From IMG/VR virus record IMGVR_UViG_3300037087_000181, positions 21,257-85,256 of that record: a DNA stretch of 64,000 nucleotides; one strand, given 5' to 3'. Origin of the DNA: a virus. Each line of letters opens with the position of its first letter. Position 1 is the first letter of the stretch. A model generated the notes under the pieces. That model saw only the letters and a program-made list of their open reading frames with translations, was not told the origin of the DNA and did not search any database. The position numbers and the translations under genes are program-made. Of this stretch, positions 1 through 64,000 are shown piece after piece.

Positions 1-1
1 A

Positions 2-33
2 TTTGGAAATCTCAATTATAAGTTATACTTTTG
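2..33 (+). promoter_or_regulatory. Bacteroidota sigma-A promoter (-33 TTTG, -7 TACTTTTG)
   Basis: TTTG at 2-5, 20-nt spacer, TAnnTTTG at 26-33. Confidence 0.75.
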
Positions 34-59
34 GTGTATTAAATTAAAAACAAGAAACC

Positions 60-173
60 ATGAATGCAATACCAATTTACACTCCAACATTCCTTTATTG
101 GAAATTTAAGCCACTTACTACATTTCTTATTGGTCTTGTACTCGGATTAGTCATTATGTATTTAATAAAATAA
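60..173 (+). CDS. small membrane peptide (37 aa)
   Basis: Hand-translated MNAIPIYTPTFLYWKFKPLTTFLIGLVLGLVIMYLIK*; directly after the promoter and abuts the next ORF. Confidence 0.55.
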   Translation: MNAIPIYTPTFLYWKFKPLTTFLIGLVLGLVIMYLIK

Positions 174-174
174 C

Positions 175-645
175 ATGGTCGAAAATCTTCAAACAATAAA
201 AGGAACGCTGTATTCAAAAGATACACGCAAGGTTGATAATAAAAAAGACCCAACGCAACCACCCTATGAATTTATGTCTATAAAAGTAGAATATAAACTC
301 GACTTTGGAGGAAAAGACAGAACCAATATTGCAGAGATGCAGTTAGACAGAGGGGTGGGCTTTGAGGAATTTAGTATTGGCGATAGTATCGGCGTTGATT
401 ATTATCTCTTTGGAAAAAAGATTTCAGATACTTGGTTTAAAACAGAAGCAAGGGTAGTTCACATAGGATTTACCGACAGAAATAGTACCTACGATAATCA
501 CAAGGGTAAGATAAAGGTTGATGCAATGAGCAATATAGATACCATTGCAGAACCACCTAAACATATTGAACAAAGAGAAAAGGTGTTTGTTAATCTTTCT
601 CCAAATGAATATGATGATGAAAACGGTGACCCATTGCCTTTTTAA
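175..645 (+). CDS. single-stranded DNA-binding protein (DUF3127-like OB fold)
   Basis: OB-like beta pattern; acidic C-terminal tail ending DDENGDPLPF, typical of SSBs. Confidence 0.7.
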   Translation: MVENLQTIKGTLYSKDTRKVDNKKDPTQPPYEFMSIKVEYKLDFGGKDRTNIAEMQLDRGVGFEEFSIGDSIGVDYYLFGKKISDTWFKTEARVVHIGFTDRNSTYDNHKGKIKVDAMSNIDTIAEPPKHIEQREKVFVNLSPNEYDDENGDPLPF

Positions 646-654
646 TTACATAAA

Positions 655-939
655 ATGAAAAAGAAAGTATTAACAACCGATGATCTTTATAATGGTTGGC
701 TTGTTAAATACCACGGCATAACAGTACAAGAACTTCTTGAAAAAGAACCGGAGTTATGCAAGACCTCCGAATGGTATAAGAAATATGCAGTTACTACCGA
801 ACAATATGACGAATGGTACAAATGGGCAATCAAAGAGATACAAAAGTTCTATCATTGTTCCAAGAAGACCGCAATAAGAAATTTTGCTTTTGATTATTTA
901 AATGTTTCACCGAGTATAAAAGATGAACCAGACAATTAA
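655..939 (+). CDS. hypothetical protein
   Basis: 94-aa ORF packed in the operon. Confidence 0.7.
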   Translation: MKKKVLTTDDLYNGWLVKYHGITVQELLEKEPELCKTSEWYKKYAVTTEQYDEWYKWAIKEIQKFYHCSKKTAIRNFAFDYLNVSPSIKDEPDN

Positions 940-1597
940 TGTGGGGATAGCAAGTTTACCCGAAAGAAGTGGAAGCCTGCAAAAGGTTTTAGACTCACTT
1001 ACCAATCAGGCAGACAATATTTATGTTATTTTAAACTATGGTTTGCAAGAAGCACCGCAGTGGATCAATGATTTTAAAAATGTGTATTGGACTATTAGCG
1101 GTAATGAGTTTGGAGCCAACGCAAAATTCACCATGTCTGACAAGGTAAAAGGGTATTTTTTTAGCTGTGATGATGATTTATTATATCCTAATAATTATGT
1201 ATCTCTTACAAAAAACATGATTGATTTTTATCATTGTATAATAACCTATCATGGAAAACGGTATGACGGGGAAAGGCCAATATCATCTTATAAAAGATCA
1301 TTTACTACCAATATACGATGCTTAAATTCATGGTATAAAAACACTGAAGTTCATGTTGGAGGTACTGGGTGCATGGGTTTTCATACAGACGACTACAAAC
1401 CATCCTATGATGTACAGGCACAAAAAAACATGGCAGATATATTTTTGGCACAGGACGCACACATGAAAGGAGTAAAGATAATGGCACTTGCACATGGCAG
1501 GGATTTTTTAAGGTATTTGCCGCCTAATGATAAAACAGTTTGGCAAACATCTTCGGATATAGTACAAACTGAAATACTAAATTCTTTTTTGAAATGA
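923..1597 (+). CDS. GT-A fold glycosyltransferase (GT2-like)
   Basis: N-terminal VGIASLPER; FSCDDDLLYP DxD motif; GGTG and NMAD motifs. Confidence 0.8.
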   Translation: MNQTINVGIASLPERSGSLQKVLDSLTNQADNIYVILNYGLQEAPQWINDFKNVYWTISGNEFGANAKFTMSDKVKGYFFSCDDDLLYPNNYVSLTKNMIDFYHCIITYHGKRYDGERPISSYKRSFTTNIRCLNSWYKNTEVHVGGTGCMGFHTDDYKPSYDVQAQKNMADIFLAQDAHMKGVKIMALAHGRDFLRYLPPNDKTVWQTSSDIVQTEILNSFLK

Positions 1598-2283
1598 AGT
1601 TTGGAATTTTAACAATAAGTTTTAAAAGAATTAAAATATTACGTCTTTTTTTAGCTTCCATAAAAAGATTAAGAAGCGATTGTGGTTATTTTCCCTGCGT
1701 GGTGGTTGGTGATGAAGAACACAAGCAACTCTGTGAGCAATACGAAGTCCATCATATCACACAAACCAATCATCCAGCCACGGCAAAGTTCAACACAGGA
1801 GTAGACTATCTTATGAGTATACAATGTAGATACATAATTGTTGCGGGATCAGATGATATTATTTCCACAACGCTACTAAAAAGGTGCATTACAGAAATGG
1901 AATTGGATTACGATCTTGTAGGAATTTCGTCTATATATTTCTATGCGGCTGATGGTCAACATAAAGGAAGTCTACGTCACCTAAAAACTAAAGATCAAAT
2001 TTTGGGCGTGTGTAGGTGTATCAATCGAAGGATCATTGAAAAGGTTGGTGGAGTACTTTGGAACAAAGAAAGTTCATGGGGCATGGACGGCATAGCACTA
2101 AGGAATATTCAACCCCATGTAAAGACATGGAAGATAGTTGAAGGGGATTGTTTTGATGTTAAGACCAAAGAAAATCTTAATAAGATAACTTTCTGGTTAA
2201 GCAAACTTCAAAGCCAAGAAAACCCAGAAAAGTTCTACTCAATACTTTCAAAGGAAGAAAAGCAAATACTAAATGAAATATAA
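1594..2283 (+). CDS. GT-A fold glycosyltransferase (GT2-like)
   Basis: KFNTG...IIVAGSDDII motif; GMD motif near C-terminus. Confidence 0.7.
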   Translation: MKFGILTISFKRIKILRLFLASIKRLRSDCGYFPCVVVGDEEHKQLCEQYEVHHITQTNHPATAKFNTGVDYLMSIQCRYIIVAGSDDIISTTLLKRCITEMELDYDLVGISSIYFYAADGQHKGSLRHLKTKDQILGVCRCINRRIIEKVGGVLWNKESSWGMDGIALRNIQPHVKTWKIVEGDCFDVKTKENLNKITFWLSKLQSQENPEKFYSILSKEEKQILNEI

Positions 2284-2843
2284 TGAGACAACAAATCTTA
2301 CTTGACATGGATGGTGTGCTTGTAGACTTCCTTTCGGGGGCATTAGAAGCACTTAATAGAGACTTTAACAAGCATATTACCATCGAACAATACGCTTCCG
2401 AGTTCGGACAGTGGGGAACTTATGATTACTATGGGATAACCGTAGAGCAATTCTGGAACTCTATTCACGAGACTCCTGATTTCTGGTATAACCTCAAGCC
2501 GATGCCGTGGTATAAGGAACTTTATGCCTTACTGTCGGAAATAGGAGAAGTAACCATACTTACGACCCCATCGCTCGATCCGTCTTGCGCAATGCAGAAA
2601 CTTCAATGGCTCGATAATTACATGAACATTAAGTCAGATGCAGTCTTTCTTGGTTCACGCAAATATCTCATGGCAGGCAATGGAATCCTTATAGACGACT
2701 ATCAGAAGAACGTAGAAAAATTTAAGTCATCAAGAGGCGATGCTATTCTTATTCCATCTAACTGGAACACCAACGGACTCACGTTTAAGAGAATTAAGAG
2801 TACAATTGATCCATTTTTTGCAGGAGTAATTTTACCAAGATAA
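2283..2843 (+). CDS. HAD-family 5'(3')-deoxyribonucleotidase (NT5C-like)
   Basis: LLDMDGVLVDF motif I; LIDD motif IV. Confidence 0.85.
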   Translation: MRQQILLDMDGVLVDFLSGALEALNRDFNKHITIEQYASEFGQWGTYDYYGITVEQFWNSIHETPDFWYNLKPMPWYKELYALLSEIGEVTILTTPSLDPSCAMQKLQWLDNYMNIKSDAVFLGSRKYLMAGNGILIDDYQKNVEKFKSSRGDAILIPSNWNTNGLTFKRIKSTIDPFFAGVILPR

Positions 2844-2845
2844 AA

Positions 2846-3178
2846 ATGTCAGAAAATAAAGGATTACGGTATAACACAGGTAAGCGGAAATGGTCTTTAG
2901 TCCATTTCAAGTCATTAGAGCCGATGATTGAAGTCATGGAGTTCGGTGCAAAGAAATATGCCGTTGATAATTGGAAACAGGGATTCGACAAGAAAGAGAT
3001 TCTTGAGTCCCTACAAAGGCATCTTGCAAAACTCTTTGACGGAGAAGATATAGATCAAGAAAGCGGATTGCATCATATTGGGCATATAATGTGCAATGCA
3101 ATGTTTTACAGTTTTTACATGAATAAGGAGAAGGAAAGTAATGACACCAAAAACCGAAATATACCAAGTTCGATTTAA
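2846..3178 (+). CDS. dATP/dGTP diphosphohydrolase domain protein (DUF5664)
   Basis: GK..WSLV...GAKKY..DNW..G...SLQRH...GEDID.ESGLHHIGH..CNAMF signature. Confidence 0.85.
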   Translation: MSENKGLRYNTGKRKWSLVHFKSLEPMIEVMEFGAKKYAVDNWKQGFDKKEILESLQRHLAKLFDGEDIDQESGLHHIGHIMCNAMFYSFYMNKEKESNDTKNRNIPSSI

Positions 3179-3413
3179 CAAGTACACCACGGGTAATGGA
3201 GACGTTGCATTTTCCTCCTATACCTTAGATAGTCCATATCTTGTTGGCATGGCAAAAATAAACCCCATAAAGATTGTATTAATCAAAGATAGGGTACACG
3301 TTACCTTTGAAGATGGAGGAAAACATGTATTCGGTTATGGGGCAGACACGGAATTACTCTATCGCCCGGTAGAGCAAAAGACAGAAGAAACTAAAACAGA
3401 CACAACAGAATAA
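3141..3413 (+). CDS. hypothetical protein
   Basis: 90-aa ORF in operon. Confidence 0.65.
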   Translation: MTPKTEIYQVRFNKYTTGNGDVAFSSYTLDSPYLVGMAKINPIKIVLIKDRVHVTFEDGGKHVFGYGADTELLYRPVEQKTEETKTDTTE

Positions 3414-3417
3414 ACTA

Positions 3418-4185
3418 ATGGCTGAACTACTCAAACAGACGGTAAGTAAAAGGGAACTGGACGAAGGAATCATACCTATCAACATGGTTCTTTGCGAGCA
3501 ATACTACAGCAATGAAGGACTCACCACAAAGTCAGGTATCATAATAGGAGTTAATAAAGAGCTGATTTATGCTGATCCCGATAATCTCGATGATGACTCT
3601 ACACATGCGGCTGATCTCGCAGAGGTGTCAATGATCGTTTACAAAACCCCGCAAAAGCTATACTTTAATACTGAAGATAGGGAAAAGAGTATGCCGTGGT
3701 TGACCGACATGGCATTAGAAAAAGGATGGGAAATATGGACAAATACCATTGACAGCCTTAACGCAGTTACGCTTGTGTGTGATGGCAAAACCTATAAACT
3801 TATTTCATATTCAGATATTTATTGTGCAAGATACCGTATAACACTTACTAAAATCATGTTTGCAATCAAAGTTAGAATGCTAAATGGCTACGTTCTTGTC
3901 ACCCTAAAAAACAAAGAATCTCTTTCCGGGTTTGACGTAATATCAGAAGAGTGCTTAGATAAAACGAAAGGTGTAATCTCGTATATTGGAAACCCAGTCA
4001 AAGAATATCTAAATCCTGATTATAGCCATATAGAAGACCTTCGTACAGGAGATACTGTATTATTCAACCCTAAGGCTGGAATTTGGGCTTTGGAAAGGCA
4101 AAAGTATGCCAGCCGTTTTGACGACAAACAAATTTACTACGTGGTACATAGAAAGGATATTAATGCAGTCCTTTCAAGAAAATGA
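3418..4185 (+). CDS. co-chaperonin GroES-like protein (two tandem GroES-like halves)
   Basis: TTKSGIII mobile-loop motif in the first half; RMLNGYVLV...KGVISYIG...GDTVLF...DINAV in the second. Confidence 0.6.
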   Translation: MAELLKQTVSKRELDEGIIPINMVLCEQYYSNEGLTTKSGIIIGVNKELIYADPDNLDDDSTHAADLAEVSMIVYKTPQKLYFNTEDREKSMPWLTDMALEKGWEIWTNTIDSLNAVTLVCDGKTYKLISYSDIYCARYRITLTKIMFAIKVRMLNGYVLVTLKNKESLSGFDVISEECLDKTKGVISYIGNPVKEYLNPDYSHIEDLRTGDTVLFNPKAGIWALERQKYASRFDDKQIYYVVHRKDINAVLSRK

Positions 4186-5189
4186 CCATCTCCGTCTGCA
4201 TACCCGTTCGCAATGAAGACCCCGAACTCTTAATTGAAGTTTTGTATAATTTTACACGTGATTATCCTTATGATGAACTTGAGATAGTCTTTTATAACGA
4301 TGGTAGCGTTAACACAGATGGGTCATTTGCGTCACTCCATAACATAAATTTTCCGCAAAGGATAAAAAACTACCTAAAAATTATAGAAAGCAAAGAACAG
4401 TACGGAGTGGGATATGGCATGGATCGTTGCGTAGAAGCGTCCAGAGGCACGATCGTTGTTTTAGCAGGCGCCGATACATTTCCGCAGAGATCGTGGTTCT
4501 ATGACGTTAAATTGCTTGTAAAAGACAATCAAATCGGTTGCTGTGCAAGTGTGGGGCTTAATTTAGGCAATTATGATATTGATGCACCCGATAGAACTAC
4601 AAGATATGGGGCAAAATTACTTTATAAAGTGACAGTAGACGATTTGCCCATAGAGTCTAAGTTAAGAAGTAATCTTGAATATAGGGATATACTTGAAGGC
4701 AAATGGGCATCAAAGAAATCAGACGAACCTTATGAGATAAGTTGTTTAATGGGGGCGTTTTATTTTATGAAGCGTGAGTTCTACGAAAAAACATACGGTT
4801 GGGACACTATCGAAGGGCAACGATTAATAGGCCACCAAGGCTGGGGAAAGTTGGAAAGTTATTTAAGTTTAAAGGCACGTGTCTACGGAGGAAAATGTAT
4901 AGTTTATCCTAATATCAGGGTAGGGCATGTGTTTGCCAAATTCAATGAGGACGAGCCGCCAAGAGCCATAAGAGACGATCTAAAATGGTTCAATGGACTA
5001 TTTATGGCACATACTATGCTCGAAGAATCTTTCAGAGACGAGTTAATAAACTTTCCCCACCATAGTCTTAATTTAAGCACAGCACAGGCTTACATAAGGC
5101 GCAATTGGAGCAAGGTACAGGAAGTCAGAGATCGAAATGAAAGAGAAGGTAAATTACTCTCTAGAAATGATGTGGAAAATAATGTGTAA
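4182..5189 (+). CDS. GT-A glycosyltransferase resembling polypeptide GalNAc-transferases
   Basis: ISVCIPVRNE, YNDGS and MGAFYFM motifs; GWGKLE..LSLK....GG......RVGHVF. Confidence 0.75.
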   Translation: MTISVCIPVRNEDPELLIEVLYNFTRDYPYDELEIVFYNDGSVNTDGSFASLHNINFPQRIKNYLKIIESKEQYGVGYGMDRCVEASRGTIVVLAGADTFPQRSWFYDVKLLVKDNQIGCCASVGLNLGNYDIDAPDRTTRYGAKLLYKVTVDDLPIESKLRSNLEYRDILEGKWASKKSDEPYEISCLMGAFYFMKREFYEKTYGWDTIEGQRLIGHQGWGKLESYLSLKARVYGGKCIVYPNIRVGHVFAKFNEDEPPRAIRDDLKWFNGLFMAHTMLEESFRDELINFPHHSLNLSTAQAYIRRNWSKVQEVRDRNEREGKLLSRNDVENNV

Positions 5190-5194
5190 TTTTG
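5187..5194 (+). promoter_or_regulatory. -7 promoter element TAATTTTG (no -33 box)
   Basis: TAnnTTTG about 40 nt upstream of ORF 5235. Confidence 0.55.
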
Positions 5195-5234
5195 TGGCGT
5201 TGTAAATATATTGTAAAATTAAATTTTCACGCCA

Positions 5235-5780
5235 ATGATTCTTTTTATTGCTAAAGTTTACTCTTGGAACGATTTCAGAAACGCCGGAATGAGAAAAACT
5301 GCATCTGATGGTGCATCAAGAGAGTTTTTGCTTAATCCGCATTTTATGACGGACATAACAACCAACGCCACCTATGGTTCAAATTTAAAGTACTCTGACA
5401 ATTTTCTTGACAGGAGAGAGGGTTTGAGTACGTTGATTATCGACAAGACTCCTGCACAAATTATCGTTTATGCTAACACGGCAGCTTATAGTAACACTAT
5501 TACACTGCCTGTTCATCCTCACAACAATCCTGATAAAGCTGGGGTTAATACCGTTATACAGTGGGCGAATATAGTCTACGCTAATAGATATAATCCTAAT
5601 CCGGGTGCTCATTGTTGGGTAGTTTATCTTGAAGGAGCATTTAAGAGAAAAGAAGTTCTTGTTAACCTTGCTATCGAAGACGTGATGAGCCGGGTAAGAG
5701 GGGGAGGAACAACATCAACATTCACTTCAGTTCATAATTTTTTCTCTCGTATCTACGAATTGACCAATAATATTATCTAA
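5235..5780 (+). CDS. hypothetical protein, paralog of 5784-6287 (possible virion protein)
   Basis: Shares FLLN/YLLN, TLP..P....K..VNT.I and V.VNL motifs with the next ORF. Confidence 0.75.
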   Translation: MILFIAKVYSWNDFRNAGMRKTASDGASREFLLNPHFMTDITTNATYGSNLKYSDNFLDRREGLSTLIIDKTPAQIIVYANTAAYSNTITLPVHPHNNPDKAGVNTVIQWANIVYANRYNPNPGAHCWVVYLEGAFKRKEVLVNLAIEDVMSRVRGGGTTSTFTSVHNFFSRIYELTNNII

Positions 5781-5783
5781 GCC

Positions 5784-6287
5784 ATGCCAGTAACCACTCA
5801 CTCATTTATTCCTTCGATGCTCTTTGCGGCAACTGTCACCAAATGGCAGACCGTCAAAGCAGATCACAATAGGAGGGTAAGGGATACCACAAGTGGTACT
5901 TCGTATCTTCTGAACACCAACAGGCTTACTGGAATCCGGGTAATGACCGATACAGCCTACTCAAGTCTCTATTACATTGAGAATCCTTTTGACAACAGGG
6001 AGCATAAAGAATATATGGAGTTACACATGACAGTAGCAGACATCAGTACTCAGATAAACACTACTCCAACTCATCTCGAAATGACATTACCGATCTATCC
6101 TAAGATGGATAGTACCAAAAGTACTGTAAACACCATAATCCCTATTCAAAACTTCGCATGGGCAGTAGCAGTTGCAGATAGTGGAAGCGCAGCCGATTCT
6201 ATTGTGTATTATATCGAAAGTGGATATAAACTTGTGCGGGCGAGAGTTAACTTAACTTTAACTGCTTTACTTGCACTTATAGCATAA
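5784..6287 (+). CDS. hypothetical protein, paralog of 5235-5780
   Basis: Same shared motifs; followed by a terminator. Confidence 0.75.
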   Translation: MPVTTHSFIPSMLFAATVTKWQTVKADHNRRVRDTTSGTSYLLNTNRLTGIRVMTDTAYSSLYYIENPFDNREHKEYMELHMTVADISTQINTTPTHLEMTLPIYPKMDSTKSTVNTIIPIQNFAWAVAVADSGSAADSIVYYIESGYKLVRARVNLTLTALLALIA

Positions 6288-6288
6288 T

Positions 6289-6310
6289 ACCATTACGAAA
6301 CCATTACGAA
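6289..6310 (+). repeat. 11-bp tandem direct repeat ACCATTACGAA x2
   Basis: Seen directly. Confidence 0.8.
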
Positions 6311-6322
6311 TTTTCAACATCT

Positions 6323-6351
6323 AGGCAGAGTTAAACGCTCTGCCTTTTTTT
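6323..6351 (+). terminator. Rho-independent terminator
   Basis: AGGCAGAG-7 nt-CTCTGCCT followed by a T run. Confidence 0.85.
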
Positions 6352-6354
6352 ATT

Positions 6355-6362
6355 TACCTTTG
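6355..6362 (+). promoter_or_regulatory. -7 promoter element TACCTTTG
   Basis: Immediately after the terminator; 20 nt before the TerL ATG (6383). Confidence 0.7.
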
Positions 6363-6382
6363 TGAAAACGAAACAGAAACGA

Positions 6383-8974
6383 ATGCCACGTAAAGCAAAA
6401 GAGGCAACATTAAGGGTTGTGCCTAAAGATAATAAACTTTCTTTTGAAACAGATTTTGAAGAAGAAGAGGCGATTCGCCTAAAGATCAGACCAGAAGATA
6501 TAGTAAAATACAAAGAAGAAAATAACGGCCTTCCTGATGAATATAATCCGTACTATGCAGGATATGTCATTGAAAAATCCAAGTTTATTAATGACGAAGA
6601 GCCAGACGATCAGTACGGAGATTGTCCGTACAAAAAATGGGAAGTAATTAATGAGAACGATCAAAGTCTTATTCCCATTTACTTTAGCTTACCAACCCCG
6701 CCCAAATACTTAACTAAAATAGATGGCTATAATCTCCTTAAAGATGAACAATATTTTCGAAGGATTGAAGTACCACGTAAATTTAAGTTAATTGAAGCCA
6801 AGGCACTCAAAGACCTCGCAGAGATAGAAAAAAAGAACAGACAGGATACCATACAGGGCTATAAGTTCTACATACGTTTTTGGGAACTCATTGAACAGGA
6901 ACAAGAAAATCTTACAGAAGAAATCGAGTGGTTAAAAAAGGCGTGGTGGTGGAGAACGTATGGTTACTGGGTTTACATTGACGGAGAACCAACCTTTATT
7001 CCTCCAGATTATTTTGATTTTCTTAATTTCTATTACATTGATGAGGCTATTACTTATCCAGAATATAGGGATGACGTAAGACGAAAATTTTGCTTTGCAA
7101 GGTATCTTGAATCATGCACGGAAACATTTGCAGACTTAGATGACACAGGACTTGCCAAAAAAAATAAGGATGGTAAATATGAAATGATTGACTTGGGTAG
7201 GCGTCTCTTCTTTGGGGACTGTGAACCCAAAACACGTAGAACAGGAGCTACACATGAGGCTGTGCATAAGATACTCATGGGTGCGATGACAAACCTTTCC
7301 TATTTTAGTACCATCATTTCTTTTGAGGGGAAAAACGCAGAGACACACTACAAAAAGAAATTACTCCCGGCTTTCGATGCTTATCCTATGGTGTTAAAGC
7401 CCATTTGGGAAGGGAATAGACGACCAACGATATTAAGGCTTGACGCACCTCCTAATGTCTACAGCATACGAGGATTAAAGAGTGCTATCGCCTACTCGGA
7501 TTCAGGAGGACTATTTGCTAATGAGGGAGACAGACTTAATGGGGTGTTGAATGACGAGCAGGGAAAGGGATTTAATTCAACAGCAGACATATTTGAGAGG
7601 TGGCATGTCAATAAGTTCACCATGTCAACTGGTATGGGTATCAATATTTTAAAAGGTGCGTATGTCAAGAACCCCAGTACGGTTGAGGATTTAGAAAGTG
7701 GCTCTGTACCATATTTTAAACTCTGCACCATGTCTAACTTCTATCATAGGATACCGATAAAAGGACAGACAACAGAAGGTTTTGCAAGAATATTTCTACC
7801 TGCATATTTGAGACTTGAGGGATATATTGACAGGTTTGGTAAGTCGGTTATAGAAACACCCACAGATAGGCAGATAAGACTATCTCCAATGTCTATTTTT
7901 GCAGTGAGTAAGAAAGGGGCAAAAGAAACAATGCAGGCGGAAAGAGATGCTTTATTAACTACCAACACACCGGAATCACTCGAACTTTATCGAAGTATCA
8001 GAAGAAAATCTCCTTTTGAATGGGCGGAGTGTTGGTTAGGAAGTTCTGGTAATGTTGGATATAATTTAGAGATAGTTGACACAAGGCTTAGTGAACTTAA
8101 CCGAATGAAATCACTTGGAAAGCCTCCTTATAAAACAGGGTTTTTTTATAGGGAAACAAGTGATCCCAATAGTAACGTACTCTTTGAACAATCCAATGAC
8201 ATACCCAAGTTCAAAATATCAATGGATTTACCCTCGCAGATGACTAATCAAAGAGAGGGTATCGAAATATGGGACGGGTTGAGTCAGAAGATGGTTATGT
8301 CATGGAGACCCCGTAATGGTCAGAGATTCACATGTGGTATAGACCCCTTTAGAAACCTTAATGCCAACCAGGCGAAAGCAAAAGCCAAGACAGGATTTTC
8401 CTTATCAAATTCTCGGCAGTCAAACGGGGGGATGGGCATACTTTGGGAGTATGATGATAATATAGACCGGGGAAAGGGGATAAGAGAATGGGACAGCTTT
8501 AAATGTATCTGTTCTTACTCCTATAGACCTGCAACACAAGAGGAATATTTTGAAGATGTCATCATGGCTTGCCAATATTATGGTGCTATGATGTATCCAG
8601 AAAAAAATGTAGAACAATTTATTGTCCATGTATATAAGAGGGGTTATGGGGGCTATTTTTTGTTTGATATGGGATTAGATGGTCGGTTAGCACCACTACC
8701 GGGACGATGGACAGACGCAGAGACATTACAAGATTTAGTGAGGGTTTATAAAGATTATATAGAAAATAGGGGACATAGAGAAAATCACGATGATCTCTTA
8801 CTTGAAATTAAGTCATTTAAGGGGGTGGAAGATTTCACAAGACTTGACTTAAAAACAGCATTTGGGTTTGCATTATTAGGCAGTAAGTCTCGATACCGAG
8901 AAATTCTATCCCATTCAGATAATTATGGAGCGATGGATTTAAGTGGTTGGGGATTGCTTGATGGAATATTCTAA
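6383..8974 (+). CDS. terL: terminase large subunit
   Basis: Walker A-like PKTRRTGAT; Walker B LNDEQGK; nuclease GIDPF; precedes portal; start moved to ATG 6383 because the GTG overlaps the promoter. Confidence 0.9.
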   Translation: MPRKAKEATLRVVPKDNKLSFETDFEEEEAIRLKIRPEDIVKYKEENNGLPDEYNPYYAGYVIEKSKFINDEEPDDQYGDCPYKKWEVINENDQSLIPIYFSLPTPPKYLTKIDGYNLLKDEQYFRRIEVPRKFKLIEAKALKDLAEIEKKNRQDTIQGYKFYIRFWELIEQEQENLTEEIEWLKKAWWWRTYGYWVYIDGEPTFIPPDYFDFLNFYYIDEAITYPEYRDDVRRKFCFARYLESCTETFADLDDTGLAKKNKDGKYEMIDLGRRLFFGDCEPKTRRTGATHEAVHKILMGAMTNLSYFSTIISFEGKNAETHYKKKLLPAFDAYPMVLKPIWEGNRRPTILRLDAPPNVYSIRGLKSAIAYSDSGGLFANEGDRLNGVLNDEQGKGFNSTADIFERWHVNKFTMSTGMGINILKGAYVKNPSTVEDLESGSVPYFKLCTMSNFYHRIPIKGQTTEGFARIFLPAYLRLEGYIDRFGKSVIETPTDRQIRLSPMSIFAVSKKGAKETMQAERDALLTTNTPESLELYRSIRRKSPFEWAECWLGSSGNVGYNLEIVDTRLSELNRMKSLGKPPYKTGFFYRETSDPNSNVLFEQSNDIPKFKISMDLPSQMTNQREGIEIWDGLSQKMVMSWRPRNGQRFTCGIDPFRNLNANQAKAKAKTGFSLSNSRQSNGGMGILWEYDDNIDRGKGIREWDSFKCICSYSYRPATQEEYFEDVIMACQYYGAMMYPEKNVEQFIVHVYKRGYGGYFLFDMGLDGRLAPLPGRWTDAETLQDLVRVYKDYIENRGHRENHDDLLLEIKSFKGVEDFTRLDLKTAFGFALLGSKSRYREILSHSDNYGAMDLSGWGLLDGIF

Positions 8975-8998
8975 AATAACCATTATTTTAAAACGTAG

Positions 8999-9006
8999 TA
9001 TCTTTG
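8999..9006 (+). promoter_or_regulatory. -7 promoter element TATCTTTG
   Basis: 21 nt before the portal ATG. Confidence 0.7.
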
Positions 9007-9027
9007 TGCTAAATCAATATAGCTACA

Positions 9028-11406
9028 ATGATTCCGAGTTTTAGCAAATATTCTAATTACGAATTTGCGTTTCCGCATAGAGATCGTAACCCAAAAGAGA
9101 AAAATGACGTTTATGACCGTAACAATGCCGAGGCAGTATACAGTTTGTTTTTAAGAAATAAGTGCGCATTTAATCTTTTTACTATAAATGATTTCTTAAT
9201 GAATCGACTGTATTCTAACGGAGATCAGCCAGTAGATCAGTATAAAAGTTTTCTTTTGCATACCGAAAGCAACGATGGCGACCTGATTTCTGTGAGTAGC
9301 TTTGATGATACACACATAGGTAAACTAAGCAAAAGACAGGGATGGGGAAATGTTCTTTTCAAAAATGTTTCACCTGCCCCAATGATACTAAATGCCATAC
9401 ATGGAATGATGGATAAGTATGATTGGGATGTGTATGCGGACACGATAGACTCTAATTCTAATGATTTAAAAGAAAATGCAGCATATACAAAACTCTGTGA
9501 GGGTATTAACGCTAACTGGCAGGTAGAGTATAAGAAAAATGCAGGTATCCCCGTTGATGAGGATACGGTTCTCCCAAAGTCCATTGAAGAACTAAAACAG
9601 TTTGAGGCCAAGGACGGCTTTAAGTTAAACGTGGCAAGAGCTATGCAAAAACTTACAAGACATTCCTTTAACATCTCAGATTGGGATGGTGACATACGCA
9701 AGAAGGTAGTAGATGATTTAGTTGTGCTTGGTTATGCGGCCGTTAGGGATGTTTTCGATAGCAGAGATTCTAAATGGAAGATTGAGTACACTGATCCCGC
9801 AAATCTTGTTATACAATTTTCAAACGAGCGTGATTATGATGATGCCGAATATGCTGGCTATCTTCATAAATGGACAATATCGAATTTAAGAAATAAACTA
9901 CCAGACGTACCCGAAGAGGAATGGGTTGCACTCGCACACGCAGCATATACACTCTACGATAATCCAAGGGATAAAACATGGGGATTTTATTCACAACTCG
10001 ATCCAACGACAACCACTTATAGATATGATGGATTTAAAGTACCCGTTTTTGAAGCACAGTGGATGGACACCGATACGCAGAAAAAACTTTATTATAAGTC
10101 AGTAAGGGGAAGAAACAGTATTATTGATCTTGATTATGACTCAGAAGTCAAACCACTCGACAAAGATAAAATTAATGCTAATGCAAATCAAGAAGTAAAA
10201 AAAATATTTAAGAGATATACAAGACAAGTTTTTTGGGTGCTTAATACAGACTATGTATTTGATGGAGGCCCTGTTAAAATGGCAGAAAGAGAAGGGCTAT
10301 CTACACCCCATCTTTCTTTTCATGTAGAACAGTTACTCCAACCGTCCTTAATAAAAAGGATGATTCCCATACTCGATCAGATTTCAATGGAGTTTTTGAG
10401 ATGGCAGAACTCGCTTGCCATGATGATTGAAAGAGGATATGCCATCAACACATCAATGCTTGCCAATGTAACCTATGGAGGCAAGACACTCAAACCAAAA
10501 GAAGTCTTGGAGATATGGCAGAAAACAGGAAGATTACTCTATTCTTATGCAAATACCCCCACCCAACTTTACTCTGGAGGGGCAGCCACTCCTGTTACTC
10601 CAATGGAGGGTGGTTTGGGTGCGAGGGTTGAAGAAACAATGAAAGCTCTTGAGATGCACTTTTGGGAACTTGAAAAAGTCACTGGTATTACAATGGCTAA
10701 TTTGGGCATGACCCCACTTCCTCAAACGGGCAAAGATACACAGAAAGATACTCCCATACAAACCCCTAATGTTCTTCAGATAATCATCAATGCTGTAATG
10801 GAGATAAAAAAGAGCGTTGCGACAAGCCTATTAAAAAGGATACAGATTGGACTCAGAAATGACAAGAAAATAAGAGAGGCTTACGAAGGTGTTGTGGGGA
10901 AAACCGACATAGACGCCCTCGTTATGATGGAGGGTGAGGGAGTGCAATATGGTATTGATCTACGACCAAGACCTGATCAGGCACAGAGGGCAACCTTCAG
11001 ACAGTGGATTCAGGTAGCGTTACAGAACACTAGAGAGCAAAGGCCGGGTATAGACCTCAACGATGCTATCTATTTTGAATCCAAATTAAATAATGGTGCT
11101 GATCTTAATGAACTTGAAAAAGAACTTGAATACGCTATCGAGAAGAACAAACAGGTGTCACAACAAAATTCACAGGCAATGATTCAGCAACAGGCACAAG
11201 CCAATGCACAAGCAGAACAGTCAAAGGCACAGGGTCAGATGGCAATAGATAAGAATGTTGCAGATGGCAAAGCACAGGCAGAGGCTCTAAGAGGTAATAT
11301 AAAAGACTCGCTACTTACAAAAGAATATAACATGCAGTTTTTACAGAGTCTTAGAGAAGCGGCAGATGCCGAAAGTGGTATTACTACAAATACTGATGGT
11401 AAATAA
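9028..11406 (+). CDS. portal protein (crAss-like)
   Basis: 792 aa after TerL; YTDPANLVIQ..DYDDAEYAG motif; Q-rich coiled C-terminus. Confidence 0.85.
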   Translation: MIPSFSKYSNYEFAFPHRDRNPKEKNDVYDRNNAEAVYSLFLRNKCAFNLFTINDFLMNRLYSNGDQPVDQYKSFLLHTESNDGDLISVSSFDDTHIGKLSKRQGWGNVLFKNVSPAPMILNAIHGMMDKYDWDVYADTIDSNSNDLKENAAYTKLCEGINANWQVEYKKNAGIPVDEDTVLPKSIEELKQFEAKDGFKLNVARAMQKLTRHSFNISDWDGDIRKKVVDDLVVLGYAAVRDVFDSRDSKWKIEYTDPANLVIQFSNERDYDDAEYAGYLHKWTISNLRNKLPDVPEEEWVALAHAAYTLYDNPRDKTWGFYSQLDPTTTTYRYDGFKVPVFEAQWMDTDTQKKLYYKSVRGRNSIIDLDYDSEVKPLDKDKINANANQEVKKIFKRYTRQVFWVLNTDYVFDGGPVKMAEREGLSTPHLSFHVEQLLQPSLIKRMIPILDQISMEFLRWQNSLAMMIERGYAINTSMLANVTYGGKTLKPKEVLEIWQKTGRLLYSYANTPTQLYSGGAATPVTPMEGGLGARVEETMKALEMHFWELEKVTGITMANLGMTPLPQTGKDTQKDTPIQTPNVLQIIINAVMEIKKSVATSLLKRIQIGLRNDKKIREAYEGVVGKTDIDALVMMEGEGVQYGIDLRPRPDQAQRATFRQWIQVALQNTREQRPGIDLNDAIYFESKLNNGADLNELEKELEYAIEKNKQVSQQNSQAMIQQQAQANAQAEQSKAQGQMAIDKNVADGKAQAEALRGNIKDSLLTKEYNMQFLQSLREAADAESGITTNTDGK

Positions 11407-11421
11407 TTAAACAAAAAGAAT

Positions 11422-11730
11422 ATGTCTTGTGTTGATGATTATAAAATAGCCTTGAATATTTTAGCTAAACTGGGTATCAATCATCCTGATTTTATAAAGG
11501 AATATGCCAAGGCAAAGAACATGTTGCATCAATTTGATAGTTTTAATGCAGTGCAACATCATAAGAACACTCACGTATCCGTACTACAGTCCCCACAATC
11601 GACTCAAGTGGGTCAACCCGATCAAAGTACCGCACAGGAACCGTTGGGGGCTACGGGACTTCAAAGCGCACCTAATACACCAGCTACATCGCAGGGACAA
11701 CCCTCGGTAGGGAAATACGATAATATCTAA
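11422..11730 (+). CDS. hypothetical protein with S/T/P/Q-rich C-terminus
   Basis: ORF in operon. Confidence 0.65.
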   Translation: MSCVDDYKIALNILAKLGINHPDFIKEYAKAKNMLHQFDSFNAVQHHKNTHVSVLQSPQSTQVGQPDQSTAQEPLGATGLQSAPNTPATSQGQPSVGKYDNI

Positions 11731-12528
11731 ATGCCAAACAAGAATAGAGCATTATATGACCAATTAAAGAGTGAGGGCTATTATACTAAGTCCTATGACC
11801 AGTTTGTGTCCCAGTTTTCTAATCCCGATAAACTTGCGAGGTTACATGACGTAATGCAAAATGACGGATTATACACAAAAACAGTTGATGATTTTAAAAA
11901 CCAGTTTTTTCAACTTCCCGATTCAGACAAAGTGGATTATGGTGTAATCCCCGTAAAGGACACAAGAGAAAATGATTCAGTAACAAACATGCCAGTATCA
12001 GATAATAATAGATTACACGCCAATATTGATACTGATTCGGCAAAAGAAATAGTTAGTAAGGCTAAAAAACATGGTGTTGATCCATATACTGCTCTTGCTG
12101 TCGCATATCAGGAAACAGGATATTCTAATGAATATGGAGATAATCCCTTTTTCGTATTAGTAAAAAACCCGGATGAGCTTACTAAATTTCAAAAAGACCC
12201 AGTTGATTATAGTATGCAATTAATGAGTGATAAGAATAAGTATGCTAAAAAACTAGGGAAGAAATCGGATGAGGATATTATTCAGGCGTGGAACGGCTAT
12301 GGAAAGGTTGGCGGTAATAATGATCTTTCTATTTCTCCCATAAAAAAGATGTATGGTGTTGATGTGTCTAAAAATCCGATTGATATGAACAAGAATCCCG
12401 TTTACGGGAAGCGAGTAATAGATATACGGGATAATATTCTAAAGAAGAACCCCGATATAGTTAAATTAGTTAATGAGACAACATCTTCACAAGGCGGAGG
12501 TCAGGGAACACTTGATCTACCACAATAA
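11731..12528 (+). CDS. lytic transglycosylase (SLT/lysozyme-like) with duplicated N-terminal motif
   Basis: AKKHGVDPYTALAVAYQET catalytic Glu motif; AWNG motif. Confidence 0.7.
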   Translation: MPNKNRALYDQLKSEGYYTKSYDQFVSQFSNPDKLARLHDVMQNDGLYTKTVDDFKNQFFQLPDSDKVDYGVIPVKDTRENDSVTNMPVSDNNRLHANIDTDSAKEIVSKAKKHGVDPYTALAVAYQETGYSNEYGDNPFFVLVKNPDELTKFQKDPVDYSMQLMSDKNKYAKKLGKKSDEDIIQAWNGYGKVGGNNDLSISPIKKMYGVDVSKNPIDMNKNPVYGKRVIDIRDNILKKNPDIVKLVNETTSSQGGGQGTLDLPQ

Positions 12529-12539
12529 AATGAAAGCCT

Positions 12540-12839
12540 ATGATATGCAATGTAGAAATATTAACATTTATACTTCTTTTCATTGCATATGTTTTATTTG
12601 ACTTTTTATATGGGTGGTACATCATCGCAGTTCAAAATCTTAAAATAACACTTGCTACATTTCTGAGCCTTATGATAGGCACAATATCTTACGGAGGAGT
12701 AATAAAAATAGTAGATAATCCCTATTGCGGAGTTCCAATAATACTTGGAGGGGGACTTGGAACATTCTTAATTCTTTGGTGGCAGAAGAAAAAATCAAGG
12801 TTTGCTCACGACATTAATGTCCCGACCAAAAATAGTTGA
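12540..12839 (+). CDS. membrane protein (about 3 TM)
   Basis: Hydrophobic segments; basic C-terminus. Confidence 0.65.
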   Translation: MICNVEILTFILLFIAYVLFDFLYGWYIIAVQNLKITLATFLSLMIGTISYGGVIKIVDNPYCGVPIILGGGLGTFLILWWQKKKSRFAHDINVPTKNS

Positions 12840-12846
12840 TAAAATA

Positions 12847-12878
12847 TTTGGTAGTTTCATTTATTCGTCTTACATTTG
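12847..12878 (+). promoter_or_regulatory. sigma-A promoter (-33 TTTG, 20 nt, TACATTTG)
   Basis: Seen directly. Confidence 0.75.
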
Positions 12879-12894
12879 GGGAAAATTAAAGATT

Positions 12895-13080
12895 ATGTTT
12901 TATTGTAGTAAATGTGCAGAAGAAAATGATTATCCAATAACATTTATAAATTCTTATGGTGAGTGTGAAATTTGTAGAAAAGTTACTTTATGTAATGAAT
13001 GTCCAAGTTTACGTCTTCCTGAAAAGGGAAAATATGGGTGTGGAATAGATACCATAATAGAAACTCCCGCTAAAGAATGA
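12895..13080 (+). CDS. small Cys-rich (zinc-finger-like) protein
   Basis: CxxC...CxxC...CxxC; ATG 12895 follows the promoter. Confidence 0.6.
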   Translation: MFYCSKCAEENDYPITFINSYGECEICRKVTLCNECPSLRLPEKGKYGCGIDTIIETPAKE

Positions 13081-13127
13081 ATTAAATATAAGAAATATGG
13101 CATAAAAACAATTGTATAAATTATAGT

Positions 13128-13161
13128 AATAACACTCCCTAAAAGAGTGTTATTTTTTTTT
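13128..13161 (+). terminator. Rho-independent terminator
   Basis: AATAACACTC-7 nt-GAGTGTTATT followed by a T run. Confidence 0.8.
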
Positions 13162-13165
13162 ATAT

Positions 13166-13173
13166 TAACTTTG
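13166..13173 (+). promoter_or_regulatory. -7 promoter element TAACTTTG
   Basis: Upstream of the scaffold/capsid operon. Confidence 0.7.
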
Positions 13174-13198
13174 TGCCGAAAAACAAAGAAACAGAGAC

Positions 13199-14344
13199 AT
13201 GGCAGACCCATTAGAAAGATTTACAAAACCTCCCGTGGAGGCAAGTGATCAAAATACAGTAACGGTAGGGACGCCTCCTGCTACTGAAACACTAACACCG
13301 AGTACAGAAACAAGTACTCCGACAAACCAGACTGCACAGGCACAGCCGCAGACGCCAACACCAAAGTCAAAGCCTGACGAGTTCATTGAGAATTTTAATA
13401 AACGATTTTCTACTCCGTTTAAGAATGATGATGACATTAAGAACATCCTCGGACTTCAGCAAAAGATAGTTGAATATGAGGGGAAGGCCAAACTTAGTGA
13501 ATCGCAGACTAAAGAGATAGAAGATTACAAAAAGCAAATTGAGAATTTTAAGAACAGCACCAACGGTGCGGAGTTACTTGAAAAACCCCTATTAAGGAAG
13601 GCTTACATAGCTGACCAATTGCTCGCTAAGTACCCCGACAAAGACCCGTACACATTACAAGAGATAGTAATGAGTGACGTAAGTAAGATGTCGGACATTG
13701 ATGTACTTGTAAAGGCACAGAAGATCAATCACCCCAACATTGCGGAGAATGATCTAAGAGCCGCCATTTACAAGAAAAATGGTATCGACCCTGACATAAA
13801 ACCAGAAGATTGGGATAGTGTCACAAGAGCCGAGCTTGCCATGAGTGCAGATGACGCAAGAGCAACACTAAAAACTTTAACTTCTGGTATCGAGTTTCCA
13901 AAGGCGGCAACGAAAGAACAGAGGGATGCAGATGAGGTAATAGCCCTGCAAAAGAGAATACAGGCAACGGATCCTCTAAAAGCAGAGTTCACCACATTTG
14001 ATAAGTTTAAATCAGAGAAGGGGAAAATTGATTATGATGTTCCGGCTGATTTCAAAGCCAAACTCCCGGATATGTTTCAAGCGATGTTTGTAGATGCAGG
14101 ACTTGATCCAACACCTGAGAATAAGGCAACGGCAATGGAGTTAAGAGATATGACTTTTCTTTACCAGAATATAGACAAGATAATCGAAGTTAAGGTTAAG
14201 GAGGGACAAACCGAAATCCAAAGGAAACTGGACGAGGCGCTCAATAACACCACGCCACCTAACACTAAAACAGCCACGGACGAAGGATCACCACAAGATA
14301 ACCGCAGAGGATTGGGAGCGTTTCTTGAAGATATGAAACACTAA
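13199..14344 (+). CDS. putative scaffold/head assembly protein
   Basis: Acidic, helical, disordered termini; immediately upstream of the MCP. Confidence 0.6.
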   Translation: MADPLERFTKPPVEASDQNTVTVGTPPATETLTPSTETSTPTNQTAQAQPQTPTPKSKPDEFIENFNKRFSTPFKNDDDIKNILGLQQKIVEYEGKAKLSESQTKEIEDYKKQIENFKNSTNGAELLEKPLLRKAYIADQLLAKYPDKDPYTLQEIVMSDVSKMSDIDVLVKAQKINHPNIAENDLRAAIYKKNGIDPDIKPEDWDSVTRAELAMSADDARATLKTLTSGIEFPKAATKEQRDADEVIALQKRIQATDPLKAEFTTFDKFKSEKGKIDYDVPADFKAKLPDMFQAMFVDAGLDPTPENKATAMELRDMTFLYQNIDKIIEVKVKEGQTEIQRKLDEALNNTTPPNTKTATDEGSPQDNRRGLGAFLEDMKH

Positions 14345-14374
14345 TAATAACGACTTAAAAACTTTTAAAATAAA

Positions 14375-15844
14375 ATGTCAACAATTTCTTCACCCGCAGT
14401 ATTAAGTAACACAATTAATACTGGTTATAGCACCGTATGGGCATCTCTGTATGATACAGACATGCTTGTACCGCAGATTTGGGGCGAGATCGTAAAACTT
14501 TACGGCCCCGGTATTGGACTACTTGAGTTCCTCTATATGGCAGGTTCTATCGTTCCTATTGCAGGGCCGACAAAGAAACTGTTTGAAGAACTTTCTCTCG
14601 TAAGACTTGTTACTACTGAAGGCGCATCTGGCGCAGTAGCCCCAGCAGCAGCATGGACTCTTCATCTTTCATTAGCAGACTTTAGTGGAACAACTGACAA
14701 CGCTTATCTTTCAGTGAAGGATATCATTGTAGTTCCCGCTAAATACGTTACCAAAAACAGCGTAAAAGTTACCAAACCTTCATTGTGGCAGGTAACGGCT
14801 ATAGATACAACCGATACAACTGGTAAGAGCTATACTCTTTATGGTCTTGACGCTCTTGACCGTATTAATGTAACTATACCAACAGGAACTAAACTGATGG
14901 TTACTGGTGGAGCTTATGCCAATGGTGTACAGGGTGGAAGCCCCAAATCGTCAGGATGGCAGACAAGGCTTTTTTATTGCTCAACAAGACGTCAGAACTG
15001 GGCTATAATGGGTAGCCAACAGTCTAATCAGAGATACTACGAAACTCTTAGAGGTGGGGGAACTGGTATTTTTACCAAGGCAACCATGGAATGCGACTTC
15101 TTACTGAGTAAGTATATTAATGATGACATTATGCTTGGTCAGCTTTTAACAGCCGCCACAGCCCTTAATCAGACTGATAGGGACGGCAATAGTGTAAAAC
15201 CTACTAATACTCTTGGTCTTATAGGACACCTTGTAGATGGTGGAATGAAACAGTACTACACCACTTCGTATCAGTACAGCGATTTTGACGATATCAAACC
15301 TCTCTTGCTCTCACAGGGTATCACTGGTAGAAACGTCAACTTCTTCATGGGTAGCGAACTCTACAAACAACTTGAGAACTCCGGCTTAGACTTTAAAAAA
15401 GAATTTGCTGGCGGAACAACCTACGGAAACATAGGCGAGATTGACGCATCACTGAAGTTCATTCACAAGAACGGTGTGCAGACAACCTTCAAAGAGTTAC
15501 CATCATTCAGTGACCCGACAGCTTATGGAGCAACAGCCTTCGATGATTACTTCACAGGCATGGGATTTATTTGTCCCGATGTTGATGTAACCGTCAGAGG
15601 AAGCATGGAAGAACCCGCAGCCTTCAAGATGAAAAACCTTGCACTCGGATACAAAAACTACAACGGCGAAAATAGAACTCGTATCAATAAAGTTCTTCCG
15701 GGTGTAGCAAACATAGGACAAGTTCCTAGTGACATTGCTGTTGACACCTACGACGATGTGCGCGGCGAGATGTTATCAGAATACGCATTGATAGTGTTGC
15801 ACCGCAATCAGATGGTGCTCGTACAGTCTGACGCAATTCTATAG
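14375..15844 (+). CDS. major capsid protein
   Basis: 489 aa; position after portal/scaffold; strong terminator downstream; codon usage suggesting high expression. Confidence 0.8.
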   Translation: MSTISSPAVLSNTINTGYSTVWASLYDTDMLVPQIWGEIVKLYGPGIGLLEFLYMAGSIVPIAGPTKKLFEELSLVRLVTTEGASGAVAPAAAWTLHLSLADFSGTTDNAYLSVKDIIVVPAKYVTKNSVKVTKPSLWQVTAIDTTDTTGKSYTLYGLDALDRINVTIPTGTKLMVTGGAYANGVQGGSPKSSGWQTRLFYCSTRRQNWAIMGSQQSNQRYYETLRGGGTGIFTKATMECDFLLSKYINDDIMLGQLLTAATALNQTDRDGNSVKPTNTLGLIGHLVDGGMKQYYTTSYQYSDFDDIKPLLLSQGITGRNVNFFMGSELYKQLENSGLDFKKEFAGGTTYGNIGEIDASLKFIHKNGVQTTFKELPSFSDPTAYGATAFDDYFTGMGFICPDVDVTVRGSMEEPAAFKMKNLALGYKNYNGENRTRINKVLPGVANIGQVPSDIAVDTYDDVRGEMLSEYALIVLHRNQMVLVQSDAIL

Positions 15845-15864
15845 TCTTTAACTCATAAATTTTC

Positions 15865-15897
15865 AAAAGAGGGTGGAGAAATCTTCCCTCTTTTTTT
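15865..15897 (+). terminator. Rho-independent terminator
   Basis: AAAAGAGGG...CCCTCTTTT followed by a T run. Confidence 0.85.
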
Positions 15898-15917
15898 GTT
15901 TTATCAAATAAAAGCAT

Positions 15918-16018
15918 TATCTTTGTGTAGGATAGATGGGAATAAGCTCCCCATTGATACGGGTACACCAACGCCCTTCCCTTCTTTTAATGTTGGTAAA
16001 ATTAAATTAGTTGGTTCA
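15918..16018 (+). promoter_or_regulatory. -7 element TATCTTTG plus structured 5' leader of HNH gene
   Basis: ATGGG/CCCAT and GGGT/GCCC hairpins; ACCAAC complementary to two GTTGGT copies. Confidence 0.55.
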
Positions 16019-16759
16019 ATGGCACATAAAATTTGTACAAAATGTAAACAAGACAAAGAATTGTCTGAGTTTAATAAATGTAGCAGGGTTAAAGATGGAC
16101 ACAAGGCTGAGTGTCGGGATTGTCAGAAAAAAGGGAAGAAGGTCTATGACGATAATCATCCTAATCACAATCACGATTATTATACTGAAAATACTGAAAA
16201 AATATTAAAGCAAAATAAAGAATGGGCAATAAACCATAGAGAACAATCTAATCAGATTAAAAATAATTATGTAATAAGACATCCCAAGGAAAGACTTGAA
16301 CAAAGTAACCGCTATTACCATAACAATACAGATAGGGTTAAAATATATGTTAATAATAATAGAGAGGAAATTAATAAAAAGAGAAGGATATACATGCAAA
16401 CTCATCCACAAGCAAGAATGGCGCACAATCTCAGATCAAGGCTTGGTGCTGTATTGTCCGGGAGAAGTAAAGGTGGGCGATTATATTCACTTGTAGGATG
16501 TGATATGGATTACTTTAAAAACTATATTGAAAAGTTTTGGACGGAAGGAATGTTTTGGAGTAATTACGGAAAAGATCATGGTAGGTGGAGTCTGGATCAT
16601 ACCATTCCACTTGAATCATTTGATTTAACAAACGAAGAAGAGCAAAAGGAAGCGTTCCATTATACCAACATGAGACCGATGTGGTATCCTGAGAACTCAT
16701 CAAAAGGCAGTCTTCATAATGGGAAACGACACAACAAGAAGAATAAGTATGAGTATTAA
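16019..16759 (+). CDS. HNH-type homing endonuclease (N-terminal CxxC zinc ribbon)
   Basis: KICTKC...CRDC; GMFWSNYG...WSLDHTIP...FHYTNMRPMW..ENSSKG. Confidence 0.85.
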   Translation: MAHKICTKCKQDKELSEFNKCSRVKDGHKAECRDCQKKGKKVYDDNHPNHNHDYYTENTEKILKQNKEWAINHREQSNQIKNNYVIRHPKERLEQSNRYYHNNTDRVKIYVNNNREEINKKRRIYMQTHPQARMAHNLRSRLGAVLSGRSKGGRLYSLVGCDMDYFKNYIEKFWTEGMFWSNYGKDHGRWSLDHTIPLESFDLTNEEEQKEAFHYTNMRPMWYPENSSKGSLHNGKRHNKKNKYEY

Positions 16760-17432
16760 AGAACAATATTCCATAAAACCTATTCCTTTTGATGACTGTA
16801 AGGAATGGCTGCTCTATAAACATTATGCCCACCGAATGTGTCCTATTTCTTTTTCCTTTGGTCTTTTTGATATTAATAATATAATAATTGGTTGTTGTGT
16901 GTTTGGTGGTTCAGCCAACAGAAATAATGTAAGGATAGGCAATTTTGATGTATTAGAACTTAATAGGTTAGTCGTTAATGAAGGACTTAAGAAAAACGTG
17001 TTATCTTTTTTTGTGTCGCAATGTTTACGACAACTACCAATCCCATTAATTATAATTTCTTATGCAGACCCCGGCAAGGGACATTACGGTTATATATATC
17101 AAGCCACAAACTGGTTATATTTTGGACAAGGGCAAAGGAAAGATGGTGGATGGGATTCAGGTGTAACTTCATTTATTAAAGACAATAAAGAGTATCATGG
17201 AAAAACAGTTTCTACTCTTATTGGTTCGGCATCAAAAGAGGAGGCAGAAAAATACGGATTTACTCGGTTATTTTCTAAACCCAAACATAAATATATCTAT
17301 TTATTAGGAACAAAACAAGATAAAAAACGTATGATGGCGGATATTCCTTATCATATTATGCCATATCCCAAAGGTGACAATATAAGATATGACACTAACT
17401 TCAAACTAACTACCCAAGGAATGTTATTTTAA
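16749..17432 (+). CDS. Mom-family adenine-modification (GNAT) protein
   Basis: KHYAHR, LELNRL, ISYAD...HYGYIYQATNW and KHKYIY..PYPK signature. Confidence 0.8.
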   Translation: MSIKEQYSIKPIPFDDCKEWLLYKHYAHRMCPISFSFGLFDINNIIIGCCVFGGSANRNNVRIGNFDVLELNRLVVNEGLKKNVLSFFVSQCLRQLPIPLIIISYADPGKGHYGYIYQATNWLYFGQGQRKDGGWDSGVTSFIKDNKEYHGKTVSTLIGSASKEEAEKYGFTRLFSKPKHKYIYLLGTKQDKKRMMADIPYHIMPYPKGDNIRYDTNFKLTTQGMLF

Positions 17433-17439
17433 TTTTACC

Positions 17440-17447
17440 TATCTTTG
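17440..17447 (+). promoter_or_regulatory. -7 promoter element TATCTTTG
   Basis: Upstream of ATG 17475. Confidence 0.65.
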
Positions 17448-17474
17448 CATCCGAAACAAGTAAAACAGAAACAG

Positions 17475-18626
17475 ATGATCATTATTAACAATCAGCGTCT
17501 ATTAAATATAGACAGGGCTTACGAAGACGAAAACGACCCTCTTCATGTTTATGCGAAGGAGTATAAGAATGGGCTCAAAGAACTTCGTAGAAAATACCCC
17601 GAAGGAACAATAACTTTTAAACCCACAAAAGAAGAACCCACCATTGATCGCTATGACGGCAAGGGAAACGAGTTTAGGGATGTGCCTGAAGACCCCAAAC
17701 CAATTGCTATTCCACTAAGAGCAAACGTAGTAAACCCATCAAGAGGAACTGAATATTGGGGCGTATGTCAGGGTGCTCCTTATGAGGTTCGTAATAATGT
17801 TTGGGATATCGGAGATAAACTATCAAGTAAATCTAAGTTAGTTACAGGTAGTCTTATCGTAAACCTCAAGACAGAACCCGACCTTGCTTTCTTTATGTAT
17901 TTCAAAAGTCCGCTTGTCACTGGAGGTCATTGGAAGATTGATGATCCTAAAGCTGATGTAAGGGCAAAAGGTGACGAAGAAAGGGCAGCTCTTTCTTTAA
18001 GAACGGCTATCTGGCAGACACTCGGAGACGAAGATACGCTTAAACTTGTAGCCTCCGCCTATGGTATAGACAATGTAGAAACAAAGGAAGCTGATGAAAT
18101 AAGATTTGAGCTACGGGACACCCTCGATAGAAACAACAAACTCAAACTGTCAGACCCTACCTATAAGGGCACGGAAGAGTTCATGGAAGACTTAAAGATT
18201 ACAGACTATATTCTCCTTTGTGCTTTTATTAAACATTTTCTTAACTTGAAGGCTATCACTTGGAGACCGGACGGTAGATATAAGATCGGAGACAAAACTA
18301 TTGCACAGGTTCCCGCAGACTGGGTAAAACGCAAGTTTGAATGGCTATGCAATTATTTTACATCACCTAATAACCTTGAAAAACTTCAGTCTTTGATGAT
18401 TGATGTTGTCAATGAGGAATATCTTGACTCTATAAAAGAGGATAAAATCTTCCGTTGGATCGCTAAGGTAAAAGACATTCAGGGTTTCTATAATAAAAAA
18501 ACAGACGAGGTACGTGAGATGGTTTATGTGGACTTCGGCATACACGAGCCAATAGTCGAGGAATCCTTGACAGTTAACACAGAACCGCCCGCAAAAGTAA
18601 AAACAAATAAAACAAAGGGAACTTAA
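17475..18626 (+). CDS. conserved head-module protein (crAss post-MCP gene-like)
   Basis: Long ORF in the position following the MCP; start moved to the ATG after the promoter. Confidence 0.6.
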   Translation: MIIINNQRLLNIDRAYEDENDPLHVYAKEYKNGLKELRRKYPEGTITFKPTKEEPTIDRYDGKGNEFRDVPEDPKPIAIPLRANVVNPSRGTEYWGVCQGAPYEVRNNVWDIGDKLSSKSKLVTGSLIVNLKTEPDLAFFMYFKSPLVTGGHWKIDDPKADVRAKGDEERAALSLRTAIWQTLGDEDTLKLVASAYGIDNVETKEADEIRFELRDTLDRNNKLKLSDPTYKGTEEFMEDLKITDYILLCAFIKHFLNLKAITWRPDGRYKIGDKTIAQVPADWVKRKFEWLCNYFTSPNNLEKLQSLMIDVVNEEYLDSIKEDKIFRWIAKVKDIQGFYNKKTDEVREMVYVDFGIHEPIVEESLTVNTEPPAKVKTNKTKGT

Positions 18627-18641
18627 AAATTCTGTTTCTGG

Positions 18642-18701
18642 TTTCCCTTCGGGGAAATTTCTTGTTCTTTGCCCCCTTACGTGTATCGGGGCAAAGTTTT
18701 T
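18642..18701 (+). terminator. UUCG hairpin plus Rho-independent terminator
   Basis: TTTCCC-TTCG-GGGAAA; CTTTGCCCC...GGGGCAAAG followed by a T run. Confidence 0.8.
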
Positions 18702-18709
18702 ATAAAATA

Positions 18710-18741
18710 GTTGGTGGATTCAAATATTTGACTTATCTTTG
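18710..18741 (+). promoter_or_regulatory. sigma-A promoter (GTTG, 20 nt, TATCTTTG)
   Basis: Seen directly. Confidence 0.7.
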
Positions 18742-18817
18742 TTGTCACTATTCGACAGATAAGTATTAATAATTAAAAACGGAGGTCGCCATGAAGTAAA
18801 ACCAATACTTCAGTTAA

Positions 18818-18958
18818 ATGGCAAAGAAAAAAGACGGTAAGGGCAAAGGGACAAAGAAATATGGTCGCAACAAACGCCCTGTAAATTCCGCAATGAGTTC
18901 TTACGTCAGAGGGAAAATAACCTTTGAGAGTTATCAAAAACAAAACAAGTCTACCTAG
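18818..18958 (+). CDS. small Lys/Arg-rich peptide (46 aa)
   Basis: Hand-translated MAKKKDGKGKGTKKYGRNKRPVNSAMSSYVRGKITFESYQKQNKST*; lies between its own promoter and terminator. Confidence 0.65.
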   Translation: MAKKKDGKGKGTKKYGRNKRPVNSAMSSYVRGKITFESYQKQNKST

Positions 18959-18987
18959 CCAATACCGCTTGTGTTAGTTGGCTCGTA

Positions 18988-19017
18988 AAAAGTCCTCGGT
19001 TTTGAACCGGGGCTTTT
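18988..19017 (+). terminator. Rho-independent terminator
   Basis: AAAAGTCCTCGGTT-TTG-AACCGGGGCTTTT. Confidence 0.75.
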
Positions 19018-19045
19018 GCATTTCAAGACATTCCTAAAATCTGAC

Positions 19046-19053
19046 TATCTTTG
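19046..19053 (+). promoter_or_regulatory. -7 promoter element TATCTTTG
   Basis: Upstream of the ring-protein genes. Confidence 0.7.
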
Positions 19054-19071
19054 TGAAAATAATCATAGAGC

Positions 19072-19818
19072 ATGATTTATACTTCACAAATCTACGATAC
19101 CTTATTAACGGCAATCCGTAAGGATAAAAGGGGTTTATCCTTTTCGCCTGATGACTTTAACAACATTATAGTACAGGTAAATCAACGCATTTTCAGACTC
19201 AATTATGCGGGATTTGAAAGTTCCAAGTTGTCAATGGACGAGATGGATAGTTTTAAAAAAGTTAATGTTCCGATTAATCTTGATACCAATGGCATAGGAA
19301 TATTACCATCTGATTACTATCACTTAGTCGGCGATCCTTATTATATGCACCCCACATTCGGCAGACGTAGAGTAGACTTAATCACGTCACTTGAACACGG
19401 GCAGAGAGAAATGGACTATCTTACTAAGGCATCTATTACTTATCCTACTACTTTTATGGCTTATGGTGCAACAAGTGAAGACATGTCGTTATATGTTACC
19501 CCAACAACCTGTACCCCCATTTACATAGATTATCTCAGAAAGGTAACTACACCATTTTTGGATTATTATGTTGATACAAATCTTAATATTATTTATATGG
19601 CAGAAGGCGCAACGGTAGCGATACCACTTGGTAGTACATCGAGGAGTGGCGTGTCAGGAATGGCAAATGTCGTTTCACTGACCAAAAACTTTGAGTGGCA
19701 CGAACATGATATTCCTCAAATAATTAACCTATTACTTGGTACTGTGGGAATAGCGTTGCCGGACGAAGGACTTGTGCAAATTGCAGAGGCAGACGAACCG
19801 AAGATAGAACGTGGCTAA
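19072..19818 (+). CDS. tail ring/adaptor protein (crAss-like)
   Basis: Size and synteny; LPSDYYHL and IDYLRK motifs. Confidence 0.6.
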   Translation: MIYTSQIYDTLLTAIRKDKRGLSFSPDDFNNIIVQVNQRIFRLNYAGFESSKLSMDEMDSFKKVNVPINLDTNGIGILPSDYYHLVGDPYYMHPTFGRRRVDLITSLEHGQREMDYLTKASITYPTTFMAYGATSEDMSLYVTPTTCTPIYIDYLRKVTTPFLDYYVDTNLNIIYMAEGATVAIPLGSTSRSGVSGMANVVSLTKNFEWHEHDIPQIINLLLGTVGIALPDEGLVQIAEADEPKIERG

Positions 19819-19820
19819 AT

Positions 19821-20465
19821 ATGATAAAACAGGAAATAAGATCGCTCGTAAGGAATTCACTCCCCAAAATTGACAAAACAAATAGATTTGCAGATCGTTA
19901 CATAGATGCTGTTATAGAGAAGGCTCTTGCCTCACTTTATCATGATGTCTTTTTAACTAATCCATTAAGTCTTCAGAATTATACAAAAGTTTATTATACT
20001 ATAGGATTTGATTATAATACAACAGGAGTTACTTACTGCACACTTCCTGAGAGTATAATCCCCCTTGAGCGGAAAGGGTCAGGTGTCATTAGGGTTTCAG
20101 CGCCAGCACAAGGTCAACTTATATTCTTTCCTACAGATTTTAGGGAGATGGATTTAATTGCTAATGGTAGTTTTTTTAATTCAGTCAACACTAAGGTAGG
20201 CTACGCAGTTAATCAAACACGTATGGAGTTATATAATTTATCTATGTCCATAAAAGGTCTTAGATTGGATTTACTCATTCCATTTAGCAAATATGCAGAG
20301 GATGAAGAGGTAAAAATTCCAGAGATAACGGATGTAATAGGAACAAACTATCGGCAGGTAGCACAAACTTTTATGGATAGGGTAATGGCGATTTTGGGTG
20401 TTGTGGCTCCCGTGGACACAAAGGATGACAACGCTAGTGTAATGACTAACGCTAAAGACAATTAA
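19821..20465 (+). CDS. tail ring/adaptor protein (crAss-like)
   Basis: Size and synteny. Confidence 0.55.
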   Translation: MIKQEIRSLVRNSLPKIDKTNRFADRYIDAVIEKALASLYHDVFLTNPLSLQNYTKVYYTIGFDYNTTGVTYCTLPESIIPLERKGSGVIRVSAPAQGQLIFFPTDFREMDLIANGSFFNSVNTKVGYAVNQTRMELYNLSMSIKGLRLDLLIPFSKYAEDEEVKIPEITDVIGTNYRQVAQTFMDRVMAILGVVAPVDTKDDNASVMTNAKDN

Positions 20466-20467
20466 TT

Positions 20468-21190
20468 ATGACAGATACAAGTGCTCTCATTCCAATTGAA
20501 CAGATAGTAACACGATGGCTCTTTAAATATCGTAAGTCGGTTGATGATTATGGTCTTTACGTGGAACATGCCGCCCAATGTTACCAGGATTTCAATCTTT
20601 ATGATGGTGAAATATTAACCACAGCAAAGGTCACTCTCAATCCAACTTTGAAGTGTATTGAGATGCCAGACGACCTACTTAAGTTCATTAATTTAGTAAC
20701 CCCAATCAAAGGTGGGTATTGGAGTTTCACACAAAATGATAACATTGTCAACACAACAACAACGGTAGGTGGCGTAGAGACAAGGGACGACACACAAGGG
20801 GAAGGTGTTAAAATGGACGTGGACAGGGTTGTGAGTTATGGTGCAAAGGGAGGATATAATAAGTTCAGATGTACTGTTGATATGGCGGCAAGACGAATCT
20901 ACACGGATAACACCTACACCGCCAATGATTATATGGTTCTTTTGTACGTGTCGTCAGGTATCAATGCCACAGGAGAGACCAAAGTTCCCTCATTCCTAAT
21001 ACCTGTTTTTGATGCTTATCTGCTTTGGAAAGAAACAATCATTGAGTTAAACCTCGCAAAGTTACACGACCAAAGATTTGATCAATACTGGAAAGAAAAG
21101 ATGAAGGTCAGAAATCTCATCAATGCTATGTCGAAGGATGAGTGGCTTGACATATTTTATTCACAATTTACACAGGCTCCACAGCGTTAG
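20468..21190 (+). CDS. tail ring/tube protein (crAss-like)
   Basis: MPDDLLKF, VLLYVSSG and DAYLLWK motifs; synteny. Confidence 0.6.
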   Translation: MTDTSALIPIEQIVTRWLFKYRKSVDDYGLYVEHAAQCYQDFNLYDGEILTTAKVTLNPTLKCIEMPDDLLKFINLVTPIKGGYWSFTQNDNIVNTTTTVGGVETRDDTQGEGVKMDVDRVVSYGAKGGYNKFRCTVDMAARRIYTDNTYTANDYMVLLYVSSGINATGETKVPSFLIPVFDAYLLWKETIIELNLAKLHDQRFDQYWKEKMKVRNLINAMSKDEWLDIFYSQFTQAPQR

Positions 21191-21209
21191 AAAAATAATT
21201 GTAAATTTA

Positions 21210-21241
21210 TTTGCATAATTCATTTATCTGGTTTATCTTTG
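21210..21241 (+). promoter_or_regulatory. sigma-A promoter (TTTG, 20 nt, TATCTTTG)
   Basis: Nearly identical to the promoter at 39266-39297. Confidence 0.8.
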
Positions 21242-21277
21242 GTTCGTAATTAATTATGAATTTTAAAAACAAGAGAA

Positions 21278-21793
21278 ATGAAAAAGACATTCTTTATTAT
21301 TCTGACAATTATTGTGGTTTTTATATCCACAAGTACGTCAAGTTGTGACGACAAAAGCAGCAATACTGTTTTAGCACAGAAACAGGAAGCAATTATGCAG
21401 GAAGCCAACAGACAGGTTGGTATGCCTAATATCGTAAATTTTACACAAAGGAAACAGTTAAAAATGATTCAAGAACTTTGTGATCAGGAAAATCTCATTT
21501 GCTATGCTTATATTGTACCTGAATTAACAGGGAAACCTGTTTTTCTTGGCAAATGTATAGGATTTGGAATACCATTTTCTACTCAATACACAAATCCCGA
21601 AGCATACGTTCGTGTTTATTCTGGGAATTATGTTACACTACCACAAGCCGATCCTAATGGTTTATTCATGCCAGCAAGTGCAGAAGGAACATGGCTTATG
21701 TTAATTGACCCAAAAACAAATGAACCACATCCTGTATATATTGAACCAAGGGTTTTAGTATCTCCGTTTCCATTACCAACCGCAGTAAATTAA
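21278..21793 (+). CDS. putative lipoprotein (conserved phage family)
   Basis: MKK + hydrophobic + SSC lipobox; QADPNGLF..SAEGTW motif. Confidence 0.7.
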   Translation: MKKTFFIILTIIVVFISTSTSSCDDKSSNTVLAQKQEAIMQEANRQVGMPNIVNFTQRKQLKMIQELCDQENLICYAYIVPELTGKPVFLGKCIGFGIPFSTQYTNPEAYVRVYSGNYVTLPQADPNGLFMPASAEGTWLMLIDPKTNEPHPVYIEPRVLVSPFPLPTAVN

Positions 21794-21798
21794 ACAAC

Positions 21799-22131
21799 AT
21801 GAAGACAAGTAAAATAGTTTTATTATCAGTTGCCGGATTTGTTTTTCTTTTACTCCTTGGTTTAGGGTTGGGATATTATGGAGTATTTGCCACAAAAACA
21901 GTAGGCAAGGCACAGCAGAACGCCAACAGGGAGGTCTTTGAACAGACACAGAGTTATGTTGAAGGGAAAAGGCAAGAACTACAAAAGGATTATCACGAAT
22001 GGTTGAATACGAAACCAGAAGATAAGGTGGCAATTGAAGGAATTATAAGATCAAGTTTCGCAAGTTTTGATGAAGATAAATATTTAACTGGCGATTTATA
22101 TAACTTCCTTCATAAAATAAAAAATAAATAA
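21799..22131 (+). CDS. single-TM membrane protein
   Basis: N-terminal TM; REVFEQTQSYVEG motif. Confidence 0.7.
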   Translation: MKTSKIVLLSVAGFVFLLLLGLGLGYYGVFATKTVGKAQQNANREVFEQTQSYVEGKRQELQKDYHEWLNTKPEDKVAIEGIIRSSFASFDEDKYLTGDLYNFLHKIKNK

Positions 22132-22156
22132 TTACTAAACCTTATGTATCAATGAG

Positions 22157-22188
22157 AGGGGACGGTCAAAAACGACTGTCCCTTTTTC
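22157..22188 (+). terminator. Rho-independent terminator
   Basis: GGGACGGTC...GACTGTCCC followed by a T run. Confidence 0.85.
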
Positions 22189-22192
22189 TTGC

Positions 22193-22200
22193 TATCTTTG
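22193..22200 (+). promoter_or_regulatory. -7 promoter element TATCTTTG
   Basis: Upstream of ATG 22219. Confidence 0.65.
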
Positions 22201-22218
22201 CAGAAGAATAAGATAATC

Positions 22219-22890
22219 ATGTGTGATATTCCAACAAAAGTTTGTTCTAAGTGTAAAATAGAGAAGCCTATTGATTGTTTTCATAAGAAAACAGCCAACA
22301 GGGACGGGCATAAGGCGGAATGTAAGGAGTGTATTGCAAAAGACGCCACTGTTTTTTATAAAAAAAACAAAGAAAGGGTTAATAAGGTTAAGAAAATATA
22401 TTATAACGCTCATAAGGAACAGTATTTTAAATATGGGAAAAAAGAAGGAAAGGTTGAGTATCAAAGGGATTATCGTAAAAGACATAAAGAATCATTAAAG
22501 GAATATAGTAGGGAGTATCGTAATAAAAATCGGATTCCCTTGAATGCAAAAAGACTTGCCAAGAAAAAAACAAATATTAATTTTATGCTGGCATGTACGC
22601 TCCGAAATGAGATATACAATGCTGTTAAAAAAAGCAAAAAGATATATAAGATGAAGGAGGTTCTTGGTTGTTCTCTTGATTTCTTAAAACAACACATTGA
22701 ATCTCAGTTCACAGAGGGTATGACATGGGAAAACCACGGAAGGTTTGGCTGGCATATTGATCATGTTCTTCCATGTAAGTCGTTTGACTTATCTGACTCA
22801 GAACAGCAGAAAAGGTGTTTCAATTGGAGTAATTTACAACCGCTTTGGTGGTATGACAATATATCTAAAGGTGCAAAGATAGTCGCATGA
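22219..22890 (+). CDS. HNH-type homing endonuclease, paralog of 16019-16759
   Basis: KVCSKC...DGHKAECKEC; GMTWENHG..GWHIDH..P...NLQPLW..DNISKG. Confidence 0.85.
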   Translation: MCDIPTKVCSKCKIEKPIDCFHKKTANRDGHKAECKECIAKDATVFYKKNKERVNKVKKIYYNAHKEQYFKYGKKEGKVEYQRDYRKRHKESLKEYSREYRNKNRIPLNAKRLAKKKTNINFMLACTLRNEIYNAVKKSKKIYKMKEVLGCSLDFLKQHIESQFTEGMTWENHGRFGWHIDHVLPCKSFDLSDSEQQKRCFNWSNLQPLWWYDNISKGAKIVA

Positions 22891-25800
22891 GCAACGTAAC
22901 GCAGGAAATTTTATTCAATGGGAGTGGCTTAAATACCGATGATAATCAGAACTTTATCGCCAACGGGGATTCCCCTTGGAGGTTGAATGTGATGGTTTCA
23001 GGAAACGAGGCGGCTGGTATTTTGACGAATATTTTAGGTAATAGTTTGTCTGTGGATATAACTGACCACAAACTTAGTCTATCACACACCTATACAACTA
23101 TTGGAAGTTATTATAATCGGCTAACCCGTAAGGTTTATTATTTTGTATGGTCAACTCCTTATGATAGTGGGGGTGGGGTGTATATTTATGATAATAGACT
23201 TTTTGAGTTTGATGAAGACAAGAAGACCCTTGAATTAATTTTTTTAGATTCTCATAATTATTTTGGTTTGTCCTTAAGTACACCTTTTAAGGATTCTTCG
23301 ATGCTCGGTGATTGGCTATATTTCAACCCAAGAGTATCAGAACCAAAGATGATTGATGTGGTTCGTGCCTTCAATTACACAAACTACGTTACATATTCTA
23401 CGTCATCAATATATGTCTTCGGAGACAAGGTTACATTCTATGGTGGGTTATTTGTAGCTTTAGCGGGCGTATCAACAGGACAGACACCGATAACTCATCC
23501 TGAAAAATGGAACAGGATAGGAGATTCTTATCGAGATAAGTCAGACTTAGTTTTTGACAGTGAGTTTGACTACGCTTTCAATGTACTTAAGATGCCACCT
23601 GTTATAAGACCAAAGGTGTCTTACGGTAATGATACACACATTCAGGTAAATAATGTAAGAGGAAAATTATTCAGATTTTCTTATAGGTATAAATACTTCG
23701 ACAATACATATTCTAAATATTCTGCATTTTCAGACATCACACTACCTGAGGAAAGTGAAATTTATAATGGAGAGGTACTCAATAGCACCGTTACTAATAA
23801 TTACATTAAGATTTCTATCAACGCTCATTCCCCCGCATTGGTTAAGGAGATAGAGATCGTTGCGCAAGAAACTACTGGTGACTGGAAAAGGGTTAAGATA
23901 ATAAATAGACAAGAACAGGCAGAACTCACTACCTTTGACATGTCTTTTAACTTCTATAATAATGAAAGTTATTTAACAGTAACAAACATAGAAGTAGCCA
24001 CGGTAAGTGATTATGTTCCACAGAGAGCAAACTCTATGGAGATAATAAATAAAAACATTCTGACCTATGGTGGGTGCTTAGAAGGGTTTGATAACATACC
24101 GAAAGATGAGATAAGGGTTGGACTGACACCCGTGTTGCAAAGTATATACTCACCCCCTATAATAGGTGCTACGAGAAGGAATAATATACCTTGGGATATT
24201 ACTGATGTTGTTGTTCTTTATGATGGCAATCCAATAGAATACGGGAAAGGAATTGATATAGGCTCTTGGTGGCCCGGAACGGTTGTGGCAGGAGATGTTT
24301 ATGTTGTCACTATTGATGGAAAGACAAACATCTATACAGTAACCGCAAATGATGTAGCACATACGAACGTTGCTATGGCTAGTCTGATAGCCTTTTTAAG
24401 TGATAATTATAGTACCTATGGCATAAGGATTCAATCCGACCCTAATTTAATAGACATATTGTCTCTCTATGGTAATCCGATAGTGGCAGACATCACACAG
24501 TCATTGTTTTGTGTAAATGGTGGTGCGAGTAATCTACTCACAAAGAAAAGTGGATTTAAGACAGGAGCTAACCACCCGTTCTGTATCTTCTATTATGACG
24601 ATAACCTACGCAGGTGGGATGCACAAGTCTCGAAAGAAAATGTACATATCTTCGGTTTAGAGATGCACGGGACAACTGTATATGTTCCCATGCTTAATGA
24701 GGTAAGCCCTCCTCCTGATGACACCTCATATAAATGGACTATTGATTGGGAAGTTTATCATCAACCCCCAGTAGGCGCAAGATATTGGAGATGGGGTTAT
24801 GCCGGGAATAGCCTATGTTCAAAAATGGTTCAGTACATAGTATCTGATGTTACCGATGGTGATCCCGCCACGGATGGAGCCAACCTATGTAAGGTAAATA
24901 TTACTCCGCTGCAAACGCTTAAGAGTACAATAACGGCAGATTGGAATCAGTACCCTAATTCAATCATTGATACCTATACATGGAAGACGGGAGATAGGAT
25001 ACGTTTTATAACCAAAAAGGTTGTCTCTGCGGGGTCAGCAGTACTTGGGGATATTATTGATGGTGTTTATGAATATGAAATATTAAAGCAATCTGGTGAT
25101 GATTCTGAATTTATATTTATTCAGGGATTAATTGCATCAAATGGTATAACGGCAGCCGATATAGGAGAAAATTCATTAGCAGAGATATATTCCCCTCTTG
25201 CGACTATTAGTGAGACACAGACGGTATATTATGAGTTTGGCGATATGATGCCTATTCGTGAAGATTCGGCAGGAGTAATGGTACATTATGGGCAGAACGG
25301 CATTCATAACCAAGATACAGTACTTTCTCATACTGCAATGGGTAGTTTTGATAGTGGAGATGTCTATCATATAATGAGGACACCATCAAAGCCTATTGAT
25401 ACTGACAACCCACTCGTGGGGTTCTTTCATGAGTCACAATGGTATTCAGATTTTTATGAAAGTACCGATTTTAATAAAGGGAAAATAGGCTTTGAAACTA
25501 ATTTTGGGCAGAGATTTCTAAATATAGTCAGATACTCACGACCCTACTTTCAGAACACAGAGATTAATGGGCTATCTACTTTTGAGGAAGACGATGCTAA
25601 TAACTGGCCGGGTTATAAAGAATATAACGACATCTTTGGGGATATTGTGGCTATTTATGAGTTTGGGGACACGCTAAAGGTTTATCAGGAAAGAAAACCA
25701 TCATCGACACTTGTCGGGAGGCAGGAATGGCTCGGTGCAAATGGAGAACCAACAGTAGCCGTTAGTGACGTTGTGCTCGGAGCAATAAGATATGATAAAT

Positions 25801-27767
25801 CTAATTATTCGACTATATTTCCCGAATCATTATCAAGAAATAATAACTTCATATATGGGTTTGATATTTATAATGGTGCAGCATGGAGGGACGGGAATAA
25901 TGGTATATTTCCTATAAGTGGTCGTTATACTACGGAAGATAATAATAACGATTACAAGATGCAGACCTATTTCAAACTAAAGGCAAAGGCACTTATGGAA
26001 TCTGGCATAAGTCATGTTAGCGTGCTTACTGTTTGGGATGAAGAATATAAGTTACTTTATGTTATTTTTAAAGATTCAGTTATCCAAGATAATAATGAAA
26101 CGATAGTTTTTCACGAACCGAGTAATAGGTGGATCACTTTCACGGAATTTGACCAAACATCCATCAATGGTTTCAACACACCCCTTGAATTTTTTAAAGA
26201 GTGTTATATAATAGTTAAGGGATTTGAAAATGGGATAGGGTTTTCTTTCGATTATGATACAAGATTTGCTCATTTTAATCTCGGAGGAGGACTTGGTACT
26301 ACGGCACTTACGCTCGTTAACCCGGAAATGTTACCTATTGAGATAACAATGCCTACTCCACAAATAAGTTCTTCCCCTTTATTATCTACGATGCCTCTTA
26401 ACATAGTATTAACACTTCCATTACCAGATATTGGAGTTTCGTGGGTTCATAATAGTAATCCAGTCATGATATTTGCTGCCGAAGACCACACATCGGATAT
26501 AGCACAGATCACTTATATGGATATTATAGGAAATGTTCGTGTATTCATTGGCGAAATTCCCAATTGGATTACCGTGTGGAACTATTCTGGGAGATATGCT
26601 TTCAGTGCGGGTGATGATATTTTTGAGGGAGAGGATATAAGTATTTTCCCCAATAGTGTCAATACATCTTTTCAACGCACGGTATCGGTTATTTTTGCCG
26701 ATTTATTGGGTAATATAAGCACAGTTTCAGTAACGCAGGAAGCATCGGTTATTGAACCCTTAGTCGTTATTTCTAAGAATCCACTCGACACCACAGACTT
26801 TTTGATATATCCTAATATAACTTCAGGGTCATGTTATGTCGGGGATAATACTGTTTCGATTACATTTTCAGTACATAAATCATCTCTTGGAACGGGGATG
26901 CCGCTGATTGTTTATTATGTTATAACAAGAGATGGTGTTTATGATGAACAAGGTGAGTTATCTGCGAGGGACGGGATACAAACAGCTAAAATTATTTCTT
27001 TAAGCAGTAATGCTATTGCCAGTGAGGTAATAATAGTTTACTTAAGTGGTATTCCGGTAGGTTCTCCAACGGGGATTATGGATGTTAATATAAGTGCGGG
27101 TATATTGCCATTGGTTATTACACTACCAACCCCTATTGTTAGCGTATCATGGATTACGGTTAGTAATGACACCATGAATTGGACGGCATTACAGTATGGT
27201 TCGTCCCAAAAAAGAATTTCTATTGTTTCTGTAGTCGGAACATGGGCAACATTACAGTCATTTCCATCATGGATTACTATTGTCGAAAATAGTGAGGGAA
27301 GTATTATCGAAATAGGTGATACAATATCTGATGGAGAAACAATAGCATTATATCCAAAGAATATAAATACCCTCCCAACGATAATATCAGGTTTTGTTAG
27401 CATTATTGATAATATTGGAAATATAAGTACAATACAGGTTACACAACAGGCGTCCTTAGTTAATCCAGATGTAAGGGTATGGATGAATCCATCGGATACA
27501 TCAGGAATCACATTATCTGGTGCATTTGGGACGGCTGCAATCGGGAGTAAGAATATAAATATTACCTTTACGCCTAATGATCCGTATGTAGGTAATGGAG
27601 GGGTATTAAATTTGGAATATCAAATATGGAAGAATACCATACAGGTAGGTGGTGGAAATTTAATGAATCTTTCAAACAAGAAAGTTAACACAAAACTATT
27701 AACAATGTCATCTATAGCAAACGCAGGGGATATAATCACAGTATATTTAAACGAATCAAATTTATAA
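22887..27767 (+). CDS. tail stabilisation/muzzle protein with C-terminal Ig/BACON-like repeats
   Basis: GLNTDD N-terminus; FRFSYRYKYFDNTYSKYS and INGLSTF motifs; duplicated C-terminal ~230-aa unit with PSWIT/PNWIT and VTQEA/VTQQA. Confidence 0.75.
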   Translation: MSNVTQEILFNGSGLNTDDNQNFIANGDSPWRLNVMVSGNEAAGILTNILGNSLSVDITDHKLSLSHTYTTIGSYYNRLTRKVYYFVWSTPYDSGGGVYIYDNRLFEFDEDKKTLELIFLDSHNYFGLSLSTPFKDSSMLGDWLYFNPRVSEPKMIDVVRAFNYTNYVTYSTSSIYVFGDKVTFYGGLFVALAGVSTGQTPITHPEKWNRIGDSYRDKSDLVFDSEFDYAFNVLKMPPVIRPKVSYGNDTHIQVNNVRGKLFRFSYRYKYFDNTYSKYSAFSDITLPEESEIYNGEVLNSTVTNNYIKISINAHSPALVKEIEIVAQETTGDWKRVKIINRQEQAELTTFDMSFNFYNNESYLTVTNIEVATVSDYVPQRANSMEIINKNILTYGGCLEGFDNIPKDEIRVGLTPVLQSIYSPPIIGATRRNNIPWDITDVVVLYDGNPIEYGKGIDIGSWWPGTVVAGDVYVVTIDGKTNIYTVTANDVAHTNVAMASLIAFLSDNYSTYGIRIQSDPNLIDILSLYGNPIVADITQSLFCVNGGASNLLTKKSGFKTGANHPFCIFYYDDNLRRWDAQVSKENVHIFGLEMHGTTVYVPMLNEVSPPPDDTSYKWTIDWEVYHQPPVGARYWRWGYAGNSLCSKMVQYIVSDVTDGDPATDGANLCKVNITPLQTLKSTITADWNQYPNSIIDTYTWKTGDRIRFITKKVVSAGSAVLGDIIDGVYEYEILKQSGDDSEFIFIQGLIASNGITAADIGENSLAEIYSPLATISETQTVYYEFGDMMPIREDSAGVMVHYGQNGIHNQDTVLSHTAMGSFDSGDVYHIMRTPSKPIDTDNPLVGFFHESQWYSDFYESTDFNKGKIGFETNFGQRFLNIVRYSRPYFQNTEINGLSTFEEDDANNWPGYKEYNDIFGDIVAIYEFGDTLKVYQERKPSSTLVGRQEWLGANGEPTVAVSDVVLGAIRYDKSNYSTIFPESLSRNNNFIYGFDIYNGAAWRDGNNGIFPISGRYTTEDNNNDYKMQTYFKLKAKALMESGISHVSVLTVWDEEYKLLYVIFKDSVIQDNNETIVFHEPSNRWITFTEFDQTSINGFNTPLEFFKECYIIVKGFENGIGFSFDYDTRFAHFNLGGGLGTTALTLVNPEMLPIEITMPTPQISSSPLLSTMPLNIVLTLPLPDIGVSWVHNSNPVMIFAAEDHTSDIAQITYMDIIGNVRVFIGEIPNWITVWNYSGRYAFSAGDDIFEGEDISIFPNSVNTSFQRTVSVIFADLLGNISTVSVTQEASVIEPLVVISKNPLDTTDFLIYPNITSGSCYVGDNTVSITFSVHKSSLGTGMPLIVYYVITRDGVYDEQGELSARDGIQTAKIISLSSNAIASEVIIVYLSGIPVGSPTGIMDVNISAGILPLVITLPTPIVSVSWITVSNDTMNWTALQYGSSQKRISIVSVVGTWATLQSFPSWITIVENSEGSIIEIGDTISDGETIALYPKNINTLPTIISGFVSIIDNIGNISTIQVTQQASLVNPDVRVWMNPSDTSGITLSGAFGTAAIGSKNINITFTPNDPYVGNGGVLNLEYQIWKNTIQVGGGNLMNLSNKKVNTKLLTMSSIANAGDIITVYLNESNL

Positions 27768-27771
27768 TAAA

Positions 27772-28188
27772 ATGGCAAGTTCAATTCCAAGAGAGAGAAG
27801 AAAAGATTATGCGGTAGCAATGGCAGCTAAAAATTTGAAGATAGCTTTCTTCACAGAGATGGCAGCTTATGATCCATTAACGGCAACGACATATACAGCG
27901 CTTGCCGCTATTTGTACAGAGGTTTCCAGTTCGGGTACTGGCTATACTACGGGTGGTTACGCACTCACTGGTAAGACATCAGCATACTTATCCACTAATG
28001 GGGCGATAATGACGGCATATCTATTAAGTGTTTCTAATGCCACATTTTCAGTGCAATATGGGGTTATTTATGATTCAGCAACAGATAAGATTGAGGGCGT
28101 GCAAGATTGGTACACAACTTATGTTGTAACGAATGGAACGATAACTATTACTTTCGACAATTCAAATGGGGTATTTAATATTCAATAG
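27772..28188 (+). CDS. small tail/baseplate-type structural protein
   Basis: EVSSSGTGYTTGG, GVIYD and GTITI.F..GVF pattern. Confidence 0.55.
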   Translation: MASSIPRERRKDYAVAMAAKNLKIAFFTEMAAYDPLTATTYTALAAICTEVSSSGTGYTTGGYALTGKTSAYLSTNGAIMTAYLLSVSNATFSVQYGVIYDSATDKIEGVQDWYTTYVVTNGTITITFDNSNGVFNIQ

Positions 28189-28193
28189 GTTTA

Positions 28194-30059
28194 ATGAATA
28201 AGACCAATCAATTCAAGACGTGTTCGTTTTTTATGGCGAAGAATGATGTTCTTCACATGCTTATCTTGGATGAGAATGGCACTCCCGTTACTGTTGAATT
28301 GATTGGTGATGAGACTACTCCATCCGCTCCCGGTCAGGTTACTGCTATTGATGCGACAAATATAACCGATTCTGGATTCACGGCAAACTGGTTACTTACA
28401 GAGAACGCAGATGGGTATTATTTTAATCTTGCCACAGACCCCGACATGACACCCCATATAAGCGGATATGAAAATCTTGATGTGGAAAATGTAAATCATG
28501 TTGATATAACAGGACTCACTCCGGGGGTTGTTTATTACTATCAGGTGAGTGCTTATAACAATATAGGAGAGGGTCTTGAATCTAATATTATTTCTACACT
28601 TATTCTTTCGGCTGTATTACTTGAAGACTTAGATGGAAACGAGTATCACACTATTGTCATTGGTAATCAGGAATGGATCGTTGAAAATCTTAAGGTAACG
28701 CAATATGCCGATACATCAATAATCCCGAATGTTACTATAGATGCTGATTGGGCAGCATTAACAGCCATAGATAATAAAGATACTTATGGTGGGATATATA
28801 ACTGGTATGCTGCAACTGATGCAAGAAATATTGCACCCGTAGGTTGGCACGTACCAACATTTGCAGAGGCAGTAGTATTACAATATGCTATTGGAGCTAT
28901 TGATGATCAGGAATATGAAGGGCCGGGTTATGATACAACCATAGGTCAAGTTCTTAGAGAAATAGGCACTACGTATTGGATAACTGACGATGGTACGGAT
29001 ACGAAAGGATTTCATGCCAGAGGATCGGGAAGAAGAAATTATGATAGTGGAAATTTTGAGGCAATTAAGGCTTTATTTGTATTTTGGCTTTCAGATGCTG
29101 GCCCATTAGGTGCATTACAATCTGTTAGAATTAGTGATGATAATACATATTATATAGAAGAACTCACCGCTGGAGTTGGTCAAGAAGCACAAGGTTATTC
29201 AATTCGTCTTATAAAAGATGATTCTACTGATCCGGGAACAGTAACAGGTAATGATGGCAAAGTTTACACAACTGTTAAAATTGGTGATCAAGTATGGATG
29301 GCAGAGAACAGTGCAGAAACAAAATATCAAAACGGAGACTTAGTTACAGTAGTGACAGACGATACAACATGGGCAGCAGAGACAAGCGAAGCAATGTGCT
29401 ATTACGATAATATCGCCTTATCCGATGGGGATGCCTATTGTTGGTATAATAATGATTTAGCAACTTATAAGGCTATTTATGGGGCGCTGTATAATGACTA
29501 TGCTGTTTTAAGTGCAAAAGAACTTGTTTATTTTACAAGAAGTGCAGTACATGAGTTAGGATGGAGGGTAGCTACAAAAACAGATTGGGATGATCTTATC
29601 GCCGTTCTTGACGGATTGACAGTGGCGGGAGGACGGCTAAAAGAAATAGGGACAACACATTGGACTCCCCCTAATACAGGTGCAATAGATTCAGTGGAAT
29701 TTAAAGCCGTTGGCGGTGGATATAGACAAGAAACGGGTACATTTGGTGGCATAAGAGATAGTGCTTTCTTTTGGACGTCTACATCAGAAGGTTTGCTATC
29801 GGGAGTTAATTTTTATCTCAATTATGATACCCAGGATATAAACCATGTAAATACTGTTAAGGGGGCGGGGTATTCAGTTCGCTGCGTAAGAGATATATAT
29901 ACTTCTACTGTTTATGTAATTTACACAGATGGTATAAGTACTTGGCGTAAGGGAGTAAGAAGTCATGCTTTTGTTCTTGATAAGACAATAACTCCGTTAG
30001 GTTTTAGTGGGGTTGAGGATACAGATTGGGTTAATATAAAATCAGTTAAATTGGACTAA
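28194..30059 (+). CDS. FN3 plus tandem FISUMP (Fib_succ_major) domain protein, putative adhesin
   Basis: FN3 motif (GLTPGVVYYYQVSAYN); DLDGNEY..IGNQEW..ENL, YGGIYNW, PVGWHVPT, GYSIRLIKD and GYSVRCVRD. Confidence 0.8.
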   Translation: MNKTNQFKTCSFFMAKNDVLHMLILDENGTPVTVELIGDETTPSAPGQVTAIDATNITDSGFTANWLLTENADGYYFNLATDPDMTPHISGYENLDVENVNHVDITGLTPGVVYYYQVSAYNNIGEGLESNIISTLILSAVLLEDLDGNEYHTIVIGNQEWIVENLKVTQYADTSIIPNVTIDADWAALTAIDNKDTYGGIYNWYAATDARNIAPVGWHVPTFAEAVVLQYAIGAIDDQEYEGPGYDTTIGQVLREIGTTYWITDDGTDTKGFHARGSGRRNYDSGNFEAIKALFVFWLSDAGPLGALQSVRISDDNTYYIEELTAGVGQEAQGYSIRLIKDDSTDPGTVTGNDGKVYTTVKIGDQVWMAENSAETKYQNGDLVTVVTDDTTWAAETSEAMCYYDNIALSDGDAYCWYNNDLATYKAIYGALYNDYAVLSAKELVYFTRSAVHELGWRVATKTDWDDLIAVLDGLTVAGGRLKEIGTTHWTPPNTGAIDSVEFKAVGGGYRQETGTFGGIRDSAFFWTSTSEGLLSGVNFYLNYDTQDINHVNTVKGAGYSVRCVRDIYTSTVYVIYTDGISTWRKGVRSHAFVLDKTITPLGFSGVEDTDWVNIKSVKLD

Positions 30060-30061
30060 TA

Positions 30062-30367
30062 ATGGCAGTTCAATATATTTATTATACCTCAGGGACAATG
30101 GTTGAATACACGGATGGTGTGGATGTGTTTAGGGATGGTTCTTTAGGGGGTTCATACATAGTGGAGGTTCTTGATGGTGCTTCTTGGGATGATTTGGAAA
30201 GTATTGATGCCGAGGGTGCAATAGGTATAGATACATTCCGTGATGGTGTTCGTGGGGGAGCATACGTTATAGATAAAACACTTACTCCAATAGGATTTGC
30301 AGGAATAGAATCATTAGATGATGGGATTACAGGTGATTGGATAAATTTACGAATATCAGATATATAA
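30062..30367 (+). CDS. hypothetical protein sharing a C-terminal module with 28194-30059
   Basis: RDGVRGGAYVIDKTLTPIGF..DWINL versus RKGVRSHAFVLDKTITPLGF..DWVNI. Confidence 0.7.
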   Translation: MAVQYIYYTSGTMVEYTDGVDVFRDGSLGGSYIVEVLDGASWDDLESIDAEGAIGIDTFRDGVRGGAYVIDKTLTPIGFAGIESLDDGITGDWINLRISDI

Positions 30368-33300
30368 TGAAAAAGATTTTAACAATTTTAATTGCACTTG
30401 CCATAGCCTTGGTGAGTTGTGCACAACAGACTTTTAATGTAAATGTGGTAATTCAAAAGGCCACACCTACATTATCTTTTAATGGAAGTGGAGGGATCAT
30501 TGACTTTCTTAATGGAAGTGCCCACATAACGCTTACACAGAGTTTGAATACGTTAACTCTTGCGGGTGGAAACTTATCACTTGGAACAAATAACCTCCTT
30601 ACAACGGGTTTTATTGGAGTTACGGGGGCAAGAATAACAAAAGGATGGTTTATTGATGGAGAGTTCTCTAACATGCCTACTGTTGCGGGAAACTCATTAA
30701 CATCATATTTCGCTACTTCGGCACAGCTATCGGCAATAACGGCAACATCATTGGGGCTTGGAAATGTTAATAATGTTAGTGTTGCGACTATTCTTACAAG
30801 TCCTGCACTCACAGGAACCCCAACAGCACCCACGGCAACAGTTGGTACTAACACCACACAGGTAGCTACAACTGCCTTCGTGTTGGCTAATGGAGGTGGC
30901 GGAGGAGGTGCTGGCACATGGGGAAGTATAACAGGAACCCTTTCTTTACAGTCAGACCTTGAAACCGCACTGAATTTAAAACTTAATACCAATGGGAGTG
31001 CTGCAAGTCTGACAAGTTTTCCTACGCTAAACCAAAATACGACAGGAAGTGCCGCTACGTTAACTACACCAAGGGCAATTTATGGAAATAATTTCAATGG
31101 TTCGGTTGCCTTAACACAAATAATCGCATCTACTTATGGCGGAACGGGTAACGGATTTACTAAATTTACAGGGGCAACACAAACAGAGAAAACCTACACA
31201 TTACCTGATGTAAGTACTACTATCTTGACTTCTAATTCTCCAGTGACGGTAGCACAAGGGGGAACTGGACGAGTAACGTCAACAATTGCATACGGATTAT
31301 TGGCTGCGGGGACAACGGCAACGGGGGTACAACAGACACTCGCCACCGGATCAGGTGGACAGATACTTCGTAGTGGTGGTAGTGGAGCGTTACCTTCATA
31401 TTCAACAGCAACCTATCCGGCAGTGGCAGGAACAGCACGTAAAATGGTGGTTTCTGATGGTACTAATCTTGTCATGTCTACCGAGACTTATGATACACCG
31501 GGGGCAGTAGGAAATATGCTTATGTCTGATGGTACAAATCAGGTTAGCACCACGCCCGTTGACATCGCAACTGTTATGTCTCAATATTATATTGATGCTA
31601 CAAGTTCTATACAGGGACAGTTAAATGCACTTTCCACACGAATTACGGCACTCGAAGGTAATACTCCTTCATATCCAAATTATTATGTTGCAAATGCCGG
31701 ATCAGATGCAGCAGATGGGTTAACCCCTGCAACTGCATGGCAGACAATTTCAAAAATAAATGGATTAACTATATTATCGGGAACAGGGATTAATTTTAAC
31801 AAAGGGGATACGTGGCATGAGATATTGACAGTTCCTTCTTCTGGTATTTCAGGCAACCCCATTGTATTTGGTTCTTACGGTACAGGGAATAAGCCTATCA
31901 TTGATGGATCAGATATTGTTTCTACATGGACGGCTGATAATAGTGATGTAGAAACAGGAGGGACATTTGTTTCAGGATTAGAGACTGAGACAAGTGCTTT
32001 TACAACTGAATGGACAACAAAGACAGTAGCAAATAGTAATACTATGACTGTTTCTTCAACTGTAAAAAATCATGGTACTAATTCTGCACTAATTACTTTC
32101 AATGGTACTGGACAGGAAGCGTATGCTTATAAGGATCTTTCTAACCAAACAGAAATGAATTTTAGGTTTTATTTCTATTTGGCTTCAGATTTTGCAATGC
32201 ACGCAAATGGTAGTTCTATTGATCTTGGTTTGATGTATGATACTGGTAATGGTTGGTTATTTGGTGTGGTTTTGGAAGCAGATGCGGGGAGTACAACATC
32301 CTTTCATTTGAAAGGAGATAGGATAAAACCAACAGATGCCATTGTTTACACTGGAGCTAATGGTTCGATTTCAAGAGGCGCTTGGCATTATGTTGAAATA
32401 GAGTTCGATAGAGGAACTACAAATGGAGGATGGCAGATGTGGTTGGATGGTAATTCTGTCGGAAGTGATTTTACATTAAATACAATTATATATAATCCAA
32501 ACAGGGTTTATATAGGAGATGCTGGTGAATTGGGTTATCCTGCAAGTACAGCAAAAATATATTTTGATGATATAAAGGTAAGTACTTCTGTTATCGGGGC
32601 ATTCCCGGCGGGAGTGGCTAATGTTTATGATGCTACAATAGCAGCAACAACAGTTCAGGTTTTCAGAGACGGGTTAAGAGCAACCAAGGGATCATCAAAA
32701 GCGGCACTTAATGATCATGAGTGGTTTTGCAGTGGTACAACATTATCATATAGAGATGATTCAGGAACACCACAAGGGGCAGGATATGTTATTGCAGCCT
32801 CGGTAAGAAATAGTTGTATTGAAGTTTCAAAAGGATTTGCACAAACAGATTATATTACTATTGATGGTCTGGATATAAGAAATTCAAATTTGAATGGAAT
32901 ATTTTTCCCTGCAACTTCAACTGGTGCGATTATAAAAAACTGTGATGTGAAGTATAATTATAATGATGGTATTCGTTCATCGGCAGGCGAAGTAGCATCT
33001 AATGTATTAGTAACAACTTGTAATTTAAGTTGGAATGGAGGTGGTGGTGTTGATATAGTTACTCCAAGTCATAACTGGACGATTAGTTATAATAATGTTT
33101 TTAGAAACTGTCAATACAATGATAGTTATCAAAATCACAATTGGAATGCAGGAATACACACATGGTGCGAGGATGCTACAGTTAAATCAATCCAGATAAT
33201 TCACAATACCATTTATTCTAATGGGAAATTACCTAATAATACTTATGTAAGTATATCATCTGGCAGGGGAATACATTTTGATACTGTTGAAGAAACAAAT

Positions 33301-33936
33301 TATACGGATGGATCATTTGTCGGATATAATTTTATTTATGATAATAATCAAGTGGGAATACTTCTTGAACACGCTAGTTATCATACTGTTGCTTACAATC
33401 TTGTTTATAATAATATTGGAGCATACGGTATAGCAGTTTCAGATTATTCTACTCTTTCAGAAGCAAGCTATAATAAAGTTTATAACAATGTATGTTATGG
33501 TAATCTTACAGGTATTGTCATACAGGGCACAAGTAGTTTAACTGCAAACAGATGTAGGGGGAACATTGTAAAGAATAATATTTCTTTCGGTAATTCAAAT
33601 AATCAATTAGGATGTTATTATGGTGGTGAGAATGATGGTACGATGGGTAGTGGCAACGTGTACCAGAATAACGCATTGGGCGTAGAAGGCACTGGTTTTA
33701 TTCAGTGGGGTAGCGGTGTGAATAAAAACACTTATGCTGCTTGGGCTTCGGCCTATGGTAGTTCTACAAATTCAATTCAAACCGATCCTTTACTTGTAAA
33801 TTCCACAAGTTTAAATTTTCAGTTACAAACAGGATCACCCTGTATAAATGCAGGAGTAAATGTGGGATTAACAACCGATTTCTTAGGAAATCCTATAATT
33901 GGACTTCCCGATATTGGAGCATACGAAAAACAATAA
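30367..33936 (+). CDS. tail fibre-like protein with signal peptide, lectin-like insert and right-handed beta-helix
   Basis: MKKILTILIALAIALVSCAQQ; SPALTGTPTAPT and GGTG fibre motifs; YYVANAGSD..DGLTP; C-terminal SPCINAG...PDIGAYE (choice-of-anchor Q-like). Confidence 0.75.
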   Translation: MKKILTILIALAIALVSCAQQTFNVNVVIQKATPTLSFNGSGGIIDFLNGSAHITLTQSLNTLTLAGGNLSLGTNNLLTTGFIGVTGARITKGWFIDGEFSNMPTVAGNSLTSYFATSAQLSAITATSLGLGNVNNVSVATILTSPALTGTPTAPTATVGTNTTQVATTAFVLANGGGGGGAGTWGSITGTLSLQSDLETALNLKLNTNGSAASLTSFPTLNQNTTGSAATLTTPRAIYGNNFNGSVALTQIIASTYGGTGNGFTKFTGATQTEKTYTLPDVSTTILTSNSPVTVAQGGTGRVTSTIAYGLLAAGTTATGVQQTLATGSGGQILRSGGSGALPSYSTATYPAVAGTARKMVVSDGTNLVMSTETYDTPGAVGNMLMSDGTNQVSTTPVDIATVMSQYYIDATSSIQGQLNALSTRITALEGNTPSYPNYYVANAGSDAADGLTPATAWQTISKINGLTILSGTGINFNKGDTWHEILTVPSSGISGNPIVFGSYGTGNKPIIDGSDIVSTWTADNSDVETGGTFVSGLETETSAFTTEWTTKTVANSNTMTVSSTVKNHGTNSALITFNGTGQEAYAYKDLSNQTEMNFRFYFYLASDFAMHANGSSIDLGLMYDTGNGWLFGVVLEADAGSTTSFHLKGDRIKPTDAIVYTGANGSISRGAWHYVEIEFDRGTTNGGWQMWLDGNSVGSDFTLNTIIYNPNRVYIGDAGELGYPASTAKIYFDDIKVSTSVIGAFPAGVANVYDATIAATTVQVFRDGLRATKGSSKAALNDHEWFCSGTTLSYRDDSGTPQGAGYVIAASVRNSCIEVSKGFAQTDYITIDGLDIRNSNLNGIFFPATSTGAIIKNCDVKYNYNDGIRSSAGEVASNVLVTTCNLSWNGGGGVDIVTPSHNWTISYNNVFRNCQYNDSYQNHNWNAGIHTWCEDATVKSIQIIHNTIYSNGKLPNNTYVSISSGRGIHFDTVEETNYTDGSFVGYNFIYDNNQVGILLEHASYHTVAYNLVYNNIGAYGIAVSDYSTLSEASYNKVYNNVCYGNLTGIVIQGTSSLTANRCRGNIVKNNISFGNSNNQLGCYYGGENDGTMGSGNVYQNNALGVEGTGFIQWGSGVNKNTYAAWASAYGSSTNSIQTDPLLVNSTSLNFQLQTGSPCINAGVNVGLTTDFLGNPIIGLPDIGAYEKQ

Positions 33937-33948
33937 AATAATATAACA

Positions 33949-36246
33949 GTGAAAAAACTATTTTTTCTTTTAACATTTTTAATAGTCACCCTGTCACTTA
34001 AGTCAACGACTTATTACATTGATCCGGCGGGCAATAACAGTCATACAGGATTGATTAGTTCTCCGTGGCTAACTTTAGCCTATGCCTGTGCACATACAAC
34101 ATCTGGCGATATTATTCATGTCAATGCCGGGACATTTACCGAGACAGTTCAATGTACTAAGGCTGTCGGTGTAAGTATCGAGGGTGTTGGAGTGACTTCT
34201 CATATAATAAGTCAGGTTGTCTTTACACGTTCTGGCGACTTAACAGGAGCTGCCATCATGTGTTCCAGCGCATCAGAAGGTACAAATGACAATAGTCATA
34301 TAAGCGGGATTTGGTTAGATGGTAATTACTATGCAGGCAGCACGGGATCGTCTTCAGCAACAGGGAATGACGGTATTTTTGTACAAAGAAGAAGTAATGT
34401 CAAAATATTTAATTGTACAATATCGGGATTCTATCTTAATGGGATTGCACTTCACGGATCAACTATTTATGCACAACCATCAATCTATGCTACAGGAAAT
34501 GAAATACATGATTGCATAATAACAGATAATGGTAATGAAGATTCTACATGGGGAGGTGGGGGCAATATTGAGATTGGAGGGCAGGGTGACGGAACGCTTA
34601 TACATGATAATACAATAAGTTGCATAGGCAGGCAAAATCATGGGTTAATCAATGGGAATAATCTTTCGGGAGCCTACCATAATGAGGGAGTAAAATTTTA
34701 TAATAATCTCTGTTATAAGAATGAGCAAGAATCTGTATGGAGTTTCCATATTGAGATGTGGAATACTGATGGTGGCATGGAAGCATATGGTAATACCTTT
34801 AACGGAGGAGATACAGGGATAGATATTGCTGGAGATTGGAGTACTAAAGGCAGTTACGCTTATTCATGGTATGTCCACGATAATCTATTTACCGGTAATT
34901 ATTTAACGAGTCATGAGAAAAAGATTGGTATTGATATCGAAAACGGAACACAACAAGATATTTGGATTTATCGTAATCATTTTTATCAGAAACATGCTCC
35001 CTTTAACATAACTAATGGTGATGATGCAAGTGTAGTTATACAAAGGGTTTGGATTGCTTATAATATTATGGAGAGTTGTGGATATGGTGTACCGGGTGGC
35101 TATCAGGTAATTAACAATATTCACCTACCAGGTGACATGACTCTTACAGATTTTTATTTCTGTAATAATGTAATTATAGGCGAAGCTGATGCTTACTATA
35201 TTGGGTTTGATATTGACAATGCTGGTACAATAACCAATATGTATTTTAGAAATAACATAATTGTTAATTTTTTACATTCTTTCGGATGGTTGTATGTGGC
35301 TAATGCAGGAAGTATGAATGGATTGTATGTTAATAATAATATTCAATATAATAATTCAAATAGTAATGATCCCTTATTAACAGGCAATTCTGTTAGTAAT
35401 TATTCATATACGAATGCCACTAAGACAGCACCACCATTTGTTTCATCGACTGATTTTCATCTTACGGCTGCAAGAAATGGAGTTGCCGTATCATTTCCTA
35501 TTACATGGGCTGATTATGATGGCAATACATTAGCGAGTCCTCCCGAAATGGGTGTTTATGAATATGGGACAATAAGTGCACCCACCGTTACAACAACCGC
35601 AGCATCAAATATAGCACAAACAACTACAACCAGCGGGGGAAACGTAACAGCCGATGGCGGTGCAACGGTTACGGCAAGAGGGGTTTGTTGGGGAACGTCG
35701 GCTAATCCTATTACTTCTGGTAGTCATACTTCAGATGGAACTGGTACGGGAACATTCGCCAGTTCAATTATAGGTTTAACGGCTTATACTATATATCATG
35801 TGCGTGCTTATGCAACAAATAGTCAGGGTATTTCTTATGGGTCTGATGTGCAGTTTACAACATCTGCCGCAATAACCATACCCGTAGTTACCACGACAGC
35901 AATAACAAGTATAACAATTACTACGGCAACAAGTGGAGGAACGATTTCATCGGATGGAGGATCAACGGTTACGGCAAAGGGTGTTTGCTGGGGGATATCG
36001 ACTAACCCCACCACATCTGGCAATCATACTTCAGATATTAGTGGTACCAGTACTTTTACAAGTGCCATAACGGGATTAACGGCAGGAACGGTTTATCATG
36101 TAAGAGCATATGCCTCTAACGGTGTAGGGACAGCCTATGGATCAGACGTACGGTTTACAAGTGCGGTAGTGACGTCTATATCTCCCGTAACACATAATGG
36201 AGTTCCTGTGATATCGGGGGGTAAGATATTAATTATAACAAGATGA
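33949..36246 (+). CDS. secreted right-handed beta-helix protein with two C-terminal FN3-like repeats
   Basis: Signal peptide MKKLFFLLTFLIVTLSLKS; YYIDPAGNN..G..SSPW; repeats TVTARGVCW...YHVRAYA. Confidence 0.75.
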   Translation: MKKLFFLLTFLIVTLSLKSTTYYIDPAGNNSHTGLISSPWLTLAYACAHTTSGDIIHVNAGTFTETVQCTKAVGVSIEGVGVTSHIISQVVFTRSGDLTGAAIMCSSASEGTNDNSHISGIWLDGNYYAGSTGSSSATGNDGIFVQRRSNVKIFNCTISGFYLNGIALHGSTIYAQPSIYATGNEIHDCIITDNGNEDSTWGGGGNIEIGGQGDGTLIHDNTISCIGRQNHGLINGNNLSGAYHNEGVKFYNNLCYKNEQESVWSFHIEMWNTDGGMEAYGNTFNGGDTGIDIAGDWSTKGSYAYSWYVHDNLFTGNYLTSHEKKIGIDIENGTQQDIWIYRNHFYQKHAPFNITNGDDASVVIQRVWIAYNIMESCGYGVPGGYQVINNIHLPGDMTLTDFYFCNNVIIGEADAYYIGFDIDNAGTITNMYFRNNIIVNFLHSFGWLYVANAGSMNGLYVNNNIQYNNSNSNDPLLTGNSVSNYSYTNATKTAPPFVSSTDFHLTAARNGVAVSFPITWADYDGNTLASPPEMGVYEYGTISAPTVTTTAASNIAQTTTTSGGNVTADGGATVTARGVCWGTSANPITSGSHTSDGTGTGTFASSIIGLTAYTIYHVRAYATNSQGISYGSDVQFTTSAAITIPVVTTTAITSITITTATSGGTISSDGGSTVTAKGVCWGISTNPTTSGNHTSDISGTSTFTSAITGLTAGTVYHVRAYASNGVGTAYGSDVRFTSAVVTSISPVTHNGVPVISGGKILIITR

Positions 36247-36500
36247 AGATAATTTTATTTATATTATTTTCATTAGGAGTTTTTGCTCCACAGAGTGGTA
36301 GAGCGTGGATCATGTACCCTAATCCCGCTAAAGATCATGTAACAATAGAGATGACAGATGGGGTAATGCCTAAGTATGTGAAATTCTATGATATAAATGG
36401 GAAAGTGGTTTTAAGGGTGGCAACAGAGGGAAGATTAATTATTAGAATAAATTTTCATCTCATGTCGGGTAGGTATATTGTAAATCTGGAGGATAACTAA
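36243..36500 (+). CDS. stand-alone T9SS type-A C-terminal sorting domain with signal peptide
   Basis: YPNPAKDHVTI, FYDINGKVV and SGRYIV motifs after a hydrophobic N-terminus. Confidence 0.75.
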   Translation: MKIILFILFSLGVFAPQSGRAWIMYPNPAKDHVTIEMTDGVMPKYVKFYDINGKVVLRVATEGRLIIRINFHLMSGRYIVNLEDN

Positions 36501-37093
36501 TGTCACGTCAAATTGATCTCATAGCTTCAAGCAATGGTGAACACTACGTTTTATTTGGATTTAATGCCAATGAGTTAAGTTCCTTTAGTATAATGTTTTG
36601 GATCACACATTATGGTGTAAGAGCTTTGGATTGGGTACAGGCATTAAGCCTCGGATTTTGTTCTTTTCTAGGTGGCGATATATGGGTTCATAATTCCACG
36701 GAAGTGCCAAGGAATAATTTATTCGGACAACAGAGAAATTCAGAGGTCGGAATAGTCGCTAATCAAAATGCAAATGAGATAAAGATTCTTGATGCTATCG
36801 GGATACATAGTGATGGGGCTTGGTCGGTGGATTCTATTACCATCCCAAAAACGCTTAATCAGCCCAATGGTATGTATAGCATGATCCCTAAAGAACGATT
36901 TAAGAAAAGAGAAGGCGTTTGGCAAGCAGAATTTTTGAGAAATATGAAAACAACTTCAGGAGCGGCATTGGCAATAGAAGCCATTAAGGGAGAAGTCCTT
37001 CGTGGATATAGTGCATTTTTGGTGTTAAAGAATACGGATAATACTGAGGTTAAGCTTTTTAAGGTTAATCTTGGAATGACCAAATCGAGGTAA
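36500..37093 (+). CDS. protein resembling the C-terminal part of crAss-like tail stabilisation proteins
   Basis: SF.GG.IWVHN...RNNLFG, FKKREG.W.A.FLRN and GEVLRG. Confidence 0.6.
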   Translation: MSRQIDLIASSNGEHYVLFGFNANELSSFSIMFWITHYGVRALDWVQALSLGFCSFLGGDIWVHNSTEVPRNNLFGQQRNSEVGIVANQNANEIKILDAIGIHSDGAWSVDSITIPKTLNQPNGMYSMIPKERFKKREGVWQAEFLRNMKTTSGAALAIEAIKGEVLRGYSAFLVLKNTDNTEVKLFKVNLGMTKSR

Positions 37094-37106
37094 TGTGCAA
37101 AATGAG

Positions 37107-37114
37107 TAACTTTG
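37107..37114 (+). promoter_or_regulatory. -7 promoter element TAACTTTG
   Basis: 15 nt before ATG 37130. Confidence 0.7.
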
Positions 37115-37129
37115 TGACAATTTAATAAT

Positions 37130-37885
37130 ATGGCAGGAATAGGTGATATAGCAGGCAGTACAGTAGGCGGTGCGGGGGCTGGTGCTGCATTGGGCCCCAT
37201 AGGGGCAGCAATAGGTGGTGGTCTTGGACTAATTAAGGGGATTTTTGGTGCGGTACAAACTGCCCAAGGTACAAGACAATTAAATTCCCTACTTAATAAT
37301 AGACCACAATACCAGATATCGCAAGGCTATCAGGACGCATTTAAAACATATCAGAGCATGGCAAATTCTCAATTGCCGGGATATGACATAATGAAAGGTC
37401 AGATAGATCAAAGTGGTGCAAGGACACAAGCCAATCTTGAAAGAGGGGCAATGAGTTCCAATCAACTCATGAGTGGTGCATTAAGTTCTCAGGATAAAGA
37501 GTTAGATGCTATCAAGAATCTTGGGTTAATGTCGGCACAATATCGTCAACAGCAACAGCAGAATCTCGCAGGGGCGCAGCAAATGATGGGTGGTCAGCAA
37601 GATAAGGCGTTTGATTATAATGTTAATCAACCTTGGGAGATAAGGGCAAATATGGCAGCAGGGAAGGCTGGTGTGGGTCAACAGAATCTCTTTAGTGGGT
37701 TACAGGATATAGGATCATCTCTGCAAAATTTTGCGGGAACAAATGCCTACATGAAGGTATTCCAAGGTATGCAAGGACAAGGTGGTGGACAATCATCGCA
37801 GGGAACTAATGCTTTTGGTATTCCTAATAATACTCCCATTGCTTCCGATCCGTTCTCTAATCATAATCCTTCAATAAGTATGTAA
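37130..37885 (+). CDS. putative ejection/cargo protein
   Basis: Gly/Ala-rich hydrophobic N-terminus (GAALGPIGAAIGG); Q-rich helices. Confidence 0.65.
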   Translation: MAGIGDIAGSTVGGAGAGAALGPIGAAIGGGLGLIKGIFGAVQTAQGTRQLNSLLNNRPQYQISQGYQDAFKTYQSMANSQLPGYDIMKGQIDQSGARTQANLERGAMSSNQLMSGALSSQDKELDAIKNLGLMSAQYRQQQQQNLAGAQQMMGGQQDKAFDYNVNQPWEIRANMAAGKAGVGQQNLFSGLQDIGSSLQNFAGTNAYMKVFQGMQGQGGGQSSQGTNAFGIPNNTPIASDPFSNHNPSISM

Positions 37886-39243
37886 TGGAATTTAACAACT
37901 CATTTACGGGTAAAAATATAATAGCACCTCTCCCGTCAAGCGAGGGTTTACAGAGGTCACAGGAGAATATGGATAACATGATTCTTGGGGCTGAGAAATT
38001 AAAAACAGAAATTTATCAAAGAAACGCTGAACAGTTTCAGAAAGCATCTAATGTCCCTCCTGAATTTGTACTTGCCGATTCAGCACAGAAAACACAGATG
38101 GGCTTGATCAATGCATTTAATCAGAAATGGGGTAAGGCATTCCAACAGTCAGGTGGTAATCTTTCGGATGAGCAGAAGATGCAGATGACAACAGACAAAA
38201 ATGTTCTACTCATGCAACAGCAGCAGATGCAATCAAGCATGGTTAGGGCAATGAAAGATAGAGAAGATGTTCAGAAAGATGTACAGGGGAATTTAGACCA
38301 TGAGGATTTTAACAATAGGTGGAATGATTACCTAAAAACAGGAAATTATGATCAGTCTCCATTACTTCCTGCATCAATAAGTCCAAATGATTATTTCAAT
38401 AAAGATGCTAATAAGTTTAAGGGCAATCCTGCTGATGTGACAACGGTTGAAAATATTGGTGGTGTTCCTCAAAAGGTAACAAGAACTGCAAGTGGCACTG
38501 AAGCACAGGGCAGAACATGGGTACAGGACAGGCTTCATAATGATGACAGATTTGCAAGGGGTGTTATTCAAGATTTTCAGAACCTAAAAAACACAAATCC
38601 TTCGTTATATAAGCAGTATCTTGACACGGATATCAATGGAACCGTATCACCAGATGGGGCAAGGGCATCTCAATCGGTAAATAGCAATCCTATTTTAAAA
38701 TATGCTCAAGATAATTATTGGCAAAATGCATTAAAACTGGGTGAAAGTAAACCAGTAACGCTTAAAATGGGTAGTGCAACAAAGTTTGATTATAGTAAAG
38801 TAAATGCTACTAATAACCAAAACGGATTATATACACCACAGGACGGTTTCGCTGCCAAAGACGCAACTGGGAAGGTATTTAACTTACCCTCTTATCAGGA
38901 CTTAGGTCAGAAAAAGGTAGTCACCGTAGATCAGAATATTAAACAGATATACACCAAAGATAAAAACGGGAACGAAACACTTGTTCCTTTTAATCAATCA
39001 GCAAAATTTGATATTACCGGGTATAGTAAAGACAAAGATCAGATTCTTATAACTCTTGATAGCGGTACAACTGGCGATGGTGATTATAGTAAGGGAGATC
39101 AGCTTGTAGTACCAGCAGCAGATTTTGATGATGTGTTGAAAAATAAATATGGAATCTTTAGGGGACAACAAACTACAACAGCCACTACAAACTCTATTTT
39201 AGAGAGAGCCAAGCAACTTAATTCAAAGCCATCTAAAAAATAA
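37885..39243 (+). CDS. putative ejection/cargo protein
   Basis: Q/N/D-rich; lies between the small and large cargo genes. Confidence 0.55.
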   Translation: MEFNNSFTGKNIIAPLPSSEGLQRSQENMDNMILGAEKLKTEIYQRNAEQFQKASNVPPEFVLADSAQKTQMGLINAFNQKWGKAFQQSGGNLSDEQKMQMTTDKNVLLMQQQQMQSSMVRAMKDREDVQKDVQGNLDHEDFNNRWNDYLKTGNYDQSPLLPASISPNDYFNKDANKFKGNPADVTTVENIGGVPQKVTRTASGTEAQGRTWVQDRLHNDDRFARGVIQDFQNLKNTNPSLYKQYLDTDINGTVSPDGARASQSVNSNPILKYAQDNYWQNALKLGESKPVTLKMGSATKFDYSKVNATNNQNGLYTPQDGFAAKDATGKVFNLPSYQDLGQKKVVTVDQNIKQIYTKDKNGNETLVPFNQSAKFDITGYSKDKDQILITLDSGTTGDGDYSKGDQLVVPAADFDDVLKNKYGIFRGQQTTTATTNSILERAKQLNSKPSKK

Positions 39244-39265
39244 TTTTAAAATATTTTAAGATAAA

Positions 39266-39297
39266 TTTGCATAATTGGATTATGTGGTTTATCTTTG
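39266..39297 (+). promoter_or_regulatory. sigma-A promoter (TTTG, 20 nt, TATCTTTG)
   Basis: Seen directly. Confidence 0.8.
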
Positions 39298-39301
39298 GTG
39301 A

Positions 39302-39514
39302 ATGGAATATTACGAAGATTTTGAAAAAATTATTGAGTGGACAAAACTTATGAATAAGATTAAAACTCAAATTTTGGATTTAGCATCTCCTAAAAATTGG
39401 ATAGAAGATTATCCACACGAGAATGGAAATTATGTTAATAAGTGTATCCAATGTGGAGAGTTCTTTCTTGGGCATAAAAGAAGGGTGATTTGTAGAGAAT
39501 GTCAAACATCGTAA
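39302..39514 (+). CDS. small zinc-ribbon protein
   Basis: ENGNY...CIQCG..FLGHKRRVICREC; true start may be the internal Met. Confidence 0.6.
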   Translation: MEYYEDFEKIIEWTKLMNKIKTQILDLASPKNWIEDYPHENGNYVNKCIQCGEFFLGHKRRVICRECQTS

Positions 39515-39543
39515 ATAGCACCTAATCAATAATAAAGACCATT

Positions 39544-40005
39544 ATGGACAAATCGGTATTAACTTTATTAAGAGAAAACGGGCATTACATTGTTGAAAAT
39601 GACGTTTTTTCTGACAGGGAGGGGCGAAATTGGATATTGCATGGTATGTTGGGAAATAATAATTTCACGCTTTCTTGTTTAGATGATACCTTATGGACGG
39701 AAGTTACCTTAAAGGAATTAAGAGAAAAATACACATTCAAATGCGATGCACTTGTTATTTTAAATTCTCCCGAAATTCAAGGGAATCTTTCACGGGCTAA
39801 TCCTATAAGGAATCTTCCAATATATATTGAACATCTAAAAGAACCATCTATTGTGGCACAAATATTGGATGATTTAAAGGCTGAAATGCAGAAAGATTCT
39901 CCGTGGATAGAAGAAGAGGCAATAGATGATTTTTTAAAAACATACGGAGATGGTTTTGTGAAATTTGCGGCACTTTATAATGGACATGACCCCGCAAAGA
40001 ATTAG
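39544..40005 (+). CDS. hypothetical protein
   Basis: 153-aa ORF. Confidence 0.65.
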   Translation: MDKSVLTLLRENGHYIVENDVFSDREGRNWILHGMLGNNNFTLSCLDDTLWTEVTLKELREKYTFKCDALVILNSPEIQGNLSRANPIRNLPIYIEHLKEPSIVAQILDDLKAEMQKDSPWIEEEAIDDFLKTYGDGFVKFAALYNGHDPAKN

Positions 40006-40035
40006 TGATATTAAAACGCTTTAAATAAAAAGACT

Positions 40036-40043
40036 TATCTTTG
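40036..40043 (+). promoter_or_regulatory. -7 promoter element TATCTTTG
   Basis: Precedes the structured non-coding region. Confidence 0.7.
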
Positions 40044-40049
40044 CACCGG

Positions 40050-40450
40050 AAAATTAATCCTATGCGAGATAATTTGACACATAATCAAATAAAGATACTG
40101 GACTCCGTAGAGAGTTGTGTTGCGTTCTATTCGCATAGGATTCTATCAACCAACTTGACACGGAGTTCTTATGACTTATTCTCTCCGATTGCTAATTTCA
40201 TTTAGCAAAATCAAAGCAACGTAGTGGTTTATGGGATACCCAATGCGAAAAGAAGCTGTGTGACAGCCTTGAATGAAAGACAATAGCATTGGGATGGAGT
40301 ATAAAAGCGGTAGTCGTTGACAACAGGAGGGGAAACAAGTCCGCACTGGATTAATAAGAAACAACAGTTAAGGGGTACTCTCTTAAACCACAGTCTTCGG
40401 AAGCACCAAGAGAAGGGCATCTCTACATTCAAGGGATTTCATTCTTCTTT
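40050..40450 (+). ncRNA. candidate large structured RNA of unknown family
   Basis: At least 8 complementary segments including two crossing (pseudoknot) pairings; cUUCGg loop; bounded by two promoters; no convincing long ORF. Confidence 0.55.
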
Positions 40451-40480
40451 TGTGCTATTTAAAGGTTTGCCAAAAGTGAC

Positions 40481-40488
40481 TATCTTTG
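40481..40488 (+). promoter_or_regulatory. -7 promoter element TATCTTTG
   Basis: 20 nt before the large cargo ATG. Confidence 0.7.
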
Positions 40489-40508
40489 TAATCTATTAAT
40501 AATCCTTC

Positions 40509-43500
40509 ATGGAAGATAAAACACAACAACTATTTAATCTTTTAAATGAGTCTAAGGATTTCAAGGGTGCATTCAAAACCCCTGAAGAGTTAACCGCTAC
40601 ACTTTCTGATGAAACTAAGGTTGGTGCGTTATATTCATTGCTTAACGAGAGTGCTGATTTCAAAGGAGCATTTAATTCAATAGATGAGTTTAAAACATCA
40701 TTTGATATAAAAAAAAAAGTTTCTTCACAAGATGCGCTCACTTCTGCTTCGGGCAAAGAGGAACTTCCTTTATTAGATCAGTTAGGGCAAAAGCCACAGG
40801 ATTCCTTAACTCAACCATCACAGTCAACATCGGCTGAACCTGTTCAAAAAACAGAAGCGTTCACGTTCCCTGAACAAGCACCAATAATTGAACAACCAAG
40901 GGATGCCACTAATGTTAATATAGTACAAAGGACATCTTTGCCTACACCTCCCGAAACAGTAATGCGCCAAGGTAGAGGTCTTAAACCAGAAAATTTAGGG
41001 GAATATATTAAAGCCTTTGGTGGAACTCTTAACAGAGCCTTTGAAGAAGTACCCAAACTTGCCGATTGGATTCAGTCGACTGCTAATGATGCTGTTCTAC
41101 AAACTGTATATGGATTACCCGTGGCACAACAAGCACAGAAATTAAGAGCAGCAGGATTTGATTATTCTACTGCATTATCAACCGATCCAATGCAGCGTCC
41201 ATTTGGCATGATAGCTGATCTTCTTGAGGGTTGGACAGACAAAACCGTTGGGAAACTTGTATTACCACAAGGTAAGGAAAAGGGTGGTGTTATTGGTGAC
41301 ATAGCAACGGGTACGGCAAATGTATTACCCGATATTGCCTACGCATCAGTCCTTGCAACAGCAATGCCAGAGGTATTGGCGTTAAAAGCCATAGAGATGG
41401 CAACAGGAATAAACCTTGCGAGCAACTTTGGATTTGAACAGGGAATCAAAACTGCCGTAAGTAAATCTCAACAATTTGAAAATGGCGGTAATCTACAAAA
41501 GGTTCTTGCACCCGCAGTTGGGATGATAGAGGGTTATGCCCAAGGGTATTTCTTTGCGAATATGAGTACGAAAGGCAATGAGATAGGAAAGTCCATTGCC
41601 GATCAGGTTATGCCCAAAGTGACTACTGAAAGTCAGGCAATAAACAAAGCCATAATCCAAACAGGGGGGGCTACTGTAAGTACAGCAGGCATGTTTGGTG
41701 GATGGGGAGTACTTGATGAGTATAGAAGAACTGGGCAAGTTTCAGAGGATACTTTCTTATCCAACGCAGGACAGGGAATGGTGTTTGGTACAAAAGACCC
41801 ATTAAGAATGTTGCTTTCTAAAGGTGTGATGGCTTTTGTGGGCGCACCAAGACAGATGATTAATGATATAGCCAAGAGCGATATCCCCGCAGAAGAACAC
41901 GCTAAAAACGCACATGAAAAGTTTGATGCCGTAGCCAATGGAACATCAGCCAATCCCGAATCAGACCTTGCATCAGGTAAATTATCAATAAACACAGCCA
42001 TTTTAAAGGCTACTACAGAGCAGGTTTTAAATAATAAGGATGGGTTAATTTTAGCAGTAAAATCATCTACTTTTGAAACAAAAATTAAGGATGCTATTAT
42101 TGATAAAATTAATGCTATTGATGCCGACAATGACACTAAAATACAGGCTACAAAAGATATTACTGATAAAATCTCTAAGATTGATGATGCATTAAGTAAT
42201 ATAAGTGGTAATAATTCATGGGATGATGTCAGGAAAGAGGTTGAGTCAGCCCCGCTAAAGGAAAGAAAAGAAGAACTCAAACAGGACGCTAAAAAAGTCT
42301 ACGGTATTGAGCCTAAAGAACAGCCAAAAGGGGAAGATGGAAAGGTTAAGGAAAAACCGAAGGCAGTACAGACAGAATCGTCACAGAAATTTTTAGATGA
42401 CCTTGATAATTATAAGTTGGGTGACAAAACCTTCAAAAGTAAAGAAGACCTTACTAATTGGTTAGATAAAAACTACAATGAGAACGACAGGTTTAGTTCT
42501 GTCAACGAAGAAGGTTATCTTGAACCTAATACCATGAAAGTCTTTAACGAGTGGTATAAGGGTAATAAAGATAGGCTCGCTAAAGAAGAAATGGATCGCA
42601 TAGATAAAGAAAACCAAATTAATACACAGGAGGGAACACAAAATGCCAGTGAAAATAGAACATCAGATAGCCAACTCCCTGACCAAGGCACATCCGAATT
42701 GGAGCAAGGAAAAGGTAATGTCGACAATGTGGGCAACAATGAACAAAAAGGGACTACTCAAGAAGAAGTAAAACCAGTTGAAAATTCTATGTCTGATTCT
42801 AAGGATATCCCAAAAGGGGTCGAAGAACAGGTAAAGGAATACAAGAAACCCGGAGAGCTTCAAAAAGGATGGGAAGAAGCATTGCCCAATGTTCCTAAAA
42901 AAGAAATTGGCACATTAGACGATGGACGTAAAGTATCTATCGTTAATGGTACTGAAATGCGCAACAAGGTTTATACTAATTTCACGGAAGGGGGTAATTC
43001 TCATGCTTATCCGTGGATGAATAAGGGCGATCTTTTTATCGAAGACGTGGAAAGTGGTGAGGATAAGGTAGCTGATCTTATTCATGAGGCAGAAGAAGAC
43101 AGGGCTATGGATAAGCTTGGCATCTCTTACGATAAGGCACATGAAGAATATGGATTGCCTGCTGAACGAGAATATCGGGATACAGGAAAAATCCCTGATT
43201 ATCTTAAGCCAATAGCAGAATTATTATTAAAAGAACCTGCCGAACCCCTACAACAGCAGGAAAATGTCCCACGGGAGGGTACTATACCCCCAAAAGGCGA
43301 AGGAACTCTTCTAAAAGGTACAGAAGTACCACCGGAACAAATACCCCCTACCGAGCCGCCTATACGGGGGACAGTGGGTAATCAGGATAACCAACGGGAA
43401 AAGGGATTACTTAATAGGATTAAAAAAGCTAAGAATTTCAAGGAATTTGGTAAGGAAATAGAGGAAAAAGGATTAACATACGAGCAAATACCAAATAATG

Positions 43501-46500
43501 CCACGGCAGCACAGGTAGATGCCATGATTGCATCAAGAGGATTAAGACAATCCGAGGCAGATATCCGTAATGAGTCACTTAATATCCCGGACAGGATACG
43601 CTCAATGGGTGCTGTGCAAATACTTGACAAGTACAGGGAATTGGCACGGGACTCCAAAGATGATGTCGAAAAACAAGACTACATAAAACGAGCAGTTGAT
43701 TTAGCTGATTGGGTTGATAAAGCGGGACGTAATTGGGGACAAGCTATACAGGCACTTGCCTCCGAAAGAGTAAATAATATTCTTACTCCTGATATGCAAC
43801 TGCTAAAGGCTAAAAAGATGGTAGACAGTATGCGTCAAAAATTGCTTGATAAAAATGCTGATGACATTGCCACCAAGGGTCAGCAGATGAAAGACATTAA
43901 TAATAATGTTGTAGATCAGGTAATAAATTCTAAAGAATATCAGGACTTAAAGGATAGGGTTGCGGAACTTGAAAAGAAAGTTGCGGAACAAAAGGCAAAC
44001 CAGCCCAAATACAAAGCACGAATAAAACAAATACAGGCAGATCGTGCAAAAGAATGGGATGCATTCTTTAAAAGTTCACAGACTTCTGTATCGGCTATCG
44101 GATTAAGTTCAGAACAAATAGAACACCTTGGTAATATCTTGTCGCTATACGCACAGGAAGGGATTACAAGAGCAGAAGAAATACTCGATAGGTTTAAAAG
44201 GGAATATCTTGAGAAATCAGGGCAAGAACTTGATGATGATAAGGCAAAAGCATGGATAGCAGCGGCACAAAAAAGAAATGAAGAAGGTGGAGTAACAGCA
44301 GATGAACTTGATAATTATGTTGAAGCAAGGGAGAAAGGAAAACAAATTGACCAAATCGTCAAAGACCACTATACTAAACCTGATAAATCAGGAAGAAGTT
44401 TAAAAGAAAAACTTATTGAGGATGGAGGGTTAAAAGATGCAGATGCACAGAAGATAGCAGATAAAGCAGCGAAGAAATTCAAAGACCTTGCTACTCCTGA
44501 GAAGAAGAAAATATTAAAAGGGAAAAACAGCCTTGTAAATAAGATAATAGAACTCACTAATGCGGGAGCATGGGAAGATTCTGATCTAACAGATGCTTAT
44601 GCAAGGGCTTTTGGTTGGCCAAAACTGACAGATGAAAATATTAAAGAGATAACCAGATTGGCCGAATTGGCAGACAAAGCACCCAAAGGAGAACAGAAAA
44701 ATAAAGCGATACAAGCATTGCTCGCCTATCAATCGGCACACATCAAGGGAATTGATTTAGGTGATATAGGTAATGCCCTTTGGTATGCCTCCGCTCTTTC
44801 TGGTCCACATACGCATACGAAGAAAATGTCATCTGAATTACAAACAGTAGGACTCGAGACAATAGTAACTTCTTTGTATCATGCAAATCATCCCGGAGAT
44901 ATTCCCCATTTATTTTCAGCACTTCTGCGTGGATGGGGTGCTGGATATCAAAAAGCACTTGATGTATTAAAAACGGGGTATAACCCAATGAATAAGGAAG
45001 AAACCCCCGCTCTTCTTGAAATGGTTGATTCCCCGATAGCTAAAGTTGCCAGATATGTACAACGTATGTTCGTAGCAGTACAGCAGTTTAATGCAGGGCC
45101 ATCAAGAGAGATACGTGCTACTGAACTAGCTGTAGCAAAAGCGAGGGCAGAGAGACCCAGCGCAACAGAACCAGATAAAACTGATTGGGGGCGTGCATGG
45201 GATATATTGGCAAAGACACCCGAACAAAGGGTACAGTTTGAGCAACAGGCACAAAGTGAAGGATTAAAAGGGAGAGATTATAAACGTAGGGTGTGGGAGT
45301 TAATGGAACAGAATCGCCCCGATGATATAATGGAAAAAGCAGAAGCGTATTCTTTAAGAACTACATATATGGGACCACCCGAAGGACTCCTCGGTATGTT
45401 TGCTCACAAGATAGGACAAATGACTACTGCGGCTAGTGGAACTATACCAATACCATTTACCAAAAAAGAATATACACTCTATCCATTAAAGAGGATAGTT
45501 CCTTTCACCCGAGTATTGGCGAATCTTGGAAATCAGATGCTCGATTATTTTCCGCCTACGGGGCTTGCTCGTGCTGGCATTGGAAGCATGGGGGTATCTG
45601 GAATGAATAAATATCAATTTTCTAAGGGATATTACCGCAAATATACTCCTGAAGAAAGAGGAAAAGAAGCCATGAAAGGGTTAATCGGGATGGCAACTAT
45701 TGCCGGTATATGGGGGTTAACACAATTAAAAGATAAAGATGACAAACCATTCGTAGAAATAACTGCCAATGGCTATGGGAAGGGTGATCCACGCAATGAT
45801 GAATTAAAAAGACTTGGGTGGCAACCATTTTCATTAAGAGTCGGTGATCGTTGGTTTAGCTGGCAACATTCTCCTCTTGCATTAGCTATCGGCCCGTTGG
45901 GTTATTTTGATGATCTTTCAAAATATCACAAAGACGAGTCAGTAGATGATAAGTTTGCAATGAAGGTGGTAAAATGTTATGGAAATTCTATGACTACTAT
46001 TTTTTCTGCTCCTTACATAGAGGGCCTTAATAACTTTTTTGCAGCTATCGGATCAGGTGATCCTAATAAAACGGGAACATATATTTCCAGGTTAGCCTCG
46101 TCAATGGGTAAAAGTGTTGTCTATCCTAAATTAATAGAACAGACAGTACAGACTATTGATAATCTATCGAAAACAACAGAAAAGACGTCATCGGCTTGGG
46201 ATGCACAGATAATTAGAAACATGCCAGTGGCAAGAAATAAACTTAATGCGCTTTATAATTCTTGGGGAGATGAAGTGAAGACGCCCCCTGTCTTTGGTAT
46301 AACGAAGGTCGAACATGATCCTTTCTATGAATATCTTGTTAAAAATAATCTTAATTTAGCCGCACCCCGTCAGAAAGAGCCACATTACGATGATACTAAG
46401 GGTATTCTACGTCCGATGACTGATGATGAGTATGCCGATTTTATCCACAAAAGCGGGCAGGTTATCAAACAAAGGGTACAAAGTGAGGTTATTGACAAAA

Positions 46501-47003
46501 AGTTACCACAGGATGAAGCCGAAAAAGTTAAAAATAATATTTCAGGAGATGAAAGAAATAAATATATAACAGAATTATTCGGCTGGGGACAGTTAAGGCA
46601 AACTCATCCCGACGATTGGAAGGTAATGAAGGATAATGGGGCATTACAGATACCCCCCACGTCTGAACATCTCAAGGTAGGAAAAGAAAAAGTAACCATT
46701 GCCACAGAAGACAAGATTCCGTCAAAAGAACTTGAAACATTTAGAAATGCTGCGATGGAAGAATATCGCAAGAAAGTCATGCCGTATCTTCAGGATGCCG
46801 ATAGAGTAAAAGCCGATAAAAACAAGCCTGCTAAATATGAAACGGGTGAACAAAAGGGTAAAATCATGACAGATGAATATAATAATCCCATAATTAAATT
46901 TAACAATAAAATAAAAGGATTATGGGCAGATGCTCTTGCAAAAGCCAAAGATCAAACCGAAACAATATTAAAGCAAGAGAAAAATACAACAACTCAAAAG
47001 TAA
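40509..47003 (+). CDS. large virion cargo/ejection (polyvalent-type) protein
   Basis: 2164 aa; helical; HExxE metallopeptidase-like insert; C-terminal region like large polyvalent proteins. Confidence 0.65.
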   Translation: MEDKTQQLFNLLNESKDFKGAFKTPEELTATLSDETKVGALYSLLNESADFKGAFNSIDEFKTSFDIKKKVSSQDALTSASGKEELPLLDQLGQKPQDSLTQPSQSTSAEPVQKTEAFTFPEQAPIIEQPRDATNVNIVQRTSLPTPPETVMRQGRGLKPENLGEYIKAFGGTLNRAFEEVPKLADWIQSTANDAVLQTVYGLPVAQQAQKLRAAGFDYSTALSTDPMQRPFGMIADLLEGWTDKTVGKLVLPQGKEKGGVIGDIATGTANVLPDIAYASVLATAMPEVLALKAIEMATGINLASNFGFEQGIKTAVSKSQQFENGGNLQKVLAPAVGMIEGYAQGYFFANMSTKGNEIGKSIADQVMPKVTTESQAINKAIIQTGGATVSTAGMFGGWGVLDEYRRTGQVSEDTFLSNAGQGMVFGTKDPLRMLLSKGVMAFVGAPRQMINDIAKSDIPAEEHAKNAHEKFDAVANGTSANPESDLASGKLSINTAILKATTEQVLNNKDGLILAVKSSTFETKIKDAIIDKINAIDADNDTKIQATKDITDKISKIDDALSNISGNNSWDDVRKEVESAPLKERKEELKQDAKKVYGIEPKEQPKGEDGKVKEKPKAVQTESSQKFLDDLDNYKLGDKTFKSKEDLTNWLDKNYNENDRFSSVNEEGYLEPNTMKVFNEWYKGNKDRLAKEEMDRIDKENQINTQEGTQNASENRTSDSQLPDQGTSELEQGKGNVDNVGNNEQKGTTQEEVKPVENSMSDSKDIPKGVEEQVKEYKKPGELQKGWEEALPNVPKKEIGTLDDGRKVSIVNGTEMRNKVYTNFTEGGNSHAYPWMNKGDLFIEDVESGEDKVADLIHEAEEDRAMDKLGISYDKAHEEYGLPAEREYRDTGKIPDYLKPIAELLLKEPAEPLQQQENVPREGTIPPKGEGTLLKGTEVPPEQIPPTEPPIRGTVGNQDNQREKGLLNRIKKAKNFKEFGKEIEEKGLTYEQIPNNATAAQVDAMIASRGLRQSEADIRNESLNIPDRIRSMGAVQILDKYRELARDSKDDVEKQDYIKRAVDLADWVDKAGRNWGQAIQALASERVNNILTPDMQLLKAKKMVDSMRQKLLDKNADDIATKGQQMKDINNNVVDQVINSKEYQDLKDRVAELEKKVAEQKANQPKYKARIKQIQADRAKEWDAFFKSSQTSVSAIGLSSEQIEHLGNILSLYAQEGITRAEEILDRFKREYLEKSGQELDDDKAKAWIAAAQKRNEEGGVTADELDNYVEAREKGKQIDQIVKDHYTKPDKSGRSLKEKLIEDGGLKDADAQKIADKAAKKFKDLATPEKKKILKGKNSLVNKIIELTNAGAWEDSDLTDAYARAFGWPKLTDENIKEITRLAELADKAPKGEQKNKAIQALLAYQSAHIKGIDLGDIGNALWYASALSGPHTHTKKMSSELQTVGLETIVTSLYHANHPGDIPHLFSALLRGWGAGYQKALDVLKTGYNPMNKEETPALLEMVDSPIAKVARYVQRMFVAVQQFNAGPSREIRATELAVAKARAERPSATEPDKTDWGRAWDILAKTPEQRVQFEQQAQSEGLKGRDYKRRVWELMEQNRPDDIMEKAEAYSLRTTYMGPPEGLLGMFAHKIGQMTTAASGTIPIPFTKKEYTLYPLKRIVPFTRVLANLGNQMLDYFPPTGLARAGIGSMGVSGMNKYQFSKGYYRKYTPEERGKEAMKGLIGMATIAGIWGLTQLKDKDDKPFVEITANGYGKGDPRNDELKRLGWQPFSLRVGDRWFSWQHSPLALAIGPLGYFDDLSKYHKDESVDDKFAMKVVKCYGNSMTTIFSAPYIEGLNNFFAAIGSGDPNKTGTYISRLASSMGKSVVYPKLIEQTVQTIDNLSKTTEKTSSAWDAQIIRNMPVARNKLNALYNSWGDEVKTPPVFGITKVEHDPFYEYLVKNNLNLAAPRQKEPHYDDTKGILRPMTDDEYADFIHKSGQVIKQRVQSEVIDKKLPQDEAEKVKNNISGDERNKYITELFGWGQLRQTHPDDWKVMKDNGALQIPPTSEHLKVGKEKVTIATEDKIPSKELETFRNAAMEEYRKKVMPYLQDADRVKADKNKPAKYETGEQKGKIMTDEYNNPIIKFNNKIKGLWADALAKAKDQTETILKQEKNTTTQK

Positions 47004-47004
47004 C

Positions 47005-47012
47005 TATCTTTG
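47005..47012 (+). promoter_or_regulatory. -7 promoter element TATCTTTG
   Basis: 21 nt before ATG 47034. Confidence 0.7.
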
Positions 47013-47033
47013 CACTAATAAATACAAAATAAA

Positions 47034-47450
47034 ATGGCAGTACTATTAACAAACACAGGAAGTCCGCTTCCATTATGGTTTCGGGATATCCTTTCATATT
47101 CAAGCATAGGAACAGTAGCCATAGACCCGGTAGCTACTTATCAGGCAAGTGCCAAAGCAACATCTAACCTATCTTTGATGAATGAGTATGTGGCTCATGG
47201 CTTTGGCGTAAAGAACGCCACAGACACCGCAGCTTATATCTTTGCTATTACCCTTGCACAGTACGAAAGTTACGTCACGCAAAACAGAGGCATATTACCT
47301 GCAAACTATGTTCTAACTGGTATTACCCCAAGACAGATTCATCTTGCAGCAGGGGAGTGGTGTTTGACTCCAATCGTAAAGGTTTTCGCAGGTAACGCTG
47401 GTGGTGGATTTGCAAGCACAGTTACGGTTGTAAATGTCGGGCTTATATGA
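47034..47450 (+). CDS. hypothetical (probable structural) protein
   Basis: 138-aa ORF after the promoter. Confidence 0.65.
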   Translation: MAVLLTNTGSPLPLWFRDILSYSSIGTVAIDPVATYQASAKATSNLSLMNEYVAHGFGVKNATDTAAYIFAITLAQYESYVTQNRGILPANYVLTGITPRQIHLAAGEWCLTPIVKVFAGNAGGGFASTVTVVNVGLI

Positions 47451-48052
47451 ATCGAGTAGGTGTATATCAAATTAGTTCCATTTGTAAGTCTAATAGGATG
47501 TATATTGGAAGTTCGGTGAATATACAGAAACGGTGGTTAATGCACCTATCACAGTTAAGGATTAATAAACACCACTCTGTTAAACTCCAACGTCATTATA
47601 ATAAATACGGAGAAGAAGATTTATTTTTCTCTATATTATACCAAACAAGAAAGGAAGACGTTCTTTTAATGGAGCAAGTATTACTGGATATACACAAACC
47701 TTATTTCAATAATAGTTATGTGGCGGGCAGTCCACGAGGATGTAAAAGAAGTAAGAAAACAATAGAGAAGCACAGAAAACAAATTATTGGTAAGCCATCT
47801 TGGAACAAGGGTATTCCCATGAGTGAAGAGACCAAAAGAAAAGATAGTGAATCTCATATTGGTAAAATTCCGTGGATGAAAGGGAAACATCATAAGGCGG
47901 AATCAAATCAAAAGAATAGGGATGGCCACCTTGGTAAAAAACATTCTGATTCTACTATTAATAAATTAAAGGAGCGCATTCCTTGGAATAAGGGACTTAA
48001 AAAGAAGAAAGGTGCAATAGGCGTGATTAGTAAAAACAATTTAATACTTTAA
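47447..48052 (+). CDS. GIY-YIG homing endonuclease with NUMOD3 repeats
   Basis: GVYQI...MYIGSS...R; PSWNKG, PWMKGKHH and PWNKG repeats. Confidence 0.9.
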   Translation: MNRVGVYQISSICKSNRMYIGSSVNIQKRWLMHLSQLRINKHHSVKLQRHYNKYGEEDLFFSILYQTRKEDVLLMEQVLLDIHKPYFNNSYVAGSPRGCKRSKKTIEKHRKQIIGKPSWNKGIPMSEETKRKDSESHIGKIPWMKGKHHKAESNQKNRDGHLGKKHSDSTINKLKERIPWNKGLKKKKGAIGVISKNNLIL

Positions 48053-48056
48053 GAAT

Positions 48057-49829
48057 ATGCCCGGAGCAGGAGCAGCAGCTTGGAGTCTTGGGAGGAATAA
48101 CTTATCAGGCGGTGTAGCATGGACTCCCTCATCTTTAGTTGTTGAAAATGCAGGATCAAATGAGGTTCTTATAACATGGCCGTCTAAAAAGACAATTCTT
48201 ATAAGTGATTTTACTATTGTGGGAATCACAGCGACAGTTTTAGGTGTGTCGTGGGATCCGGGGGTAGGAAATGTTTGTACTTTGATATTAAGTGTTCCGG
48301 TTGTTTATGGAGATGTTTTTAGTGTTGTTTATAAAGGAAAGAGTTATCCAGTTACCAACAATGTTGTCGCATGGACACCCCTAAGTGTACCAACTAAGAT
48401 TATTGGTTGGTACAAAGAGTCAGAAGAAAGTGGAGGACAGCAACCAAATAAGATGGATGGCGGTGCTACTCATCTGACGGTTGTTAGTGGTTCCGGATTA
48501 AATAAAGTCTATACACTTCCTGCCGGGTGGGTTGCTTATGATACTGATAATGCTTGGTGGAAAACTGATGCGAGTTTAAGTACAACTGACGGTAATAGAC
48601 TAATTGCTTATGATTTTGCCCGGACAATTGTAAAATATGATAATACTTCACCTTATGTTTTAAGAGAGATAATAATTCTTTCACGGGCACTTTCAACTGA
48701 CGAAATGAATCATTTGAGAGATTATGCTCAACTTTCTATTTGGTGGAGTGGTGTTGTTTCTGGTTATGGGAACCTGAAGGGCAATAAACCAATAGCACAA
48801 CAATACGTATGGACACCAGAAACAATTACTGTCCCGACAATTTCAACCAAAACAATAGAACAAGCATCACCTTCTAATATAGTTATTACTTTTGACAATA
48901 CACTAAATACTTCTTATATTCCGGCAACTACGGATTATGCAGTTTTAGTAAATTTAGTTGCACGAGGAGTTATTACTGTGGCGGTTGCAGGAGCAGTAAA
49001 TACATTAACTCTTGCCAGTGCGTGTACTCTAGGAGATGTAATAACGGTTACATATACGAAATCAGTTACTAATTATTTAAGAGATAATACAACGGGAGGT
49101 GCAGTTGCAACATTTTCCGGACAATCAATTACAAATAATATCATTTACCCTTTAATCCTTGAGCATCAAACAGGCGGCGTCAATGATACTTCGGCATGGT
49201 ATGATTTTAGAGATTTAACAACAATCACAAAAGATGGCAGTAATCACGTAACAAGAATAAATAATAAATTACTTGTTTCTGAAAGTGATTTATCAATATA
49301 TAAAGGGAATAGTAGGGTATGGAGTGCTGATGGTGTGACATTTAACGGGCTTGTAGATGGTAGTTTAATTACAGATGATCATCTCCGTAGTGCTGCTTTT
49401 GAACTCAATCAGCCGGTTTTTTATTATTTTGTTGTTAAACCATTAAGGTGGACACTTTATGACACTTTTTTCGATGGATATGCAAATAATCAGGGACAAA
49501 TACAGGAAAATGCTGTTACTCCCAATATAAGGGCGCGCGCGGGAAGTGCTTCGACTACAACCGGAATCACTCTAAATGCGTGGAATATTATCAGGGTATT
49601 ATTTAACGGAGCAAATAGTAAACTTATAGTTAATGAAGGAGTACCCGTGACAGGAGATTTTGGTGCTGCAAATCCGGGAGGTATAATAGTTGGGGCATCA
49701 ATGTATTTGGGTAATGCTATTTGTCCTAGTAATATTTTAGTTGCGGAAATGATTGTAAGGAAAGTTGCTGATTCAGTAAGTGATGAGGGAATGATTTATA
49801 ACTATCTCAAGACAAAATACTCAGTATGA
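48057..49829 (+). CDS. tail/adhesin protein with SwmB-like Ig repeats and C-terminal ConA/LamG-like domain
   Basis: IVITFDNTL...DVITVTY..NYLRD; WYDFRDLTTIT...IYNYLKTKY. Confidence 0.6.
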   Translation: MPGAGAAAWSLGRNNLSGGVAWTPSSLVVENAGSNEVLITWPSKKTILISDFTIVGITATVLGVSWDPGVGNVCTLILSVPVVYGDVFSVVYKGKSYPVTNNVVAWTPLSVPTKIIGWYKESEESGGQQPNKMDGGATHLTVVSGSGLNKVYTLPAGWVAYDTDNAWWKTDASLSTTDGNRLIAYDFARTIVKYDNTSPYVLREIIILSRALSTDEMNHLRDYAQLSIWWSGVVSGYGNLKGNKPIAQQYVWTPETITVPTISTKTIEQASPSNIVITFDNTLNTSYIPATTDYAVLVNLVARGVITVAVAGAVNTLTLASACTLGDVITVTYTKSVTNYLRDNTTGGAVATFSGQSITNNIIYPLILEHQTGGVNDTSAWYDFRDLTTITKDGSNHVTRINNKLLVSESDLSIYKGNSRVWSADGVTFNGLVDGSLITDDHLRSAAFELNQPVFYYFVVKPLRWTLYDTFFDGYANNQGQIQENAVTPNIRARAGSASTTTGITLNAWNIIRVLFNGANSKLIVNEGVPVTGDFGAANPGGIIVGASMYLGNAICPSNILVAEMIVRKVADSVSDEGMIYNYLKTKYSV

Positions 49830-52069
49830 AGAAATTAGTAATATTTTCGTTATTTATATTATTGTCCGTTTGCGGATATGGTCAAACCACCATAACGGCA
49901 GGGATGACTCAATTACAGTTTTTTACTGCAATAAATGCGAACTTTAGTTCAATAAATATCACATCTGGCAGTCAGGCAACCCTGACAACTATTAGTGCTT
50001 CTACTTCCTATACTGTTATTAATGGCAATTTTGATGCTCTTAATGCCGTTGTTCCTACTGCGATAACTATTTTTTATCTCTATCCCGGAATGTCCGGGAC
50101 TGCTTATATTAATGCACTTAATACAAATTTTATAAATTTAGTAGCTTCATTTAATTCAGTCCTTACTCAAAGTAATACAATTTATGTAAGTAATTCAGGT
50201 AATGACGGAACAGGCAATGGGACAATAATAACTCCTTATGCAACTTTAGTAAAAGCAACGACAGTATTAACTGATAACACTAAAATACTTATTGCAAAAG
50301 GATCAACATTTATTAATGATAAACTTGACCTATCCGGTAAGACAAATATATTTGTAGATTCTTACGGCAATGGTATTGCACCAATTTTGACAGCATTAAA
50401 ATCAGTTACAGGATGGACTGATGAAGGAGATAATATTTGGAGCAAACAAGATAATAATTTTCCATCTGAAATAACGAATGTTTTTATTGGGGGTACAAAA
50501 GCAATATTGGCTAGAAAAACAATAAGCACGGCAACAGCGGGGAATCAAACGACATTAACCGATTCGGGTCTTGAAGATGCCGATGGGTTTTGGAATAATG
50601 CAGAACTTTATATTGATTATAATACTTTTCTATTTGGCATGTCAAGGGTGAGCGCTTATGCAAGTAAAACATTTACCATACCGGGGATGGATTTAGACCC
50701 GGAGCATATATATAATCCATCGGGTTTATTGTTTCCAGTTGTGGCAGGATATACATATTACGTACAAAATCACAGGGGATGCTTAACAACTCAAAATCAA
50801 TATGCTTATAATAATTCAACCAAAACACTTTATGTTTATTCTACAACTCAGCCATCTGGAGTTACGGTAACTTATGGAGATGATTGCATTTATGGTAATA
50901 TATGTAAAAATATAACAATTCAAAATTTAGATTTTGAAAGCACAGATCAATGTGATATTCAAATTAAAAACAGTTCGTATATCAATATTCTTAATATTAC
51001 TTCTAATTATGCTGGTTATTATCCTATATTATTGAAAACATGTCAGGTCTGCAAAGTAGATGGGTGTACGATGACTGATCAAAATTCTGATGGGATTATG
51101 GTAATGTATTGTAATCAGGTTATTTTACAAAACAATATTATTAATAAATGTGGCTATACAACAGGAAGTGAAAGATATTTATATGGCATATTTCCCGGAC
51201 AAAACGGGAATGGTATTGGGAGTAAAGGAACAACTTATTTAAGTATTTTATATAATGAAATTTATAATACAAATTATTCTGGCATTTGCTTGATGTATGC
51301 AACTAATCCATTGATTCAATATAATTATGTGCATGATGTTAATTTAATACATTTTGACGGTGGTGCCATTTATATGTCATATTCTACAAATGGACATATT
51401 TTAAATAATATTTGCACAAACGGTACTGTTTATAACTGGAATGCAGGAATATACATTGATTTAAGTAGTTTAGATAATGAAATTGATCATAATTTTGTGA
51501 CGGGATATACACAAAATGTGATGATTGGTTATGAAGATCAACAGGTTAATTTTCACGATAATGTTTTATTTTCTACGAATAGTACAAACAATATTTGGTT
51601 CACTTTATATGGCAGTAGTGCAAATAATACAATTAATAATAATCTTTTTGTGGCACAAGCTCCCGCAACGTGTAGTATTGGAATTTATACTGCTTTAACA
51701 AATACTGAGACAATTACGAACAATAAATATTACTATCCTTTCGGGAAAGCCGGAACAGGTGGAAATAATACAATGTTCAAACTAACTACTTCATGGCTGA
51801 CACTTGCTCAATGGATTGCTGATGAAAACACACGTGTATGGGGAAGAACGGCATTGAATGAATTGGAGATAACTCCTTCGATGTATGCTGGAAGTGCAAA
51901 ACCAGAAACAGATTTCCTCATTTATCTAATTAACCCCGCAAAAACCGTGAGGATAGTTCAGGCAGCAGAATTGCCTTATAGTGACTATGTTGATATGGAT
52001 GGGGTTGCGCAGACATATCCTTTTACAATGCAACCATATACAAGTAAAGTTTTAGTAAGACCAAATTAA
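49826..52069 (+). CDS. secreted right-handed beta-helix protein
   Basis: Signal peptide MKKLVIFSLFILLSVCGYGQ; IYVSNSGND..GT...PY; DGGAIY and GIYID motifs. Confidence 0.75.
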   Translation: MKKLVIFSLFILLSVCGYGQTTITAGMTQLQFFTAINANFSSINITSGSQATLTTISASTSYTVINGNFDALNAVVPTAITIFYLYPGMSGTAYINALNTNFINLVASFNSVLTQSNTIYVSNSGNDGTGNGTIITPYATLVKATTVLTDNTKILIAKGSTFINDKLDLSGKTNIFVDSYGNGIAPILTALKSVTGWTDEGDNIWSKQDNNFPSEITNVFIGGTKAILARKTISTATAGNQTTLTDSGLEDADGFWNNAELYIDYNTFLFGMSRVSAYASKTFTIPGMDLDPEHIYNPSGLLFPVVAGYTYYVQNHRGCLTTQNQYAYNNSTKTLYVYSTTQPSGVTVTYGDDCIYGNICKNITIQNLDFESTDQCDIQIKNSSYINILNITSNYAGYYPILLKTCQVCKVDGCTMTDQNSDGIMVMYCNQVILQNNIINKCGYTTGSERYLYGIFPGQNGNGIGSKGTTYLSILYNEIYNTNYSGICLMYATNPLIQYNYVHDVNLIHFDGGAIYMSYSTNGHILNNICTNGTVYNWNAGIYIDLSSLDNEIDHNFVTGYTQNVMIGYEDQQVNFHDNVLFSTNSTNNIWFTLYGSSANNTINNNLFVAQAPATCSIGIYTALTNTETITNNKYYYPFGKAGTGGNNTMFKLTTSWLTLAQWIADENTRVWGRTALNELEITPSMYAGSAKPETDFLIYLINPAKTVRIVQAAELPYSDYVDMDGVAQTYPFTMQPYTSKVLVRPN

Positions 52070-52135
52070 ACGAGATGAAAAAGAAAACAAACAAACCGGT
52101 TGAATAAAATAATCTGAAATGGCAGAGGATAAAAT

Positions 52136-52471
52136 ATGGGAAAGGTTCTAATATGGATTAAAGGTTTGGCTGAAGGATGGAAGATATTCTTTGGATTGGT
52201 TGGTATGGTAACGATCATTGCAACGGCAGCTATCAAGATCAATCATTGGACGGAAAAAGGAGAAAGTCAGTCTAATACTATTGAATATCTCAAAAAGGAA
52301 GATCAAAGTAAAAAGAAAGCAGAGCGCATCAGGGATTCGATTGATATAGCCAAATGGAACGGAGTAAATTACAGATTGGACAATATTTCTGATAGTTTGA
52401 GTCTTGCTCCTGATAGAAGTGGATTGATTTCCGCACAACAATTTAATTTATTTAAGAATTTAAATTTATAG
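52136..52471 (+). CDS. membrane-anchored protein
   Basis: N-terminal TM followed by a charged helix. Confidence 0.6.
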   Translation: MGKVLIWIKGLAEGWKIFFGLVGMVTIIATAAIKINHWTEKGESQSNTIEYLKKEDQSKKKAERIRDSIDIAKWNGVNYRLDNISDSLSLAPDRSGLISAQQFNLFKNLNL

Positions 52472-52550
52472 TCGCATCGGAGTCAGGCGAAACGAAATGA
52501 AAGGAATAAAAGAAATAGGTTCGTTTTTTTCAAGTGTTCACGGGATATAA

Positions 52551-53033
52551 ATGAAACAGGTAATACAGAATATATTAAAATGGTTTGAGCAGCTCAGTAC
52601 TTTTGTGAAAGTAATAGGAGTTATTGTTCCGCTTTTGGCGGGTGCAGTTAAATTAGTTAATGCGCATGATAATAAAGTCCGGGCAGAGTATGAAAAACAA
52701 AAAACAGAACAACAGGATCAGACTGAGTTAAAGGCTAACGTGAAAACCATTATGGTTCAAAATGACTCCTTGTTTAAAGTAGTACATAGGTTAGAGTGGG
52801 GTCAACAGGATATTCGCAGTGATATGACTAGGGTAACTACGGTTGTAAAGAAATTAAGTGATGATTTTGTAAACCACCTTTCTAAAGACCCTACCATTAC
52901 TAAGCAGGATATTATAGATGTAATGGGCGGTCTTCAGTTCGAAATAAGTCAACCGGCGGGTAATGTGAATAAATCTATGGATAAGTCCGCAGAACCGGGT
53001 TTTAAGATTAAAATAATTCCAATTAAAAAATGA
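52551..53033 (+). CDS. membrane-anchored coiled-coil protein
   Basis: N-terminal TM and coiled coil; lies in the lysis region. Confidence 0.65.
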   Translation: MKQVIQNILKWFEQLSTFVKVIGVIVPLLAGAVKLVNAHDNKVRAEYEKQKTEQQDQTELKANVKTIMVQNDSLFKVVHRLEWGQQDIRSDMTRVTTVVKKLSDDFVNHLSKDPTITKQDIIDVMGGLQFEISQPAGNVNKSMDKSAEPGFKIKIIPIKK

Positions 53034-53158
53034 ATGACACAGGGTTTGGAATGTATGCGGCATTAGTAATCGGGGGATTGAGTCTCTTGGTATTAGTTTT
53101 TGTGTCCATTAAGGCATTAATATACTCAATAAAATTCTTATTTAAACAAGGGAAATAA
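53030..53158 (+). CDS. small membrane peptide (42 aa)
   Basis: Hand-translated MNDTGFGMYAALVIGGLSLLVLVFVSIKALIYSIKFLFKQGK*; overlaps both neighbours. Confidence 0.55.
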   Translation: MNDTGFGMYAALVIGGLSLLVLVFVSIKALIYSIKFLFKQGK

Positions 53159-53847
53159 TGACAGACGAAACAAAAGATAGGTATGATATTAATAATATTC
53201 CGATAAGCGAAAAAACTTACAAGGGATTAAGCACAGAAAACATTAATATGCTTGGTGCTATTGGAAGAATGTTATCCCTACAAGACGAATTTATAGGGGA
53301 TATACTTGGGGAGATTAAAGAGGCAATTGTTAAAATAACACAAAGACTTGATATTATCGAAACAAGACTTACTAGGGCAGAAGGAGATGCTAAAGAAGCA
53401 CTGGGAAAAATTATTGAAGAGGACAGCAGGATTTTAGAACATGATAATAGACTCAACAAGAAAAAACAGGAAATAGAAGAGCTTAGGGGTGAATTTGAAA
53501 AGTATAAAGAACATTTAGAATATGTTTCCAAGATTAAACCAACGCTTGAAACACTACAAAATGCATTTAGGTTTTGGAGATGGAAGAACTGGTGGAAAAT
53601 TGTTAGTATTATTGTAGGAATTATTCTTGTTTTTTCCTTAATGGTTATTGGCATCTATTCTTTTATGCGTCAATCTGGATGGCTTAGTCAAAGCAAAACA
53701 TCAGGTATAGAAAAGGTTTGGACAGATATTAAAACCGGAAATATTTCAAATGATGTCAGAACAATTCATTTTAATAACTTAACGCCGACACAGAAAGACT
53801 CTCTTATTAATGAAAATGAAAAAGAAATTTTAAGCACAATTAAATAG
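53158..53847 (+). CDS. coiled-coil protein with one TM segment
   Basis: Heptad region followed by WWKIVSIIVGIILVFSLMVIGIY. Confidence 0.7.
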   Translation: MTDETKDRYDINNIPISEKTYKGLSTENINMLGAIGRMLSLQDEFIGDILGEIKEAIVKITQRLDIIETRLTRAEGDAKEALGKIIEEDSRILEHDNRLNKKKQEIEELRGEFEKYKEHLEYVSKIKPTLETLQNAFRFWRWKNWWKIVSIIVGIILVFSLMVIGIYSFMRQSGWLSQSKTSGIEKVWTDIKTGNISNDVRTIHFNNLTPTQKDSLINENEKEILSTIK

Positions 53848-53856
53848 ATACAAGGA

Positions 53857-54051
53857 ATGGGATATAAAAACCCTTATCCTGAATGTGAAAACTGTAAAAC
53901 CCTTGGGGATTGCCCCCATCCTGATGTGGCACAAGATTTGCTGGGGTCGCCAATGCCTCCGGATTTATGTCCAAGACCATTAACTATAATGGCAAATACT
54001 TTAAAGAAACGGAAACTTAAATTTTCTCAATATTTAAAAGGTGATGACTGA
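53857..54051 (+). CDS. small Cys-rich protein
   Basis: CENC....DCPHP...CP. Confidence 0.55.
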   Translation: MGYKNPYPECENCKTLGDCPHPDVAQDLLGSPMPPDLCPRPLTIMANTLKKRKLKFSQYLKGDD

Positions 54052-54472
54052 TTTATTATTGGAATTTCTCTCACATTATGGCCTTAAAGAAATAGATGGC
54101 CCCGAAAGCAATCCCGACATTATTGCTATGTTTAAAGAAATAGGTTACGATGTTCAGGATGACTCTACGACAGCTTGGTGTTCCGCAGCAATGAATTACT
54201 ATGCAAAGAAAACAGGATATGAATATACGGGGAAACTTGATGCAAGGAGTTGGCTTAAAACGTCAATAATAATATTAAAACCAACAATGGGTGACATTGT
54301 CGTGTTTTGGAGGGATAAACCAAGTGGATGGGAAGGTCATGTCGGACTATTTATAGCATGGGATGAAACAAATATCTATACACTTGGGGGTAATGAAAGC
54401 AATATGATAAAAATAAGTCCATATCCGAGGGCACAATTATTAGGATTCAGACAATTAAAAAAAATAATATAA
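54044..54472 (+). CDS. TIGR02594-family CHAP/NlpC-like peptidoglycan hydrolase (endolysin candidate)
   Basis: GLKEI.G...NP.I, AWCSAAM, ARSW, GHVG and LGGN. Confidence 0.85.
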   Translation: MTDLLLEFLSHYGLKEIDGPESNPDIIAMFKEIGYDVQDDSTTAWCSAAMNYYAKKTGYEYTGKLDARSWLKTSIIILKPTMGDIVVFWRDKPSGWEGHVGLFIAWDETNIYTLGGNESNMIKISPYPRAQLLGFRQLKKII

Positions 54473-54624
54473 TGGCAATAGAAATTAAGAAATCACACGT
54501 TGGTATGTTTGCCGCATATAAAAAACGTACAGGAAAAACCACACAGGAAGCCTTGCATTCCAAAGACCCTCATATTCGTAAGATGGCAAATTTTGCCAAG
54601 AATGCAAAAAAATGGCATCATTAA
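54472..54624 (+). CDS. small basic protein of a type common in crAss-like phages (50 aa)
   Basis: Hand-translated MAIEIKKSHVGMFAAYKKRTGKTTQEALHSKDPHIRKMANFAKNAKKWHH*. Confidence 0.7.
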   Translation: MAIEIKKSHVGMFAAYKKRTGKTTQEALHSKDPHIRKMANFAKNAKKWHH

Positions 54625-54637
54625 AAAATAATAAGAT

Positions 54638-55381
54638 ATGAGAAAATTAATGTTTGGGAAAAAATCCCCACGTCTCGATTATAGAACATTGATGTTCACA
54701 AACTACCTGACACCAGAGATAGCACCTCCTCCTCCGGCATTCGATAATCTTATCACTGTTTATAATAAGACAAAGATATCTGATCCTACAAAACTTTATC
54801 CGATGCTAGGAAACGATCGTCTCGGAGATTGTACCATTGCGGGCATGGCACATGCCAGAACAGTCTATGCAGGATTAATTGGACAAAAATCTATACCGAC
54901 TGAATGTACTGTTACAAAACTCTATAAAAAACTTACAGGAGGGCCAGACACGGGGTTAGTGGAACTCGATGTTTTAAACTATTGGAGACAAAATTCCTTT
55001 AGCGGGGAAAAGATACTTGCCTATGCAAAAATATCTGACATTACAAATCATGTTCATGTAAAACAAGCCATACAATTGTTTGGGGGTCTTTACTTGGGAT
55101 TTAATGTTCAAGAGAACTGTCTAAGTGACTTTGGCAACCATATACCTTGGACTCCCGGTAAGTTATTAAACGAGGGACATGCTATCTTTGCGACATCATA
55201 CGATCCCGATTTTATTACTGTATTAACATGGGGTAATACCCAGAAGGGTGATTGGAAATGGTGGGATGAATGTGTTGATGAAGCATACGTGATTCTTCCG
55301 ATGGAAGCAAAAAATCCATCATTCTGTCCCGGCTTTGATTTTCAGCAATTAGAGGAAGACCTTACCATCGTTTCAAAATAA
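54638..55381 (+). CDS. papain-like cysteine peptidase
   Basis: NDRLGDCTIAG (Cys), GHAI (His) and TWG. Confidence 0.7.
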   Translation: MRKLMFGKKSPRLDYRTLMFTNYLTPEIAPPPPAFDNLITVYNKTKISDPTKLYPMLGNDRLGDCTIAGMAHARTVYAGLIGQKSIPTECTVTKLYKKLTGGPDTGLVELDVLNYWRQNSFSGEKILAYAKISDITNHVHVKQAIQLFGGLYLGFNVQENCLSDFGNHIPWTPGKLLNEGHAIFATSYDPDFITVLTWGNTQKGDWKWWDECVDEAYVILPMEAKNPSFCPGFDFQQLEEDLTIVSK

Positions 55382-55382
55382 A

Positions 55383-55414
55383 TTTGGATTTCTCAAATAT
55401 AAAGTTTATCTTTG
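55383..55414 (+). promoter_or_regulatory. sigma-A promoter (TTTG, 20 nt, TATCTTTG)
   Basis: Seen directly. Confidence 0.8.
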
Positions 55415-55449
55415 ATGCTTAATAGTATAAACTTAATAATTTAAGAAAA

Positions 55450-55650
55450 ATGGATTTATTAACGATTGTAATTATTTTGATTGCTGTTGGAATACTTTTG
55501 TTTATTATAAATCGTATTCCATTCATTGATGCTGGAGTAAAAACTATTCTCTATTGGGTAGTTATAGGCGTTGTTGTAATTTGGTTACTTGCCCCGTTAG
55601 GGGTATTCCATTACATAGGTAATGTGCATATTGGTAGATTTCGAAACTAA
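55450..55650 (+). CDS. small 2-TM membrane protein (Thivi_2564-like)
   Basis: LIAVGILLFIIN.IP....KTIL..VVI..VVIWLL. Confidence 0.7.
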   Translation: MDLLTIVIILIAVGILLFIINRIPFIDAGVKTILYWVVIGVVVIWLLAPLGVFHYIGNVHIGRFRN

Positions 55651-55659
55651 TAATTTAAA

Positions 55660-55923
55660 ATGAAAGCTAATTTTTTGAATTTAAATTGGTATGATTTTGG
55701 TAAGGGTGCTGTTGTTGCTGTTCTTACAGCCGTATTAGCCACGCTGACAACACTCTTACAAACAGGTAAATTATTTGATAAAGCCAGCTTACCCGTGATT
55801 GGAACCGCCGCTCTTACTGCTTTTATAGCATATCTTGGAAAGAATTTATTTACTAATTCGCAAGGTCAGTTATTGACTACTGAAAAAAATGCAACACCAG
55901 AAATTGTAAAACCTTTAAAATAA
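55660..55923 (+). CDS. holin-like 2-TM protein
   Basis: DFGKG.VVAVL...AYLGKNLFTN. Confidence 0.6.
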   Translation: MKANFLNLNWYDFGKGAVVAVLTAVLATLTTLLQTGKLFDKASLPVIGTAALTAFIAYLGKNLFTNSQGQLLTTEKNATPEIVKPLK

Positions 55924-55948
55924 AACAAATTAAAAACAAGAAAAAGAA

Positions 55949-56413
55949 ATGAAAAAACTAATCGTAATTTTTACTCTTGCAATGTTCACCATTGCTGGGA
56001 TGTCACAAAGTGTATTTAAACCCGTCCCTAAAGACTTATTTAAAACAATCAACCTGACGGTGGCAAAAGCAAATCTTATTAATACCACTTTCTTATGGCG
56101 GTTTAACGCATCGGTTGTTGGTGATGAACTGGTCTATAATAAGACAACAAAACAGTTCGATTCAGCTCCTTTAAGTGGCGTAGGCCCTGGATTCGGGATA
56201 CGTCATTATTATCAAGCACCTGATGGCACACCCGCAAGCGATTGGGGTATAAGTTTTGTTGCATTACTCGGTACTGATATTAATAACATCACACCAGCTT
56301 CAATTAAACCAGCAATTACCATTAATGCCTTCAATTTTGTTAATGTAGGTGTCGATTATGGATTTGGAAATAAAGCATTTGGAATAATTTTAGGCGCACA
56401 GGCGAATTTTTAA
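55949..56413 (+). CDS. putative outer-membrane beta-barrel protein
   Basis: Signal peptide ending AGMS-Q; alternating amphipathic beta strands; C-terminal Phe. Confidence 0.55.
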   Translation: MKKLIVIFTLAMFTIAGMSQSVFKPVPKDLFKTINLTVAKANLINTTFLWRFNASVVGDELVYNKTTKQFDSAPLSGVGPGFGIRHYYQAPDGTPASDWGISFVALLGTDINNITPASIKPAITINAFNFVNVGVDYGFGNKAFGIILGAQANF

Positions 56414-56432
56414 CACACTTTCTTTCTTAATT

Positions 56433-56465
56433 AAGCGGGCAATTAACTTTGACCCGCTTTTTTTT
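56433..56465 (+). terminator. Rho-independent terminator
   Basis: AAGCGGG...CCCGCTT followed by a T run. Confidence 0.8.
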
Positions 56466-56487
56466 ATGAAAAATAGTTGAGTCTTTA

Positions 56488-56519
56488 TTTGTTTAATTCA
56501 AAACTTAAGTTTACATTTA
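56488..56519 (+). promoter_or_regulatory. variant sigma-A promoter (TTTG, 20 nt, TACATTTA)
   Basis: Same spacing as the other class-A promoters; last base differs. Confidence 0.55.
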
Positions 56520-56543
56520 CACAGTAAACTTAAAAATAATACT

Positions 56544-56669
56544 ATGAAAACATTAAAATTTTACTTGCCATTCATTTTATGGAGCACTGGAACAGTAATC
56601 CTAACGATTATCTGTTTCATTTTACTGCCCATATACTTATTGGTCGAGAAATTATTTTATAGGAAATAA
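56544..56669 (+). CDS. small hydrophobic peptide (41 aa)
   Basis: Hand-translated MKTLKFYLPFILWSTGTVILTIICFILLPIYLLVEKLFYRK*. Confidence 0.55.
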   Translation: MKTLKFYLPFILWSTGTVILTIICFILLPIYLLVEKLFYRK

Positions 56670-56684
56670 TTAAACTCCCAGACT

Positions 56685-57395
56685 ATGAAAACATTAATCT
56701 TTCTTTTACTTTTCTGTTTTGCCTGTACAAAGATAGAATACATTACGGAACAGGCAGCGGCTACTGATTCAACTAATATAGGAGGGAAAAAACCCGTTGA
56801 TACAATCATGAAAAAGCCATACACCCTTCATGATATTGATGGTAATGTTTACGACTCTGTTATGCTTGGCACACAGACATGGATGGCAGAAAATCTAAAA
56901 ACAACTAAATATAATAATGGATTATCTATACCAAATGTTACTGATAATAATACATGGAAATCATTATCCACAGATGCCTTTTGTTGGTATGACAATGATA
57001 TTTCTTATAAAAATATAATGGGGTGCTTATATAATTATTATGCTGTTACCGATAAACTTTGCCCGGTCGGTTGGCGTGTACCAAGAGATGGCGATTGGAA
57101 GATATTAGAGATGTTAATGGGGATGAGCCTTACTGAAGCAGATAGTTTAAACTGGCGGGGTGATGGGGATGCTTTTATACTTGAATCATCTAATTTCAAG
57201 GCGTTATTCGCAGGCTTTAGAAGTGGGTGGTATGGTGATTTCGGAGACTACGGACAAGGAGCATATTTCTGGACTGGTTCAGAATATGATAAAACTACAG
57301 CATATTGTAGATCTCTTGAATACCCCATAAATAAAATAAATAGAGGGCCAAATGCTAAATCAAGCGGGTTCTCAATAAGATGTATAAAAAATTAA
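56685..57395 (+). CDS. FISUMP-domain lipoprotein
   Basis: Lipobox FAC; DIDGNVY...GTQTWMAENL, LCPVGWRVP and GFSIRCIKN. Confidence 0.85.
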   Translation: MKTLIFLLLFCFACTKIEYITEQAAATDSTNIGGKKPVDTIMKKPYTLHDIDGNVYDSVMLGTQTWMAENLKTTKYNNGLSIPNVTDNNTWKSLSTDAFCWYDNDISYKNIMGCLYNYYAVTDKLCPVGWRVPRDGDWKILEMLMGMSLTEADSLNWRGDGDAFILESSNFKALFAGFRSGWYGDFGDYGQGAYFWTGSEYDKTTAYCRSLEYPINKINRGPNAKSSGFSIRCIKN

Positions 57396-57399
57396 AGAC

Positions 57400-58311
57400 A
57401 TGAAAACATTTGATGAAATTATTCCCTCATTCCTTTCCAATATAAAAATAAAGGTAAAAGAAAGGACATATAAATCTTATCTTGGAAAAATTAATATCTT
57501 TAGTCGGTGGTTAGCTTTGTACGGATTTAGCGACACCCCCTTGGCTAAAATTGATGAACAGATAATTGAGCAGTTCTCCATCTATCTTGCTGATGAGAAG
57601 AAATTAGATCGCCCAACATGTCATAAATATTGCAACAATATAAGACAGGTGTTCCAATACGCAATGACAAGAGGTGAGATAATAAAACTTCCATTTGATC
57701 TCTTTGTGTTGCCACAAAAAAAGGCAGACATGGGCGCACAAGTCATTGAGAAAGAACACATGCGTACCCTGTTAACAGAAATTAAAAAGAAAGATAAGCA
57801 ACTCTATGTGGCCTGTCTGATGGAATATTATTGTTTTACCAGGCCGGGGAGAGAACTACGACTCCTGAAAGTAAAAGACATTGATACTATCAATTGGACA
57901 ATAAAAGTAGATGCCGACCACGCTAAGAACGGACACAAAAGAATAGTTACTGTCCCAAATGAGCTTATAACTGTTCTTAAAGAATATGGCATAGAAAAGG
58001 CAGATAAAGACTTATTTATCTTTGGGAAGCATAAAAATACAGACACCGTTCCTTGCAGCATTAACGTGCTCCGTTATCGGTTTAATAAGTATAGGGATAA
58101 ATTTGGAATGCCTAAAGAGTATAAGTTCTACAGTTTTAAAGCGACAGGAGCTACTTCTTTACATAATACCAACATGGTCTCCTTACGGTCTATTATGACA
58201 CAATTGGGGCATCTTAATTTATCATCTACTCAGTATTATATACAAAAACACGCAGGAATTATTGACACAGTAATAAGAGATAATTTCCCCAACCCTATGC
58301 GTATAAACTAA
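57400..58311 (+). CDS. int: tyrosine recombinase/integrase
   Basis: SAM-like core; CFTRPGRE (Arg), AKNG (Lys), YSFK, QLGH and TQYY. Confidence 0.85.
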   Translation: MKTFDEIIPSFLSNIKIKVKERTYKSYLGKINIFSRWLALYGFSDTPLAKIDEQIIEQFSIYLADEKKLDRPTCHKYCNNIRQVFQYAMTRGEIIKLPFDLFVLPQKKADMGAQVIEKEHMRTLLTEIKKKDKQLYVACLMEYYCFTRPGRELRLLKVKDIDTINWTIKVDADHAKNGHKRIVTVPNELITVLKEYGIEKADKDLFIFGKHKNTDTVPCSINVLRYRFNKYRDKFGMPKEYKFYSFKATGATSLHNTNMVSLRSIMTQLGHLNLSSTQYYIQKHAGIIDTVIRDNFPNPMRIN

Positions 58312-58317
58312 AAATAC

Positions 58318-58325
58318 TATCTTTG
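58318..58325 (+). promoter_or_regulatory. -7 element TATCTTTG pointing antisense into the minus-strand gene block
   Basis: AAAAATACTATCTTTGTG matches the class-B context; no + strand gene follows. Confidence 0.5.
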
Positions 58326-58335
58326 TGGAGGATAG

Positions 58336-58881
58336 TCAGATTTTAGGAATTGCCTTTTGCCAGAGTTTGGCTACCTGACCTTCCATAGAATTAATGGCAG
58401 TTTTATAACCCTGAACTCCTTTTTGATTATCTTTAAAATCTTCTAGTTTCAAACTTAAATCAAGTAGTTTGATGTATAATCGGTAATCGAGTTTGCCATC
58501 AGTGCTAAAATAGGCTTTATAGAGCCTCCGTAGAGTCTCTGAGACACTATCTACCCTCTTTTGGGACATCAGTATGGTTAGCGTCTTGTCTTCAACAAAA
58601 TGCCTTATATTAGATATCGCCTCATCTTCGCCTTTGTAGAAATAAAGTTCGTCTATCGTGTATGCCCGACCAAGCCTTTTATAATAACGCTTAACGTTAG
58701 CATCATAAACACAGTAGTACGTATATAAAAAATAAATAAGATTATCTTTGATAAGTGTTGTGGTACGACCCCTTAGTTCAAACAGCTGAAGGACTGACCA
58801 ACATGGTATCGGGGTGTAGTCGGGTTTGAAATCATCTAATGCATCTGCCCAAATCATATCGTCTTGCTCGGTGTGAATCAT
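58336..58881 (-). CDS. hypothetical protein
   Basis: 181-aa ORF in the minus-strand operon. Confidence 0.7.
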   Translation of the reverse strand: MIHTEQDDMIWADALDDFKPDYTPIPCWSVLQLFELRGRTTTLIKDNLIYFLYTYYCVYDANVKRYYKRLGRAYTIDELYFYKGEDEAISNIRHFVEDKTLTILMSQKRVDSVSETLRRLYKAYFSTDGKLDYRLYIKLLDLSLKLEDFKDNQKGVQGYKTAINSMEGQVAKLWQKAIPKI

Positions 58882-59915
58882 TTATTCTTTTTGATAAGTT
58901 CAATAAACGTAAGTTCCTCTATATTCCCAGCCAATCCTTTAACTAAATCCACAATTCCACTTACTAAAGTAAAAGAGTTTTGACGCTTGCTATCTTCTAT
59001 CTTTGCGAGGGCTACCAAATGAGGTAATTTCTGTGCATTACGACTGTCTGTCTGATCTTTTAGATTGTATGATGGTGTAGTTCTCCATTCTTTCGGACTG
59101 AAATTCATAAACTTATCAACAGGAAATTCAGGGAAATGAATGTTCCACATCTCCTTATAAGCACAAAGTTGTATTTCGGCACTTTCGTAGAAAGATTTTC
59201 TTCCACTTTTAATGTCAATTATAGCACGAATCCTTCTGACTTGTTTAGATTCCTTTGGCTGACCTTTATTTACACCAGAAAGATATTTTTCACCAAAGAA
59301 TCCCTTTTCTATTAAGTCCATCTCACAAACGATATCAATAGCCCCCGCATAGCCATCAATAGGATGCCATAGACAGATCTCTATAGCTAATGGTTTGCAG
59401 TTGGTGTCTATCATAAATTGAGCAAAAGCAAGAACATCCTTCTTTAATTCATCTGCCCACTTGATTCTGTCTGTTGGAATATTATTAGCGGTCAAATAAA
59501 CCTGTAGTAATCCTTGTAGTTTATCGAGATCATAAGTACCATTAATTAACAGCGATCCGCACTGAATGTGAAGAAACGTACCATAATGTGCCCTTTCCTC
59601 GGCTTCATCCTTGCCATTATCACCACCCTTGTCAATAAGCCATTGAATAAGATGGGGGCTAGTTGGCATAGTATTACGAATCATGGTAGTAACTGACGTA
59701 TAGAACTCCGGTTCTTCTCCATTGAATCGGTAATAGTATCTATGCCCGGCAGAGTCTAAACGATATAATGGTTCTGGCTGACACTTCAGTTTGGTCGCAT
59801 CAAAGAATATTGCAGATAATTTCTCGGAAGTTATTCCTGTTGCAATTTCCTTAATGTCAAGTTTAAGTAACTGGGTTAGTTTCTTATTTGGTCTCTTTGC
59901 TTTTACTGCTTTCAT
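58878..59915 (-). CDS. PD-(D/E)XK (Cas4-like) exonuclease
   Basis: YTSVTT, GTFLH, YAGAID, IIDIKSG and QLCAY. Confidence 0.8.
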   Translation of the reverse strand: MKAVKAKRPNKKLTQLLKLDIKEIATGITSEKLSAIFFDATKLKCQPEPLYRLDSAGHRYYYRFNGEEPEFYTSVTTMIRNTMPTSPHLIQWLIDKGGDNGKDEAEERAHYGTFLHIQCGSLLINGTYDLDKLQGLLQVYLTANNIPTDRIKWADELKKDVLAFAQFMIDTNCKPLAIEICLWHPIDGYAGAIDIVCEMDLIEKGFFGEKYLSGVNKGQPKESKQVRRIRAIIDIKSGRKSFYESAEIQLCAYKEMWNIHFPEFPVDKFMNFSPKEWRTTPSYNLKDQTDSRNAQKLPHLVALAKIEDSKRQNSFTLVSGIVDLVKGLAGNIEELTFIELIKKNK

Positions 59916-60175
59916 ACTCTAAACTCCTCGAAATATAAATAATTGAAATGTGAATAAACACCTATTTTATGGGTCTCGCTGCGATATTTGTCTTGTAGAA
60001 AAGTTAGTAAATCACGGAAGAACTCAAAATCGCCATAAGCTATTATCATATTAACAACATGAATAAAATGCCCTTGTAAATATTCCTCATAAATTGACAA
60101 TAGCATTTCCCTGTCTTTAATAACAAGTTTTGGCTTGTCAAATAGCATATCCGATAATCGTTTACTTTTACGCAT
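59912..60175 (-). CDS. hypothetical protein
   Basis: Overlaps its neighbours. Confidence 0.6.
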   Translation of the reverse strand: MRKSKRLSDMLFDKPKLVIKDREMLLSIYEEYLQGHFIHVVNMIIAYGDFEFFRDLLTFLQDKYRSETHKIGVYSHFNYLYFEEFRV

Positions 60176-60419
60176 AGCTTACAGAACCATCTTCGTTTTT
60201 ATGATACAGATAAGAAGTATCTTCTTCAATATCATTATATTCTAAAACAGTATCACATTTAGGACATACTAAATCATCCCATTCTTCCCATCCCCATGTA
60301 TCTGTATCTGTATATCCCGTTCCACGATAAGCGCCAAAATGTTTCGTTTTAGCCTCTCCAATACTACCTTCCCAATCACACTTAGAACAATAACATTCGT
60401 TTTTCATAATTTTACGCAT
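60168..60419 (-). CDS. zinc-ribbon protein
   Basis: CSKCDWEG...CPKC. Confidence 0.65.
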   Translation of the reverse strand: MRKIMKNECYCSKCDWEGSIGEAKTKHFGAYRGTGYTDTDTWGWEEWDDLVCPKCDTVLEYNDIEEDTSYLYHKNEDGSVSYA

Positions 60420-60570
60420 TTAAATAATCTTTTAATATTTTAATTCGCCTTTCAATTTTCCATAAATAAAAATCAATTGCAACAAAGTCTGGGTCAGGTT
60501 GCCTAATTAAGCGTTTAATGATTTTAATATACTTATCAAATTGTTTCCAAATTTTGTCTTCCTTTTTCAT
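60412..60570 (-). CDS. hypothetical protein (52 aa)
   Basis: Hand-translated MKKEDKIWKQFDKYIKIIKRLIRQPDPDFVAIDFYLWKIERRIKILKDYLNA*; fills the gap in the operon. Confidence 0.5.
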   Translation of the reverse strand: MKKEDKIWKQFDKYIKIIKRLIRQPDPDFVAIDFYLWKIERRIKILKDYLNA

Positions 60571-60604
60571 TCAACATTCAATTCAGATAATTTCTATGAC
60601 TTCC

Positions 60605-60982
60605 TCATTTCAAGTATTCGTCTATTGTTTCTTTACAATTGTCAAATCCAATTCCAAACTGGCATGAATAACCAATTGTTCTGAGTTTATCCATACACTC
60701 TAATTGTTCGGCTATATGGGGTGTGGCGGGATCGCCATTAACCTTAAATAGTCTTGTGCCTTCAGTTTTAATCTCAACGAATATACCCAAATACTTTTTA
60801 TATGGGCCAGCAATAAATAAATCCGGCCATCCCCGACCACTTTGGATTGCTTTCATCATACCTGCTTGCGCACGTGAAAGATTCAGTCCTGCTAAGTCAA
60901 AGTGAAAGATAACATTCGGGTATTGCATTCGCATATAAATTGCAATGTCCTTACAAATCTGATATTCTCTATTTTTTCTCAT
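60605..60982 (-). CDS. VRR-NUC domain nuclease (resolvase-like)
   Basis: EYQI, GWPDLFI, FVEIK and EQ...L...GY. Confidence 0.8.
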   Translation of the reverse strand: MRKNREYQICKDIAIYMRMQYPNVIFHFDLAGLNLSRAQAGMMKAIQSGRGWPDLFIAGPYKKYLGIFVEIKTEGTRLFKVNGDPATPHIAEQLECMDKLRTIGYSCQFGIGFDNCKETIDEYLK

Positions 60983-61314
60983 AATCCAATATTTGTTAAT
61001 AGTGTCTTATAATTTCTCTTTATTTTATCTGACCCGTAAAACTCGTTTGATAATTCCTCTTTGAGTTTATTATAATGAATTGATAAGATTGGTCGTGATT
61101 TATAACCAAGAACGGATTGTATTTCGGTGAAATCAAGGTCTGTATTATCATAGAGAATAAGAATAAGGTAGCGTTTCCATTTCCATACGCTATTGCTGTT
61201 GCTTCTCCCTTTTTGAGTAGTTGTTAATTCACTAATATCGACCCCATAATAATCACATGCCCTTTTAAGAAGACAATCAACTCTTTCCTTCCTTATTCCG
61301 TTAACATTCACCAC
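60979..61314 (-). CDS. DnaA C-terminal-like HTH protein
   Basis: ACDYYGV...L...R...TEI...LGY. Confidence 0.55.
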   Translation of the reverse strand: MVNVNGIRKERVDCLLKRACDYYGVDISELTTTQKGRSNSNSVWKWKRYLILILYDNTDLDFTEIQSVLGYKSRPILSIHYNKLKEELSNEFYGSDKIKRNYKTLLTNIGL

Positions 61315-61520
61315 TATTTACAGTCATTAACGGTTAATAAACAATAAAGAGCTTTACACGCTTGCGGGGTTAAGACAGAACAATCAATCTCAATGCCTTT
61401 ATTGAACACCTGAAATATCACTCCATTCGTTTTTACTCGCTTTATTTGGTAGTCGAGTCCTTCAATGGTTACTTTTACTTCACCAAAATTAGGTTTTGCG
61501 TCAAGGAGAAAGTTTTTCAT
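61314..61520 (-). CDS. hypothetical protein
   Basis: ORF in operon. Confidence 0.6.
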   Translation of the reverse strand: MKNFLLDAKPNFGEVKVTIEGLDYQIKRVKTNGVIFQVFNKGIEIDCSVLTPQACKALYCLLTVNDCK

Positions 61521-61524
61521 AGGT

Positions 61525-61803
61525 TTATTTTTTCAAGTCCACTTCCTTATTAGTTTCCTTAAGATAGACCCTTCCCCCTTCTGAATTATACTTATCAGGA
61601 AGCGGTTCAAAATCCTTTTGTTCAAAAAAATCAACATCGGCAGATTTAAAGGCATAGCCATACCCCTCATTATCAACGAACCACACAGTCCCCCTTGTGT
61701 CCATGTCTTTCAGGATGCCATTTACTGTCTTTCTATAACCCTTTTCTCCTGCCCTTATTGAGCCAAATTTACCTATGTTAAGTCTTAAATCTGATACGTT
61801 CAT
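61525..61803 (-). CDS. hypothetical protein
   Basis: ORF in operon. Confidence 0.6.
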   Translation of the reverse strand: MNVSDLRLNIGKFGSIRAGEKGYRKTVNGILKDMDTRGTVWFVDNEGYGYAFKSADVDFFEQKDFEPLPDKYNSEGGRVYLKETNKEVDLKK

Positions 61804-61813
61804 GTTATTAATT

Positions 61814-62125
61814 TTAAAGAAATTTCCATACTTTTTTTAGTGGCAACCATTCTATCCCTTTATCTTGTTTTTTGGAAGTCCTTACAAAAATTCCGAAGTT
61901 TGTAGCCCAGAAAACAGTTACTTCCAGTAAAAACTCCGAGACAACTTGTTGTGACATCCCCGCAATAGTCTTATAATTCAAAATACGTTTATGAAATTCA
62001 TGTAGAATTGCCTTGTTCTCTTTCGTGGCGTCAACTCCAATTTCGTAAAGTATGTCTTTCATCATTAATGAGAAATATACACGATACAAAATAGAATCAG
62101 CGATATCCTCACGAATTGCATTCAT
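61814..62125 (-). CDS. NinB/Orf-like recombination accessory protein
   Basis: YF......I..EIG...LHEFHK...T..MS...SEFL.EV..FWA..FGI pattern. Confidence 0.45.
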   Translation of the reverse strand: MNAIREDIADSILYRVYFSLMMKDILYEIGVDATKENKAILHEFHKRILNYKTIAGMSQQVVSEFLLEVTVFWATNFGIFVRTSKKQDKGIEWLPLKKVWKFL

Positions 62126-62555
62126 CTATGGCATCATATAGATAGCCTGTCAATTCTTTGTGTTTGGGTTGAATCTGATCCCATGTAATTTTGTCCGCAA
62201 TAAAACAATCAACCATGAACTCCATCGCTTTAATAGTAGCGCTTGCCTTTGCTTCACTTAACGATGATACTGTGAGTGATAATTTATTTGGTTGTGGTGG
62301 CGTTTGTGCTGGAGGCAGGGGTTGTGATTGCGGTTTTATTGTGGCAACATCCAATTTTACACCATAGAGTGTGGATGTATTCCCCGCCTTGCTTGTGTAA
62401 GGAATCTCTGTTACAATAACATTATCCCCTACACGTAATCCTTTATCAGATTGCTTTTCGTCCATGTTACCACTTCGGTTATCGTCAAAAGCAACCGTGA
62501 ATCCAGATGGTTTATTCTGGAAAGTTTTCTGTTCGATCTTTGCGAGTTTTGTCAT
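62109..62555 (-). CDS. putative ssDNA-binding/OB-fold protein
   Basis: OB-like N-terminus; Pro/Gln linker. Confidence 0.4.
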   Translation of the reverse strand: MTKLAKIEQKTFQNKPSGFTVAFDDNRSGNMDEKQSDKGLRVGDNVIVTEIPYTSKAGNTSTLYGVKLDVATIKPQSQPLPPAQTPPQPNKLSLTVSSLSEAKASATIKAMEFMVDCFIADKITWDQIQPKHKELTGYLYDAIDECNS

Positions 62556-62574
62556 GTCTCTTGTTTTTAATTAA

Positions 62575-62943
62575 TTAATCAATTACTTTTTTAAACACCT
62601 TTTCGTAGGGATTATATTGTTTCTGTATCCCTATCTCATAGGTTCCTGGAGGAAGAAGAATACTTTTGTGATCTGCAATGGGAAGTTCTTTTACCTCTGT
62701 CATACATTTTGGAGTAAGAATATTTTCCTTCACGTGTTGCATTCTTGCGCCATCGTTTCCGACAACAGCAAAGGTTTTTCCTTCAATCTCAAAGAGTTCT
62801 ACATTCCCGGTAAGTACATGAACGTGTCCCGATACTTCTCCATAAGCAAGGGGTTTATTTTTTACTTTAACCGCATTTTGTGGTAGCGATTCAACCATTT
62901 TGATTTGTACATCGCCATGATGTGCTTTAATTAAATGTTTCAT
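62575..62943 (-). CDS. conserved phage protein, usual partner of DUF6745
   Basis: HGDV...LAYGEVSGHVH...H..I.LPPG.Y....Q.QY.P.....VID. Confidence 0.75.
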   Translation of the reverse strand: MKHLIKAHHGDVQIKMVESLPQNAVKVKNKPLAYGEVSGHVHVLTGNVELFEIEGKTFAVVGNDGARMQHVKENILTPKCMTEVKELPIADHKSILLPPGTYEIGIQKQYNPYEKVFKKVID

Positions 62944-62961
62944 TTTGTTTTGTTTTTATTA

Positions 62962-64000
62962 TTAAGTTCTAAAATCAAATGAATATTCTTCTGTCTTAAA
63001 AAGGCTTAATGATGCGGCAGCTTCTTTTGCATTTATATGATGAGGTTCACAAGCAATAAGATAATCTGATCCTGTTGATGGACAAATAAATTTAACCCAC
63101 GCAAAGGGGTTGTTGCCTATTTCGGGAAAAGATTCTTTTGTCTTATAAAGTTTTACTATCTCAATATCCTCATTTGCATGTTGGATAACTTGTTTGTCTA
63201 CTTCTGATGCACCAAGTAATTCCATAATCTTCCTTTCCCCAAGCACTGTATAAATTCCCCCCCGTATTTCTTCATTTTTTTCAGATAGAAATTTTTCTTT
63301 TGTTATTTCGTCTTTCTTTTCCCAAATCCATGATGGTAAAATACGTCCATGAATAGCGTAAATAGAATACCCGTCCTTAAAAGTTACCGCAGCTTTATTC
63401 ATATTATGTAAACGGTTATTAATATCCTGATAAATTTCAACCGGGCCTGAAGAAACGAATATAATTTTTTTAAAGGCCACAAAATCATAAATTCCTGATT
63501 TTAAAAAATCTTGAATGTTTACAAAATCACTCCAATCAAATTTGAAGTAATTGAGTTGTTTAAAGTAATCATAAAAGGCTACCCATCCAAAATCAGAAAG
63601 ATTACAATAGCAAGAAAAAGATTCATAGGAAAATTTGTTAGCCCAAATGTTAGCCCGAATGTTAGCCCGAAGGTTAGCCTCAATGTTAGCCCGAAGGTTA
63701 TCCACAATGTTAGCCTCAATGTTAGCCCAAATGTTATCCCAAATGTTAGCCTCAATGTTAGCCCGAAGGTTAGCCACAATGTTAGCCCCAATGTTATCCC
63801 AAATGTTAGCCCCAATGTTAGCCACAATGTTAGCCCCAATGTTAGCCCCAATGTTAGCCCCAATGTTAGCCCGAATGTTAGCCCGAATGTTAGCCCCAAT
63901 GTTAGCCTCAATGTTAGCCCGAAGGTTATCCACAATGTTAGCCCCAATGTTAGCCACAATGTTAGCCCCAATGTTAGCCCCAATGTTAGCCCGAATGTTA
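62962..64000 (-). CDS. DUF6745-domain protein with 4-aa N-terminal repeats (5' end beyond the window)
   Basis: WVAFYDYF, RLH....AVTFKDGYSIY.IHG, N.EIR and CPSTG..Y. Confidence 0.75.
   Translation of the reverse strand, partial: NIRANIGANIGANIVANIGANIVDNLRANIEANIGANIRANIRANIGANIGANIGANIVANIGANIWDNIGANIVANLRANIEANIWDNIWANIEANIVDNLRANIEANLRANIRANIWANKFSYESFSCYCNLSDFGWVAFYDYFKQLNYFKFDWSDFVNIQDFLKSGIYDFVAFKKIIFVSSGPVEIYQDINNRLHNMNKAAVTFKDGYSIYAIHGRILPSWIWEKKDEITKEKFLSEKNEEIRGGIYTVLGERKIMELLGASEVDKQVIQHANEDIEIVKLYKTKESFPEIGNNPFAWVKFICPSTGSDYLIACEPHHINAKEAAASLSLFKTEEYSFDFRT
63636..64000 (-). repeat. 12-bp tandem repeat (consensus GCTAACATTGGG on -), about 30 copies
   Basis: AATGTTAGCCCC variants seen directly; encodes ANIG/ANIR/ANIE/DNLR/ANIW. 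Confidence 0.95.

What the first reader, a model, noticed from the sequence alone, without database searches (positions are those of the whole stretch)
30367..36500. Tail-module proteins with Sec signal peptides beside a stand-alone T9SS sorting domain
Inside the tail cassette, the 30367 fibre/beta-helix protein (MKKILTILIALAIALVSCA-QQ) and the 33949 beta-helix/FN3 protein carry classic Bacteroidota signal peptides. The next gene overlaps by ATGA and is only a signal peptide plus a type IX secretion CTD (YPNP...YDINGK...SGRYIV), with no passenger domain. T9SS CTDs normally end a large cargo protein, and cytoplasmically assembled tailspikes do not need signal peptides. Inference: the phage exports polysaccharide-degrading or adhesin proteins through host Sec/T9SS. 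The free CTD may be an in-trans adaptor, or a decoy that jams T9SS (receptor masking or superinfection exclusion). Alternatively, spikes mature outside the cytoplasm. This is my best protein-level candidate for a new system.
Basis: partly seen in the sequence, partly recalled or inferred. Interest (0 to 1): 0.8.

Follow-up and report, generated by a model that had tools for sequence, protein, structure and literature searches.

The report
Phage exported proteins plus incomplete T9SS tag
A crAss-like phage from peat encodes, among its tail genes, two large sugar-binding or sugar-cutting proteins with bacterial export signals, followed by a tiny exported protein that is a type IX secretion tag missing its last, essential strand; this hints at an untested way for a phage to use or disturb its host's secretion machine.

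Summary
ORFs 30367-33936 (1189 aa), 33949-36246 (765 aa) and 36243-36500 (85 aa) exist. Both gene overlaps (ATGA, TAATG) are identical in independent peat-metagenome assemblies. The 85-aa ORF passes the curated T9SS CTD models. It holds strands s1-s6 only and stops 12 residues early, without the s7 strand that published mutagenesis shows is needed for export. One 75%-identical relative has the same start, stop and hydrophobic N-terminus. Signal peptides are conserved across homologs. Fibre-module relatives obey the Bacteroidota "Q-rule", also in 7 of 8 signal-bearing phage fibre proteins from other viral contigs. Bacterial homologs of the 765-aa protein end in a CTD or a membrane anchor; phage-borne ones, including this one, end in a short hairpin tail that as a group resembles the CTD's s6-s7 hairpin. 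Best reading (about 0.4): a Sec-exported glycan-recognition cassette whose mini-CTD acts by strand complementation, on the neighbour's tail or on host cargo. A vestigial fragment (about 0.3) is not excluded. Phage-encoded CTDs and bacterial CTD-only mini-proteins already exist, so this is a new variant. Earlier scan notes describe similar fibre-plus-tagged-partner cassettes on other DNA.

The parts
30367..33936 (+). 1189-aa protein: signal peptide (MKKILTILIALAIALVSCA|QQ), phage tail-fibre shaft repeats (about residues 115-430), then a ~750-aa module with a right-handed beta-helix that ends in a 'choice-of-anchor Q' motif. No CTD and no hairpin tail.
   Evidence: ORF. PF13229 at 826-972 and NF041518 at 1148-1188. 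Module homologs: P0126/P0128 at 60-66% identity from residue 1; P0123/P0125 for residues 435-1187. N-termini of homologs all show a signal peptide followed by Gln. Shaft repeat found in more than 100 viral contigs.
30367..30423 (+). Predicted Sec signal peptide of the 1189-aa protein. Cleavage after SCA would expose Gln (Bacteroidota Q-rule).
   Evidence: Q-rule literature listed (PMC5837995).
33949..36246 (+). 765-aa protein: signal peptide (MKKLFFLLTFLIVTLSLKS|TTYY), beta-helix (about 20-540), two FN3-like modules (about 545-740), short C-terminal hairpin tail.
   Evidence: ORF. 154 homologs, many with a fused PF18962 CTD. Homologs with the same C-terminal modules end naturally without a CTD (P0008 at 50% identity and 98% coverage). 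Weak fn3 hit.
36187..36243 (+). C-terminal hairpin tail of the 765-aa protein (VTHNGVPVISGGKILIITR). It sits where bacterial homologs carry a CTD or a membrane anchor.
   Evidence: As a group such tails resemble the CTD s6-s7 hairpin. This tail alone is not significant (16th percentile of controls).
36243..36500 (+). 85-aa gene: hydrophobic signal-like N-terminus plus T9SS type A CTD core (strands s1-s6), lacking s7.
36243..36305 (+). Signal-like segment of the 85-aa protein (MKIILFILFSLGVFAPQSGRA). Hydrophobicity is conserved in P0001 although 5 of 13 h-region residues differ. The cleavage site is uncertain.
36306..36497 (+). CTD core: six predicted beta-strands at residues 22-25, 32-37, 45-49, 55-60, 66-70 and 79-83.
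   Evidence: model; fold search; alignment.
36500..37093 (+). Context: 197-aa protein with a crAss muzzle C-terminal domain. Its start overlaps the stop of the 85-aa gene (TAATG).
   Evidence: PF25729 at 47.8 bits; phrog_38031; sequence.
28194..30059 (+). Context: 621-aa protein of the same cassette with FN3 and two FISUMP (Fib_succ_major) domains, no signal peptide.
49826..52069 (+). Related: a second signal-peptide beta-helix protein (747 aa) further along the late region.

Best explanation
This is a cassette of glycan-recognition or depolymerase proteins, built from Bacteroidota surface-protein modules and phage tail-fibre parts. It sits inside the late structural operon of a crAss-like peat phage. 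Its host is probably a T9SS-bearing member of the Bacteroidota. The 1189-aa and 765-aa proteins are made with working Sec signal peptides, so they cross the inner membrane late in infection rather than joining virions in the cytoplasm. This step is inferred from sequence. The 85-aa protein is also exported. It folds as the s1-s6 core of a type A T9SS sorting domain and lacks strand s7. This is shown by profiles and a model. Because s7 is required for export, the protein cannot be an ordinary tag. I propose that it works by beta-strand complementation: its open core takes an s7-like strand from another protein. This step is inferred. The most likely donor is the C-terminal hairpin tail of the co-translated 765-aa protein. 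That would give the tag-less enzyme a two-piece sorting domain for passage through SprA-PorV to the cell surface. The other possible donors are host cargo CTDs, whose capture would block host type IX secretion.
For: Signal peptides are conserved across diverged homologs of the 765-aa family and of the fibre module, where all four homologs put Gln right after the predicted cleavage site. In other viral contigs, 8 of 50 fibre-repeat proteins have such signals and 7 of those 8 read A|Q. The CTD identity of the 85-aa ORF rests on curated HMMs and on fold neighbours 8glk_D, 5hfs_A, 7pq4 and 8gl6_D. The missing s7 is shown. P0001 keeps the same start, stop and hydrophobic N-terminus at 75% identity. 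Only about 4% of neutral simulations do so. Genes are translationally coupled in one operon. Published work shows that s1-s6 of RgpB CTD accepts s7 from another molecule, and that the s6-s7 hairpin is the primary T9SS signal. In the 765 family, bacterial members end in a CTD or a TM anchor while viral members end in a hairpin tail. These tails are shifted towards an s6-s7 profile (p about 9e-8), and one scores like a true CTD. A bacterial cassette of a tag-less FISUMP protein followed by a 133-aa signal-plus-CTD gene exists. SprA is present in MAGs that carry the family.
Against: No experiment and no complex model supports the pairing. The window's own tail is not individually s7-like. L002, a complete 42-kb phage, has a tail-bearing signal-peptide beta-helix protein but no CTD gene, so the tail does not need a mini-CTD. 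Only two sequences of the 85-aa gene are known, and no population variants were seen. The cleavage site of the 85-aa signal is unclear: Pro follows the best A-x-A-like site, and P0001 has Glu at -1 of the alternative site. The genes sit among virion genes, which would also fit a virion role.
Confidence: 0.4

Rival explanations
1. The 85-aa gene is a vestige. It would be a truncated copy of a bacterial signal-plus-CTD mini-gene, or of a cargo gene's end, brought in with the cassette and cut at the cassette's right edge. The frame stays open only because ribosomes must cross it to re-initiate on the overlapping muzzle-C gene. The product would have no role of its own.
For: The truncation coincides with the junction to the next gene (TAATG). 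CTD fragments occur elsewhere, such as the 49-aa piece in L014 and the frameshifted CTD in L151. The fibre cassette is mosaic. About 20% of neutral simulations keep the frame open. No homolog other than P0001 was found among 5.8 billion clusters.
Against: A leftover domain would not be expected to carry its own hydrophobic, Lys-led N-terminus, nor to keep it hydrophobic while 5 of 13 residues change. Start, stop and length are the same at 75% identity, with no indel. The core is modelled as a compact fold.
Confidence: 0.3
2. The free CTD core is a decoy aimed at the translocon itself. It would bind in the SprA-PorV pore and jam host type IX secretion. That would strip T9SS-dependent surface receptors and give superinfection exclusion or protect progeny phage.
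For: CTDs bind tightly inside the SprA pore, with about 40% of their surface buried. Phage resistance in Flavobacterium maps to T9SS and gliding genes. The phage carries an integrase and other exported small proteins. Small exclusion lipoproteins encoded beside receptor-binding genes are known in T5-like phages (own knowledge).
Against: The s6-s7 hairpin is reported as the primary recognition signal and half of it is missing. The gene sits in the late operon and has no lysogeny-type promoter of its own.
Confidence: 0.12
3. The two large proteins are ordinary virion tail fibres or tailspikes. Their hydrophobic N-termini would be unused relics of host-derived genes, or the fibres would mature in the periplasm and attach to particles only at lysis. 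The mini-CTD would be an Ig-like accessory or decoration protein.
For: Position between virion genes in one operon. The shaft repeats are typical of phage fibre proteins. Other phages carry the same beta-helix without a signal peptide or embedded in long fibres (L008, L006, L010). Hairpin tails are restricted to viral contigs and could be docking elements.
Against: The signal peptides are conserved, with Gln at +1 in 12 of 13 fibre-type proteins examined. That is hard to explain unless signal peptidase I cleaves them outside the cytoplasm. No N-terminal virion-attachment domain is present. There is no precedent for periplasmic fibre maturation (own knowledge).
Confidence: 0.15

Closest known systems
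Type A T9SS C-terminal sorting domains of Bacteroidota cargo (PF18962/TIGR04183; RgpB CTD 5ag8/7pq4, 5hfs, CTDs bound in SprA-PorV 8glk/8gl6)
   Same: Sequence profile above curated cut-offs; YPNP, D-x-x-G and G-x-Y motifs; the same beta-sandwich core by model and fold search.
   Different: No cargo in front. Strand s7 with its conserved Lys is absent. The domain has its own signal-like N-terminus. It is encoded by a phage.
Published phage-encoded T9SS CTD proteins: 'Cryophage' variable genes (Bellas 2020, PMC7468147) and crAss-like cluster 2 sorting-domain proteins (de Jonge 2019, PMC6949934)
   Same: Bacteroidota phages carrying host-type sorting domains on glycan-active or glycan-binding proteins near structural genes. 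Here, viral record G006 likewise has two complete cargo genes of the same beta-helix family.
   Different: Those are full cargo proteins with fused, apparently complete CTDs. Here the large proteins have no CTD, and the CTD is separate and truncated.
Bacterial CTD-only mini-proteins, e.g. the 133-aa gene in L154 that follows a tag-less FISUMP protein, and ESM Atlas clusters of 110-124-aa CTD-only proteins
   Same: Signal peptide plus CTD with little or no passenger. In L154 it is encoded directly after an exported protein that lacks a CTD.
   Different: The bacterial examples keep a complete CTD including s7 and have a short linker. Their function is uncharacterised as far as I could find.
Strand-swapped RgpB CTD dimer, and donor-strand complementation in chaperone-usher pili
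   Same: An Ig-like s1-s6 core completed by a strand from another polypeptide.
   Different: For RgpB this is a property of a complete CTD seen in crystals and in solution. Here the core is encoded without s7, so complementation would be obligatory. It is not shown.
Signal-peptide proteins that obey the Q-rule in Porphyromonas gingivalis prophages (Matrishin 2023, PMC10367356)
   Same: Phage genes adapted to the Bacteroidota Sec/SPI pathway, with Gln after the cleavage site.
   Different: Those are small proteins of unknown function in temperate siphoviruses, not fibre-like or beta-helix proteins in a tail module.

Membership tests
T9SS type A CTD (PF18962 / TIGR04183) | Profile match above the curated cut-off | tested here: met
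   38.4 bits against 27 and 30.7 bits against 23. P0001 scores 38.0 bits.
T9SS type A CTD (PF18962 / TIGR04183) | Complete seven-stranded Ig-like sandwich, including C-terminal strand s7 with the conserved Lys ('motif C-t.') | tested here: not met
   Matches end at 64/75, 61/72 and 72/84. The ORF stops 12 residues early. The model has six strands. The requirement for s7 comes from PMC11285876 and PMC4804311.
T9SS type A CTD (PF18962 / TIGR04183) | Placed at the C-terminus of a cargo protein that has an N-terminal Sec signal | tested here: not met
   A signal-like N-terminus is present, but there is no cargo between it and the CTD.
T9SS type A CTD (PF18962 / TIGR04183) | Host possesses a T9SS that recognises it | tested here: inconclusive
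   The host is unknown. Three Bacteroidales MAGs that carry the 765-aa family all encode SprA.
Sec/SPI signal peptides of Bacteroidota (Q-rule) | n-, h- and c-regions, with Gln at +1 of the cleavage site | tested here: inconclusive
   Rule-based screen is positive for all three. Gln at +1 for the 1189-aa protein and its homologs. Not so for the 765-aa family (A|T). Unclear for the 85-aa ORF. SignalP was not available.
Right-handed beta-helix (pectate-lyase-like) proteins | PF13229-type repeats | tested here: met
   1189-aa protein: PF13229 at 31 bits. The 765-aa protein has no direct Pfam hit, but many of its homologs carry PF13229.
Virion tail fibre or tailspike | N-terminal virion-attachment domain and presence in particles | tested here: inconclusive
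   Shaft repeats are shared with phage fibre proteins, but the N-terminus is a signal peptide rather than an adaptor. Particle content cannot be tested here.
crAss-like phage (Crassvirales) | Hallmark virion genes | tested here: met
   Muzzle C-terminal domain PF25729 at 47.8 bits. Terminase, portal and virion-protein PHROGs in crAss-like order. Complete 85-kb record. The RNA polymerase and capsid genes were not examined.

The most novel reading that the evidence does not exclude
A two-piece type IX sorting signal. The phage would split the CTD between two exported proteins: an s1-s6 core of 85 aa, and an s6-s7-like hairpin at the end of a tag-less enzyme. The signal would assemble in the periplasm by donor-strand complementation. 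More broadly, the short hairpin tails of phage-borne signal-peptide beta-helix proteins would be minimal T9SS signals. Alternatively, the same open core captures the s7 strands of host cargo and shuts down host type IX secretion.
Probability: 0.2. Interest if true: 0.85.

Novelty: new variant of a known kind. Interest (0 to 1): 0.58.

Why it matters
How the T9SS recognises its cargo is still being worked out. The s6-s7 hairpin and strand swapping have been proposed as the recognition principle but never seen used in trans. A natural, conserved, exported CTD core without s7 offers a ready-made probe for that question, and it sits next to a tag-less enzyme with a hairpin tail. The finding also shows that Sec-exported, fibre-like and beta-helix proteins recur in phages of Bacteroidota. 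That bears on how these phages remodel or degrade host surface glycans, on superinfection exclusion, and on annotating 'tail fibre' genes in crAss-like phages. If the 85-aa gene is only a vestige, the locus is still a clear example of module exchange between host T9SS cargo and phage receptor-binding cassettes.

Tried and rejected
1. Frameshift fusion of the 765-aa and 85-aa genes. The CTD frame has a TAA six codons before its ATG, no slippery site was seen by eye, and close homologs end naturally at the same tail. Rejected.
2. Read-through of the TAA stop to restore s7 ('CHVKLIS'). It adds only 2.4 bits and the match reaches 67/75. The extra strand is modelled at pLDDT 47-69. The genome has no suppressor tRNA, and TAA is its main stop. 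Rejected as a mechanism; a relic of s7 is possible.
3. Assembly error. Rejected.
4. Close relatives. None in INPHARED. None by single-protein scans of IMG/VR. The metagenome scan did not return the P0001 contig.
6. A CTD alignment was too variable for a viral scan.
7. No RNA holder listed among sequencing runs. No variants in the 85-aa ORF, so no dN/dS.
8. The signal-peptide fibre module was not found in 301 sampled Bacteroidota genomes at E<=1e-10, in a search with no positive control.
9. An ungapped s7 matrix gave only a group-level signal.
10. PHROGs gave nothing for the three focal proteins.
11. No sequence match in the PDB for the two large proteins or the 197-aa protein.
Full report
**What and where.** The window is bases 21257-85256 of an 85,256-bp IMG/VR virus record that CheckV rates complete. 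It is a crAss-like phage. Large terminase (6362-8974), portal (9028-11406) and a virion structural protein (22887-27767) have PHROG matches. The gene at 36500-37093 carries the crAss muzzle C-terminal domain, PF25729, at 47.8 bits. Genes from 22887 to 39243 lie on one strand with gaps of 4, 5, 2, -1, 12, -4, -1, 36 and -1 nt. Promoter- and terminator-like sites do not exceed chance. The focal genes are therefore part of one late, translationally coupled operon. Sequencing runs that hold the locus are all peat metagenomes.

**Check of the observation.** The three ORFs are as described. The ATGA overlap at 36243 and the TAATG overlap at 36500 are in the sequence. Contigs from other samples span them with zero differences. 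The 765-aa protein is on record from six contigs. A frameshift fusion is unlikely. The CTD frame is closed by TAA six codons before its ATG. Homologs that share the same C-terminal modules (P0008 at 50% identity and 98% coverage; P0014, P0024, P0032) end at an equivalent short tail without a CTD. The 85-aa ORF passes both curated CTD models. Its AlphaFold model is confident over residues 21-85. Its nearest PDB neighbours are T9SS CTDs: 8glk_D, 5hfs_A, 7pq4 and 8gl6_D, with Foldseek probability 0.98-1.0 and E-values of 0.02-0.05, as expected for a 65-residue domain.

The CTD is incomplete. All profile matches stop short: 64/75, 61/72 and 72/84 of my own HMM. The pairwise match to the 75-residue chain 8glk_D ends at its residue 63. 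In an alignment with 22 CTDs from fetched loci, both the window ORF and its only homolog end 12 residues before the canonical C-terminus. They lack the '...K-[ILV]-[ILV]-x-x' strand. The model has six strands. Published work shows that this last strand, s7, and its conserved Lys are needed for export. Removing two C-terminal residues of RgpB traps it in the periplasm, and replacing the last six residues of PorU disables the system (PMC11285876). The last 22 residues (s6-s7) are described as the primary T9SS signal and suffice to export GFP. The s1-s6 core of the RgpB CTD can take s7 from a second molecule in a strand-swapped dimer (PMC4804311).

**Read-through.** Reading through the TAA gives 'CHVKLIS*'. 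This adds only 2.4 bits and forms a low-confidence seventh strand. The genome has one tRNA (Met) and no suppressor, and TAA is the commonest stop. I reject programmed read-through.

**Is the 85-aa gene real?** A search of 5.8 billion protein clusters found one homolog, P0001 (85 aa, 75% identity). It has the same start, stop and length. Five of 13 h-region residues differ, yet all remain hydrophobic and uncharged. In neutral simulations brought to the same divergence, 20% of sequences stay open and 4% also keep such an h-region. Indels were ignored, which makes this conservative. That is modest evidence for selection on an exported product. The cleavage site is uncertain. Pro follows the best A-x-A-like site, and the alternative GRA|W site reads QRE|W in P0001.

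**Signal peptides on the large proteins.**
- Nearly all close homologs of the 765-aa protein start with a signal peptide that ends just before a conserved T/D-Y-Y motif.
- The same holds in four other viral contigs (L002, L005, L007, L009). L008 lacks the signal, and in L006 and L010 the beta-helix is embedded in long fibre proteins.
- The 1189-aa protein is a fusion. Residues 1-430 are a signal peptide plus fibre shaft. Homologs P0126, P0128, P0134 and P0208 align from residue 1, and all have Gln right after the predicted cleavage site.
- The shaft repeat occurs in more than 100 viral contigs. Of 50 such phage fibre proteins, 8 begin with a signal peptide, and 7 of those 8 read A|Q.
- Gln at +1 is the Bacteroidota 'Q-rule' of signal peptidase I substrates (PMC5837995, listed). 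It has been noted for P. gingivalis prophage genes (PMC10367356).
- This pattern is hard to explain unless the peptides are really cleaved outside the cytoplasm.
- The fibre module was not found in 301 sampled Bacteroidota genomes, in a search without a positive control.
- The window holds seven signal-bearing ORFs in all, including a second beta-helix protein at 49826-52069 and two lipoprotein-like genes.

**Origin and the choice of C-terminal anchor.** The 765-aa family has 154 hits. By my HMM, 45 have a signal peptide and a CTD, and 43 have a signal peptide and no CTD. In bacterial genome contigs (Bacteroidales from fen and soil, Ferruginibacter, Chitinophagaceae), members end either in a CTD or in a TM helix with a basic tail. 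In viral contigs and in the window they end in a short tandem hairpin-like tail, such as 'NGKIVINDGKIVVIEQ', 'KSNGSFVKSNGKFNITY' or here 'HNGVPVISGGKILIITR'. Against a gapped profile of the CTD s6-s7 hairpin, 27 such tails score higher than 539 control C-termini. Medians are 1.0 for tails, -1.1 for controls and 8.8 for real CTDs (p about 9e-8). About 8-10 of the 27 fall in the controls' top 5%, and the P0014/P0024 tail scores 10.1, above every control. The window's own tail is unremarkable, at the 16th percentile of controls. An ungapped s7 matrix gave the same picture.

**Precedent.**
- Phage-encoded CTDs are published: crAss-like 'cluster 2' sorting-domain proteins (PMC6949934) and three variable 'Cryophage' genes (PMC7468147).
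- Here, a 260-kb viral record has two complete cargo genes of the same beta-helix family, side by side.
- Stand-alone CTDs are rare. Among about 3,200 ORFs from my loci, the window's is the only short signal-plus-CTD gene.
- In 26 genomes of the order that includes the fen Bacteroidales MAG, about 3% of the listed CTD matches lie in short frames.
- Of four such regions fetched, one is genuine. L154 encodes a 133-aa signal (VSA|Q) plus linker plus complete CTD, directly after an exported FISUMP protein with no CTD. One is a frameshifted cargo gene (L151). Two could not be resolved.
- The ESM Atlas holds clusters of 110-124-aa CTD-only proteins with 56-222 members; some may be fragments.
- Earlier notes of this scan on other DNA describe fibre-plus-small-tagged-partner cassettes and a crAss-like 'half CTD' lipoprotein. 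I used them as leads only.

**Mechanism.**
- Shown: gene structure, CTD core without s7, conservation in one relative, conserved signal peptides, and anchor choice by genomic context.
- Inferred: Sec export of all three proteins late in infection.
- Proposed: the s1-s6 core acts by strand complementation.
- The donor I favour is the tail of the co-translated 765-aa protein, which would give a two-piece tag. Capture of host cargo s7 strands is the alternative.
- Plausible hosts have a T9SS: SprA is present in three MAGs that carry the family.
- Phage resistance in Flavobacterium maps to T9SS and gliding genes, so interference would pay.
- Against the proposal: no complex could be modelled; the window's tail is not individually s7-like; and L002 has a tail-bearing protein but no CTD gene.
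- A vestigial fragment kept open by translational coupling remains a serious rival.

**Verdict.** This is a new variant of known things (phage CTD proteins and bacterial mini-CTDs), with a testable and potentially informative twist.

Noticed in passing
window 57400-58311 (with 55949-56413 and 56685-57395): A tyrosine integrase (PF00589, PF13102) follows two small exported genes: a 154-aa signal-peptide protein and a 236-aa lipoprotein with a FISUMP domain. This crAss-like phage may be temperate, with lysogenic-conversion-type surface genes.
   Followed up: partly
C-termini of P0003-P0122 and P0125; L002:9956-11959, L009:1432-3216, L053:1054-2868: Phage-borne signal-peptide beta-helix proteins end in a short tandem 'x-[NSG]-G-K-hydrophobic-hydrophobic' hairpin tail. 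It sits exactly where bacterial homologs carry a T9SS CTD or a TM anchor. It could be a minimal sorting signal or a virion-docking element.
   Followed up: partly
L072-L076, L079, L085, L091, L105 (IMG/VR contigs): Eight of 50 phage tail-fibre-repeat proteins begin with a classic signal peptide, and seven have Gln right after the cleavage site. Exported fibre-like proteins seem to be a recurring, undescribed feature of phages of Bacteroidota.
   Followed up: partly
L154 (G322:C118) 759-2324, minus strand: A bacterial two-gene cassette: a 338-aa signal-peptide FISUMP protein without a CTD, followed by a 133-aa protein that is a signal peptide, a short linker and a complete CTD.
   Followed up: partly
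window 30062-30367 and 28194-30059: The 101-aa ORF is homologous to the last ~40 residues of the preceding 621-aa FN3/FISUMP protein (49% over 43 aa, E=2e-12). A small duplicated C-terminal module sits between cassette genes.
   Followed up: partly
window 22887-27767 and 36500-37093: Other first-stage notes propose that the muzzle gene is split around this cassette. I only confirmed the muzzle C-domain hit on the 197-aa protein. The truncated end of the CTD coincides with that junction.
   Followed up: no
window 15896-16759: An endonuclease VII / HNH-like gene (phrog_1035) sits among the head genes. It may be a homing endonuclease.
   Followed up: no
L003 4269-11227 (IMG/VR record of 259,840 bp): A jumbo viral contig carries two adjacent complete T9SS cargo genes (633 aa and 1685 aa; signal peptide, beta-helix family, fused CTD).
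   Followed up: partly
L016, L019, L021-L023, L026, L046 (contigs binned as Saccharibacteria MAGs): Members of the same beta-helix family on these contigs end in what looks like a peptidoglycan-binding domain (judged by eye from the C-terminal sequence) rather than a CTD or a hairpin. The contigs may be mis-binned phages or show another choice of anchor.
   Followed up: no

Follow-up and report, generated by a model that had tools for sequence, protein, structure and literature searches.

A putative cis-acting RNA hairpin overlapping a short reading frame in an accessory block of a crAss-like phage

What, if anything, is specified by the gene-free gap of 503 nt (40006-40508) that lies between a 153-aa ORF and the gene of a 2164-aa giant protein in a crAss-like phage of Bacteroidota? 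The gap belongs to a window of 64,000 nt, by which we mean the whole stretch of DNA that was analysed. The first-pass annotation had taken 40044-40450 for a promoter-driven RNA of about 400 nt with two pseudoknot-type pairings, and had suggested a ribozyme, a packaging, replication or regulatory RNA, or else a structured ssDNA origin. Our best explanation is a cis-acting hairpin element towards the 5' end of an accessory transcript with its own promoter, where the gap would form the last unit of a moron-like block gained by this lineage between two virion cargo genes; we give this explanation, taken jointly with all its parts, about an even chance of being right. The features on which the argument is built are collected in Table 1.

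Table 1. Features of the gap and its surroundings; positions are those of the window, except in the last row, where the locus is named.
Feature	Position	Strand	Remarks
Bacteroidota-type -7 promoter box TATCTTTG	40036-40043	+	motif enrichment and spacing to gene starts
Next TATCTTTG box	40481-40488	+	28 nt 5' of the giant gene ATG (40509)
"AUG box" AATCCTATGCGA, 5' arm of the 12-bp pairing	40056-40067	+	includes the ORF start codon; duplex -17.4 kcal/mol
47-codon frame, ATG to TAG	40062-40205	+	two translated relatives; ATG 26 nt from the promoter box start
H-A, long imperfect hairpin, 69 nt, loop UCGC	40100-40168	+	-27.6 kcal/mol, z -3.73, MFE frequency 0.21
3' arm of the 12-bp pairing, TCGCATAGGATT	40131-40142	+	shares nucleotides with the apical stem of H-A (loop and 3' side)
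Small hairpin TTGCTAA/TTAGCAA	40189-40208	+	holds the TAG stop of the ORF; z -5.2
"Enclosing" helix GTGGTTTA/TAAACCAC	40224-40391	+	perfect 8 bp; probability 0 in the full-length nested ensemble
Hairpin H-C CCCAATGC/GCATTGGG with inner GCTGT-GTG-ACAGC	40239-40293	+	-17.6 kcal/mol, z -3.53, pair probability ~1.0 (full-length ensemble)
Second crossing pairing CCTTGAATG (40267-75)/CATTCAAGG (40426-34)	40267-40434	+	perfect 9 bp, duplex -10.8 kcal/mol
Long terminal hairpin, U-rich 3' arm	40402-40456	+	-19.4 kcal/mol, z -3.42
Accessory block	39244-40508	+	70-aa ORF, 153-aa ORF and gap; flanked by the 452-aa gene (5') and the 2164-aa giant cargo gene (3')
Gene junction in relatives	L002 2499; L003 4424-4436; L006 7347-7367; L007 3867		block absent

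The window was taken from an IMG/VR virus record of 85,256 bp that is rated complete. PHROG matches within it comprise a terminase, a portal, a virion protein and an integrase, and the + strand carries nearly all genes as far as 58.3 kb. The public runs holding the stretch are peat metagenomes, together with one lake-water run from which a near-identical contig of 312 nt was recovered; it covers 40333-40644 with 5 differences, joining the 3' end of the gap to the giant gene, and therefore the phage lineage is not restricted to peat. The change G40416A in this contig lies in the loop or a bulge of a hairpin and says nothing about pairing. No Pfam domain was detected in the giant cargo protein (40509-47003). 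ART-PolyVal (PF18760) or Zeta-toxin (PF06414) domains occur in its distant relatives, so that it looks like one of a polyvalent family of ejected proteins and not like the crAss virion RNA polymerase. Two genes 3' of the giant gene, a free-standing GIY-YIG-type homing endonuclease gene was observed (47447-48052; phrog_314, E 1e-20), with a 138-aa ORF (47034-47450) lying between the two.

The region was said to start just after one promoter and to end before the next, and this was borne out by boxes at 40036 and 40481. The window has 26 copies of the 8-mer TATCTTTG where 4.3 would be expected, mostly 23-35 nt 5' of + strand gene starts (11 other genes), and the 8-mer fits TAnnTTTG, the -7 promoter consensus of Bacteroidota (PMC7366714); the region is preceded by a host-type box, as are the intergenic sRNAs of that phylum. 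From its position we infer a transcription start near 40050. On the - strand of the gap, only ORFs with a TTG start and no promoter box were found. Two promoters elsewhere in the window, at 21204-21241 and 39260-39297, share an extended upstream block (AATTTGCATAATT ... GGTT TATCTTTG), which suggests from its sequence a duplicated or specially regulated promoter type.

The 3' end is less clearly marked. A terminator scan of the + strand over 39000-41000 called none, the hairpin at 40402-40456 included; directly 3' of this hairpin stands AUUUAAAGG rather than the U-run that follows the GC hairpin of intergenic sRNAs. Canonical terminators composed of a GC hairpin and a T-run were seen just 5' of the promoter boxes at 6355 and 22193. 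The 40402-40456 hairpin is a possible non-canonical transcript end. As no canonical terminator follows the gap, the transcript may continue into the giant gene, which has its own box. Such read-through is at the heart of one alternative, in which an attenuator-like region, made up of a long structured leader and a short ORF upstream, would control the passage of transcription from 40036 into the giant cargo gene. The absence of a canonical terminator throughout 40036-40509, the large hairpin just 5' of the giant gene and the ability of CCTTGAATG to pair with the apex of that hairpin, as an anti-terminator would, are all in line with it, and long leaders with short ORFs have been reported in Bacteroides (PMC7366714). 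Nonetheless, the giant gene possesses a promoter box immediately before its ATG, its relatives express it without any leader, the hairpin is devoid of the U-run typical of the terminators of this phage, and comparative support is missing, so that we regard a leader of this kind as very unlikely.

Direct inspection of the sequence found every pairing listed in the first-pass annotation at its position, and both crossings are topologically real. Positions 40056-67 and 40131-42 form a perfect 12-bp pair, and 40100-08/40160-68 form 9 pairs with one G.U. Perfect pairs were likewise found at 40189-95/40202-08, 40224-31/40384-91, 40239-46/40286-93 and 40267-75/40426-34, along with the small hairpins GCTGT-GTG-ACAGC (40255-67), TTAAG..CTTAA (40368-86) and AGAGA/TCTCT and a C-UUCG-G loop at 40395-40400. 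The region as a whole folds modestly beyond chance: the minimum free energy of the + strand is -119 kcal/mol (z -3.98, with 0 of 100 shuffles as good) against z -1.91 for the - strand, the region ranks second of 425 windows in composition-corrected folding energy, and it falls within the top 1-2% of the window for foldability on the + strand only. It holds six perfect stems of at least 8 bp, where the background is 1.5 +/- 1.4 and 1.3% of windows reach six. Four local hairpins are significant when folded alone, namely 40100-68 (z -3.7), 40189-208 (z -5.2), 40239-93 (z -3.5) and 40402-56 (z -3.4); the last three are probably real local folds of one transcript. The stretches 40044-99 (z -0.4) and 40296-396 (z -0.6) fold no better than shuffles, and the 3' part as a whole (40210-40470) reaches z -1.8.

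Single pairings are another matter, for none of them, the perfect 12-bp one included, is rarer than chance in 64 kb. Perfect inverted repeats of at least 12 nt within 400 nt number five in the window, one of which is an A/T palindrome, and the three others with separated arms all lie inside long ORFs. Within the region itself, 14 stems of at least 7 bp compete with one another, and long-range partners such as 40053-60/40348-55 and 40179-86/40326-33 are the ones used in the full-length minimum-energy fold. The enclosing helix forms only when the 3' part is folded alone, and the CCTTGAATG/CATTCAAGG pairing competes with the apex of the terminal hairpin. The earlier proposal of a structured RNA is divided: hairpin H-A holds, by virtue of the compensatory changes described below, while the pseudoknot and enclosing pairings each occur at chance frequency and the enclosing helix has no share in the full-length ensemble.

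That the region does not look like a tRNA, tmRNA, RNase P or group I core by eye was confirmed by Rfam 15 and ARAGORN. At gathering thresholds, Rfam 15 gave 0 matches over the whole window (ribozymes, group I and II introns, RNase P, 6S, GOLLD, ROOL, HEARO, riboswitches and others), and ARAGORN found 0 tRNA or tmRNA genes in the same window. With E raised to 10, the stretch 39900-40600 returned two chance-level matches only, both on the - strand (SNORD47 with 17.8 bits against 50, and Esr41 with 16.6 against 102). No ribozyme family matched up to that E value, and nothing points to a ribozyme or a packaging RNA.

These data bear on a second alternative, namely a stand-alone ncRNA of about 400 nt (~40050-40460), multi-domain and with two pseudoknots, that would act in trans or as a ribozyme and in which a 47-codon frame would be incidental. 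The strand-specific fold, the excess of stems, the four independent hairpins and the lack of an Rfam match all favor such an RNA. Against it stand the pseudoknot arms and the enclosing helix, which are at chance and have equally good competing partners, the poorly folding 3' half, the lack of a called terminator or a ribozyme family, and comparative data that stop at 40170. Taking into account the properties of the reading frame, to which we return below, we consider this RNA unlikely.

The frame just mentioned, of 144 nt, occupies the first third of the region and had been missed in the first reading. It is also the part for which relatives are available. An exhaustive HMMER search of 1.84 billion representatives retrieved P0015, a 64-aa sequence from a 38,885-nt Logan contig with 62% identity over 42 residues (E 7.7e-6), and a profile search added P0017, a 66-aa sequence from a 514-nt ENA contig; only these two relatives were found overall. 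All three sequences begin with MR, and they share the block CVAFYSHRILSTNLTR almost unchanged. Similarity to the relatives is lost past about 40170 and returns at about 40212-40235 in the same frame; by the protein alignment, the region of the TTGCTAA/TTAGCAA hairpin is 12 nt shorter in P0015.

When projected on the four stems of H-A (40100-08/40160-68, 40112-17/40151-56, 40119-22/40147-50 and 40124-30/40135-41), the differences between these sequences follow the pairing. The nucleotide changes considered are those forced by the amino acids of the two relatives, silent changes being invisible, and the fold was predicted from the sequence of this phage alone. P0015 implies T40104C together with A40164G and T40128C together with A40137G, each turning a U-A pair into C-G; its A40113G and A40152G both result in a G.U pair, one further change lies in an internal loop of H-A, and the partner of T40126A is a silent position. 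P0017 has the 40104/40164 change in common with P0015, and its G40101A turns a G.U pair into A-U. H-A has therefore received two double compensatory changes and three single changes that keep the pair. At least two double compensations were obtained with a frequency of 0.004 under a simulated null with the same number of changes, no double compensation was seen in controls with the partners slid by 1-3 positions, and the insertions and deletions of P0015 and P0017 all fall outside H-A. The compensatory changes argue that H-A, its apical stem 40124-30/40135-41 included, is under RNA-level selection on the + strand, and on this comparison of sequences we take the hairpin to be kept by such selection. 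The covariation that had been asked of homologues was accordingly found for H-A only, with two translated relatives as the source.

An imperfect hairpin of this kind has familiar counterparts among phage transcripts. The sites in T7 early mRNA are RNase III-type processing hairpins, and H-A would be similar to them in forming an imperfect 26-bp hairpin with symmetric internal loops and compensatory changes. Unlike the T7 sites, which lie between genes, H-A is found inside a conserved reading frame, and the likeness is put forward as an analogy.

The same data speak on whether the signal resides in RNA or in DNA. The strand-specific fold and the dependence of helices on G.U pairs point to RNA and not to DNA; the G.U pairs created by the changes would be mismatches (C/A) on the other strand or in DNA. 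An element acting at the DNA level (an origin, structured ssDNA or protein-binding palindromes), or chance inverted repeats in a decaying insert, could account for the many inverted repeats and would agree with a recent insert that has few relatives. However, the fold is strand-asymmetric, the compensatory changes argue against chance repeats, and cumulative GC skew rises smoothly through 40 kb, turning only near 58 kb. The ssDNA origin of the first-pass annotation finds no support in this skew, and we hold a DNA-level or chance explanation to be extremely unlikely.

Is the frame, then, a gene? Its ATG stands at the same distance from the promoter box as in the genes at 19046 and 22193, as expected of a gene start, and the lack of structure in the leader (40044-99) also speaks for translation. 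About 85 codons can be read in this frame with one stop, against 8-9 stops in each of the other two, and the length differences among the three sequences are multiples of three; this picture of a frame kept open is biased by the fact that relatives are visible only where the frame has already been called as a gene. A reading as an ordinary gene for a small protein, 47 aa long in this phage and ~64 aa in the ancestor, with an untranslated spacer behind it and with RNA pairings devoid of function, would explain the spacing, the open frame, the differences in threes and the two relatives called as ORFs with the same start. Yet it leaves the two double compensations, with their low chance expectation and empty slid controls, without a cause, and the codon usage is unlike that of the genes of this phage. 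The frame scores -0.011, compared with -0.06 +/- 0.07 for spurious ORFs and 0.21 +/- 0.10 for real gene starts, among which it falls in the lowest 2.6%; the neighbouring 70-aa and 153-aa ORFs have normal scores of 0.16 and 0.26, respectively. Moreover, neither the C-terminus nor the length is conserved, the frame stopping after 47 or 64 codons or running for at least 66; searches of Pfam and PHROG assigned the short frame to no family, and AlphaFold on the three sequences returned a single helix with pLDDT 59, which is uninformative. A plain protein gene is thus decidedly improbable in our estimate.

Several of these features can be turned in favor of the stand-alone ncRNA. The radical replacements seen in the relatives (S to P, S to G, Y to H and R to G) are exactly those that preserve RNA pairs, and the similarity to P0015 runs past the stop in the same frame, as conservation at the nucleotide level would give. 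Together with spurious-like codon usage, variable stops and low pLDDT, they may mean that the frame is untranslated and that the element is an ncRNA in its own right. The gene-like spacing of the ATG, the unusually open frame and the frame-keeping length differences stand on the other side, and we place translation of the 47 codons at about even.

The cis-acting hairpin that we prefer accommodates both kinds of signal. The host-type box at 40036 would drive a + strand transcript from about 40050, the functional core of which would be the 69-nt H-A within a short frame (47 codons here and 64-66 in the two relatives). H-A would then act in cis on the short transcript that contains it, setting how stable this transcript is, how it is processed or how it is translated. 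One route to translational control is offered by the 12-bp pairing, the 3' arm of which overlaps the apical stem of H-A, so that pairing and apical stem are mutually exclusive. The fold with H-A is predicted at -40.7 kcal/mol and the fold in which the 12-bp helix is forced at -39.1 kcal/mol, and two states so nearly isoenergetic would suit a translational on/off switch. Perhaps the AUG box invades the apex of H-A and hides the start codon, giving one fold for on and another for off. The sole visible change that touches the 12-bp pairing is A40137G, which leaves a U.G pair only if T40061 is unchanged.

Sequestering of the start codon by fold-back inhibition is known from small genes of phages and plasmids, as in hok-type mRNAs. 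The modelled RNA resembles them in that its AUG region can pair without a mismatch with a segment further downstream, which may otherwise be taken up in a local hairpin, and two exclusive folds of similar energy are predicted. It differs from them in that the peptide has no hydrophobic membrane-spanning stretch and the other strand carries no antisense RNA gene or promoter.

The distribution of the gap was inspected through the relatives of the giant protein. The loci of eight of them were compared. Four of these (L002, L003, L006 and L007) reach into the upstream side, and there the accessory block is absent, a gene of ~450-620 aa abutting the giant gene with gaps of 0-19 nt. In this phage, 1,265 nt (~1.26 kb) separate the 452-aa gene from the giant gene. 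The 70-aa ORF of the block is zinc-ribbon-like, and each unit, that is the 70-aa ORF, the 153-aa ORF and the gap, is provided with its own TATCTTTG box upstream. For the 153-aa ORF, a single relative was retrieved from 5.8 billion clusters, with 75% identity and conservative changes. Searches with the gap itself returned promoter-box matches only from nine related loci, L002-L009 among them (nhmmer and blastn), and no match from the GenBank phage collection (blastn), in which P0015 had no match either (tblastn). A covariance model of the hairpin matched neither the related loci nor three related phages searched over their full records, of which two are complete. In IMG/VR, no homologue of the gap was reached by the N-terminus of the giant protein, exact 20-22-mers, peptide patterns of the short frame or a degenerate pattern; the GTDB genomes scanned gave no match, and the JGI metagenomes gave only relatives of the giant protein, either without the upstream part or without the insert. 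The absence of the gap from the relatives and from GenBank and the single relative of the 153-aa ORF indicate that the block is a rare accessory one and was recently gained. We read the RNA element as real but narrowly distributed, carried in a moron-like cassette and probably acting in cis on its own transcript.

Contigs from RNA libraries (two peat metatranscriptomes, 166-241 nt) map to 39617-39876, within the 153-aa ORF, with a word depth of ~70 for one of them. They may reflect strong expression of this orphan gene or DNA carry-over, and the stretch 39600-39890 has no unusual structure (z -0.55). None of these contigs covers the gap, and contigs of this kind cannot show the absence of a transcript.

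Two groups of described RNAs invite comparison. The crAss-like Cellulophaga phage phi14:2 has abundant intergenic long ncRNAs at its g004-g005 and g005-g006 junctions, which lie in the early region and have a high measured expression (bioRxiv 10.1101/2020.03.07.982082). Like them, the gap spans a few hundred nt free of genes, lies in a crAss-like phage of Bacteroidota and belongs to no RNA family, the transcript being predicted in our case. Unlike them, the element sits among virion cargo genes, follows a host-type box and overlaps a short frame, and the likeness is one of description. Intergenic sRNAs of Bacteroides, on the other hand, have their own TAnnTTTG promoter, an intrinsic terminator and a size of 30-500 nt (PMC7366714). 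The present element shares with them a promoter box of its own, a size within that range and a structured sequence; it departs from them by lacking a canonical terminator and an Rfam match, by residing in a phage and not in a chromosome, and by overlapping an ORF.

A bolder proposal would make 40050-40460 a new family of phage ncRNA, in which a conserved hairpin and a pseudoknot switch with the start-codon-like 5' box are joined to a second pseudoknotted domain, the whole travelling in a mobile accessory cassette beside the gene of the ejected giant cargo protein and acting in trans in the course of infection, for example as a decoy or regulator directed against the host. We consider this rather improbable. 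Apart from the internal 12-mer, no complementary targets of at least 10 nt beyond chance were found elsewhere in the window.

If the hairpin transcript is functional, it would add a further uncatalogued RNA element to those of crAss-like and other Bacteroidota phages. It would moreover belong to an acquired cassette and not to the core genome, and would represent a "moron" with a payload that is at least partly RNA structure. The locus also lends itself to testing how a translated mini-gene can be distinguished from a structured RNA where the signals of both overlap. Records of the lineage are few, namely peat, a single near-identical contig from lake water and two distant relatives. The wider impact of the element would be limited unless its expression and a phenotype came to light.

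Finally, other parts of the window are also rich in potential structure. The highest composition-corrected folding energy was recorded at 21901-22450, in two adjacent 400-nt windows (-2.8 and -2.6 sd) that span the surroundings of a 110-aa ORF and the start of the next gene. Perfect stems of at least 8 bp are most numerous at 55301-55800 and 56301-56900 (8 each), and a 22-nt near-palindrome is found in these gene-poor stretches at 56490-56523. Both stretches lie just 5' of the integrase operon, whose tyrosine integrase (57400-58311; phrog_1, E 2.5e-33) occurs in the same genome as crAss-like terminase and portal genes.
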